Shown: piece after piece, positions 1-41,843 of the stretch | How positions within the stretch are numbered: the first letter of the stretch is position 1 | How the letters are laid out: each line of letters starts with the position of its first letter | Virus record (IMG/VR): IMGVR_UViG_3300043400_000041 | Coordinates: 1-41,843 of that record | Length of the DNA stretch: 41,843 nucleotides | Strand: one strand, 5' to 3' | Source of the DNA: a virus | Lineage: Duplodnaviria > Caudoviricetes | Notes under the pieces: model-generated | What the model was told of the DNA's origin: nothing | Seen by the model: only the letters and a program-made list of their open reading frames with translations | Database searches by the model: none | Made by a program: the position numbers and the translations under genes

Positions 1-151
1 TTCGAGGATGTCACCAAGGGGGATAATCTCCTCCGGCTCTTGGGCGAAGGCGTTGCCGAAGTAGGCGACGGGCGAGGCAAGGGCGGCTTGGGCGGCGGTT
101 GAGGGTGTGGGTGAAGGGAGGGCGGTCATTGGTGGGTGGTGGTGGGGCCTA
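1..151 (+). repeat. Near-identical copy of 41378-41527 (5' end of primase gene plus leader); left anchor of an allelic bubble
   Basis: Direct comparison: one substitution (T99 vs G41476) and a G4 vs G3 run near the end. Confidence 0.97.
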
Positions 152-866
152 GGCAAAACTCTATTTGCGCTGCCAATTTAGCGGGTGGTCGAGTAGTCGG
201 ATCACACTTAAGTATTCGTAGGTCGGGCATTAGCCGATGCACGTTGTCCCATTGGCCCCATGTCTGGAGCGAAAGCGTGTTTCCGTGCACAATCGTCGCT
301 GGGATACCCCAGAGGGTTGTGTTGATAAAACACATGTCGCAGGCAGCGCGGTTAATATCGATTCCTACGACTCGAAGGCGAGCGATCAAGTCGGCGCGAC
401 CGGCCTGCGTGAGAGCCTTTGCCAGTGCCAGGAACATCGCACCGGCACCGCACGCAGGCTCGCTTACTTTTACGTGCCCGTTTTCCTGCACTAGCCGATC
501 AAAGTCTTGGATACGGTCGCCTATTGTCACTTGTGCCATGAGGTCACAGACAGAGGATGGAGTGTGGAACTCGCCGCCATGGGATTGCCCGCGATGCCCA
601 AGATTGTCCATGTGCACGTCACCAAGGACATCGGTGAAATGCTCATCTTCCATTTCTTCTATGAGAGCGCCAAGCGCCTGCCCGAATGTCTTTAGCTCGT
701 CTGGATTCCAGCGTTTTGCCTCTTCGAGATATTCTTTTTCACGAGTCCCTGCCGCAAGTGCGCAAGCGGCCATTTTAAGGAAGGCGTTGAAAACGTCGCG
801 CTGCGATCTGTTAGAGGAAAGCATGAAGAGTATTCTTCGGAAGTCAGTGTTTGCTGGAGTAGGCAT
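126..866 (-). CDS. N6-adenine DNA methyltransferase-like protein (type I M / N6_Mtase fold), with no visible NPPY/F motif
   Basis: GEFHTPSSVCDLMA, motif I-like EPACGAGAM, GIDIN and IVHGNTL; stop overlaps the primase ATG copy (ATGA). Confidence 0.8.
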   Translation of the reverse strand: MPTPANTDFRRILFMLSSNRSQRDVFNAFLKMAACALAAGTREKEYLEEAKRWNPDELKTFGQALGALIEEMEDEHFTDVLGDVHMDNLGHRGQSHGGEFHTPSSVCDLMAQVTIGDRIQDFDRLVQENGHVKVSEPACGAGAMFLALAKALTQAGRADLIARLRVVGIDINRAACDMCFINTTLWGIPATIVHGNTLSLQTWGQWDNVHRLMPDLRILKCDPTTRPPAKLAAQIEFCLGPTTTHQ

Positions 867-1401
867 GGCTCATTGTTGCGGCTTCTTGTTTGGTCATCGT
901 CGGCATTTCCCATGCGCCTTGGGCCTGTTCCTTGGCCTTGCGTGCGGAGTAGCCCAGCTTCCAGACGCGCTTGTAGTCCTTGACCCGCGAGAGTTGCAGG
1001 CGGGCGACGGCACTTTCCAGAGACACAATCCGGCGCTGCATTGCTGCGAGATTCTTTAGCCATTCAGCCTTTGTGGTGTCGCCCGCGACTAGCTCCTCGA
1101 TAAAGCGGCGGCGCTGGCGTTCATGGTATGCCTCCTTGGCTTTGTCTTTGCACTTAGTGCAGTTGGTTTTATCGGGGCGATCAGAAGGTTTCCCGCACTG
1201 GTTGCAGTGGCCCGGTTCACTACGGCGGGCGCTAAGTTTTGCGTGCCACGGCGCAGGGGGATTTTGGGGTATGAACTGGAAGGGAGTAGGCTCAGTCAGC
1301 GCAGCGGTTGTCTGCTGTGATACGAAGTGGATGCCGGTAGCGTTTTCGGCTGCGACAGCTAGAAAGTTTTTTGATATGGCTTGGGGGCGGCGCGGCTTCA
1401 T
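844..1401 (-). CDS. Hypothetical protein with Zn-ribbon (CNQC...CTKC) and coiled coil
   Basis: ATG at 1401 overlaps the upstream stop (ATGA); 185 aa. Confidence 0.65.
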   Translation of the reverse strand: MKPRRPQAISKNFLAVAAENATGIHFVSQQTTAALTEPTPFQFIPQNPPAPWHAKLSARRSEPGHCNQCGKPSDRPDKTNCTKCKDKAKEAYHERQRRRFIEELVAGDTTKAEWLKNLAAMQRRIVSLESAVARLQLSRVKDYKRVWKLGYSARKAKEQAQGAWEMPTMTKQEAATMSHAYSSKH

Positions 1402-1509
1402 TCGGTGGCCTCGATACAGGTGGATAAAACCTGCCACCGGACGTGGCATTCCATGACGTCGGCCTCAGATAGGGCGTCGTCATAGGTGCCGGAGAACACG
1501 GCGGCCGTG
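1375..1509 (+). repeat. Near-identical copy of 41708-41843; right anchor of the allelic bubble
   Basis: Identical except a G5 vs G6 run. Confidence 0.97.
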
Positions 1510-1571
1510 GTCTGCGCGGGTTTGCGGCCGCGCAGGGTGATCAACCAGGTGCGCTTGGGGTTGGCTTTCAT
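1398..1571 (-). CDS. Small hypothetical protein (57 aa)
   Basis: MKANPKRTWLITL...CIEATE; ATGA overlaps at both ends. Confidence 0.65.
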   Translation of the reverse strand: MKANPKRTWLITLRGRKPAQTTAAVFSGTYDDALSEADVMECHVRWQVLSTCIEATE

Positions 1572-2893
1572 GCGGCGACGGCGCTCCGGCTTTCGAGTTC
1601 GCGGTAGTAACCGATGGCCTCGGGCGACACGAAGACGCCAGAGAACCAGTCCTTGAGGTAGAGCCCGCGCAGGGAGCGCAGGCGGGAGAGTGCCACGTAG
1701 GCCTGCCCAGGCTCGCGGGCGGCGCGGATGTCGATCAGGGCGGCATCGAGGCTGAGACCCTGGCTTTTGTGGATCGTCATCGAGTAGGCGAGGCGCAGCG
1801 GGTGCTGGATGAACTTGGCGGAATCGTCGTCCTGCGGATCGAACTGCCAGACGAAGGGCTCGGCCACGATCTCCTTGCCGTCGTCTTTGCGGATAAGGAT
1901 GCCCGCCGAGGTGTCGCGCCCTGGCTGATCGAACTCCAGCACGGTGCCGCATTCGCCGTTGGCGGCGATCATGCCGCCGTTACCATCGCTTAGGTTGGCG
2001 GTGAACATGACGCGGGCGGTGCGTTTGAGCACAAGCGTATCCGGCGTGACGAGGTTCTTGGTAAGAAACTCGATCTGGTCGGGGTTGCCGTTGGTGCGGG
2101 CGGTGAAGGTGCGCTCGGGGTGCTCTTCGATGTTTTCCAGTTGGTAGGCGTTCCACTTATCGACCTGCACGTTGTGGGTGAAGAGGCGGGGGATATTGCG
2201 CGAGGGGAAGCGGGCCACACGGGTGGCGAGCACTTCGGCGGTGCGTCCGGAGATGCGGCCGACACGGAAATCATTCAGGGCATCGATGAACTCTGGTTCA
2301 TTCTGGCGAAAAATCTGCGTGAGGTAGCAGGGGACGAGACCGGCGCCGCGCCAAGATTCGGAGTGGAAGGCCCAATCGTAGCGGCCCGTTTTGGCCACGG
2401 GAGGGAGTTGCAGGAAGTCGCCGACCGCCACGATCTGCGCGCCGCCGAAGGGCTTGGCGCACTCGCGCACCCGGCGGAAGTGGTGATCGAGGAAATCGAG
2501 GGTGCGACCGGGCAGCATGGAGACCTCGTCTATCACCACGGTCTGCGCGGAGCGGATACGCTGGTAAGCGGCCTTGCGGCTGCGGTTCATGGTGCCTTCG
2601 AGGTAGCTGGAGTAATCCTCGAAGCTCTGGCCGGTGGCGGGACCGAGGCCGATGCCGGCATAACGATAGATAGTGCGGGCGGTGAGGGTGAGGCCGGTGC
2701 GTTCGAGGAATTGTTGCTGGAGGTTGAGCGCGGCGATGCCGGTGGTGGCGCATAGGTCCACCCGCCCTCGGGCGCGGCCTACGATGGCCGCCATGACAGT
2801 GCTCTTGCCGGTGCCCGCCATGCCAGTGATGAAGGCGGGCGCACCGGACTCGACGAGCTCGACGGCGGCGAGTTGTTGCGGGGCGAGTTTCAT
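1568..2893 (-). CDS. PIF1/RecD-like SF1B DNA helicase
   Basis: Walker A GMAGTGKS, Walker B IDEVSM, GDFLQLPPV, TIHKSQG, QAYVALSR. Confidence 0.95.
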   Translation of the reverse strand: MKLAPQQLAAVELVESGAPAFITGMAGTGKSTVMAAIVGRARGRVDLCATTGIAALNLQQQFLERTGLTLTARTIYRYAGIGLGPATGQSFEDYSSYLEGTMNRSRKAAYQRIRSAQTVVIDEVSMLPGRTLDFLDHHFRRVRECAKPFGGAQIVAVGDFLQLPPVAKTGRYDWAFHSESWRGAGLVPCYLTQIFRQNEPEFIDALNDFRVGRISGRTAEVLATRVARFPSRNIPRLFTHNVQVDKWNAYQLENIEEHPERTFTARTNGNPDQIEFLTKNLVTPDTLVLKRTARVMFTANLSDGNGGMIAANGECGTVLEFDQPGRDTSAGILIRKDDGKEIVAEPFVWQFDPQDDDSAKFIQHPLRLAYSMTIHKSQGLSLDAALIDIRAAREPGQAYVALSRLRSLRGLYLKDWFSGVFVSPEAIGYYRELESRSAVAA

Positions 2894-3093
2894 GCGGCCT
2901 CCTGTTCTTCCCGCTGCACGGGAGAGGGGCGCCAGCGGTTGTCGGCCTTGGCGGCGGCGGCGCGCAGGGTGTTGCTGCGCTCGACGCGGCTGAGGCGGAG
3001 GAAGCGGCAGGGGCCGCAGCGGAGGGCGGGCACCCAGCCACGGCGGATGGCGACGTCGATTTTGCGGGCGGCGTTATCGTTGCGGCAGTTCAT
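2890..3093 (-). CDS. Small basic hypothetical protein
   Basis: Coupled by ATGA overlaps on both sides. Confidence 0.55.
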   Translation of the reverse strand: MNCRNDNAARKIDVAIRRGWVPALRCGPCRFLRLSRVERSNTLRAAAAKADNRWRPSPVQREEQEAA

Positions 3094-3569
3094 GCGCGGG
3101 CTCCTTTCTCGGCGCGCTGGCCGTAGTCGGCGATCAGTAGGGCATCGCAGGTGTCGAGGGTGGGTTTGAGCGCAGGGAAGCGGCGGATAGCCTCGGCACG
3201 GAGGGCGCGCTTGCGGTCAGCCCCCTTCTTGCCAGTGGTGCCGGTGATACCCGCCTGCCAATCCTGCGGACGGACGAGGATGGTGCGGATACGGAGGGCG
3301 GTGAGCATCCCTTCCCAGAGTCCGGCGCTGTGGCCCATCTTAAACATGGAGGAGCCGGGCAGGGACTTGCCAGCGATGAAGCCGCCGATCTTTTCGACGT
3401 AGGCCACGCAGGCGGTGGGGTCGCCGTCGGCGGCGGCGAGCGCATCGCGCACGGCTTCGAGCGGGGAGCTGTCGGCGGTTTTGTGGATGACGGGCTGGCC
3501 GTGGCGGGCCGGGATAAAACAGAGCGCTCCGTGGGCTCCGGGGTCGATGGCGATGATGGTGAGAGTCAT
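3090..3569 (-). CDS. RuvC-like Holliday junction resolvase
   Basis: IAIDPG start, YVE, PQDWQ and DALLIA acidic motifs; ATG at 3569. Confidence 0.85.
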   Translation of the reverse strand: MTLTIIAIDPGAHGALCFIPARHGQPVIHKTADSSPLEAVRDALAAADGDPTACVAYVEKIGGFIAGKSLPGSSMFKMGHSAGLWEGMLTALRIRTILVRPQDWQAGITGTTGKKGADRKRALRAEAIRRFPALKPTLDTCDALLIADYGQRAEKGARA

Positions 3570-3789
3570 TTGTTTTGTGGGTGCAGGGTGCAGTTTACGG
3601 CGGGGATGGCCCGCCCCCGACCATGCCAGCAACGGGGGCACCAGCCGGAGGGCGGTGGGTTGGCGGCTTGTCGGGCGGCGATACGGCGGGCCATGAGGGC
3701 GACGGCGAGCGGGCGGAGGTAGGGGCCTTGCCTGGCCAGCCGGTCGCTAAAAAGTTCGGTGTAGGTGTAGTTGAAGTGGTAGGGCTTTT

Positions 3790-4191
3790 CTAAAAGGGCA
3801 CATCCCCCGTCCGCTTGAAGAGGAGCGGGAGGCGGTGCAGGAGGATCAGGCGGCCCCGATCCTCCGGAAGATCCAGCGCCAGCCACGCGAAGCAGCTGGG
3901 GGGCGGCTCCAGGTAGATCCCGAGCTGGCTGTGCGGGACCTGGCGGGCGGCCAGCCACAGTCGGGCCGCCTCCGAGGGTTTCTCGGAGGCGAACTCGAAA
4001 GGGACGTCGGCCGCCTGTGCCGAGGGCTCGCCCAAGGGGCGCGGCTCGGGCTTCGCCTCCGCCGCCGGTGCCGGAGCACTGGGGCGGATGACGATGCCGG
4101 GGGCCGCTGGTGCCGCCACCACCGGCGCAGGCTTGGGGGCGCTGGCGGCGGCGGATTGCTTGGCGGCGAGGAGTTCTTTGAGCGAGGCCAT
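3790..4191 (-). CDS. Hypothetical protein
   Basis: Protein-like ORF in operon context, ending DVPF. Confidence 0.65.
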   Translation of the reverse strand: MASLKELLAAKQSAAASAPKPAPVVAAPAAPGIVIRPSAPAPAAEAKPEPRPLGEPSAQAADVPFEFASEKPSEAARLWLAARQVPHSQLGIYLEPPPSCFAWLALDLPEDRGRLILLHRLPLLFKRTGDVPF

Positions 4192-4209
4192 GGCGGGTGT
4201 GGCGCAGGT

Positions 4210-4995
4210 TTAGTAGTCGTAGGCCGCCACGGCGGTGGGCACGGTGCTGGTGGCCTTGGCGCCGACCACGGCGGCGTGCTCGGCCCAGATGCGCAGGCCG
4301 GGAATATCCTGCCGGTTCTTGATGATGGCGCGGATGGCGGCGTTATTGGGCTCGATGGTGCAGAGGTCGGGGTGGGCGACGAAGAGGCGGCGAACGTCCA
4401 CCACCTCGAACTTCCAGTTCTTCCGCACCGAGATGCCTTCCGGCGCGGCGGTGGCCTCGGCCTGGGCGATGGCAGCCTGACGCACTTCGAGGGCGGCTTG
4501 GTTGGCCTCCTGGGCGATCTCGTCCATATCGCTTTCGAGGTGCTTGGTCTCCCCTGCCCTGGCAGCGGCGAGGCGATCGCGTTCGCGTTTCTCCTGCTCT
4601 TCGCGGATGAGGCGTTCCTGCCGCTCGGCTTCGAGGCGGGCGGCGAGGGCTTTTTGCTGCTCGGCGGCTTGGTAGGTGCCGATCAGGGCATTGAGCCGCT
4701 TTTCTTCGGTGACGAGGTCGGCCACGAAGTTCTTGCAGGTCTCGTCGATGGCCCGGCTGGCGGCGAGCACGGGGGCTTTGACGAGGGTGCGGCTGGCCTC
4801 GGTCTGCTTAAGCAGGGCTTTGACGGCCACGAGGGCGGCGGCGGCGTCTTTGACGCTGTCCGCATCGCGCACTTCGCGGCATACCTTGGCGGCGGCAAGC
4901 GCCACGCGGCGGGCCTCGAAGGCGGCGGGGATGATGTCGATCGTGGCGGCCTCGACGGGGCCGCCGAGGGTAAGTTGTTCGGTGCTGAGTGGCAT
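4210..4995 (-). CDS. Coiled-coil phage early protein of the recombination module
   Basis: Long coiled coil, C-terminal WKFEVVD...IPGLRIW pattern common in phage; AGGAGG RBS. Confidence 0.7.
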   Translation of the reverse strand: MPLSTEQLTLGGPVEAATIDIIPAAFEARRVALAAAKVCREVRDADSVKDAAAALVAVKALLKQTEASRTLVKAPVLAASRAIDETCKNFVADLVTEEKRLNALIGTYQAAEQQKALAARLEAERQERLIREEQEKRERDRLAAARAGETKHLESDMDEIAQEANQAALEVRQAAIAQAEATAAPEGISVRKNWKFEVVDVRRLFVAHPDLCTIEPNNAAIRAIIKNRQDIPGLRIWAEHAAVVGAKATSTVPTAVAAYDY

Positions 4996-5025
4996 GGTGC
5001 CTCCTGTAGGGTTGGCGGGCGGGGC

Positions 5026-5811
5026 TTAGTAGGTGTCGGCGGCGGGGGCCGGTGGGGTGGCGGCAGCTTCGGCGAGCGCGGCCTGGGCAAAGCCGAGGGC
5101 CTCGGCGAGACGCTTATCGTCGGCCTTGGGCTTGGCGTTCTTGGCGTGCACGGGCAGCCAGTTGGCGATGAGCTTCTCGATGGCCTCGGGGTCGAGGTCG
5201 CCCAGATCGACGCCGGCGTGTTTGCCGACGTGCACCTTGGTGCGCATCCAGTTCTCGCGGCCTACGGTGCCGCCGTCTTCGGCCACGGGCTGCGCGGCTT
5301 TGCGGTAGCTGGCACCTTCGCCCTGGGCGGAGTCGCCGCCGCCACCGGCTTTCTTGGCGTCGCGGTCCTTCTTGCGGGTGAAGGTGCCGGAGGGGGCGAG
5401 GGGTTCGCCGACCTTGTGCGGGGTGCAGGCGGTGATGTTGGCGTAGGTCTCGCCATTGTCGCCCTGGCTGTGGGTGATGACGACGAAGGCGGGTTTGCCG
5501 ATCAGGGCCTCGGTATCGAACTCTTCGAGCTCCTGCGCAGTGAGGTCGCGGCCAAACCACTGGCGCAGGAATTTACGGAAGCTGGCCTTCTCGTTGAGCG
5601 AGGTGGTGAAGCCGCTAGACCACACGCAGTGGGGACGGGCGGGCTTGGTGCTCTGGTCGAGCAGGTCGATCTCGAAGGTGAGGCGGAATTTTTCCTTGGG
5701 ACCATACTCGGTCTGCTTGGTCTCGGGGGGAGTGACGTCCACGCACACGGCGCGGCCGGTATATTCAGGGCAGGGGGCAAAGTTGCCGGACTTTTTTTCG
5801 CTGAGTTTCAT
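5026..5811 (-). CDS. Phage replication/ssDNA-binding protein (NGO0469-like)
   Basis: SLNEKASFRKFLRQWFGR...ALIGKP...YANI pattern recognised by eye; position in the replication module. Confidence 0.65.
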   Translation of the reverse strand: MKLSEKKSGNFAPCPEYTGRAVCVDVTPPETKQTEYGPKEKFRLTFEIDLLDQSTKPARPHCVWSSGFTTSLNEKASFRKFLRQWFGRDLTAQELEEFDTEALIGKPAFVVITHSQGDNGETYANITACTPHKVGEPLAPSGTFTRKKDRDAKKAGGGGDSAQGEGASYRKAAQPVAEDGGTVGRENWMRTKVHVGKHAGVDLGDLDPEAIEKLIANWLPVHAKNAKPKADDKRLAEALGFAQAALAEAAATPPAPAADTY

Positions 5812-5881
5812 GATGATTTAGGATGGGATGGGTGTTGGATGGGACTGAGGGGAGAGAGGGGACTGATGGGCTCGGGTGGGC

Positions 5882-6793
5882 TTAGAGGTTGGTCTTGGAG
5901 TCGGGGCCTGCGTCGTCGCGGCTGCCTTCGTCGGCGGGCACTTCGACAGTGCCGGAGGCGCTGGCGCGGCGGCCGGAGCGGGCGGCTTTCTTCTTGGCGG
6001 CGGCTTCGGCCTTGGCGGCCTCCATGCTCTTGCGCAGCGTTTCGGCCCGGTCGGCAAGGTGGGCGCGGGTCTTGGTGATCACGTATTCGCTGCGGGGCAT
6101 ATCCTGCACCGCAGGCGTGGTGAGCAGCCACTGGAGGAAGGTCTCGATCTCGCCGGTGATCTCGGCATCGAGGATGCCGTCGAGCCACTCTTCGGCTTCG
6201 TCCTTGGGGCGCAGGTCGTTAGTCTCGGCGTCGCAGAAGGTGGAGAAGAACCAGTCAGCGTAGGCGAGGGCGTCTTCTTCGCGGATGACAAGGGGACCGT
6301 CGGCCATGCCGGCGAGGGCGTCGGCTTTGCTGAGGGCAACTTCGGTGGGGTGCTCGGGCCAGAGCTTGGGTGCGGGCAGGGGGAGCTTTTCGCCAGCGGG
6401 CGCTGGGGCCGAGGCGCGGGCGGCTTCGGCGTCGAGGATTTCCATGACGAGCTGACGGTCGCGCTCGGTCATGTCTTCTTCTGCCACGGCTTCCCCACCC
6501 TCGCGTTTGCGCAGGAGCTTGCGGCCGAGGCGGGGCTGGTCGTATTCCCAGAAGCAGAGGTAATCACGGAGCTCGTAGCCGCTGGCCACGGCTTCGCGGA
6601 GCAGGTCGATCTCGCTCTGGATGGCATCGAGGCGGGCACCGTAGTCTTTTTTGACGCGGCTGAGCTCAGCCTCCGTGATGGTGAAGCGGGTGAACGCCTC
6701 GGCCATGGCCTGCGCCTTGGCGATGTGCTCGGCGGCGGTGTAGTTGTAGCGCAGCTGGCGGCGCGTTTCGTTGGCGGCGAGGGGCTTGCTCAT
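5882..6793 (-). CDS. Hypothetical protein
   Basis: 303 aa protein-like ORF starting inside a GGAGGTGC..ATGA junction motif. Confidence 0.75.
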   Translation of the reverse strand: MSKPLAANETRRQLRYNYTAAEHIAKAQAMAEAFTRFTITEAELSRVKKDYGARLDAIQSEIDLLREAVASGYELRDYLCFWEYDQPRLGRKLLRKREGGEAVAEEDMTERDRQLVMEILDAEAARASAPAPAGEKLPLPAPKLWPEHPTEVALSKADALAGMADGPLVIREEDALAYADWFFSTFCDAETNDLRPKDEAEEWLDGILDAEITGEIETFLQWLLTTPAVQDMPRSEYVITKTRAHLADRAETLRKSMEAAKAEAAAKKKAARSGRRASASGTVEVPADEGSRDDAGPDSKTNL

Positions 6794-7170
6794 TGGGCAC
6801 CTCCTTCGATGGCTGGAGTAGTAACCATTCCGGCGTAGGGGTCGGGCGCAGCCTGGGCGGCGGCGGCACGCGCAGCGGAGAGGGCTTCGCGGCTGGCATG
6901 GATGGCGCGGATCTCGCTAGTGAGCGTGACAGTGGGCTTCCCGTTTAAAAAGAAGTCGTATTCCTTCGACCCGAAGCTCGATTCGAGCTTCTTGGCTCCA
7001 TCGAACAGGCGGATGAGGGTGGCTACTTCGGCGTCGGTGGCGCTCTTGGGGAGCACGTAGCTTTCGTAGCCGATCAGGAGGATGCGCTCGCGTTTGGCGA
7101 CGGGGGCGGAAGGAGCAGCGTTGACGGCTCCGGTGGGTTCTGGCTGGGTGGTGGGCGTATCGTTATTCAT
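6790..7170 (-). CDS. Hypothetical protein
   Basis: 126 aa, ends EGGAQ in the junction motif. Confidence 0.7.
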   Translation of the reverse strand: MNNDTPTTQPEPTGAVNAAPSAPVAKRERILLIGYESYVLPKSATDAEVATLIRLFDGAKKLESSFGSKEYDFFLNGKPTVTLTSEIRAIHASREALSAARAAAAQAAPDPYAGMVTTPAIEGGAQ

Positions 7171-7180
7171 TGTTTAGAGC

Positions 7181-7208
7181 GCCCGCCCCGGTGGCTGCCG
7201 GGGTGGGC
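7181..7208. other. GC-rich intergenic hairpin (possible terminator or leader structure)
   Basis: GCCCGCCCCGG / CCGGGGTGGGC arms around a 6-nt loop. Confidence 0.45.
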
Positions 7209-7291
7209 AAATTGTTAGACCCCTATTTTTGGTGAGGCCGTAGGGTTGGTGGCTTGGCCATTGCCGCCGGGTCTGTAAGTGGGTGGTGGGT

Positions 7292-7759
7292 TCAGGCGTG
7301 GCGTTCGCTGCCGGTGGCGACCAGCAGCCAGCCTTTGCGGGGGCTCTCGATGGCTTCGATGCGGTAGGTGACGCGGGAGTAGGCAGCCAGGGAGGCGAGC
7401 ACGCGGCCTTGGATTTTCTTGCGCGGGAGTGGCGACTTCGCGCTCTCCACCAAGAAAGAGGTGCCTTCGTCGGCAGCGCAGGGGAAGATGGCGAGGCTGG
7501 GCTTGCCCTCTGCGGCGAACACTCGCACGCGGGCGACCTTGGCCAGCTCGGGCGTGGCGGCGATGGCCGCACCGTTGAAGCTGAGCGTGCTCTTGTTCTT
7601 GTTCTCGGCGTTGCCGCGAAAGGTGATGGTAGGCACGCCGCGCGGCTGGTTCTGCGCGGCCACCTCCGTGAATTTAAGGGAGCCGATGATCAGGGCTTCG
7701 GCTCCGGTCTGCGTGGGTGCCGCTGCGGGCGGCGTGGTGGATGTCTTGGCTGGTTTCAT
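7292..7759 (-). CDS. Hypothetical protein
   Basis: 155 aa protein-like ORF in the early operon. Confidence 0.7.
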   Translation of the reverse strand: MKPAKTSTTPPAAAPTQTGAEALIIGSLKFTEVAAQNQPRGVPTITFRGNAENKNKSTLSFNGAAIAATPELAKVARVRVFAAEGKPSLAIFPCAADEGTSFLVESAKSPLPRKKIQGRVLASLAAYSRVTYRIEAIESPRKGWLLVATGSERHA

Positions 7760-7779
7760 TGTTTACGGGAGGAAAAGGG

Positions 7780-8064
7780 TTAGGCACGGGGCGCGGGCGC
7801 GGCTTTCTTGGGCAGGGTGGCGCGGGCGATGCCGTTGATGATGTCGGCCCGGCGGTAGGTACCTTGGGCGACGCGCTTGATGCCGAGCTTCGCCAGGCGG
7901 CGGTAGAGGGCGCTGGGGCTAGCAACCCCGAGCAGGCGCTGGGCCTCGGCGGTGCCGATGACCTCGGGCAGCGGGGCGGCGAGTTGCGCCGGGGTGAGGC
8001 GCAGTTTCTCGGCGACCTTGGAGGCGATGGCCTCGATGTCTTCGAGGGTGAGGGTGTGGCTCAC
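7780..8064 (-). CDS. Excisionase-like/MerR-type HTH DNA-binding protein
   Basis: IGTAEAQRLLGVASPSALYRRL HTH followed by YRRADI wing. Confidence 0.7.
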   Translation of the reverse strand: MSHTLTLEDIEAIASKVAEKLRLTPAQLAAPLPEVIGTAEAQRLLGVASPSALYRRLAKLGIKRVAQGTYRRADIINGIARATLPKKAAPAPRA

Positions 8065-8567
8065 TGGGCACCTCCGTCGCGCTCGGGCTGCGCGGGGGCA
8101 GTGGTGGATTGCTCCACCGCCCTGCCCTCGCCAGTCTCGGAGCTGTCATGACTCCCGAAATTAACGACCTCATTCAACGCGAGGGGCTCCACTTGCAGCT
8201 CCCCGATGTCCATCACCACCTCTCCAATCTCCGCATGCCGCCCTCGCGGGCTGAGTGTGCCTTTGCCATGCTGCGCGAAGAGGTGGACCGACTGGCCAAT
8301 GAAGCGGCTGGCGCCGGGCACGATATACTCGTTACCATGGATGCCGGGCGCTTCCTGGTCTTTACCGTCGGCCTGACCGAGGATAGCGACTTCCTGCGTT
8401 TTCGTGGTGAGGTTGGCGGCTTGCCCGCTGTTGCCTTGGTGCATCCCGGCCAGCTGCACGTGCAGGTGCTGGTTATGCCCAAGATCGTTCCGGTGGGTGA
8501 GCGAAGGATCACCGGCTTCTGGCGCGAGCCCGCGCAAAGCGGGGACGGTGGGTAAGTCGTAGTTCAC
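8061..8567 (-). CDS. ORF spanning exactly between two junction motifs; possibly a read-through/shadow product
   Basis: Starts at the motif GTG and ends DGGAQ in the next motif, but composition looks like an antisense frame. Confidence 0.4.
   Translation of the reverse strand: MNYDLPTVPALRGLAPEAGDPSLTHRNDLGHNQHLHVQLAGMHQGNSGQAANLTTKTQEVAILGQADGKDQEAPGIHGNEYIVPGASRFIGQSVHLFAQHGKGTLSPRGRHAEIGEVVMDIGELQVEPLALNEVVNFGSHDSSETGEGRAVEQSTTAPAQPERDGGAQ
8148..8555 (+). CDS. Antisense moron, DUF6173-like protein
   Basis: GGAG before ATG 8148; C-terminus LVHPGQLHVQVLVMPK...RRITGF resembles DUF6173; TTGCTC-17-CAGTCT upstream. Confidence 0.6.
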   Translation: MTPEINDLIQREGLHLQLPDVHHHLSNLRMPPSRAECAFAMLREEVDRLANEAAGAGHDILVTMDAGRFLVFTVGLTEDSDFLRFRGEVGGLPAVALVHPGQLHVQVLVMPKIVPVGERRITGFWREPAQSGDGG

Positions 8568-8794
8568 CGGGCACCTCCATCGGTGCGCTTACATTCCAGG
8601 GCGGCGGCGTTTTTCTCGCTGATACCCAAGGCCAGACGGCGAGCACGATCGGTGGCGGATCCCTCGTCGGCCTCTTCACCGTTCGCCTCGTCGATGTCGG
8701 CGCGGCTGATGCAGTGGGGGGCGATGGCAATGGCCACAATCACCGCCACGCAGATCACGCCGAAAACGGCGGCGATGGATTGGGCGGCGCTCAC
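8564..8794 (-). CDS. Small membrane protein (N-terminal TM helix)
   Basis: IAAVFGVICVAVIVAIAIA; bounded by junction motifs. Confidence 0.65.
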   Translation of the reverse strand: MSAAQSIAAVFGVICVAVIVAIAIAPHCISRADIDEANGEEADEGSATDRARRLALGISEKNAAALECKRTDGGAR

Positions 8795-9264
8795 AGAGCA
8801 CCTCCTTGCTCTTGCTTAATGGCGGGGCTTTCGGTGTTTCTGAGGTTATCATGGCTGATACTCCGCTGCCCTCCGTGTTGGTTTTCCGTGAGCACGCCGT
8901 CGCTATTACCGACGACGTTCAGGCCCGCGCTGTCTTGCTCGCGCTGGGGGTTGCTGATAAGTTTCAGCCCGAGCAACGCGCACTCGCGCTGAAGGAACTC
9001 GATAAGGGCTCGCTTTCCGAAGCGGGGGTGTGTGGGGTGCGCATATTCACACACCCAACCCACTACCTGGCCGTCTTTGTCTTCGAGCGTTTTGGTGCGC
9101 CCGAGGATAACGGTCTGGCCATCAGCGGATTCTCCAAGGATGTCTTCCCACGTGCCCGCTTCGATGAACTGTTCGCCAAGGCGCATGCGGTTTTCACCGC
9201 CGGGCAACAACTCGGCAGCGTGCGGCGTGATCTGCGACGCGGGGAAAATTGACTCGGCGCTCAC
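8791..9264 (-). CDS. ORF spanning exactly between two junction motifs
   Basis: GTG at 9264 in the motif, ends QGGAL in the next motif; fully overlapped by a plus-strand ORF. Confidence 0.45.
   Translation of the reverse strand: MSAESIFPASQITPHAAELLPGGENRMRLGEQFIEAGTWEDILGESADGQTVILGRTKTLEDKDGQVVGWVCEYAHPTHPRFGKRALIEFLQRECALLGLKLISNPQREQDSAGLNVVGNSDGVLTENQHGGQRSISHDNLRNTESPAIKQEQGGAL
8851..9252 (+). CDS. Antisense hypothetical protein (probable moron)
   Basis: GAGG 5 nt before ATG 8851; 133 aa globular-looking sequence. Confidence 0.55.
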   Translation: MADTPLPSVLVFREHAVAITDDVQARAVLLALGVADKFQPEQRALALKELDKGSLSEAGVCGVRIFTHPTHYLAVFVFERFGAPEDNGLAISGFSKDVFPRARFDELFAKAHAVFTAGQQLGSVRRDLRRGEN

Positions 9265-9449
9265 AGCGCACCTCCCTTCGCGGATTTCAAGTGCCGCTTC
9301 AGAAGCTCTTCGACCAACGCAGAAAGACTGCACTGGTTCTGGTCGCACCACGCCGACGCCGCTTTTTTAACTTTGGCGGAAACAGTCAGGTTTACCTTCG
9401 GTTTCCATTTCTTCTTACGAAGAATAACGAATGAGGGCTGCGCTTTCAC
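9261..9449 (-). CDS. Ribbon-helix-helix protein (DUF6364/CopG-like)
   Basis: KVNLTVSAKVKKAA...SLSALVEELL. Confidence 0.75.
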   Translation of the reverse strand: MKAQPSFVILRKKKWKPKVNLTVSAKVKKAASAWCDQNQCSLSALVEELLKRHLKSAKGGAL

Positions 9450-9865
9450 AGCGCACCTCCCTCGGCTAATGGGCGGCGAGATAGTATCTCTGCTGCTATT
9501 GTATTATTTTTTTCCGATTCAGCATTCCAGATAGCAGCTTGCCGGGCTGCAGCTTCGCTTAGCTTTGTATAATGGGCGGCCTCGCGCACGCGCGCCTGTT
9601 TTTTTGCCTCGGGAGTAAGTAACCCGTGGGCTATCTCAATCAAATCCCCGGTGCTTCTGGCGTCTCCGGTAGAAGCACCGAAATCTAAGTCGCCTGCGTG
9701 TCCACGAAAACTGATATTCTGCACTTTTTTACGGGTGCCGGAGACTGTGATGGTGATGTCTCCAGTAAGCCCCCCACTCGCGTGGATGAAGTCCTTGAAT
9801 AATGATTCCAGCTCTGCGGTCAGTGCAATGAGGGCGGAACTCGCTTGTTTGTTTGGTTTTTTCAC
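9446..9865 (-). CDS. Hypothetical protein
   Basis: 139 aa between junction motifs, visibly more AT-rich. Confidence 0.65.
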   Translation of the reverse strand: MKKPNKQASSALIALTAELESLFKDFIHASGGLTGDITITVSGTRKKVQNISFRGHAGDLDFGASTGDARSTGDLIEIAHGLLTPEAKKQARVREAAHYTKLSEAAARQAAIWNAESEKNNTIAAEILSRRPLAEGGAL

Positions 9866-10149
9866 AGTGCACCTCCAGTCAGGACAAAGGAGCGGCGGGA
9901 CTCGGGGGCAGTGGCAGCGGTCGGCGCGGGGGCGAAGATGCCGGCGCGCTCAGCGACGTCGAGGTGGCGGCGGCGGGCCGTCTCAAAGCTGGCGTAGTCG
10001 CCCGCCGCAACCTCGCGCTCCAAGATCGGAAGCGCCCGCTCCAGCGCGATCTCGATCACCGCCGAGGTGGTGCGGTGCGTCCGGTAGGACAGCGCAGCCA
10101 GGCGCTTTTGCAGCGCGGCGGGGATGCGAGCATTTGGGCTGCGGCTCAC
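9862..10149 (-). CDS. Ribbon-helix-helix protein
   Basis: NARIPAALQKRLAALS...TSAVIEIALE. Confidence 0.7.
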   Translation of the reverse strand: MSRSPNARIPAALQKRLAALSYRTHRTTSAVIEIALERALPILEREVAAGDYASFETARRRHLDVAERAGIFAPAPTAATAPESRRSFVLTGGAL

Positions 10150-10316
10150 TTCGCACCTCCCTGCGCGGCAGCTACCTGACGCCGTAGAATCTTCTCTATG
10201 AAGCGGGACAGTGACTGTTCGCGCTTACTGGCAATTTTGCGCGCCTCATTAACCAGCGCTGGGTCGAGATACAGATTGGTCCCGCGAACTCTGCGGGGTT
10301 TGGTGTTGGTCTCCAT
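10146..10316 (-). CDS. Ribbon-helix-helix regulator in the Cro position
   Basis: TNLYLDPALVNEARKIA...SLSRFIE; first gene of the early operon. Confidence 0.8.
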   Translation of the reverse strand: METNTKPRRVRGTNLYLDPALVNEARKIASKREQSLSRFIEKILRRQVAAAQGGAK

Positions 10317-10396
10317 GCCGCACAGTGTGCGCACAGTGTCCGCACACTGTAAATAAAAAAATCGACAGTCCGTAAAAGTGTGCGCACAACTTCAGA
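10317..10396. promoter_or_regulatory. Divergent leaderless promoters with operator repeats (genetic switch)
   Basis: Three tandem 11-mers SCGCACASTGT (10318-10350); TGTGCGCACA palindromes at 10326 and 10379; TTTACA-18-CACACT (-) and TCGACA-17-CACAAC (+), each 6-7 nt before a start codon. Confidence 0.75.
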
Positions 10397-10618
10397 GTGA
10401 AAACGGAACCAAAAAAAAGAGTAAGGCCCGCCATTAACCTCAGTATCGACCCTGCCTTAGTGGCAGCCTGTCGCGCTATCGCCAAAGAAAAGGGCTATAG
10501 TTTGTCGCGGTGGATCGAACAGGTTGTTAAGGAAGAAATTAAGAAAAGTCCGCCTACCAAAAAAGCCAGTGGCGAGACGAGGGCGGAGGCTACAGCAGCC
10601 GCACGGAAAACGGCGTAA
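10397..10618 (+). CDS. Ribbon-helix-helix regulator in the repressor position
   Basis: AINLSIDPALVAACRAIA...SLSRWIE; divergent from and similar to 10146-10316. Confidence 0.8.
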   Translation: MKTEPKKRVRPAINLSIDPALVAACRAIAKEKGYSLSRWIEQVVKEEIKKSPPTKKASGETRAEATAAARKTA

Positions 10619-10785
10619 TTGAACTACGATTTTAACCCGCTTAAACTATCCGCGCAAATACCAGATCACGAGCAGCGGCCACGCGGGTAAGTTCCTCGTC
10701 TGTCAACGCACACCGCCCTTCTAATCGCATCGTAATTCTTCGATACCCCTCACCTGCCAGCACCCCTGTAAATAACGCCTCTGCA

Positions 10786-11079
10786 ATGAATCTACACTCC
10801 ACAGCTGAAAATGAAATCACCGCGCTCCGCTCCGCGATCTCCGATCTACAAGCCGACCCCACTTCCGATGCCGCTGTCGATGCTGTGCTCAGAGCTGCTA
10901 TCGCGCTAGTTGCTGCATCGGCGGTGACTTCGGAGTTTTTCATTGATTGTATGTCGCGGGTAAGAAATCGCGCCGCATGGGTGAAAGCTCATAAAAGCGA
11001 GGCGAAGCGCATGCCTGATGTATCTGCACTAAAAGATGCCGTAAATCAACTCATTCAAGCATCGAAGAAGCGTGAATGA
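10786..11079 (+). CDS. Hypothetical protein (moron)
   Basis: 97 aa helical ORF downstream of the repressor. Confidence 0.5.
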   Translation: MNLHSTAENEITALRSAISDLQADPTSDAAVDAVLRAAIALVAASAVTSEFFIDCMSRVRNRAAWVKAHKSEAKRMPDVSALKDAVNQLIQASKKRE

Positions 11080-11148
11080 TGCCTGGAAAGTATCACAGCG
11101 ACTACTCAGCCGCACGGAGGGCGAGTTAATCGAGGTCAATTTTAACCC

Positions 11149-11418
11149 ATGAAAACCATAAAAAACGAAGGCAGTAGCATGAGTAAAATCGAGCTAACGA
11201 GCCCTTTATCCAGTTACGAAGGCCGCACGGAACTAAGTTTCCGCTTTCAGAAGGACGAGGAAGACTTCGGCTATAATGCCACGGTCAGCGTATGGGTTGT
11301 CCCCTCGGATTCAGTCGCTGAGATGCGGCAGCGGGCGGCTGATCGTGCACGAGTCTTTTTATCTCAAATGCTATCGGCCCTCGACGCCGAATATCCGCCA
11401 CAATCCAAGCCGTTATGA
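11149..11418 (+). CDS. Hypothetical protein (moron)
   Basis: 89 aa ORF flanked by 20-bp direct repeats. Confidence 0.6.
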   Translation: MKTIKNEGSSMSKIELTSPLSSYEGRTELSFRFQKDEEDFGYNATVSVWVVPSDSVAEMRQRAADRARVFLSQMLSALDAEYPPQSKPL

Positions 11419-11498
11419 GTGATCGAAGCCATTTCACGATAAAACCGATATCACACTCCGTGATGCCTGTAAAGCATCACTGAAACAAACCTTACACC

Positions 11499-11876
11499 AT
11501 GAAAACCAAACTGCTTGCTTGTTTAATCATCGCGCTTTGCGGCGGCTGCGCCACCGCCACCTTTACTACGGGGCGAGATTTTAATAGCGCCTACGTCTCC
11601 AGCATCGAAAAGGGCAAGACCCGCTCTTCTGATCTAGTCGCCCAAATGGGCGCGCCCTATTCCAAGACCGTCAACAGCGACGGCAGCCAGACGTGGCAGT
11701 GGCTCTACTCGAACGGAAAGACCCATGCGCAAAGCAAGATATTCAGCATGGACGTGAAGACGGAGATGACCGGGAAGCAGCTGATCACCACCCTCCGCAA
11801 TGACGTGGTCGAAAATTTCAGCTTCACCGATGGGCCGCTGGGTGGGAGCCAGATCAACAGCGGGCTGGGCAGATAA
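11499..11876 (+). CDS. Lipoprotein with SmpA/OmlA (BamE)-like domain
   Basis: Lipobox-like LCGGC; IEKGKTRSSDLVAQMGAPY...TWQWLY pattern. Confidence 0.75.
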   Translation: MKTKLLACLIIALCGGCATATFTTGRDFNSAYVSSIEKGKTRSSDLVAQMGAPYSKTVNSDGSQTWQWLYSNGKTHAQSKIFSMDVKTEMTGKQLITTLRNDVVENFSFTDGPLGGSQINSGLGR

Positions 11877-11885
11877 ACTGCACTC

Positions 11886-12213
11886 CGGCGAATACGGGGA
11901 ATCGGGGAGCGTTCCCCAACTCTTACCATATTAAAACTGTCGACACTTTTTATTTGGGCGAAGTTAGGGAAACTACATCAAATCCCCGTATTCCCCGTTT
12001 TCCTTCCTTCTGTACCTCCTAAGAAAAAAGGGAAAAGGGATAGAATAGGGGTCTTTTGGGGTTCATATCGCTATCCACTGGCTCTTTTCGGGCCTTTTTA
12101 GGCCCGATTCCGGAAAGGTTCCGGAATCACTCCGCAATCCCCGTTCTCCCCGCCGCCCTTTCGGCGGCGCTCTGAAAAGGTTCAGGAACTGCTCCGCAAT
12201 CCCCGTTTCCCCG
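11886..12213. other. Candidate replication origin: paired TCCCCG iterons, AT-rich core, three hairpins
   Basis: CGGGGA at 11895 and 11903 facing TCCCCG at 11983 and 11992; further pairs at 12138/12147 and 12200/12208; hairpins 12088-12107, 12106-12128, 12151-12169. Confidence 0.55.
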
Positions 12214-13486
12214 GCTTTTGGCTGTTTTCAGTGCCTTTGATGCTCTTACCAGCGCTCTGGAACGCAGCGAAGAACGCCGCTGAGGCACCGGGCGCGGGCA
12301 GTTGCAGGTAGTGCCGGAAGGCCACGGCGGAAGAATTGCCAGCCTGCCGGGTGACTTCGCTCATGTTGCCCGATTGCTGGAACAGGTAGCTGATGCCGGT
12401 GTGGCGCAGGATGTTTTCTTGCCAGATGCCGGCCGCGACGGAGCGCTTGCGGTTGCGGGAAGGGCCGCGCGTGACGAGGCCCGCAGCTTCGCGCAGGCTG
12501 TCGAAGCGCACCCGCCCCCAGGGTATGCGCCAAGTGGCGCGTTGGTCGGCGGGTATCGCAGCCAGGGCGGCGCGCAGGAGCGGCACCACGCAGGCCGGGA
12601 TGCTCACGGTGCGGTAAGAGGGTGTGCCGCGCTTCTTGGCGCGCACTTCGACCAGCGGCTCCCTGGCATCGAGGCGGATGTCGTCGGCCGCGATGCGCAG
12701 GGCCTCGGCGTGGCGCAGAAAACACCAGCAAGTCAGGACGACGTAGGGGGCGAGCGCGCCCTGGTGCAGGCGGCGGGCGGCATCCATGAGGGCGCGGGCC
12801 TGCGCCGGCGTGAGGATGCGGGGCAGCTCGACGGCCTCGGCGCTGTTTCGCAGGTCGGTGACGTCGATCTGGTCGAAGGGGGAAATCTTCACCCAGCGGC
12901 GCTTCACCCAGAAGCGGCCCCAAGCGCGCAGGATGCGGGCATGGGCCACACGGGTATGGTCGGCGACCTTGTTTGCCCCGCCGTCGTAGCTCTGGCGCAG
13001 GATATAGGTCTCGGCGTGATCGGCGGTGACTCCCTGCACGGTGGTAATCGTGGCCGGAAGCCACTTGATGAAGGCGGCGACACGGTCGTCGTTATTGTCG
13101 ATCGTGCGTTTCTCTCGGCGGCGCTTGCGGGCGTCGGCCTCCCACTCGGTGCGGGCAGTGGTGAGCGTGACCGGCGCCGAGATCGTCATGACGCGGTCGC
13201 TGGCCTCGACGCACTCGACCAGATTGCGCCCCCCTGCCCTCTTCACGGCGGCCTCGGCGTCGCGCAGCTGCTCCTCAGTGAGCCACGTCATGCGCAGCGA
13301 CTGCGACCGATCAGGCGCGGCGATCAGGCGGGCATCGAGTTCGAGGCGGCGGGCGTCGAGCTTGGCGGAATCGCGGAAGCGTTCGCGGATCCGTTCGCCA
13401 TTGATGCGCCCGTAAAGTTCGAAGCTGCCATTTGGCAGCGTGCGGGTATGGAGTTGGTTTTCTGCGTAGCGGGACACATTAGCCAC
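12182..13486 (-). CDS. int: Tyrosine recombinase / phage integrase
   Basis: FLRHAEA (catalytic R), NILRHT, QAGNS...RHY (catalytic Y); adjacent to attP. Confidence 0.92.
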   Translation of the reverse strand: MANVSRYAENQLHTRTLPNGSFELYGRINGERIRERFRDSAKLDARRLELDARLIAAPDRSQSLRMTWLTEEQLRDAEAAVKRAGGRNLVECVEASDRVMTISAPVTLTTARTEWEADARKRRREKRTIDNNDDRVAAFIKWLPATITTVQGVTADHAETYILRQSYDGGANKVADHTRVAHARILRAWGRFWVKRRWVKISPFDQIDVTDLRNSAEAVELPRILTPAQARALMDAARRLHQGALAPYVVLTCWCFLRHAEALRIAADDIRLDAREPLVEVRAKKRGTPSYRTVSIPACVVPLLRAALAAIPADQRATWRIPWGRVRFDSLREAAGLVTRGPSRNRKRSVAAGIWQENILRHTGISYLFQQSGNMSEVTRQAGNSSAVAFRHYLQLPAPGASAAFFAAFQSAGKSIKGTENSQKPGKRGLRSSS

Positions 13487-13590
13487 CTTTGCCCACTATT
13501 TAGCCAATAACGAGGGAAAAGGCGGGTAATTATGGGCAAAGGTGGCGAAACCTAGCGCACGTCAAAACGAGGGTTTTACCTCTGAAAAGC

Positions 13591-13640
13591 TGGAGCCGAT
13601 GGCCGGGATTGAACCGGCGACCAGCGGTTTACGATACCGC
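13591..13640 (-). other. attP core: 3' half of tRNA-Thr(CGT)
   Basis: Minus strand reads GCGGT-ATCGTAA-ACCGC-TGGTC-GCCGG-TTCAATC-CCGGC-CATCGGC-T-CCA (anticodon arm, T arm, acceptor 3' strand, CCA); no 5' half upstream. Confidence 0.9.
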
Positions 13641-13786
13641 ATGATTTACCTATGAGAAAACGCTAGTTTGCCCACTAAAACGGGGAATTCTGGGCAAATT
13701 CACATCTGTGACCCATCGAAACTACGTGGCATAGCCACAAGCTGCCGCTGCGCGGACCCTGCTGACGGTGGGGCGGGTAAAAGATT

Positions 13787-13815
13787 CCTTAATTGTAAAA
13801 ATTTTACAATTAAGG
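13787..13815. promoter_or_regulatory. Perfect AT-rich 14-bp inverted repeat at the end of the late operon
   Basis: CCTTAATTGTAAAA-A-TTTTACAATTAAGG. Confidence 0.6.
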
Positions 13816-13840
13816 GCAAAAACACATAAAAACGCACATA

Positions 13841-14323
13841 TCACACGGGCCGCTCAGGCGGCGCAGGTAGCAGCGCGATGAACTCAGCGGACGTGGGCAG
13901 CGGGTCGGGTAGTGGCTGAGTGGCTTGGGCGTCGAGCCATGCCCAGACTGCGCTGCGCCAGTTACGCAGGGCCAGACCCTCGGCGTTGAAGCGCGGGTAA
14001 GGGTCGCCGACGTAGGTCACTGCGCTGCGCAGGTCGTCGTAGCCCCAGCTTTGGGCGTATTCGTCGAGGTGCGATTGTGCGGCAGCGATCAGGCTTGCGC
14101 GGACTTGGGCCTCAGTCGGGGCGGGTTCGGCTATAGCAATCAACGCACCATCCATCACTGACCACGCTTTGTGGCGTTGGCCCGGTGGTAACGCATCGGA
14201 CGGCAGGATTATGTGTGAGCAGTCTGGCGGGGTGTTGGCCGCGCAGAATCCCTCCGGGAATGAGCCGCTTTCAATCACGTTGGTGACGTGGCCGGTCTGT
14301 GTTTTGTAGATTACGCAGATCAT
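13841..14323 (-). CDS. Tail fibre assembly/chaperone-like protein
   Basis: AQSHLDEYAQSWGYDDLRSAVTY...WRSAVW pattern common in tail-associated phage proteins; follows the tail tip gene. Confidence 0.7.
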   Translation of the reverse strand: MICVIYKTQTGHVTNVIESGSFPEGFCAANTPPDCSHIILPSDALPPGQRHKAWSVMDGALIAIAEPAPTEAQVRASLIAAAQSHLDEYAQSWGYDDLRSAVTYVGDPYPRFNAEGLALRNWRSAVWAWLDAQATQPLPDPLPTSAEFIALLPAPPERPV

Positions 14324-17300
14324 CGTTTGTAAATTGATGGTTGGATGACGCCCTTCTCGGCCCAGACGGTGTTGGATGTGCCGGGAGCCGTGGTGACGCG
14401 GACCTGGGCTGAGTAGGTGTGCGTGCCGGAAGCGCCGCTATCCAGCATCATGCGGGTCATTACGGTGTCGTAATTAGCGGGGAGGCGGTGGGTGACGCTG
14501 TCCAGGACTGTGCCGTCACGGAGTGTTTCCAGGATGAAATCGCGGCTGGCTGAGCTATTGTTGGTGAGGCTCACGCTCGTAGTAACTACCACGGAGCTAC
14601 CGCCGGCGGCCACGCCCGCGACCGATGCCAGGGTGACGAAACTTGTGTTATTCAGGTAGGCGATACCCGACTGGTTAGAAACAAAGGGGTGTGTGATCGC
14701 ATTACCGACCACCTTGAGCGTGGTGATTTGAGCGTCGCCTATTTTCGCCGTGGAGATGACAGCATCGCCGATGTTCGCCGCGGTGCTGACAATTATGTTT
14801 GTCCCAACATGCAAGGCATTCACTTCGCCGACGCCGATTTTGTCGGCCAAAACCGCGCGTGCAGCGAGTTGGTCCGCGCCTACTGTCTCAGCGCGCACGG
14901 TCTTGCCGTCGATCAGGGTGGAGATACCCGAGGCCGACCAAAACGAAAAGGCAGTCTGGTTTGGTAGTGCCTCGCCAAAGTAGGCGTTAGCGATAAAAAC
15001 AAAGGGGTCGGTGCCGGTGAATGTCTGTGCACGGACGTAAAACAACGCCAACGCAGCGCCCGCAGGGGCAACGGCAAAGCCAGTGCTTCGCCCCCAGCCA
15101 CTGAGCGCACCACTCCCCGCCGATGTTACTCCTGATCCTCCATCTTCAGAGATATACCCACCAGCGCTATTCCACCACGCAACCCTGACCTGACCTGTGC
15201 AGCGGTGCGCCGACAAGTAGGCGCTCAACTCATAGCGTTGACCTGGCTTAACTGGGATAAGTTGGCCGTTAGGTTTGTTTACAATATCGGCGAAGGTATT
15301 GCTGGCAGGCGTGCCGTTTACCTCGATGAAAACACTTCCTCCGGCGGGTGGCCTCCACACGTCAAAACCGGCTCCTTCGGTAAGTGTTAAGCCAGTGCTA
15401 TTACCGCTTAATTCCCAATCCACCGTTTCCGCGCCCAGGGTAGGCGCGCTGTTGGAGAGGAGGTTGCCTCCGCCGAGGCCTACAGCGAGCTGCGCGACTT
15501 GGATTTGTCCGGTTAACTCGGTAGCATCCACCGCCGTGGCCGTCGCGCTCACCGGGCCAGCCCAGGCGCTGGCGTTGCCCGAGGCATCGACGGCGCGCAC
15601 CCAATAGTAGCGGGTCGTTCCGATAGCCAAGCCTACCCGCGTAAACGTATCGGATAGCAGACGGAAACTCGGCGAGGTTCCCGCCGACGGCGTCGGCAAG
15701 GCGGAGGCCTGCTCCAGCACTTCGATGTTGGCGAGGTCGGCGGCGGTGGGGTTTACCCAGCTTAGGCGGATGCCCTGCACCATCGCGGAGGCCGCGAGGC
15801 CGGTCGGCACGCCGGGCGCAGTGGTGTCGCCAGCGGCGGTAATGGAGGATCCCGTAACCACCCAAGCCGAGGCGGCGCCACCCGGCCGGACGGCACGGAT
15901 CCGCACCAGGTAGGCAGCGCCCGAGGTCAGCCCCGCGATAGTAGTGCGGTCAGCCTGGCCGGTGAGGCTGGCGTGGGTGATCCAGTCGGGGGCGGCGGCC
16001 AGCTTATATTGCACCTGCAGAATCCCGGTCGTCGTCTGGGCGAAAGCGTCAGTGCTTGGTACCCAAGTAACGTCGAGCCTGCCGGCCACACTGCCGTCGG
16101 CGTTGATCTGCGCCGAGCTGGTGACGCTCAGCCCCGTGGGCGCAGGCACCACTGAGGGATCGGGCAGCGTGGTGTTGGGCGCGAGGTCCACGGTGGTCTC
16201 CATGCCGCTATTCCAATCCCACACGCCGGCGGCGGTCTCGCGCAGGCTTAAATCCACGCCGACGATCCTGCCGCCGCCCTCCCCTGCTCCGTCTTCGATC
16301 AGGAGCTTCCAGCTGGTGACTTGGAACACCTTCGCCGTCCACCCGTAGCGAGGGATGGTGAGGGTAACGGTGTCGCCAGCTTGCACCCGCATGCCGGTCA
16401 GTTTGAGCGGCAAATCGACGGTGATTTCCTGCCGGGTCTGCTCCAGCTCGATTTTCGCCAGCCGCTGGGCAGTGGCGGCGCTGGTGGTCCATGGGAAATC
16501 CAGCTCGCGCCAGATAGTCTCGGTGTCCTGGGTGGCATAGGTGGCGTTCTTGATCGGCGGGTAATCAGCCGGTTGCCACTTGTTGAGCTCCGAAGTGTAG
16601 GTGCCTTTGACCGCATTGCAGGTATCGCGGCGCGAGGCCTTGGATTGGATGACGATCTGGCCGCGCAGGTCATCTAGGGTGTAGGCGGCGCTGGGTGCGG
16701 AGTAACTGCCCCCGGTGAGATACCAGAGGCCACCCGTGCAGACGCAGGAGGCCGACATGCTGGCGGCGAGCTCGCTAATGATTTTCTCCGGTGCCTGGTC
16801 GCGCTCGAAGCTGCCGCCGATGGAGTAGCGGGGCTCGGTTCCGCCGGCGGCGATGGCCACGGATTCGTCGCAGAGAGACGCGCCGACGATGAAGGATCCT
16901 TCATTGATTTCATCGCTCGCGCACCCGAGGCCGTAGTCGGTGTTGGTGAGGTAATCCCGCAGCGCGAGCGCAGGGTTGGCTGAGTAGGCCGTGAGCCCGG
17001 TGCGCGGGTCGTAGAGTTTTTTACCGCGCACCACGGCGGAAATGTTGGGTATGGTGGCCAGCTTCTCCTGGTCGTATTTGAGCCGCACGTAAACGTAAGC
17101 CACGCCGCGCATGCGGTGGTTCGCGGTCCACTTGTCGGGCGCTTCGGCGATGAGGTCGGCGTCAGCGGTTTGGCTGGCGGTGCCGAGGTATTTTTTAACC
17201 CGCACCAAGCCGGAGTATTTTCCGGTCACGCAGTTGCCTGCGCCGTCGAGCGGCACCACTACATCGTCGAAATAGATGTCGTCGATCCCTTCCACCTCGT

Positions 17301-17568
17301 GCCCGGCCAGCATGATGATGAGGTGAAGCCATTCGTTGGTCTTTCCGCCGGGGGTGTCGGTCGAGTGCTGGAAGGCATAGGTTCCGCCGAGGCGGCGGCG
17401 GCCATAGATGATACGGCGCTGAGCGGCAGGCTCCTTGGCGGTGATGAGGGTGCCGCCGTTCTTATCGCGGTCGCGCTTGGCTTTTTCGGCCATTTTCTTC
17501 GCCTGCGCCTGCGAATAGACGATGGAGGCGGCGACGACGGTAATGACGGCAGAGACAACCCAACTCAT
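14320..17568 (-). CDS. Central tail tip / host specificity protein (J-like) with Fn3 and CBM-like domains
   Basis: RRIIYG, NPALALRDYL, AQRLAKIEL motifs; Fn3-like PGVPTGL...YYWVRAVD; 1082 aa. Confidence 0.9.
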   Translation of the reverse strand: MSWVVSAVITVVAASIVYSQAQAKKMAEKAKRDRDKNGGTLITAKEPAAQRRIIYGRRRLGGTYAFQHSTDTPGGKTNEWLHLIIMLAGHEVEGIDDIYFDDVVVPLDGAGNCVTGKYSGLVRVKKYLGTASQTADADLIAEAPDKWTANHRMRGVAYVYVRLKYDQEKLATIPNISAVVRGKKLYDPRTGLTAYSANPALALRDYLTNTDYGLGCASDEINEGSFIVGASLCDESVAIAAGGTEPRYSIGGSFERDQAPEKIISELAASMSASCVCTGGLWYLTGGSYSAPSAAYTLDDLRGQIVIQSKASRRDTCNAVKGTYTSELNKWQPADYPPIKNATYATQDTETIWRELDFPWTTSAATAQRLAKIELEQTRQEITVDLPLKLTGMRVQAGDTVTLTIPRYGWTAKVFQVTSWKLLIEDGAGEGGGRIVGVDLSLRETAAGVWDWNSGMETTVDLAPNTTLPDPSVVPAPTGLSVTSSAQINADGSVAGRLDVTWVPSTDAFAQTTTGILQVQYKLAAAPDWITHASLTGQADRTTIAGLTSGAAYLVRIRAVRPGGAASAWVVTGSSITAAGDTTAPGVPTGLAASAMVQGIRLSWVNPTAADLANIEVLEQASALPTPSAGTSPSFRLLSDTFTRVGLAIGTTRYYWVRAVDASGNASAWAGPVSATATAVDATELTGQIQVAQLAVGLGGGNLLSNSAPTLGAETVDWELSGNSTGLTLTEGAGFDVWRPPAGGSVFIEVNGTPASNTFADIVNKPNGQLIPVKPGQRYELSAYLSAHRCTGQVRVAWWNSAGGYISEDGGSGVTSAGSGALSGWGRSTGFAVAPAGAALALFYVRAQTFTGTDPFVFIANAYFGEALPNQTAFSFWSASGISTLIDGKTVRAETVGADQLAARAVLADKIGVGEVNALHVGTNIIVSTAANIGDAVISTAKIGDAQITTLKVVGNAITHPFVSNQSGIAYLNNTSFVTLASVAGVAAGGSSVVVTTSVSLTNNSSASRDFILETLRDGTVLDSVTHRLPANYDTVMTRMMLDSGASGTHTYSAQVRVTTAPGTSNTVWAEKGVIQPSIYKR

Positions 17569-18101
17569 GGTGAAATTTCCTTTGTTTTTTGTTTGAGGGC
17601 GCGGCTGGCGGCGCTGGGGGCGATCAAGATTTCCTCCAGCTTTTCGAGGTCGGTCTCGGTCGTCGGGTGTATGTTTACCCAGCGCATCTCCTTGACGATG
17701 TAGGCGAGCTTGCGTGTGCCCGCCTCGCTCGGGAGGATACAGGGGGCGACGATACGGCGCAGCACGCCGTCCACCTTCACCAAGGCCTCGCCGCTGAGGG
17801 CGATGTTGAGCCCGCCTTCACGGTGGACGTGACCAAGGACGAGCGCACCGGCCGGCAGCGTGCACTCCCGTGCATACACGCCGGGCGCGAAATGGTGGGC
17901 GAGCGGCACGTCGGCTTGCGGCCGGGCGAGCATGGCGAGTTCGAGCGCATCGTAGTCCGCATCGGTGATGGCTCGCACAAGCGCCTCGGGAATAATCGCC
18001 GGAGGCTTGGGCAGGTGCGCCGACCACGCGGGGTTTATTTCCGGAGCGGCGACGTCTTGGGCGCCGATGGCGAGGAGAGCGAGAGAGTCCAGGGTGATCA
18101 T
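17565..18101 (-). CDS. Cupin-fold phage protein
   Basis: HHFAPGVYARECTLPAG...GHVH...WVNIHPT; ATG 18101 coupled by ATGA. Confidence 0.7.
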   Translation of the reverse strand: MITLDSLALLAIGAQDVAAPEINPAWSAHLPKPPAIIPEALVRAITDADYDALELAMLARPQADVPLAHHFAPGVYARECTLPAGALVLGHVHREGGLNIALSGEALVKVDGVLRRIVAPCILPSEAGTRKLAYIVKEMRWVNIHPTTETDLEKLEEILIAPSAASRALKQKTKEISP

Positions 18102-18670
18102 GCTTTGCGGCCCCAGGGGGTTTCCTTGTCTTGGAGCCCGGCGACGTATTCCAGGCCGAGGTCGCCCGCGTAGAGATCCTGTTGATCCTCGTGGGTAAGG
18201 CGGCGCTCGCGCGGGCGTTTCAGGTCGATGAGTTTGGATTCGCAGGAGACGCGCACCTGGGCGGACTCCCCGGCATCGGTGAGCGCGATCACGTCCATGC
18301 GGCCGGCAAAGATACTCACTGGATCCGCGAGCAGCGCGCCGCTGGTCGGGTCGAAGAGCGCCAGCCAGACGCGCACGCGGCGGTTGCGGTAGTTCTCCGA
18401 GAGCAACACTGAGATGATGGTGGGCGAGGTTCCGGACAGGGTGACTTCCAGCCCGTTGGCCTCGACGTTCTCCGTCTCCTCGACGGGAGAGACATTCAGC
18501 AAGTCTCCATATCCGGCGAAGGTGCGCCCTCCGGCGGTCCACTCGAAAGCGCCCTTCCCGGTCCAGATACGGAGCGGAGCGGTATCGAAGGCCAGCTCGA
18601 CCAGGTAGGCCAGCCGCACGCTTTCGGCGGCGAGGGCGGTGGAGACGGGACTGGTGAGGGTGCGGGACAT
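18098..18670 (-). CDS. Tail tip/hub protein
   Basis: LVELAFD...W.G.G...G.GDLL; THEDQQDLYAGDLGLEYV; position after the distal tail gene. Confidence 0.8.
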   Translation of the reverse strand: MSRTLTSPVSTALAAESVRLAYLVELAFDTAPLRIWTGKGAFEWTAGGRTFAGYGDLLNVSPVEETENVEANGLEVTLSGTSPTIISVLLSENYRNRRVRVWLALFDPTSGALLADPVSIFAGRMDVIALTDAGESAQVRVSCESKLIDLKRPRERRLTHEDQQDLYAGDLGLEYVAGLQDKETPWGRKA

Positions 18671-18682
18671 GGGTGCGGGTGG

Positions 18683-19042
18683 TTAAACGGCTTCGATGGC
18701 GTCGATCTGGAATCCGTCGAAGACGTCCATGAAGTTACCATCCCAGGCGGCGACCGGGGCACTCAGGCGGAAGGTGCGGGTGCCGGGCGTGGTGCCGGAT
18801 ACCCATGGGTTGAGGTCGAAAGTGAAGGTGCCGACCATGCCATTAAGTGACTCCAACCACGCGCCGAAGATGTCGGCATCGGCGCGGCTGAGCTGGGGCA
18901 TGACGATGGAGATTTCCCAGCGGTCGGCGTTCCAGTCATAGACCTGCGTGGCGTAACTAAACGGGCTCTCTGCACGCGACTGCACACGCCGATGCAGCGC
19001 CTTGACGTTCACTGGATAGAGGGTGGAGGGGAAGGCAGGCAT
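18683..19042 (-). CDS. Distal tail protein
   Basis: SPFSYATQVYDW...WLESLNG; directly after tape measure. Confidence 0.75.
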   Translation of the reverse strand: MPAFPSTLYPVNVKALHRRVQSRAESPFSYATQVYDWNADRWEISIVMPQLSRADADIFGAWLESLNGMVGTFTFDLNPWVSGTTPGTRTFRLSAPVAAWDGNFMDVFDGFQIDAIEAV

Positions 19043-19051
19043 GGTAGTGGG

Positions 19052-21163
19052 TTAGGCTTTGCCTCGGCGCTGATCGTCGCGGACGGAGGCCTTGGTGCGG
19101 CGCACGATTTCGGGGATGAGGGCGGCGACCTCGGCGCGGGTGGTGCCAGAGGCGATGTTGAAGTTATTAACCACAGTGACCCCGCCTCCACCCATACCGC
19201 CGCCGCCACCATTGGAGGAGGGTGGCTCCAAATTGCCGTCGCGCATGGCATCTAGCAGCGGGCGATATTTGGCGGTCTTGTCGGCTGGCATCACGTATTC
19301 ACCATTGGATAACCAAGCGGCGATGCTGTCGCTCGTGCCGGTGCCGGGGCCGCTAATATATCCGCCGTCCTTGTGCCCTGCCATGCTCGAAACCAGCGCG
19401 AGCATACCGCCGATGATTGCGGCGAATGTCACCGGACCGGCGATGGGGCCAAGCTCCATAATGGAACGGAATACGGCGGCGGGTCCGGTAGCGGCGGTCT
19501 GAGCGGCAGCACCAGCGGTCACGATCCCAGTGCTTGCAGCGGTTGAGGCAGCGACAGCACCGACACGAATGCCCTCCCCTGTAGTTACGGCGGCGGTTTT
19601 CGCCCCCTCGGTTGCGACTGTTGTTCCTAGATCCTCCGCCGCAAATGCCTTCTTAATCGTAGCCATGATCGTATGGGATACGATCCACCCTGCGACCATA
19701 TCCACGAAGCTCTGGAGTATGGAATTTACAATAGCATTGCCGATATTCGCTAGTGCGGAACCCCACGTCATGGTCCCGTCAATTAGCCCGCGCAGGGAGG
19801 ACCCGATACCTTGTTGCATCGCTTGGGCTACCCCCATCATGCTCTGTTGCGCGCGCTGGGCTGCGGTGGGGATGCTTTTTAGATACTCTACAGTGCCCGC
19901 AAGAAAACCCTGCTCCACCGTAGGCTTGTTGGTAAGTTTATCGATCTGGTAATTGTTTACCCCTGACTGGCCGCGTAGAGTATCAATCTGGCCTTGGCGG
20001 GTAGGGTCCGACCCCTTTGCCTGCTGCTGGCGCTCTAGCAGGTCGATCTGTTCAGCGATTGCCTCGTTTTGCTTACGAAGTTCAATCGCTTTAGCGGCAT
20101 CCCTCTCATTGTTCAACAGGTAAGGATTATCTTCGATCCTGCGAATTTGTTCATTGGAGGCGGCGAGCTTGATGGAGAGGCCGCGCTGCGCATTAAACTC
20201 GGCGGCCTTCTCACGCGCCAGGGTGAGCGCCTTCTCCTGGGCTTCGATGTCTTTATCCTGTTGGGCGGCGAGCTTCTCGCCCTCGGCAGCGCGGGCGGTT
20301 TCGAGGTCGTAAGCCTCTTTCTGGATTTGGTGCTCGTCTTCCAGATCTTGGACAGCGCGGGCGGCGGCGGCTTCTTTGCGCGAGTTCAGCTCCGCCACGA
20401 TTGCCGCGAAAGCCTGCTCTGCGTAGCGGGCGCGCATCGTGAGTTCGTTCCCCTCCTTCAACAGGCGGTTGCGCTCGGCTTCGTTTATGGTGCCGTTGGC
20501 GAAACGATTCTCAGCCTGGAGCTTTCGCGTGGCTGCGAGCGCATCCAGATCGCTCGCCTCCTTGCGGCTTGCGGCCATTTCGGCGAGCAGCTGGCTTTCG
20601 CGCACGCCCTTGTAGAGGTTGGTGTCGGGGCCGGAGATACCTGCGAGCTTGGAGGTATTCTGGCGGGTCATTTCCTGCACCCGCGCCATTTCATCGGCCA
20701 CGCGCTTGGTCTCGTCGGCGAGGGCCTTGGTCTCGGCCTTGGTATCCTTGGCGCTGTCGCGCATGAAGAGGAAGTTCGCGGCCACGGCGCCGATGGAGAG
20801 CGCCGCGCCAGCCATGGCACCGTAGGGGCCGAAGATGCCCGCCAGCTGCGAGCCCTGTTGAGCGAAGGCGATCAGGGCGTTTTGCCCGCCCGCCACCTGC
20901 ACCGTGAAATCCTGGATTTGGTAGCCTGCTTGCCCCGCGATGCGGCCGATGCCGCCAAAACTATTTCCCGTGGAAACACGCACGCCGTCCAGGGCCTTGC
21001 GCACCTTGCCCAAATTTCCCTCCAGGGTAACGAGGCTGGCCTTCCCGGTCTCGCCGAGGGTGCGCATCTGCACGATCTGTTTCGTGAGCTGCGCCTCCAT
21101 GGCACGCAGCTGCGCCACCTGCGTTTCTACGCCGATTTTGATATTTATTTGGGTGGTGGCCAT
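19052..21163 (-). CDS. Tail tape measure protein
   Basis: QAGYQIQDF...QQGSQL lambda-like N-terminal motif; long helical body; GGYISGPGTGTSDSI..LSNGEYV C-terminal motif. Confidence 0.92.
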   Translation of the reverse strand: MATTQINIKIGVETQVAQLRAMEAQLTKQIVQMRTLGETGKASLVTLEGNLGKVRKALDGVRVSTGNSFGGIGRIAGQAGYQIQDFTVQVAGGQNALIAFAQQGSQLAGIFGPYGAMAGAALSIGAVAANFLFMRDSAKDTKAETKALADETKRVADEMARVQEMTRQNTSKLAGISGPDTNLYKGVRESQLLAEMAASRKEASDLDALAATRKLQAENRFANGTINEAERNRLLKEGNELTMRARYAEQAFAAIVAELNSRKEAAAARAVQDLEDEHQIQKEAYDLETARAAEGEKLAAQQDKDIEAQEKALTLAREKAAEFNAQRGLSIKLAASNEQIRRIEDNPYLLNNERDAAKAIELRKQNEAIAEQIDLLERQQQAKGSDPTRQGQIDTLRGQSGVNNYQIDKLTNKPTVEQGFLAGTVEYLKSIPTAAQRAQQSMMGVAQAMQQGIGSSLRGLIDGTMTWGSALANIGNAIVNSILQSFVDMVAGWIVSHTIMATIKKAFAAEDLGTTVATEGAKTAAVTTGEGIRVGAVAASTAASTGIVTAGAAAQTAATGPAAVFRSIMELGPIAGPVTFAAIIGGMLALVSSMAGHKDGGYISGPGTGTSDSIAAWLSNGEYVMPADKTAKYRPLLDAMRDGNLEPPSSNGGGGGMGGGGVTVVNNFNIASGTTRAEVAALIPEIVRRTKASVRDDQRRGKA

Positions 21164-21184
21164 GGTGGGCGGGTGGCGTGGTGT

Positions 21185-21559
21185 TTAGTCGGTTTCAGTT
21201 AATCCCTTGATCGCTTTGGTGAGGAGTCCGTCCAGGCGGCGGATGTGCTCGGTTTTGGCTTGGCCGTGGGTGGCTGTAGTGAGGGCGCTGCGTTGATCTT
21301 CGAGGCGCAGCACCTCGTGGGCGGCCATGAGTGAGGTGAAGCGCTCGGGGGTTAGGTCGAGGCATCGCTCCCAGTCGCCGCCGCAGACTCCGAAGGCGCA
21401 GGCGCGGGCAATGAGTCGGGGCCATTCACTCCAGGGGGTGTAGTCGCTGTCGCGTCCATGCCGAGAATGGCCACCACCCGCACGTCTTGGATGAAGGGCA
21501 GGATCAGCGCCGCCAGGCGCGGGTCGCCCTCGGCGAGCTTGGCGGCTTTGATAAAATTT
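21185..21559 (-). CDS. gpT-like -1 frame extension of the tail assembly chaperone
   Basis: -1 frame is open from AAATTTT (21553-21559) to TAA at 21185 and ends WSEWPRLIARACAFG...LDLTPERFTSLM...TETD. Confidence 0.7.
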   Translation of the reverse strand, partial: KFYQSRQARRGRPAPGGADPALHPRRAGGGHSRHGRDSDYTPWSEWPRLIARACAFGVCGGDWERCLDLTPERFTSLMAAHEVLRLEDQRSALTTATHGQAKTEHIRRLDGLLTKAIKGLTETD

Positions 21560-21822
21560 AGGTCGAGTGCGGCTTTGTGGAGTGCAGAGAAACTTTCGGG
21601 GGTGATGTTATCGCACCACTCGGCCGGCTTGCCGGTGCAGAGAGCTACGAGGTCCGGCCCATCCATGGCGGCGAGATGCTTGGCGAACTGGTAGAGCTGG
21701 CGGATGGTCAGGCGCTTGATTTCCACCGAGGCAACGGAGCCGTCGGCAAAAGTGACCTGGCAAGTGGAGGCGGCCAGCATGGTGCGGGCGACCTGATCGG
21801 AGGCGGGAGTGGTTGGGTTCAT
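21352..21822 (-). CDS. Tail assembly chaperone (gpG-like)
   Basis: VEIKRLTIRQL...LNF; upstream of tape measure; ATG 21822 coupled by ATGA. Confidence 0.75.
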   Translation of the reverse strand: MNPTTPASDQVARTMLAASTCQVTFADGSVASVEIKRLTIRQLYQFAKHLAAMDGPDLVALCTGKPAEWCDNITPESFSALHKAALDLNFIKAAKLAEGDPRLAALILPFIQDVRVVAILGMDATATTPPGVNGPDSLPAPAPSESAAATGSDAST

Positions 21823-22067
21823 CGGGAGGGAGGGACGGATACGGAGAGACGGGCTTGGATCACGGCGATGTCGGCGACGGCGCGGGCGACGGTGGCCTCG
21901 CTCGCACTTACGCGGGCGCGCAGTTCGAGCAGGTCGCGGTCGGTGCTGACCTTGGCCTCGACCAGCCGGGAGAGGGTCTTGCCCTGGTCGGTAGTCTCTT
22001 TGAGGGACCAGCCAGAGAGGGCTAGCACTACGGCGAGCAGGATGTTGGTGAGAACGGTCTGGTTCAT
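21819..22067 (-). CDS. Membrane-anchored coiled-coil protein of the lysis cassette
   Basis: N-terminal TM ILLAVVLALSGW then coiled coil. Confidence 0.6.
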   Translation of the reverse strand: MNQTVLTNILLAVVLALSGWSLKETTDQGKTLSRLVEAKVSTDRDLLELRARVSASEATVARAVADIAVIQARLSVSVPPSR

Positions 22068-22270
22068 TTTTTCGAGGCTTCGAGGTCGGCGATGGTTTTG
22101 AGGGCGGCGGTGGTGAAGTCGGGGGCGGCGCGCATGGCGTCGGGATAATCAGGCATGGCCCGCAGGCGGGGGAGTTGGCTGGGGCTCGTGCAGCCCCCGG
22201 TGAGGGCAAGTGCGAGGGCACACCCAAGGCTGCGCAGTAATGCGTTCGCGGTCGGCGTCGATGTCGGCAT
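22064..22270 (-). CDS. Small lipoprotein, o-spanin-like
   Basis: Lipobox-like LTGGC; overlaps the upstream gene in another frame. Confidence 0.6.
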   Translation of the reverse strand: MPTSTPTANALLRSLGCALALALTGGCTSPSQLPRLRAMPDYPDAMRAAPDFTTAALKTIADLEASKK

Positions 22271-22388
22271 GGGCTTGGATGCGTCGGTGCTCGGCGAGCT
22301 GCGCCTCGATCATCTGCGCCAGCTGCATGACGGCCGGGACCGCCTTGCAGAGGGCGACGATGAAGGAGGCGAGTGCGGCGAGGTTCAC
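22149..22388 (-). CDS. i-spanin-like protein
   Basis: GTG 22388 overlaps the holin stop; hydrophobic N-terminus; overlaps the lipoprotein gene as Rz/Rz1 do. Confidence 0.5.
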   Translation of the reverse strand: MNLAALASFIVALCKAVPAVMQLAQMIEAQLAEHRRIQAHADIDADRERITAQPWVCPRTCPHRGLHEPQPTPPPAGHA

Positions 22389-22588
22389 TTGGAGAGGGTT
22401 TCGGGCTCGGTGGCGGTGGCGGGTTTCTTCTTCGCCTGCACCGACCACGCGGCGGCGATGAGGGCGGCGAGGCCACCCAGGGCGGCGTCGGTTCCGAGGC
22501 TGGAGAGGTCCCAGCCCTTGGCGGCGGCGTAGGCGATGATGGCGGGGACGATGGCGCGGAGGATGCCCGCGATGATGGTAGGATTCAT
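22385..22588 (-). CDS. Holin (Pam3-gp28-like, two TM)
   Basis: IIAGILRAIV...KGW...GGLAALIAAAWSVQAKK. Confidence 0.75.
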   Translation of the reverse strand: MNPTIIAGILRAIVPAIIAYAAAKGWDLSSLGTDAALGGLAALIAAAWSVQAKKKPATATEPETLSK

Positions 22589-22608
22589 GGTTTTATGGGT
22601 GGGTTGAG

Positions 22609-22755
22609 TTAGTAGCGGACGAGAGGGGGGGCGGGGATCTGCACGGGCTGGCCGGGGGTGGCGCAGCCGCCTAGGCCGAAGGCCCACGCGAGGCCCGCGA
22701 GGGCGAGCGCAAGGGCGATGAGGGTTTCGAGGGCGGTGCGTTCTTTTGGGCTCAT
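22609..22755 (-). CDS. Small lipoprotein (48 aa)
   Basis: Hydrophobic stretch then LGGC; Pro-rich mature part. Confidence 0.55.
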   Translation of the reverse strand: MSPKERTALETLIALALALAGLAWAFGLGGCATPGQPVQIPAPPLVRY

Positions 22756-23195
22756 AGGCGGATGTGCCAGGCGCTGAGTTTTTCGGTTTCGGTGAGCTGG
22801 AAAATCTGGCCGTTCTGGGGCTCGATAACCACGAGGCCCCGGTCGCTGGTGATGGCGATTACCACGGCGTGGCCGCCGCCGCTGTCTTGGCGGTAGAACA
22901 GCACACCCACCGGCAGGCCGAGTCCGTCGCAATGGGGCATCCGGCGGTGGCAGGTCTTGGCCCAGCTCACATACTGCTCGGCAAAGTCGTCGCAATCGCC
23001 TGACTCCGGAACGTAGGTGAGGGTATTGAGGGCGGCGAGGGTGGCGCGGAAGAAGGCATAAAACTCGCCCGTCAGCCAGTCGCTGCGCGGCGGCGCGTAG
23101 GTGATGTCTTGATAGCCGCTGGGCTTGGCGTGGTAGAGCCCGGCGCGGATCAACTCGGTGGTGATCGTGATGTAATCTATGGTCGCTGGTTTCAT
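22752..23195 (-). CDS. Papain/transglutaminase-like Cys protease (MOA lectin C-terminal/Agglutinin_C-like); candidate endolysin
   Basis: DCDDFA...GHA...IEPQ Cys-His-Glu pattern; just upstream of the holin. Confidence 0.7.
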   Translation of the reverse strand: MKPATIDYITITTELIRAGLYHAKPSGYQDITYAPPRSDWLTGEFYAFFRATLAALNTLTYVPESGDCDDFAEQYVSWAKTCHRRMPHCDGLGLPVGVLFYRQDSGGGHAVVIAITSDRGLVVIEPQNGQIFQLTETEKLSAWHIRL

Positions 23196-23665
23196 GCGGC
23201 TTCACCCTTTCTCCATTTGCCGAAGTAGTGGTTTAAACAGGCACGGGAGACGCCGATGCGCTCGGCAGTCTGGCCCCGTTTCTCGTCCGGCGTCGGGTGG
23301 TCGTAGGCGAAGCGGATGGCGTCGAGTTGATCGGCGCTGATCTGGCGTGGGTTGCCGGTGGGCAAGGCGGGCCAGCTCTTGGCCTTGGGGTTGGCGCGCG
23401 CGAACTGCACCGCGTTGTAGAGCAGGGTGATGCTGAGGCCGTGGGCGCGGGCGTAGGCGGTGAGGTTGTCGCCGTATTCGGCCAGCCAGCGGCGGGCGTG
23501 GCGCAGGTGCTCGGCGCGGCGCTTCGGGCAGTAGGCCACCCAGCCCGAGCGAGCGGGAGCGGGGCGCACGGCGGGGCGCGGGGCGCGGGGCGCAGGGAGC
23601 ACGGAGCAGCCCGCCTGCTTGGCGAGCAGGCGCTCGGCGTAGGGCGTGAGGGTGGGCGCGCTCAT
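23192..23665 (-). CDS. Double HTH DNA-binding protein
   Basis: LTAYARAHGLSITLLY and QTAERIGVSRACLNHYF. Confidence 0.65.
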   Translation of the reverse strand: MSAPTLTPYAERLLAKQAGCSVLPAPRAPRPAVRPAPARSGWVAYCPKRRAEHLRHARRWLAEYGDNLTAYARAHGLSITLLYNAVQFARANPKAKSWPALPTGNPRQISADQLDAIRFAYDHPTPDEKRGQTAERIGVSRACLNHYFGKWRKGEAA

Positions 23666-24237
23666 GGTATGAGGTCGGTGCAGAGGGTGCCGTCAGCGGC
23701 GGTGCCTGCGTCCACGGTGACGCGCAGGCGCGCGAACCAGCGGTTGCGCTCGGTGTTGCCGGTGCGGAGGGTGATGCTCTGGATGGTGGTGCCGCCGATT
23801 ACTTCCTGCATGGTGGCGCTGCGCCCGCTGAACCAGCCGTTGATGTCGGTGGTGATCTCGGTCTTGAAGCGGATGCCCACGATGCCGGGGCGCGGGATGT
23901 AGCGGATGCCCGCATGCCAGATGCCGCCGAGGCCGGTGCCGCGCTGATTGGCCTCCACCCATTCCCAAGCGCCGAGGGCGTCGCCAGTGCGGCGGGCAAA
24001 GCCATAGACGGGGAGGCTGGCGCTGGTGGCTGAGTTGTTGGCGACGTTGGGGACCAGTCCGGCCAAGGCGTATTCTAGCAGGTTGGGGAGGCCGTCGGCG
24101 TCGGGGTCGGCGGTGGCCTCGGCGCTGGGGCCGGTGAGTCCGTAGCTCGCGATCCAGTCGGCGAACGTGATGGCCCGCGCGCTCGGGATAGTGAGCGCGA
24201 GGGCGGCGAGCAGGAGCAGTGGGGAGAGGCGGAGCAT
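23662..24237 (-). CDS. Secreted protein consisting of a Verrucomicrobia-type C-terminal domain
   Basis: Signal peptide ending ARA; FADWIASYGL...DPDADGLPNLLEYAL...FARLRVT. Confidence 0.7.
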   Translation of the reverse strand: MLRLSPLLLLAALALTIPSARAITFADWIASYGLTGPSAEATADPDADGLPNLLEYALAGLVPNVANNSATSASLPVYGFARRTGDALGAWEWVEANQRGTGLGGIWHAGIRYIPRPGIVGIRFKTEITTDINGWFSGRSATMQEVIGGTTIQSITLRTGNTERNRWFARLRVTVDAGTAADGTLCTDLIP

Positions 24238-24533
24238 TATTCGGCGGGGGCAAGGCTGGCGTCGTAGGCGTCGTAGGCGGGAAACACTTTCGGCAGATCA
24301 ATCCTCTCGGCGCTGATCATCCTGATTATGTGGCCCGGCTTTTCTTTGAAAATGCGGGCTTCAGCTGCGGAACGAGCATCGTCCTTGCTGCCTCCAAAGC
24401 TCCAAAAGATGATCTGCTCCAGATCCACGCCACTGGGCTTGCCTTTTGTGAGCAGGCAGCAGACGACCCATACATAATCAGCCGCAGATGGCGCTACGAC
24501 CAACGAGCCTGCATCCTTTATTTCGATACTCAT
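24237..24533 (-). CDS. Hypothetical protein
   Basis: 98 aa, coupled to both neighbours. Confidence 0.55.
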   Translation of the reverse strand: MSIEIKDAGSLVVAPSAADYVWVVCCLLTKGKPSGVDLEQIIFWSFGGSKDDARSAAEARIFKEKPGHIIRMISAERIDLPKVFPAYDAYDASLAPAE

Positions 24534-24790
24534 AAGTTTTCGGGAGTTGATTCTGCAGTCTGGTTCAGCGGCTGATCGGCAGCGTTGATGCTATCGGCTG
24601 GAATATGGGAACCAAGCAGGGCGATAAATTGCTCTGGCGGATACGGGATCGCCCAGCCCTCGGCGCACTCCATCGGGCTGTCGCACCACCGCTGGGTCAC
24701 GCTATGCGCAGGCAGCGTAGCTGCGAATGCGGCGTTGACCGCATCGAGCGCCATTTGGGCGGCGGATTGGGTAGTGTAGATCGCGTGCAT
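24530..24790 (-). CDS. Small hypothetical protein, possible chaperone for the upstream lectin-like protein
   Basis: TQRW...GWAIP pattern; follows the ConA-like gene. Confidence 0.6.
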   Translation of the reverse strand: MHAIYTTQSAAQMALDAVNAAFAATLPAHSVTQRWCDSPMECAEGWAIPYPPEQFIALLGSHIPADSINAADQPLNQTAESTPENL

Positions 24791-24794
24791 AATA

Positions 24795-25757
24795 TTATGG
24801 CGCTATGGTGATGCCGTAGGCCGTGGCCTGATTGGCGGTGAACGTGGCCCGGTCGCTAGCCGACAGCTCCCCGGTGTATGGCATCAGGATAATCTCTGAT
24901 GCTTTACCGGAAAAATAACGCGCGGTTTGCGTCGTATGCCAGAAAAGCGAACTCAACTGCGCGTAGGGAGTCGGCGCAAAATAGGTATTAAATACCGCGA
25001 TCGTTGGCGTGGTGAATACCTGTGGGATGATCGGCCCTCCGTCGCTAGTGCCCGATGCCGCAACCCCGTTTACGTATGATCCGGGTTGACGTGCGAGATC
25101 TGCCCCGGTCGGGTTGCCCGTCACGGATCGCCAGCCATTGCCGGTAGTCTGAGTGCGCCGTATCGTTTTATCCTGTCCTGCTCGTGATATTAATGTGGAT
25201 AAAAACGGAGCCGATGGATCTACGGTCGTAACCGTAATCACTGTGCCAACTGCAAACTCAGTAAACGTCAGCTGGTTGTTATTAATGGCTAATGCAGGCC
25301 GGCCATTAATACCGTAAATCACCCCACCGCTGATAACCGCAGGCTGGCGCACTGCCGATGACTGTGTCGCATGGCGGCCATTACCACTCTGATCATACCA
25401 CGTGGTAACATAACCGATACCGCTCGGGCAAAAAGCGATTATATCCGCAGTATTAACCCAATAATTCCCATTGGCGTCAGCGGTAGTGGCAAACTCAATA
25501 TCCATTTCGGCGTTATCGCTGGATCTGCGTATGCGCATCACGGGCCCGGCATACGCGGCCCGGAGTTTGCGACTACCCCAGGCCGCTCCGGCCTGCATGG
25601 TTAATTTATCAAGGATAAGCTGCCCAGAGCTTAAAAACTCGGAGCCACTCCGGCTGCGGTCGGTGTTGAGCGGGCGGCTCAGGCTCTGCGCCTCAACCGG
25701 AAGCAGGCCGGTGACGAGGAGCGCGAGGGCGAGGAATAGGCGGGCAAAAAAGCGCAT
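24795..25757 (-). CDS. Secreted ConA/LamG-like (arabinofuranosidase-B catalytic-like) domain protein
   Basis: Signal peptide ending VEA; RKLRAAYAGPVMRIRRSSDNAE...VTTWYDQSGNGRHATQ motif. Confidence 0.8.
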   Translation of the reverse strand: MRFFARLFLALALLVTGLLPVEAQSLSRPLNTDRSRSGSEFLSSGQLILDKLTMQAGAAWGSRKLRAAYAGPVMRIRRSSDNAEMDIEFATTADANGNYWVNTADIIAFCPSGIGYVTTWYDQSGNGRHATQSSAVRQPAVISGGVIYGINGRPALAINNNQLTFTEFAVGTVITVTTVDPSAPFLSTLISRAGQDKTIRRTQTTGNGWRSVTGNPTGADLARQPGSYVNGVAASGTSDGGPIIPQVFTTPTIAVFNTYFAPTPYAQLSSLFWHTTQTARYFSGKASEIILMPYTGELSASDRATFTANQATAYGITIAP

Positions 25758-25782
25758 GGGGGCTATCTAGGCGGGCGGAGCG

Positions 25783-26220
25783 TTAGGGGGTGATGGCGAC
25801 GGCGGTCACCGCCACTTGGGTATTGCTGGTGTCCACCCGGCGCACCGATAGCTGGCTGGCATTTGTGATCGCGCCAAACATGCGGGCGGAGTTATTGGGC
25901 ACGCGGATCGCTACTCCCGTGCCGCCGCGTGTTACCTCGATGTCGGTGCCGGTGGTGTTTACTATATCCAACAGTAGGCAGGCCTGCGAGGCGAAGGCGG
26001 TATAGTTGGTGCCGGTGGCCGCAGTGGTCACGCTCACATGCGTCTCACTGGTCGTGATGGGGAGCTTGGGCGTGTAGTCGCTGGCCAAAACGACGGGGAG
26101 CGAGTCGGCGGCGGTGGTCTGGCCCAGCGCGGGCGGCAGCTGGGAGCTGGTCGGGATGTAGGTGGCTAGCGCGGTAGTGAGACCCGCGATTAATACTATA
26201 AGGAGTCGGAGGGATTGCAT
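25783..26220 (-). CDS. Secreted beta-rich protein
   Basis: MQSLRLLIVLIAGLTTALA signal peptide; LGQTTAADSLPVVLASD motif. Confidence 0.7.
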   Translation of the reverse strand: MQSLRLLIVLIAGLTTALATYIPTSSQLPPALGQTTAADSLPVVLASDYTPKLPITTSETHVSVTTAATGTNYTAFASQACLLLDIVNTTGTDIEVTRGGTGVAIRVPNNSARMFGAITNASQLSVRRVDTSNTQVAVTAVAITP

Positions 26221-26228
26221 GGGTAGAA

Positions 26229-28133
26229 TTAGTAGAGATACCAGTTGGTTGATCCGTCTGAAGTGATGCTCCACGAAGCCCCTGAGGCTATGGTCGCTGT
26301 GGTCTGCCCCTCGAAGAGGTCACTTCCAGCGCGGGTCAGAATGACGTTGCCTGATGTGCGGTTTAGAATGTCCAGCTGCACGGCCCGAGGATTCAGCGCG
26401 TTGGCGGCTGGTAGAGTAAGGGTAATGCCTCCAGCGCCCGTGCAGATGATTAGTGAATCCGTTGAAAGCAGAGTGGCGTTGGCGCTGAGACTGCGAACCG
26501 AAGCAGCCAGATCGCCACGCATCTGCGCGGCGGTGCGGTAGCTGGATACCAGCTCGTAATTGCTGCCCCCGGTGAGCTGTTCGCTCGCCACTTTCACAAA
26601 GTAATTCCCCGGCGTGGGCTCGGTGCCAAAGCCGCTCGATCCGGTGCGGTAGGTGATGCCGTACAGGCCCGCGAAATCAGACCCGTCAACCAGACCGCGC
26701 AGGGGCGAGGGCAGGCTGCGCCGCATGAGGTCCGTCTCGATCGTATCGGTGCCAGAGGTGCCTGCGGTGATGTTGGCGGCGGGCACGTCGCCCGTGAGCG
26801 TGGTGGCACTCAGGGTGCCGACGTTGATCACGCCCGGCCAGTAAATGACCGATTGGCTGGGCGAACCGGTGGAGTAGAATTGCAGCGCGCCGACTGGCGT
26901 CTGGAGGGTGACGCGCCCATCGGCCCAGCCGAGGCCGTTCTGATTTGTGGCGATGGTATCGGTAGCGCCGGTGCCGGAGAGCAGCCACGCGGGCGATGAT
27001 TGGGCCGCGCCGGTGAAGGTGTTGGCAGCGGAAAGCAGCGGCACGTTGGCCGAGAGGCGGGCATCGGCGAGGGTGCCGGTGGTGATATTGCTGGCGTTGG
27101 TGGTGTCGGTGGTGGCGCTGGCGGCGAGGCTGGCCCACTCAGGATTCGTGCCGTTGCTGCGCAGCCATTGGCCACTGGTGCCAAGGGCGAGGGTGTTGAA
27201 CGTGTTGCCAGTGGGGTTTCCGTAGAAAATACCGCCCGGCCCTGGGTGACTCGAACTCACTGTATTACCCGGATTAAGCCACAGCATACCGCCTTGGGTC
27301 AGGTTGCTGACGCTCGTCAGCTTGGCGGTTAATGGCTGGTAAGTAGAGGCGGCGGTGGCGGAGGTAATCCCATCCGTGATGCCGTAGCCGGAGAGCGTGG
27401 TGGGCGTGGCGGTGATCGTGCTCCATGCCTGATTATGCGCCAGCGGGGTGCGCGCATCGCTCAGCCGGGTGTCGTTTCCGATGACAACTTGGGAGGTCAG
27501 GGCATTCCCCGATTCGTTGAAATTCTTCGTAACAACAGTGCCGAAGGTAGGGAGACCGAGGGCGGTCTTGAGTCCGGCGGCATCCTGCACGGTCCACGAA
27601 CTGCCAGAATAACCGAGCATCACTTGGATGGGGCCGCCGGGGTTGGAATTATCCAATACCTTCCCCCAGCGAGCATCGTTGCCCTTGGCCAACTGCGTTG
27701 CCGTGGCAGAGGAGCCACTCGCAGCATCGAGCGCAGCGGCGGTTCCGAGAGTGGGCTTGTTGAGTATCTGGGCGTCGCCCGAGGAGGCATTCCAGTCCGC
27801 GTTGACGTTCACCTCGGCCCCGGCGGCAATGCCGTTGAGTTTGGTTTCAAGGGCGGTGGTAAAGCTGGCAGTGGTGCCGGTGAGAACGGCGGCGAGCGGC
27901 TGCTTGCCATCGAGCGCCCCTTGCAGGCCGGAGACGTCGGCGATCTGGAGCGCGTTGTCGGGGAGAGTGATCGCCGCGCCGGGCGAGAAGGTGACGGTGC
28001 GGCCAGAGGGAACAGTCAGGTCTTCGGTGAGGGCGTTGGTGCCGACCGTCTTGGTCACGGTCTTGGTCGAGGTCGTAGTTTGCGCCCAAGCACACGAGAC
28101 GAGGAGGAGGGAGAGGAGGAAGCGGGTTTTCAT
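26229..28133 (-). CDS. Tail-fibre-like protein with N-terminal signal peptide
   Basis: MKTRFLLSLLLVSCAWA; fibre motifs KLNGIAAGAEVNVNADWN...ILNKP, DTRLSDARTP, PTTLSGYGITD; C-terminal TLTLPAA...SDGSTNW domain. Confidence 0.8.
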   Translation of the reverse strand: MKTRFLLSLLLVSCAWAQTTTSTKTVTKTVGTNALTEDLTVPSGRTVTFSPGAAITLPDNALQIADVSGLQGALDGKQPLAAVLTGTTASFTTALETKLNGIAAGAEVNVNADWNASSGDAQILNKPTLGTAAALDAASGSSATATQLAKGNDARWGKVLDNSNPGGPIQVMLGYSGSSWTVQDAAGLKTALGLPTFGTVVTKNFNESGNALTSQVVIGNDTRLSDARTPLAHNQAWSTITATPTTLSGYGITDGITSATAASTYQPLTAKLTSVSNLTQGGMLWLNPGNTVSSSHPGPGGIFYGNPTGNTFNTLALGTSGQWLRSNGTNPEWASLAASATTDTTNASNITTGTLADARLSANVPLLSAANTFTGAAQSSPAWLLSGTGATDTIATNQNGLGWADGRVTLQTPVGALQFYSTGSPSQSVIYWPGVINVGTLSATTLTGDVPAANITAGTSGTDTIETDLMRRSLPSPLRGLVDGSDFAGLYGITYRTGSSGFGTEPTPGNYFVKVASEQLTGGSNYELVSSYRTAAQMRGDLAASVRSLSANATLLSTDSLIICTGAGGITLTLPAANALNPRAVQLDILNRTSGNVILTRAGSDLFEGQTTATIASGASWSITSDGSTNWYLY

Positions 28134-28135
28134 CG

Positions 28136-28804
28136 TTAGTTGAGGCGCACCCAGATCTTGGCGTTCGTCACCGGCACGGCGTCGTCCGGCAGCACCAGTC
28201 CGGCGGCGGTATTTTCCGCCGTGGTGCCGTCCCATGCCTGGAGCTGCCACATGGACAGCACGCCTTCGGACGAGACGAGGCAGGGGGTGAGCAGCGGCAG
28301 GTCGGTGGTGGCCACGCCGTCCAGGCTGCCACCAGTGCCGCCTACGAGGGCGTAGCGGAAGAGCAGGCGCTCGTTAAGCGCGGCAGCCAGTTGAGTGGTC
28401 GATACATTTGATGGCAGGGTATTGCCCGCCGTAACTGGCTGCACTGCGCCCGGAGGTGGCGGGGTGGCGGGCGCATTCTGGGGGATCGCGGCCGTTGATC
28501 CGGCTGGCTGGGGGGTGGCGGCGGGTATGGCCTCGGGCGCCGGAGCAGTGGCAGGGGTGGCACTGGCCACCGCTCCAGGGGGCGCGGGCGGGGTTACGGT
28601 GGCTTGGGGGATGGCCTCAGTTACACCGGGGCCGCCGGGCAGGCCGACGCCGCTCGACGGTGGCACGCTCAGCGCCGGATCGGCGGCAGCCCCGCCGCCC
28701 ACCGTAATGCTGTCTGGCGGGCTGGCCGCACCCGCACCCGACAGCGTGATCGCGGCAGGCGGCGGCGGAGCGGCGGGCGTGGTGTAGGGGATGGGGTCGG
28801 CCAT
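28136..28804 (-). CDS. Pro/Ala-rich virion-associated protein with small C-terminal domain
   Basis: About 130 aa of repeated P-x-A-I-P units, then LVGGTGGSLDGVAT...LVLPDD...IWVRL. Confidence 0.7.
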   Translation of the reverse strand: MADPIPYTTPAAPPPPAAITLSGAGAASPPDSITVGGGAAADPALSVPPSSGVGLPGGPGVTEAIPQATVTPPAPPGAVASATPATAPAPEAIPAATPQPAGSTAAIPQNAPATPPPPGAVQPVTAGNTLPSNVSTTQLAAALNERLLFRYALVGGTGGSLDGVATTDLPLLTPCLVSSEGVLSMWQLQAWDGTTAENTAAGLVLPDDAVPVTNAKIWVRLN

Positions 28805-28819
28805 GGGTGCGGCGTCCGG

Positions 28820-29374
28820 TTACGTGAGGTTGGTGAGCTGGCCGCTCTCCAGATCGCTCTTAAGGCGGCGGATCTTGAGCGAGAAGGAGACCACGGCGCT
28901 CTGGTCGCCAAACTCCACCGCGCCGTCTATTTCGGCATAGCCGTAAATATCGACCACGCTCACGAGCTGATCCGCCTGGTTGTATTGCTGGAACTTGAAC
29001 CATCCTTTCACCTTGCCCGTGCGGGCGAGGGGCACGAAAGCGCCGGGGTTGGTGGCCGCAGTGGGGTCGATTTCGAGCGAGCCAAAGAGCAGCTCCCACA
29101 TGAGGGGGGATGCCTCCTCCACGGTGCAGCTGATCGAGAGGTCTTGTTTGCTCTCCAGCACATCGTGCAGGACCATGCGGCCGGGCGACGGGCGGAAGAT
29201 CTCGATGTCGGAGCGGGTCTGCTCGACGGAGGCGGAGGAGACCAGGCCGATGCTCGTCCAGTTGGTGGTCGGAGCATTGTCGGGCTTGGCGGTGCGGGAT
29301 ACGACTACGGTGTCGATCGTGTCACCCTCGCGGGCGAAGAAGAGGTGGTTTCCCACCAGGATGGATTGAGGCAT
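28820..29374 (-). CDS. Major tail tube protein
   Basis: 184 aa, WTSIGLV motif, beta-rich, after the neck genes. Confidence 0.7.
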   Translation of the reverse strand: MPQSILVGNHLFFAREGDTIDTVVVSRTAKPDNAPTTNWTSIGLVSSASVEQTRSDIEIFRPSPGRMVLHDVLESKQDLSISCTVEEASPLMWELLFGSLEIDPTAATNPGAFVPLARTGKVKGWFKFQQYNQADQLVSVVDIYGYAEIDGAVEFGDQSAVVSFSLKIRRLKSDLESGQLTNLT

Positions 29375-29397
29375 GGTTTAGTGGCTTAAGGGTTGGC

Positions 29398-29886
29398 TTA
29401 CGAGTTGGAGGAGAGGGTCAGCTTGGCGGTGAAGCGGATGGAGTAGGTCACGCAGCCGGAGTCCTCGATCACGAGGGAGACGGCCTCGGCGGCGGGGGTG
29501 AAAATCCCCAGCACGGCGCCGGGCGTCTGGTTGGCTCCGGCCATGGTGCTCAAGACCGCCTCGATAAGATCCTCCACGGGCAGCACGGCGACGGGCGGCA
29601 CCTGGGCGGCGGCCAGCCGGGCGCGGATGGTGGGCTGGGTGCGCAGGTGCACGGCGATTTCCGCTTCCACGCCGTAGAGGCCGGGGGTTCGCAGTGGCTG
29701 GGGGATGCTGACCGAGAGCAGCGGGGGGATGGAAATGCAGGCCCCGTATTCCCGCAGCGCATCTTCCAGCACGGGCGCAGGTGTGCCGGGCGGCAGATCA
29801 TCGAGCAGTATCGGCGTGTTGCCGAGCGTGGTGGCGGTGAGCAGGCGCTGGCGCACGATCGGGCGGAGTTGGCTGAGGGCTGGCAT
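29398..29886 (-). CDS. Tail terminator-like protein
   Basis: Size and position before the tube gene. Confidence 0.55.
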   Translation of the reverse strand: MPALSQLRPIVRQRLLTATTLGNTPILLDDLPPGTPAPVLEDALREYGACISIPPLLSVSIPQPLRTPGLYGVEAEIAVHLRTQPTIRARLAAAQVPPVAVLPVEDLIEAVLSTMAGANQTPGAVLGIFTPAAEAVSLVIEDSGCVTYSIRFTAKLTLSSNS

Positions 29887-29897
29887 GGGTGAGTGAG

Positions 29898-30611
29898 TTA
29901 GACGGGGCGCAGGCCGACGGAGCGCGCGGCGTCGGCAAAGTAGTCGCCGAGTTTGCGGCGCAGGTAGATTTCGGTGTCGGCCCGCACGGAGCGCAGGGCG
30001 GCCGGCACGATGCCGTAGCGTTGGGCGATTTGCTGGTGGCCTTCCACGAAGCCGGAAAGCTCGGCTCCGTTGGTGGTGAGGCGCACTTCGCCGAGCAGTC
30101 TCTTGCCTTGGCGGTCACGCTGTTGGTGGGTGGCTTCGAGCAGTGAGGTGTCGATACGCGCCGACACATTGGAACGCAGTGAGCGCCCCTGGCTGTTGCT
30201 GCGCCAGCGCCGCATGAGGAAGGCCACCGCGAGCACGTTTTGTCCGCTTTGGCGGCGGGCTAGTTCACTCCAGACCAGCCGCTGATGCGTGGTAAGCGTG
30301 CGCCCGTGCTTGTCGGTGAGCGGGGCGGAGGCGGAGGCGGTGATGCCGGCACGCAGTTTGGTGCCGCGCCCTTGGCGGGCACGCTGGCGCATCTCGACAA
30401 ACGCCACGCCGCGCGAGCGCTTGGACCCCTTGCGTGAGCCGCGCCATTTGTGCGAGGCAAAGCCCTTGTAGAGCTGGATGCGCAGGTCGTCGGCTTTCTT
30501 GTGCGTCGCCTCGATGGCGCCCTTGCGGGAGAGCCCTTGGTAGAGAGTGAGGGCGCGCTGGAGTGCATCCAGTTCCGCCAGGGATGCTTTGTCGATGGAG
30601 GGCGCGATCAT
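29898..30611 (-). CDS. Basic neck/tail completion protein
   Basis: ATG 30611 coupled by ATGA; Arg/Lys-rich; neck position. Confidence 0.55.
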   Translation of the reverse strand: MIAPSIDKASLAELDALQRALTLYQGLSRKGAIEATHKKADDLRIQLYKGFASHKWRGSRKGSKRSRGVAFVEMRQRARQGRGTKLRAGITASASAPLTDKHGRTLTTHQRLVWSELARRQSGQNVLAVAFLMRRWRSNSQGRSLRSNVSARIDTSLLEATHQQRDRQGKRLLGEVRLTTNGAELSGFVEGHQQIAQRYGIVPAALRSVRADTEIYLRRKLGDYFADAARSVGLRPV

Positions 30612-30922
30612 CGTAAGACCTCCTCCAATACGAGGGCGATGGTGCCGGGCATCTGGCCGGGGCGCAGGGAAACGAGGCGGTGCTCGATGCCGTCGATAAA
30701 GAAGGGCTCCCCGACTTCGGGGAGGGGGGCGGGCACCGTAGCCCGCCGGACAACAAACACGGTCTCTTCGACCGTGCCCCGACCATCGAGGCCGGGCTGG
30801 CTCTGCACCTGACGCACGCCCGCCGCCTGCCGGGTGCCGTCCCCCCACGTGCCCACCTCGCCGTGGGCGGCGAAGAGGGCATCGTGGCCCCGCGTGAGGG
30901 CGAGTTGGGCGGCGGAGGGCAT
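30608..30922 (-). CDS. Head-tail joining protein
   Basis: 104 aa after the capsid gene; PEVGEPFFIDG beta motif. Confidence 0.6.
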   Translation of the reverse strand: MPSAAQLALTRGHDALFAAHGEVGTWGDGTRQAAGVRQVQSQPGLDGRGTVEETVFVVRRATVPAPLPEVGEPFFIDGIEHRLVSLRPGQMPGTIALVLEEVLR

Positions 30923-30949
30923 GGCGGCGGGTGTGCTCCAGGGTTAAGC

Positions 30950-32767
30950 TTAGGCGCTGATGAGGCGCTGGCCGCTGGCGGCCTGACCCTTCGCCGTGCC
31001 AAACATGAGCGCGGCGCGCCACACGGCGCGGCCGAGGGTGTGGTCAACGAACTGGGTAACAGCCAGGCTGATGCCGGTGTCGGCGTTGGTGATGGTCGAG
31101 ACGGCACCGTTGTTAGCGCCGGGCAGGGCGGTGGTGTAGTCGTTTGGCAGGCGGGTCGCGATAACCAGCGAGTCGGGACCGCCCGCGAAGCCGGTGAGGT
31201 TGCCGGTGGTGGGGAGGTTGACCGCTTCGACCGGCTGGAGCGTGTGAATGGTCGGCAGGGTGTAGCCGGTGATCAACTCGGACTTCTGGTAGGCGGCGAG
31301 GTTGAGGATGGTGGTGTCGTTAGCGAGGGCCTCGTAGTAGTCCTGGTTAAGGAGTATGAAGCGGCCGAGCCCGGCGACGCCACGGCCACCAAGCGCCTTG
31401 GCGAGTTTCACAAGTGCCTTGCGGTCCATATTGACCAGCGCAGTGGTGGTGGAGTTGGCGAAGTTGCCAGCGGTGATGTTGGCATAGAGAGCGTCCACCA
31501 AGACCTTGCCGAGGGCGTAGGAAATGCCTTCGACCTGCTCGCTGAAAAGGTCGCGGGAGGTGCTGGCGACTTCATTGGCATTGAAGGCGATCTGCACCGC
31601 TTTGTGCGCGTCGATAGTGACGGGCACGTCGGTGGTGCCGGCATCGCTAGTGGCGTAACCCGTGACTGAATTGTAATCAGTCACGGTGGGGATGGTGCGA
31701 ATGCGGCTCTTTACCGCTTGATTGAAGCTCACGTTCTCAGCCGAGAAGTCGGTCGAGATCATGCCGAGCATCGGGAACTGGAGCTTGAGCAGGGGCAGCG
31801 CGCTCTGGAGGATGAGGTCGCCAGCAAGGGAGCCGAGGGAGTTGGCGGCCAGAATCTTCATGGCCTCGCCGGATTGGCGCAGTTCCTTGCGGAAGGAGCC
31901 TGCGAGGATGCGGCGCTTGGTGTCGCCGTCGGCCTTGGCGTAGGCTTTGAGCTTCTCGACCAAGCCGGGCTCGGTTGTGACGGTCTGGCGGGCCACGGCG
32001 GCGGCGCGAAGGGTCTCGATCTCGGCCTTGGCGCTGGCCTCGGCTTTGCGGGCGGCTTCGAGGTCGGCCTTGGCTTTTACAGCCTCGGCTTCGGCGGCCT
32101 TGTGCTTGGCCAGGGCGGCGGCGACTTCTTCTTTCTTGGGGCCGTCTTTGAGGGCGGCGACGGAGGCGCAGATTTGCTCCTCGGTGGAATCGGCAGCAAG
32201 GCCGAGCAGTTCAGCGATCTTGTTCATGGTAGGTGCAGGGTGTTTGGGTTTAGGTTCTGGAGAGGCGGCGGCGGCGATGAGTTGCAGGCGCGCGCCAAAA
32301 GCGGGGGCGTTGACCAGCGCGCCCACGGCCTCCGCAGTGGAGAGGCCGATGGGCTGCGAGGTCTGGCGATCTAGCAGAAAGGCGGGGGAGAAGGCGCAGT
32401 AGGCACGCTCGCGCAGGGCGCGTTCTCCGGCGGGCGTCCAGTCAACACGGGCAATGACGCCGCGCGAAGGAGCCCAGGAGAACTCGCGCACGTCGCCCAT
32501 AGCCGCGCCGTTGGTGTGGTCGGCGTCGATCCATGCCCGGCCACCGGCGGCGCGCAGTTTTAGCAGTTCCTGCTGGAAGCGGGAGGCGGTGGCTTCGCTG
32601 ACGATGACCTCGCCGTGATAGCCGCCTTCGCGGTCACTGCTGGCGTGGATCTGGCTGGCCCCGGCGGGAAAATAGACGATCTCGGAGGGCAGCGCCGCCC
32701 CCTCCTGCTCCGCGATGGCGAGCTGGGCCGGGGTGGCGTAGGCGCGAATGTGGGTGGGGGTAGGCAT
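30950..32767 (-). CDS. Fused prohead protease (Mu gpI-like) / scaffold / major capsid protein
   Basis: IDADH...VDWTPAG...FSPAF...GALVNAPAF protease; MNKIAELLGL coiled-coil scaffold; DFS...VPVTIDAHKAV HK97-fold capsid; single 605 aa frame. Confidence 0.85.
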   Translation of the reverse strand: MPTPTHIRAYATPAQLAIAEQEGAALPSEIVYFPAGASQIHASSDREGGYHGEVIVSEATASRFQQELLKLRAAGGRAWIDADHTNGAAMGDVREFSWAPSRGVIARVDWTPAGERALRERAYCAFSPAFLLDRQTSQPIGLSTAEAVGALVNAPAFGARLQLIAAAASPEPKPKHPAPTMNKIAELLGLAADSTEEQICASVAALKDGPKKEEVAAALAKHKAAEAEAVKAKADLEAARKAEASAKAEIETLRAAAVARQTVTTEPGLVEKLKAYAKADGDTKRRILAGSFRKELRQSGEAMKILAANSLGSLAGDLILQSALPLLKLQFPMLGMISTDFSAENVSFNQAVKSRIRTIPTVTDYNSVTGYATSDAGTTDVPVTIDAHKAVQIAFNANEVASTSRDLFSEQVEGISYALGKVLVDALYANITAGNFANSTTTALVNMDRKALVKLAKALGGRGVAGLGRFILLNQDYYEALANDTTILNLAAYQKSELITGYTLPTIHTLQPVEAVNLPTTGNLTGFAGGPDSLVIATRLPNDYTTALPGANNGAVSTITNADTGISLAVTQFVDHTLGRAVWRAALMFGTAKGQAASGQRLISA

Positions 32768-32769
32768 GG

Positions 32770-34338
32770 TCAGGCGGCGGGTGGCGTGGTGGTGGGCTTG
32801 GGCGCGGGCTGAATGCCGAGCAGGGCGTCGGCGACGGCGGGGGGCAGGTTGAGGCGCGCCGCTTCGGAGCGGATGAAGGCCAGCTCTTCGAGCTGCTGCG
32901 TGGCGACTTCGCGCCAATCGAGGCCCATCTCGCCCTGCACGTCGCGGCGGGTGCGGATGCCGGCGGCGAGCTCATCGAGCAGGGCGCGGGAGTCGCGGCC
33001 CACGTCGATGGTGGGGCGGCGGGGGGCGTGCCAGCGGGTTGCGCGCCAATCCTCGGGGGCGGCGGCGGCGATGGCTCCGCTGGAGATACCATAGCCGATC
33101 ACTTCCTCGTAGAGGGCCTGGAGCCGGTCAGTGAGGGCGGAGCTGCGCACCTGGTAGAAACGGTTGTCGGCCACGAGGGCGGCGCGCAGGGCGGGGCCGC
33201 TCCAGCCTTCGTAGTCATGCAGGGCGGCGCGGGACAGGCCGATGGCGCGGGCCACGAGGGAGACGAGATATTCCCAGAACTCACGCATGGCGGCGGAGGG
33301 GCGGTCGTTCTCGGTCTGGCTGAATTCTTCGCCTTCGTTGAGAAACACCGTGGTGCCGCCGATGGCCTTGCGCAGCTGCGCGGCACGCTCGGGCGCGTAG
33401 CCTTGGGCGGCCAGTGCGGCAGTGTTGCTGCTCAAATCGCCGTAGCTGTCTGCCGTGCCCTCGGTATCGGCCTCGCCGCCCTTGCGTTTGAAAATGAAGG
33501 CATTGAGCGCCGCGCTCTTGGCGCAGAGCATTTCCAGCGTCTGCAATTCGTGCAGGTCTTGCAGGGTGGTGAGGCAGGCGTGGAAGAGGGAGAGGCCGCG
33601 CAGCTGGCCCGCGCGGCCCGGCTCGGCAAAATGCACCACGCGATGGGCGGGGAGCACGGTGATGGATTCGGCGGGCGAGGAAAGGATGTAGGCGAGGGCG
33701 CGGCCGTAGGCATCGCACTGTATGCCGGAGTGGCACCACTGACCGCTGATCTGGCCGGCGCCGATGCGGTGGCTTTCGATCAACTGCACGCGGGGCTCGC
33801 CTTGTTCATTGCGGGCGAGGTGGGCGAAGATTTCCCCGTCCACCGCCATGGCGCGCACGATCAGGGCCTGCAACCCGGCGAAGCTCTCGCGCCCATCAAG
33901 CGAGGCGTGGCGGGCCCAGCGCTCGAAAAACGCCTTCGCCTGCGAGTTGAAATCCGCCGAGGTGGTAATGGGGGTGGGGAGCAGGCCGGTGCCTACGATG
34001 TTGGTTTCGAGCAGGTCGAGCACCCGTTGGAAGATGGGGCTGTTCTTCTCCTGGAAGCGGGCGCGGCGCAGGATTTCGCGGCGGGTGGCTTCGTCGATGT
34101 CTTGGGCAGGATCCTGCACCCAGCCGATCTGCCAGGAGCGATTGGCACTCCACTGCGCGGCTTCGTAGTGGCCCAGCACGCGCTCGGCGGTGCTGCCCTT
34201 CACGGCGGCGAGCGCGGTGGCGGAAACGGCGGCGGCACCCCCATCGAGCATCACCACTTCCAGGCCGGACGCAGCGGCGGGCGCGGGCTTGGCGGCGGGC
34301 GCGGGCTTGGTGAAAATGCGTGAGAGAAGACCGGGCAT
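32770..34338 (-). CDS. Portal protein, lambda family
   Basis: YEAA, LRRAR, VDGEIF, QLRGLS, W..PRRPTIDVGRD; ATG 34338. Confidence 0.92.
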   Translation of the reverse strand: MPGLLSRIFTKPAPAAKPAPAAASGLEVVMLDGGAAAVSATALAAVKGSTAERVLGHYEAAQWSANRSWQIGWVQDPAQDIDEATRREILRRARFQEKNSPIFQRVLDLLETNIVGTGLLPTPITTSADFNSQAKAFFERWARHASLDGRESFAGLQALIVRAMAVDGEIFAHLARNEQGEPRVQLIESHRIGAGQISGQWCHSGIQCDAYGRALAYILSSPAESITVLPAHRVVHFAEPGRAGQLRGLSLFHACLTTLQDLHELQTLEMLCAKSAALNAFIFKRKGGEADTEGTADSYGDLSSNTAALAAQGYAPERAAQLRKAIGGTTVFLNEGEEFSQTENDRPSAAMREFWEYLVSLVARAIGLSRAALHDYEGWSGPALRAALVADNRFYQVRSSALTDRLQALYEEVIGYGISSGAIAAAAPEDWRATRWHAPRRPTIDVGRDSRALLDELAAGIRTRRDVQGEMGLDWREVATQQLEELAFIRSEAARLNLPPAVADALLGIQPAPKPTTTPPAA

Positions 34339-34340
34339 GG

Positions 34341-34679
34341 TCAGTTGGTGAGGCCGGAGAAGTCGGGGCGGGTGGCGGTGACGCGGGGCGGCAGCACGGC
34401 GAGGGCGGCCGCCAGCGTGGGGGCGTCGGCGTAGGGGCGCAGGGTGGCGATCAAGCCGAGCGCATCCTGCGCAGCGCGAGAGGGGGCGGGGGCAAAAGCT
34501 ACGCTGGCACCATGGGCGGAGGTGGAGGCGATGCGCCCGCCCGCGCCCTCTTCGAGGTCGGCGGCGAGGATCTGGTCGCCCTGCGTATCGAGCCAAGCAT
34601 GACGCGCAGCGGCGTCGGCACCGCCCAGCCGGAAGAGGCGGCGGATATGCTCGGCGAGTTGTGCGCGGGTGTGTGCCAC
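34341..34679 (-). CDS. Head completion protein (gpW position)
   Basis: GTG 34679 with GGAGG RBS; directly before the portal. Confidence 0.55.
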   Translation of the reverse strand: MAHTRAQLAEHIRRLFRLGGADAAARHAWLDTQGDQILAADLEEGAGGRIASTSAHGASVAFAPAPSRAAQDALGLIATLRPYADAPTLAAALAVLPPRVTATRPDFSGLTN

Positions 34680-34781
34680 GCCTCCACCGTGCAAGAGGGC
34701 GCGCCGAAAAACACGCAGCGCAAGTGCTACCAAGTCATAGAGACGCGCAGAAAGTGCGATTTTTAGCCACCGGCAGGGAAA

Positions 34782-35018
34782 CTAGCCCAGCCCCGCCTGC
34801 GGAGGTTGATTCCGTGCGTATGGGCTCCAGTCAGGATTGAGCAGCCACCACGCCCACACGTCGCTCCAGCGGGCGAAGCGCCCGCGCCGGATCGAGGCCG
34901 GGCACTGGCGGAGCACGGCGCGCCAGTAGGGCACGGAGTAGCGCACGCCCTGCTCTTCCATGCGGGCCTGCACTTCTTTGGGCGTGAGGTAGGGCTCGGC
35001 TCGGGTGGCGGTGCTCAT
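34782..35018 (-). CDS. Small HTH-like DNA-binding protein
   Basis: YLTPKEV start; ATGA-coupled to terL. Confidence 0.6.
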   Translation of the reverse strand: MSTATRAEPYLTPKEVQARMEEQGVRYSVPYWRAVLRQCPASIRRGRFARWSDVWAWWLLNPDWSPYARNQPPQAGLG

Positions 35019-36808
35019 GGGGATGTATCCTTGTCTTTGGCCGTGGTGGCGGGCTCGGCGATGAGGAAGCCGGCCAGCTGGGCGGCGGCGAGTTGGTAGC
35101 GTTCGCAGTCCCACAAGTGCTCGCCGCACTTGCCGATGGTGCGCCATTCCCAGACGGGCTGCCCGGTCTTGGCGTGCTTGCGGGCGAAGCGCTGGCGGGC
35201 GGCGAGCTGGGCCAAGTAGTCGGGCGGGGCGTCGGCGGCGATGCTCCATGCCGCCGGGTCGCCCCCGGAGCGGTAGTGCCCCAGCGCCTGAGAGGTGAGT
35301 TCTTCGGAGACGGCGAAGACCTTGCAGGAGCGCAGCGCGCTGCCGGGGGCGAGGCTGGCGGGGGTGCCGTTGCCCTCGGCCTTGCGGGCCATGACGCGCA
35401 CCGGCCGCTTGTCGCCCCGGCGATCAATCACGAAGCCACCGGGGGCCTTGACGCCGCGAATGGCGTGCCAGCCCCAGCGGCAGCATTCGCGGTAGACGCG
35501 GTCGGTGAAGTGGGTGGAGTCCACCAGCACGAGGTCGGCGGGGATGGAGTGGGCAAGCTGGAGGTCGCGCACGGATTGCCAGTCATCCACCCGGCCCGCC
35601 CAGCGCAGGCGGGTGCGGCCCTTGGCCCAGAGGCGCACCACGCACCAGAAGTGCGTCATCTGCACGTCCACGGTGAGGAGGGCCACGGCTTCGGGCGCGT
35701 CGGGCCACGGATCGGCGAGGGCGTAGTCGCTCTGCACGCGGGCGCATTGATCTTCCGGCGGTGGCGGCCCCCATGCCTCGGCCAGACGTTTCTGCACAAA
35801 TTCGCGGTGAAGCTCGACCGTGCCGCGGCGAATGGCGGCGCGGGCTTCGAGGAATTCTCCCACCATTTCGGGGAGTTGGGCGTAAGAGGAGGCGAGTGCG
35901 TTCCACCGGAAGCTCTCATGCCCGCGCGCGGCGTCGGGGGCGGGGTCGGTGTAGGCCCCGTTTTTATTGAGGGCATAGCCCACGGCCTCGGTCGGCGGGT
36001 GGGCATGGCCGCACTCGGGGCAGAGGTAGGTGACGGTGGCCTGGGCTTTCTTCATATCCCACTCGTGCTCGCCGCGCCGGGCCTCGGGGCTCCAGGTGAC
36101 GTTGCTCCACTTTGGTGGGTGCCGGTGCTGGCAGTGGGGGCAAAAAAACTGCCACTCCCGGCGGGTGCCGAGGGCGAAGGCTTGGGCGGTCTCGTCATCG
36201 AGCAGGGAGCCGGTGGAAAGCTCCATCACCTTTCGGTTATGCGAGTAGCGGGTGGTGCGCTTGTGGATCTGCGCCAGCATGCCGGGGGCGTATTGCCACG
36301 TCTCATCGAGGAAGAGGTAACGCAGGTGCTTGGATTGGGCTGCGCCCTCGTTGGCCGGCAGGATCAGGAAATCCATGTGCGGGAAGTGCACGCCGAGGGT
36401 GGTCTTGCTGTGGCGGTCGACCAGGTCGAGGTAGGCGCGCACCGGGGCGCAGGCTTGGAGCATGCGCTGGATACGGGTGCGGGAAAACTCCTTGGCCGCG
36501 CTTTCGTGGTGCGCGAACCAGGCGGCGAAGCCGGGTGCGTTCTCGATCAGCCAGAGCAGGCAGATTTCGGCGACGGTGGATTTACCGCCCGCCGCCGCAG
36601 CCATGAGGGTGATGCGCCAGCATTGATCGGTGGGGCGCTGGAAGGCGGCGAGGGGCTCGATAATCCAAGGGGTGTGGGTGGCGGAGAAACGGCCGGGGTA
36701 TGGGGACCAGCCGCCGACTTCCAGGTGTTCGCCTGCCCACTGCTCAAGCGGGCGGGAATCGGCGGGGCGCAGGGCGCGGGCAGTGATGGCGGCCAGATCT
36801 TCGAGCAT
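35015..36808 (-). CDS. terL: Terminase large subunit, lambda GpA family
   Basis: TPW, AAAGGKS, LFLDE, CPHC/CPEC, TVDVQ nuclease motif, EHLWDCE. Confidence 0.93.
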   Translation of the reverse strand: MLEDLAAITARALRPADSRPLEQWAGEHLEVGGWSPYPGRFSATHTPWIIEPLAAFQRPTDQCWRITLMAAAAGGKSTVAEICLLWLIENAPGFAAWFAHHESAAKEFSRTRIQRMLQACAPVRAYLDLVDRHSKTTLGVHFPHMDFLILPANEGAAQSKHLRYLFLDETWQYAPGMLAQIHKRTTRYSHNRKVMELSTGSLLDDETAQAFALGTRREWQFFCPHCQHRHPPKWSNVTWSPEARRGEHEWDMKKAQATVTYLCPECGHAHPPTEAVGYALNKNGAYTDPAPDAARGHESFRWNALASSYAQLPEMVGEFLEARAAIRRGTVELHREFVQKRLAEAWGPPPPEDQCARVQSDYALADPWPDAPEAVALLTVDVQMTHFWCVVRLWAKGRTRLRWAGRVDDWQSVRDLQLAHSIPADLVLVDSTHFTDRVYRECCRWGWHAIRGVKAPGGFVIDRRGDKRPVRVMARKAEGNGTPASLAPGSALRSCKVFAVSEELTSQALGHYRSGGDPAAWSIAADAPPDYLAQLAARQRFARKHAKTGQPVWEWRTIGKCGEHLWDCERYQLAAAQLAGFLIAEPATTAKDKDTSP

Positions 36809-36811
36809 GGG

Positions 36812-37372
36812 CTAGCGGCGGGTGGTCTCCTCCTTGCGTTGATCGGCCAGCACTTGGGCGGTAAACGATTCCTCTGAGAAGTCGGCGAGCAGGGCGCGCA
36901 GGCCCTCGCGGTAGGCGGCGGCCAGATCGGCAGTGGGGGCGCCGCCGAGGCGGGCGGGCAGCTCAGTGACGCAGAGGGCTTCCAGCCGGGCGCGCAGGGC
37001 GGAGGCGAGGGCGGCCCAGCGGGCGCGCACAATGGTGGCGGGCCATGCCTCGCGGCGGCGCAGAGCCAGCTCGATTTCGGATAGCTCGGCATCGGCGGTG
37101 AGCTTGCGGGCGCGGGCCTCGGCGATGCGTTCCGAGACGGCGGCGGAAACAGGGGAGGTGGCACCCGCTTGCAAGGCGGCGCGCTCGCGCCACTCGGGAT
37201 GGTTTTTATCCAACCACGCCTGAATGGGAGCAATGGCGTAGGGGCCTTTGCCCTGGAGTGGAGGGCAGGCGGCGCGGATGCGGGACAGCCGCTCGCGAGA
37301 AAGCCCGATGGCACGCGCCACGGCGGAAAGCGTAGGCGCGCTGGCGGGCGGAGGTGCCGAAGCTGCGGACAT
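36812..37372 (-). CDS. terS: Terminase small subunit (Nu1-like)
   Basis: N-terminal HTH, ARARKLTADAELSEIEL coiled coil; precedes terL. Confidence 0.8.
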   Translation of the reverse strand: MSAASAPPPASAPTLSAVARAIGLSRERLSRIRAACPPLQGKGPYAIAPIQAWLDKNHPEWRERAALQAGATSPVSAAVSERIAEARARKLTADAELSEIELALRRREAWPATIVRARWAALASALRARLEALCVTELPARLGGAPTADLAAAYREGLRALLADFSEESFTAQVLADQRKEETTRR

Positions 37373-37409
37373 GGGCACGCAGTAACACGGCGGGCCGGAT
37401 GCGGTCAAC

Positions 37410-37436
37410 AAAAAAGCCCACCGTGCGGGTGGGCTT
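37410..37436 (-). terminator. Rho-independent terminator ending the early/middle transcript
   Basis: AAGCCCACC-CGCAC-GGTGGGCTT then T-run; TTGACC (-35-like) follows, upstream of terS. Confidence 0.8.
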
Positions 37437-37456
37437 GGGGTGGGCGCTTGGTAATT

Positions 37457-37774
37457 TTACGCGGGCCGGTAATGGCTGATAATCTTGGCCACCTTCTGGC
37501 CGCAGAGCGTGGGGCTGACGGTCCAGCCAAACGGAACCTCGGCGGTGGTGAATGTGGCGCGTTCGCCGTCGCTGAGGCATTCGATGGTGATGCGGAAGCG
37601 AAGCGAGGCCGCAGGCATGGGGCATCGGTCGGCGGCGGCGAGCTCGATGGAGTGATCGATGGGCGCAGTGGCTCGCTCGATACGCTTGCGGGCCTTGGCC
37701 GCGCGCTGGTTGGCGCGCCGCTTCGCATGCTTGCAGTTTCGCTTACGGTGTAGGCTCTTGCGCCTTACGTTCAT
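37457..37774 (-). CDS. Basic hypothetical protein
   Basis: 105 aa, ATGA-coupled to the cassette-1 gene. Confidence 0.6.
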   Translation of the reverse strand: MNVRRKSLHRKRNCKHAKRRANQRAAKARKRIERATAPIDHSIELAAADRCPMPAASLRFRITIECLSDGERATFTTAEVPFGWTVSPTLCGQKVAKIISHYRPA

Positions 37775-38070
37775 TTTTCAGGTGGGGTTATTCTAGTGTT
37801 AGCCAAGGCAGACTCCACGGCGTCGATAGCCGCAGCCCACGGGCAGTGCGACGAGGTGTGCTCGCCAACATCGACGCCGGTCAGCTTGCCGACGCCTGCC
37901 GCGAGTTGGTCGGCATATTCTTCCGCGAGGTCGCGTTCTTGCATCACGGCTTCAAGGTCGCGGTCGAGTCCGGCGACGTGAGTGAGTAGCATTTTCAGCG
38001 CGTCGGCGCTAATAGTTTCCCCGGCGTCTGCCAGAGCATTCATGCGTTTGATATGTTCTTCGGTTATCAT
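37771..38070 (-). CDS. Hypothetical protein (cassette 1 gene)
   Basis: QERDLAEEYADQLA...DVGEHTSSHCPW pattern; C-terminus crosses the GTTAGCC site. Confidence 0.75.
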   Translation of the reverse strand: MITEEHIKRMNALADAGETISADALKMLLTHVAGLDRDLEAVMQERDLAEEYADQLAAGVGKLTGVDVGEHTSSHCPWAAAIDAVESALANTRITPPEK

Positions 38071-38080
38071 AAGAAAATGA

Positions 38081-38187
38081 GGCTAACAAAACGGTGGAGA
38101 GGAACGCGGATGCTCGCTGGCATTCATTCGCGGGAGGTGTCGAGTGGGCGGGAGTCGCTGGCCGCGTCCCTCACCTTTACGTTCGGC
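38081..38187 (+). other. attC-like recombination site 1 (107 bp)
   Basis: R'' GGCTAAC, 5-nt spacer, GGTG[G]AG[A]GG[A]ACGCGG pairing with CCGCGTCCCTCACC, 5-nt spacer, R' GTTCGGC. Confidence 0.85.
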
Positions 38188-38408
38188 ACGGCACACGATG
38201 CGACAGGTTTTGGCGCTTCGATTAGACTGTATCCGGTTCGCCCGTAATTTAGGTGTCGGTTGTCATCTGTCGCCCAAGCGACTGCGTTGCGGTGCGGGCG
38301 CGGCGTTATCCACTCCCACTCGTCGCTGCCGTGGAAAAGGATTATCCATCCCGCCGAACCACCCACTGGAGCCAATTCGGCTGTTTGTCCCAAATCATCG
38401 TTTTTCAT
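38124..38408 (-). CDS. Hypothetical protein (cassette 2 gene)
   Basis: Starts inside attC2 and stops inside attC1. Confidence 0.65.
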   Translation of the reverse strand: MKNDDLGQTAELAPVGGSAGWIILFHGSDEWEWITPRPHRNAVAWATDDNRHLNYGRTGYSLIEAPKPVASCAVPNVKVRDAASDSRPLDTSRE

Positions 38409-38471
38409 ATTCGTAATGGTAAATTGCTATTGAGCTACGATCTCGCCGAATTGCTCACCGGGACGTTCGGC
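38353..38471 (+). other. attC-like recombination site 2 (119 bp)
   Basis: R'' GCCGAAC, TG[G]AGC[C]AATTCGGC pairing with GCCGAATTGCTCA, R' GTTCGGC at 38465. Confidence 0.85.
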
Positions 38472-38701
38472 AAAGACCGCGAAGTGGTGCGAGTGATGGT
38501 GGCCTGGCACTCAGCCAGACCCGTGAGGCAGAGTGCTAAATTTTCCGCACTCATCCCCAGCTCAAGAGTCCCGGTCGTCGTTCTTATTACGATGCGGATT
38601 TCGTCCGATGGGGCGCGGCGAGTTATCGTCAGCACGGCGGGCGAGCCCACCCCGCCGAACAAGTCGCCCGAGGGAACGCGATTATGGATTGCGATGCTCA
38701 T
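38435..38701 (-). CDS. Hypothetical protein (cassette 3 gene)
   Basis: ATG 38701 coupled by ATGA; stops inside attC2. Confidence 0.65.
   Translation of the reverse strand: MSIAIHNRVPSGDLFGGVGSPAVLTITRRAPSDEIRIVIRTTTGTLELGMSAENLALCLTGLAECQATITRTTSRSLPNVPVSNSARS
38654..38680 (+). other. attC-like left arm only (site 3)
   Basis: GCCGAAC-AAGTC-GCCCGAGGGAACGCG; no complementary right arm seen downstream. Confidence 0.6.
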
Positions 38702-39039
38702 AAAGACGGCAGAAGCGCCCGCAGTGTGTCGCGGGTGGCGAAGTAGGAGGCTTTTACGAATACCGTTTTCGAGGCGGTCGTAAGTGTGCGGTAGGTCACG
38801 AACCAGCAGCACGCGGCGTAATCAAATTCCATGTGTTCGATGATGTTCATGGGGTGTAAATCGGGGTCTTTGTTTCCGCAGTGGTGGCAAGTTGCACCCA
38901 CTAGCTTGCCGTCGAGTGCTCCTTCAAGCGCCGGGCCGTGGCAGCTGGGGCACGTGGTCGTTTCGCTATGTGCCCAGGTTACGCAGGCGTGAATAATGCG
39001 GTCCTTGGGGTCGATGGATGCGGTGGGTGGTAGGCTCAT
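38698..39039 (-). CDS. Zn-ribbon hypothetical protein
   Basis: CPSC...CHHC. Confidence 0.65.
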   Translation of the reverse strand: MSLPPTASIDPKDRIIHACVTWAHSETTTCPSCHGPALEGALDGKLVGATCHHCGNKDPDLHPMNIIEHMEFDYAACCWFVTYRTLTTASKTVFVKASYFATRDTLRALLPSL

Positions 39040-39043
39040 GGCT

Positions 39044-41506
39044 TTATGTGGCGTCGATCAGATCCACGCCTTGGAGCACGGCGGCTTTGTCGCCGTTGAG
39101 GCGGAAGGTGTGGCCGCGCTCTTTTAATGCCGCGATAAGGCGGCGGGAACTGCGGTAGCGCGGGATCTCGCCCTCGTCTTCGCACCAGGCGAGGTAGGCT
39201 TTGAGCAGCTTGCCCGCCAGCACTTCGCCGATGGTGCTGCGTTCGGTGCGCTCTTCCATGAAGCGGGCGAGCTGGTCGCTGTCGCCTTGGTATTCTTTGA
39301 CCGCACTCGTCACGATCTCCGGCGGGCGCAGGCCGCCACCGTCGGCCATGTCGAGGAAGCCGCGCAGCGCCCAATTCAGGATGCCGGGAAGCTCGGCCCG
39401 AAGCTCCGCGTGAATCTCGTGCCGGGGGCGGCGCTGGCCCTCGGGGATGGTGTTTAGCCAGGGGATAAGGTGGATGCGCCGCCAGATGCCGTGGTCGGTG
39501 CCTTTGATCTCGGGCTTATGGTTGCCCACGAGGATGAGCTTATGGGTAGGGGAAAAGTTGTAGGGCTTTTCGTAGGGACGGCGGGCAGTGATCATGTCGC
39601 CACCGACCAAGGCCTTGACCGCGCTATCGGAGAGCACGCGGTTTTCCGGGATCTCATCGGTGAAGGCCACCCGTTTGCCTTCGAGCATGGCTTTTTTGTA
39701 GTCGAAGTTGTTGTCGGCCTGCTTGGCGAGCAGCGCCTCGATGCCGATGGTGGTAGCCATTTCGCCGAGCAACATCTGCATGACGCCGGTGTAGGTGCTC
39801 TTGCCGTTGGCCCCTTTGCCGTAGTGAAAAAACAAAACGTCTTTATCGACGTAGCCGGTGAGCATGTAGCCGGTGACGCGGGCGAGGTAGGCGATCAGGG
39901 CCTGATCGTTGCTGAACGCGAAATCAAGGAAAGCCAGCCACTTGGGGCAGGTGGCCTCGGGGTCGAAGCCATAGACGGCGCGGTAGGTGAGTTTATCCTC
40001 GGCGCGGTGCTCGCGGAAGAGGCCGGAGGCGAGGTCTAGCACGCCGTTTTGCACGGCGAAGAGGTGGGGTTGCTGGTCAAATTCCGTCGCCTTGGTGGCG
40101 AGCAGGGAGCGGGAGAGCTCATCGACGGCGGCGAGGTGGGCGCGGGTCTGGAGCTTGGCGATGCGGGCGCGGATGCGCTCGACCTGGGCGGCGCGGGCAT
40201 CGCGCTTTTCTTCTCCGGAGGGGGGCGGGGTCTTGGCGATGTCTTCGCGCAGGGTGGCGATGAGGGCGTTGTAAATCTGCACGGTGTCGGTCGAGACGTC
40301 CATGAGGGTGGCGGCTTGGTCGTCCGGCACCCAGGTCCCGCGATCATAAGTGCGCCAGGACTGGCGCAGGTGATCGTAGAGTTTCTGGCCCTGGCGGCGG
40401 GCGGCGAAGAGGCGGGCGTCGCCGACTTGGGCGGCTTCGAGGCAATCGACGATGAACTCGCGCCCGATCTCCACCGCCTGCACGGCAGGGGGCGGGGTGG
40501 AGAAGGTCTCTTCGTGGCCGGTGTCGGCGGCGTTGCGCGGGCTGTCGGCGAAGCGCAGGCGGCCGGCCCAGATCTTGCGGCGGGCGGCGGCACGCGCATC
40601 GAAGCCGTGCTCTTGGGCGTAGTGCACGAGGGTGCCGATGCCGACTTGCGCGAGGCGGTGGCGGTGTTTGCCGGCATACTCGCCCGGCTTTTCCTCGGGG
40701 CTCCACTCGGCGAGCAGGCGGCAGCCTTCTTCCAGGCTGAGCGCGGACCAGACGGCGGAGGCGATGCGGAGCCAGTCATCGTAGGGCGGGCGGGGTGGCA
40801 CAAAGCGCAGCATCTCTCGTATATCCTCGGCGGTGCGTTCGAGGGGGGGCGACCAGAGCGGGGGGCGGCTGGTGGCGGCGGGGAGCGCAGCGGGGATGGG
40901 GAGCGGGGTGGCGGTGTCGTTTATCCAGAGGTCATCGTCGCAGGAGACGAAGCAGAGGCGGAGCGGGTCCTTGGTGCTTTTGTCGATCTGGATGCCGTAG
41001 GTTTTGAGGAAGTAGCCTTCGGCGGCGGCGAAGCTCTCGGCGTGGCGGGTGCCGTCGATCAGGAGGCCGCATTTGAGGCCGACGCCGGAGGGCGAGATAA
41101 AGCCGAAGATCACATGCGGGTCGGCGTGCAGGGCGGGGGTGATGGTGGCGAGGTCGAGCTGGGGGTTGTCCTTGCGGTCGAAATCGCACTGGAGCACGCC
41201 GGAGTGCTGGGTGAACTTTTTATCCAGTTTCACCTGTGCGTCGCGGGTGATGCACTGGCCGGACATGGTGAAGGCGGGGAGGTGGCGCTTGGCTTCCTGA
41301 TAGCCTTTCTCGTTCTGGCGTTCGAGGTGGCGGCGGATGCGGACCACGGGTTCGCCCCAGATGCCGGCGCGGATGCGTTCGAGGATGTCACCAAGGGGGA
41401 TAATCTCCTCCGGCTCTTGGGCGAAGGCGTTGCCGAAGTAGGCGACGGGCGAGGCAAGGGCGGCTTGGGCGGCGGGTGAGGGTGTGGGTGAAGGGAGGGC
41501 GGTCAT
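39044..41506 (-). CDS. Primase-helicase: BT4734/VirE_N-like + PriCT-2 + D5/P4-family SF3 helicase
   Basis: LPAFTMSG...DFD...SPSGVGLK; YDDWLRIASA...IGTL; Walker A GKGANGKS; GIWRRIHLIPW. Confidence 0.92.
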   Translation of the reverse strand: MTALPSPTPSPAAQAALASPVAYFGNAFAQEPEEIIPLGDILERIRAGIWGEPVVRIRRHLERQNEKGYQEAKRHLPAFTMSGQCITRDAQVKLDKKFTQHSGVLQCDFDRKDNPQLDLATITPALHADPHVIFGFISPSGVGLKCGLLIDGTRHAESFAAAEGYFLKTYGIQIDKSTKDPLRLCFVSCDDDLWINDTATPLPIPAALPAATSRPPLWSPPLERTAEDIREMLRFVPPRPPYDDWLRIASAVWSALSLEEGCRLLAEWSPEEKPGEYAGKHRHRLAQVGIGTLVHYAQEHGFDARAAARRKIWAGRLRFADSPRNAADTGHEETFSTPPPAVQAVEIGREFIVDCLEAAQVGDARLFAARRQGQKLYDHLRQSWRTYDRGTWVPDDQAATLMDVSTDTVQIYNALIATLREDIAKTPPPSGEEKRDARAAQVERIRARIAKLQTRAHLAAVDELSRSLLATKATEFDQQPHLFAVQNGVLDLASGLFREHRAEDKLTYRAVYGFDPEATCPKWLAFLDFAFSNDQALIAYLARVTGYMLTGYVDKDVLFFHYGKGANGKSTYTGVMQMLLGEMATTIGIEALLAKQADNNFDYKKAMLEGKRVAFTDEIPENRVLSDSAVKALVGGDMITARRPYEKPYNFSPTHKLILVGNHKPEIKGTDHGIWRRIHLIPWLNTIPEGQRRPRHEIHAELRAELPGILNWALRGFLDMADGGGLRPPEIVTSAVKEYQGDSDQLARFMEERTERSTIGEVLAGKLLKAYLAWCEDEGEIPRYRSSRRLIAALKERGHTFRLNGDKAAVLQGVDLIDAT

Positions 41507-41524
41507 TGGTGGGTGGTGGTGGGC

Positions 41525-41735
41525 CTACTTGAAGCGCTTGACGAAGGGCTCGGCGCCGGGGGCGTGTTCATCGGAGAGGCCGTGAACGTGGGCGCGGGCG
41601 GCTTCGGCGGAGCGGAAGCGGGCGGGGTCGAGCGGGGGCTCTTGGGCGGCGAGATCATCCCACTTGGTGCGGGGACGGCCCTTCTCATCGAGACGAGTGG
41701 GCGGCGGTATGGCTTGGGGGGCGGCGCGGCTTCAT
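41525..41735 (-). pseudogene. Alternative-allele small gene, frameshifted by one extra base in the G6 run
   Basis: With G5 it reads MKPRRPQAIPPPTRLDEKGRPRTKWDDLAAQ...FVKRFK* (69 aa); as given it stops after 16 codons. Confidence 0.55.
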
Positions 41736-41843
41736 TCGGTGGCCTCGATACAGGTGGATAAAACCTGCCACCGGACGTGGCATTCCATGACGTCGGCCTC
41801 AGATAGGGCGTCGTCATAGGTGCCGGAGAACACGGCGGCCGTG

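What the first reader, a model, noticed from the sequence alone, without database searches (positions are those of the whole stretch)
37798..38701. Integron-type attC cassette array in a phage, with inverted genes that start and stop inside the attC hairpins
Seen: two complete attC-like hairpins (38081-38187, 38353-38471) with conserved AAC/GTT cores, about 5-nt spacers and 2-3 extrahelical bases, plus a third left arm (38654) and a lone GTTAGCC (37798). Each unit's leading site is the exact complement of its own R'': GTTAGCC/GGCTAAC, GTTCGGC/GCCGAAC, GTTCGGC/GCCGAAC. attC1 itself is mismatched (GGCTAAC vs GTTCGGC). Known: this is the signature of cassettes that once existed as circles and were inserted by IntI at G^TT. 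Unusual: the ORFs run opposite to the usual cassette direction, so they are co-oriented with the phage transcript. Genes 2 and 3 begin within their own attC and end within the neighbouring one, so attC arms are translated (LAPVGGSA, RVPSGDLFG, PNVKVRDAA, PNVPVSNSA). No IntI is encoded here. Inference: the phage borrows a host integron integrase to gain, lose and reorder accessory genes, and each event also swaps protein C-termini.
Basis: partly seen in the sequence, partly recalled or inferred. Interest (0 to 1): 0.9.

Follow-up and report, generated by a model that had tools for sequence, protein, structure and literature searches.

The report
Backwards, integrase-less integron platform in phage
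A freshwater phage keeps three small accessory genes as integron-type cassettes facing backwards and docked at a conserved entry site where related phages hold other cassettes, so it likely swaps genes with a borrowed integrase while keeping its operon in frame.

Summary
Both hairpins are attC sites: 53.7 and 36.3 bits, next best 13.0. The third left arm is a truncated site, and no IntI is encoded.

The lone GTT at 37798 is not stray. It lies at a fixed place before a conserved 105-aa gene in 13 of 14 homologous loci, and two otherwise identical phages differ there by one 601-bp cassette cut at G^TT. It behaves as an attI.

In viral arrays the ORFs are reversed in 74 of 80 cassettes; in bacterial controls 12 of 13 are forward. 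The crossover AAC is read as Asn at 102 of 118 sites, with the stop close to the next start. ORF1 occurs with three different tails after that Asn.

Recombination itself, the source of IntI, the host and current activity in this phage are not shown. Phage CALINs are published (PMC9892861). I found the reversed, frame-locked, attI-anchored form in none of eight paper searches. This scan has reported it before on other DNA.

The parts
37414..37436 (-). Predicted intrinsic terminator between the platform gene and terminase small subunit; likely end of the transcript that carries the cassettes
   Evidence: 9-pair stem plus T run; 3 such sites found against 2.0 expected, so weak on its own
37457..37774 (-). 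Conserved 105-aa basic 'platform' gene (RRKSLHR motif) in the position that intI holds in other phages; function not identified
   Evidence: 28 proteins incl. itself; model pLDDT 86 with long N-terminal helix and small beta/alpha domain; no fold or family match
37771..37804 (+). attI-like entry site: degenerate L box GGTTATT 37786-37792, 5-nt spacer, R box G^TTAGCC 37798-37804; on the minus strand it supplies ORF1's tail and a stop overlapping the platform gene's ATG
37799..38181 (+). Cassette 1 (383 bp)
   Evidence: leading core complements own R''; same gene with other tails elsewhere
37771..38070 (-). ORF1, 99 aa, carries a widespread domain of unknown function
   Evidence: 855 relatives at E<=0.001; phrog_6628; P0002 and P0004 share the body up to the crossover Asn
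38081..38187 (+). attC1 (bottom strand = minus); hybrid R''/R'; three extrahelical bases
   Evidence: near-identical hairpins with other neighbours in three short contigs and a sibling in L044
38182..38465 (+). Cassette 2 (284 bp)
38124..38408 (-). ORF2, 94 aa, starts in attC2 and ends in attC1; coding status inferred from the pattern only
   Evidence: no homolog support
38353..38471 (+). attC2 (bottom strand = minus)
   Evidence: each arm matched by a short contig with other neighbours
38435..38701 (-). ORF3, 88 aa, ends in attC2; its ATG overlaps the stop of the upstream gene 38698-39039
   Evidence: weak phrog_1222 match; only itself
38654..38684 (+). Left arm of a third attC whose right arm is lost (eroded distal end of the array)
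   Evidence: a contig of another sample matches 38648-38684 and runs on into sequence like the right-hand part of a site in L004; no fold with the downstream DNA here

Best explanation
This is a phage-borne integron platform without its own integrase: a conserved attI-like site at 37798 heads three attC-bounded cassettes whose genes lie on the strand opposite to bacterial cassettes, and an IntI supplied in trans likely inserts and excises them at G^TT. Shown by sequence: the sites, the reversed polarity, the absence of intI, whole-cassette differences between phages at G^TT, and the reading-frame rule. Under that rule a cassette gene usually has no stop of its own. It reads the crossover AAC as Asn, takes a short tail and stop from the next site, and that stop lies close to the next gene's start inside the hairpin. 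Inferred: this keeps the early operon (primase, cassettes, platform gene, terminator) translationally coupled whatever the cassette order; expression comes from the phage's upstream transcript rather than a Pc promoter; new cassettes enter at the promoter-distal end; the enzyme is a host IntI or the IntI of a co-infecting phage or prophage. The distal end of this array has decayed (third site truncated), so cassettes 1 and 2 would be mobile and gene 3 is probably fixed.
For: attC identity. Entry site: AAC at the same distance (41 nt from the KS codons) in 11 of 11 anchored loci, plus L210 and L264 read by eye; 13 of 14 homologous loci, the 14th lacking upstream DNA; background AAC 0.016 per position; sequence conserved only on the platform side. 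L203, L204 and L205 are near-identical, so 11 loci are independent, 9 of them found after the idea was formed. L205 equals L203 plus one 601-bp cassette with its own attC at exactly that G^TT. The first core complements a downstream R'' in 8 of 11 loci. Polarity: 74 of 80 viral cassettes reversed, 4 forward, 2 ties; 12 of 13 bacterial cassettes forward; the bacterial-only model agrees with my strand calls in all 26 array loci it hits out of 33 compared. Frame: AAC read as Asn at 102 of 118 crossovers with a long open frame, against 21/38/47 across the cassette-internal GTT; stop inside the hairpin 144 of 148 against 86 and 106 in other frames; stop within -8..+10 nt of the next ATG 55 of 80 against 53 of 212; 8 of 9 entry sites end in a stop overlapping the platform gene's ATG. 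Tail swap: P0001, P0002, P0004. The closest relative by primase (L004, 76%) has different cassettes at the same locus. IntI in the platform position in 5 of 44 viral records; G034 has both kinds of platform.
Against: No recombination, circle or excision was seen: the source runs hold the array in one contig with no joint at any GTT (contigs drop rare variants). No close relative spanning this phage's whole array was found (L001 stops short). Of 11 primase relatives only L004 has attC sites behind the primase. attC1 folds weakly (z -1.4) and the bacterial model misses attC2. ORF2 lacks homolog support. In this window the stops of ORF2 and ORF3 lie 53 and 26 nt from the next start, so coupling is loose here. 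The intI-linked entry sites resemble this one only loosely. The viral set was gathered with patterns drawn from window-like sites, so it is not a random sample; two GenBank phages (TJE1, Rctr41k) have forward cassettes. My finder called the wrong strand in Rctr41k. Host and IntI source are unknown.
Confidence: 0.76

Rival explanations
1. A fossil: the array was captured once, from a host or another phage, and is now decaying in this lineage without further recombination.
For: Third site truncated and gene 3 fused to the upstream operon; the same truncated junction occurs in a contig from another study; no variant joints in the source runs; most primase relatives lack an array.
Against: The entry site and both complete hairpins are intact; cores still match their own R'' exactly (3 of 3); phages with the same platform differ by whole cassettes at the entry site while 100% identical elsewhere; bacterial cassettes are forward, so a captured host array would not be reversed.
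Confidence: 0.1
2. The lone GTT is a chance secondary (attG-type) site: host IntI drops cassettes into phage DNA at any GWT and selection keeps those that face with transcription.
For: IntI inserts cassettes at sites defined only by GWT (10.1101/2022.09.11.507474, passages); L008 has a single attC with no platform seen.
Against: The site is fixed in position and conserved in 13 of 14 loci with an L-box-like half. attC polarity fixes ORF direction inside a cassette, so selection on insertion direction cannot explain ORFs reversed relative to their own attC, nor the frame rule.
Confidence: 0.06
3. The recombinase is not IntI: the phage's own tyrosine integrase, another enzyme helped by the platform protein, or homologous recombination between similar hairpins does the swapping.
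For: The window encodes a tyrosine integrase; attC families are alike between phages; the platform protein is conserved and unexplained.
Against: 4 of 5 near-complete phages with this platform show no tyrosine recombinase by two searches; breakpoints fall at G^TT with no flanking identity; true IntI sits at such arrays in other phages.
Confidence: 0.08

Closest known systems
CALINs and integrons in phage genomes (Qi et al. 2023, PMC9892861; parts 1-4 of 7 read, supplements not seen)
   Same: Two or more attC sites in a phage with no intI; 17 CALINs reported; 5 of 6 tested phage attC sites recombined with IntI1, bottom strand preferred.
   Different: Their example TJE1 has forward cassettes (checked here). 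The text I read describes no reversed ORFs, no conserved entry site in integrase-less phages, no frame rule and no cassette differences between near-identical phages; it suggests illegitimate capture.
Bacterial integrons: intI, attI, Pc, attC cassettes (PMC4889954 and PMC8946536, passages)
   Same: attC anatomy, hybrid sites, insertion at an unpaired site, and in 5 viral records an intI pointing away from the array.
   Different: ORFs are reversed relative to attC and so co-oriented with the gene in the intI position; that gene is a 105-aa protein of unknown function; ORFs run through the crossover; no Pc is needed.
ORF-11 of attI1 (PMC8876359, passages)
   Same: A reading frame crosses a crossover and takes its stop from the incoming cassette, aiding translation of the next gene.
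   Different: There it is one short peptide on the top strand at attI1; here it is the cargo genes themselves, on the bottom strand, at most junctions.
attG secondary sites (10.1101/2022.09.11.507474, passages)
   Same: Cassette insertion outside an integron by an IntI acting in trans.
   Different: attG needs only GWT and is not conserved; this site is conserved in sequence and position.

Membership tests
attC site | R''/R' boxes with invariant AAC and GTT | tested here: met
   both complete sites
attC site | Bottom-strand hairpin with L''/L' pairing, unpaired central spacer and extrahelical bases | tested here: met
   attC1 folds only weakly against shuffles (z -1.4)
attC site | Covariance-model hit | tested here: met
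   own models: phage-derived 53.7 and 36.3 bits; bacterial-derived 28.4 bits for attC1, none for attC2; IntegronFinder's model was not available
attC site | Recombined by IntI on the bottom strand | not testable with these tools
   needs a conjugation assay
CALIN | At least two attC sites in a cluster | tested here: met
CALIN | No intI nearby | tested here: met
   0 matches to TIGR02249 in G000; the contig's end repeats suggest a closed map although CheckV estimates 66%
Complete integron | intI gene | tested here: not met
Complete integron | attI: unpaired primary insertion site with R box, 5-nt spacer and degenerate L box | tested here: inconclusive
   comparative evidence strong; IntI binding and recombination untested
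Complete integron | Cassette ORFs on the attC top strand, expressed from Pc | tested here: not met
   ORFs on the bottom strand
attG secondary site | Only a GWT motif, with no conserved context or position | tested here: not met
   conserved context and fixed position in 13 of 14 loci

The most novel reading that the evidence does not exclude
Phages run their own branch of the integron system: a pool of reversed, stop-less cassettes made from ordinary phage genes, a phage-type IntI carried by a minority of phages and used in trans by integrase-less phages through a dedicated attI, and a conserved platform protein that may help recruit or time the integrase. Cassette shuffling would then be a main source of phage accessory-gene mosaicism and a place to catch new cassettes being made.
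Probability: 0.35. Interest if true: 0.92.

Novelty: new variant of a known kind. Interest (0 to 1): 0.77.

Why it matters
Phage genomes are mosaics of small genes with sharp boundaries that are usually put down to illegitimate recombination (my own knowledge). Here the boundaries are integron crossovers, and the grammar keeps an operon in frame after any swap. It extends integrons to a phage-adapted form and gives named sites and a candidate enzyme for a direct assay. How cassettes are created is stated to be unknown (PMC4889954, passage). ORF1's domain is common in proteins that lack an attC-type tail and has three cassette-borne versions here, which makes gene-to-cassette conversion testable by comparison.

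Tried and rejected
Rfam: no match in 35000-41843. The first covariance model had no base pairs and was not used. The genome contigs pattern scan gave 11 loci; 10 had no attC by my finder and one (L047, a 3.2-kb contig in an Acidobacteriota bin) held a reversed array that may be a mis-binned phage piece; none of the 5 of these genomes searched had IntI over cut-off. So the host was not identified. The platform protein was not found in 151 Acidobacteriota genomes, with no positive control, nor in GenBank phages. Fold searches gave only generic helix matches, best Z 4.5, and the C-terminal domain was not folded alone. A likeness to arginine-rich antiterminators such as lambda N is recalled, not tested. 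Pattern scans were mostly chance: 4 of 31 and 1 of 6 loci had attC calls. ORF3 and P0163 searches found nothing new. Reads: only contigs were available, so absence of circles is no evidence. Covariation on alignment A4 is strong but circular, because the sites were picked as hairpins. Paper searches for the reversed or attI-anchored phage form found none (listings only, except the six papers cited); 10.1101/2025.02.12.637893 (passages) did not bear on it. Subscription papers and the supplements of PMC9892861 were not seen and could list reversed arrays.

Full report
Setting. The window is the whole record G000, a tailed temperate phage with nearly all genes on the minus strand: primase 39044-41506, terminase subunits 36812-37372 and 35015-36808, portal, head, tail and a tyrosine integrase at 12182-13486. 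The array lies between primase and small terminase. The integrase has no match to the IntI model TIGR02249, and a six-frame search finds none in the record. Two internal repeats close the map into a circle, so a missing intI is unlikely, although CheckV estimates 66% completeness.

Observation. The coordinates and the three core/R'' matches are as stated. A first hairpin finder ranked attC1 first and attC2 tied second with one other hit. A refined finder, tuned after seeing the sites, calls only these two, with 1 false call in 369 kb of shuffles. A covariance model from 44 sites of other phages gives 53.7 and 36.3 bits, next best 13.0. A model from 34 bacterial sites finds attC1 on the same strand and misses attC2. 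Folding supports attC2 (z -4.5) better than attC1 (z -1.4). The third left arm is real but truncated: a contig from another sample matches it and continues like the right-hand part of a site in L004.

Mobility. ORF1 is a true gene, with 855 relatives. Its two closest relatives share the body up to 'LAN', the crossover, and then carry different tails. attC1-like hairpins occur in three short contigs with other neighbours, identity ending at 38187-38188, and in L044 behind an unrelated gene with the same PNVKVRDAA tail as ORF2. L004, the closest primase relative, has other cassettes at the same locus; 10 further primase relatives have none there. In the 70 adjacent site pairs up to 450 bp apart, the leading core complements the cassette's own R'' in 55, the R'' of the same hairpin in 13, and 9.9 on shuffling. 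No excision or circle was seen, but only contigs were available.

The entry site. The gene left of the array (37457-37774) has 27 homologs. In viral contigs its homologs are preceded by an unpaired AAC at a fixed distance, with conserved sequence on the gene side and unrelated sequence beyond. This holds in 13 of 14 loci, counting the window; L206 has no upstream DNA; three loci are near-identical. On the top strand the site reads as a degenerate L box, 5 nt and GTT, the layout of the Shewanella attI quoted in PMC9892861. L203 and L205 are 100% identical over the 13.7 kb compared except for one 601-bp cassette, with its own attC, inserted at this G^TT. Arrays of 1 to 11 model-scored sites, all on one strand, lie upstream in the 9 of these loci searched with the model that have upstream DNA.

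The enzyme. Of 44 viral records searched, 5 encode a full-length IntI (4 over cut-off). In each it sits where the platform gene sits here, a few tens of bases after an unpaired AAC and co-oriented with the cassette ORFs. G034 has one array ending in intI and another ending in this site plus a platform-gene homolog. None of five near-complete phages found through the platform gene has IntI or a PF00589 match, and one has a weak match to this phage's integrase. The recombinase therefore likely acts in trans. attI sites are proposed to co-evolve with their integrases (PMC8946536, passage), so a particular IntI clade is expected; whether host or phage supplies it is open.

Polarity and frame. Among 192 viral loci, 80 distinct cassettes of 120-800 bp with at most one core mismatch were scored: 74 reversed, 4 forward, 2 tied. 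In 40 regions beside bacterial intI genes, 12 of 13 were forward. Strand calls agree with the bacterial-only model in all 26 of 33 compared array loci that it hits. The finder erred in Rctr41k, which, like the published TJE1, is forward. At 142 sites with enough flank, 118 have a long open frame across the crossover and 102 read AAC as Asn; across the cassette-internal GTT the three frames are 21, 38 and 47. The Asn frame stops inside the hairpin in 144 of 148 sites and within -8 to +10 nt of the next start in 55 of 80 (other frames 53 of 212); exact ATGA overlaps are 24 of 80 against 36 of 212. At the entry site 8 of 9 loci end in a stop overlapping the platform gene's start. In this window that overlap holds at the entry site and at gene 3's start, while ORF2 and ORF3 stop 53 and 26 nt before the next start. 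The viral sample was gathered with window-like patterns and is biased to this family.

Verdict. It works like an integron and meets the CALIN definition, but it is not a complete integron (no intI, reversed ORFs). Phage CALINs with IntI1-active attC sites are published (PMC9892861). The reversed, frame-locked, attI-anchored form was in none of eight searches. Earlier notes of this scan describe it in other genomes. I read the notes on polarity and the Asn frame before running those tests; the entry-site result and the coupling test came before the matching notes. None was listed for this genome or this platform gene. Untested: recombination, expression, ORF2's coding status, the host and the platform protein's role.

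Noticed in passing
window 1-1509 and 41378-41843: Two repeats (1-151 = 41378-41527; 1375-1509 = 41708-41843) mark an assembly bubble: upstream of the primase the phage has either a 181-bp stretch, as in L004, or a 1.2-kb stretch with an N6 DNA methylase gene (126-866) and one more gene. It looks like a population polymorphism; the ends are not attC sites.
   Followed up: partly
window 38070-38126: An ATG directly after ORF2's stop opens an 18-codon frame through attC1 whose stop overlaps ORF1's start, a possible translational relay (read).
   Followed up: no
window 38698-39039: A 113-aa Cys-rich gene without attC heads the array; contigs in run X4 show a 91% homolog followed by a different gene start at 38708, and another that skips 38856-39044.
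   Followed up: no
L004 8692-9260: Same locus in a relative: one intact attC, one short degenerate attC and a partial deletion that joins a cassette remnant to the right half of another site.
   Followed up: partly
L203/L084 whole locus: About 7 kb of reversed cassettes (11 model-scored sites), including a methylase-like ORF and one apparent plus-strand cassette.
   Followed up: partly
L265 (KX853513, Rctr41k) 4680-10101: GenBank phage with an IntI-like gene annotated xerD, followed by about six attC-like sites with forward ORFs on the same strand as the integrase.
   Followed up: partly
L008 12761-12893: A single strong attC with reversed flanking genes directly behind the large terminase of a distant relative.
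   Followed up: no
window 11886-11997, 12114-12213, 13787-13815: Inverted and direct repeats around the phage integrase, possibly attP and arm sites.
   Followed up: no
L268 (G021) 6369-7411: Three unusually long attC-like hits (about 190 nt) in the second array of an IntI-encoding phage.
   Followed up: no
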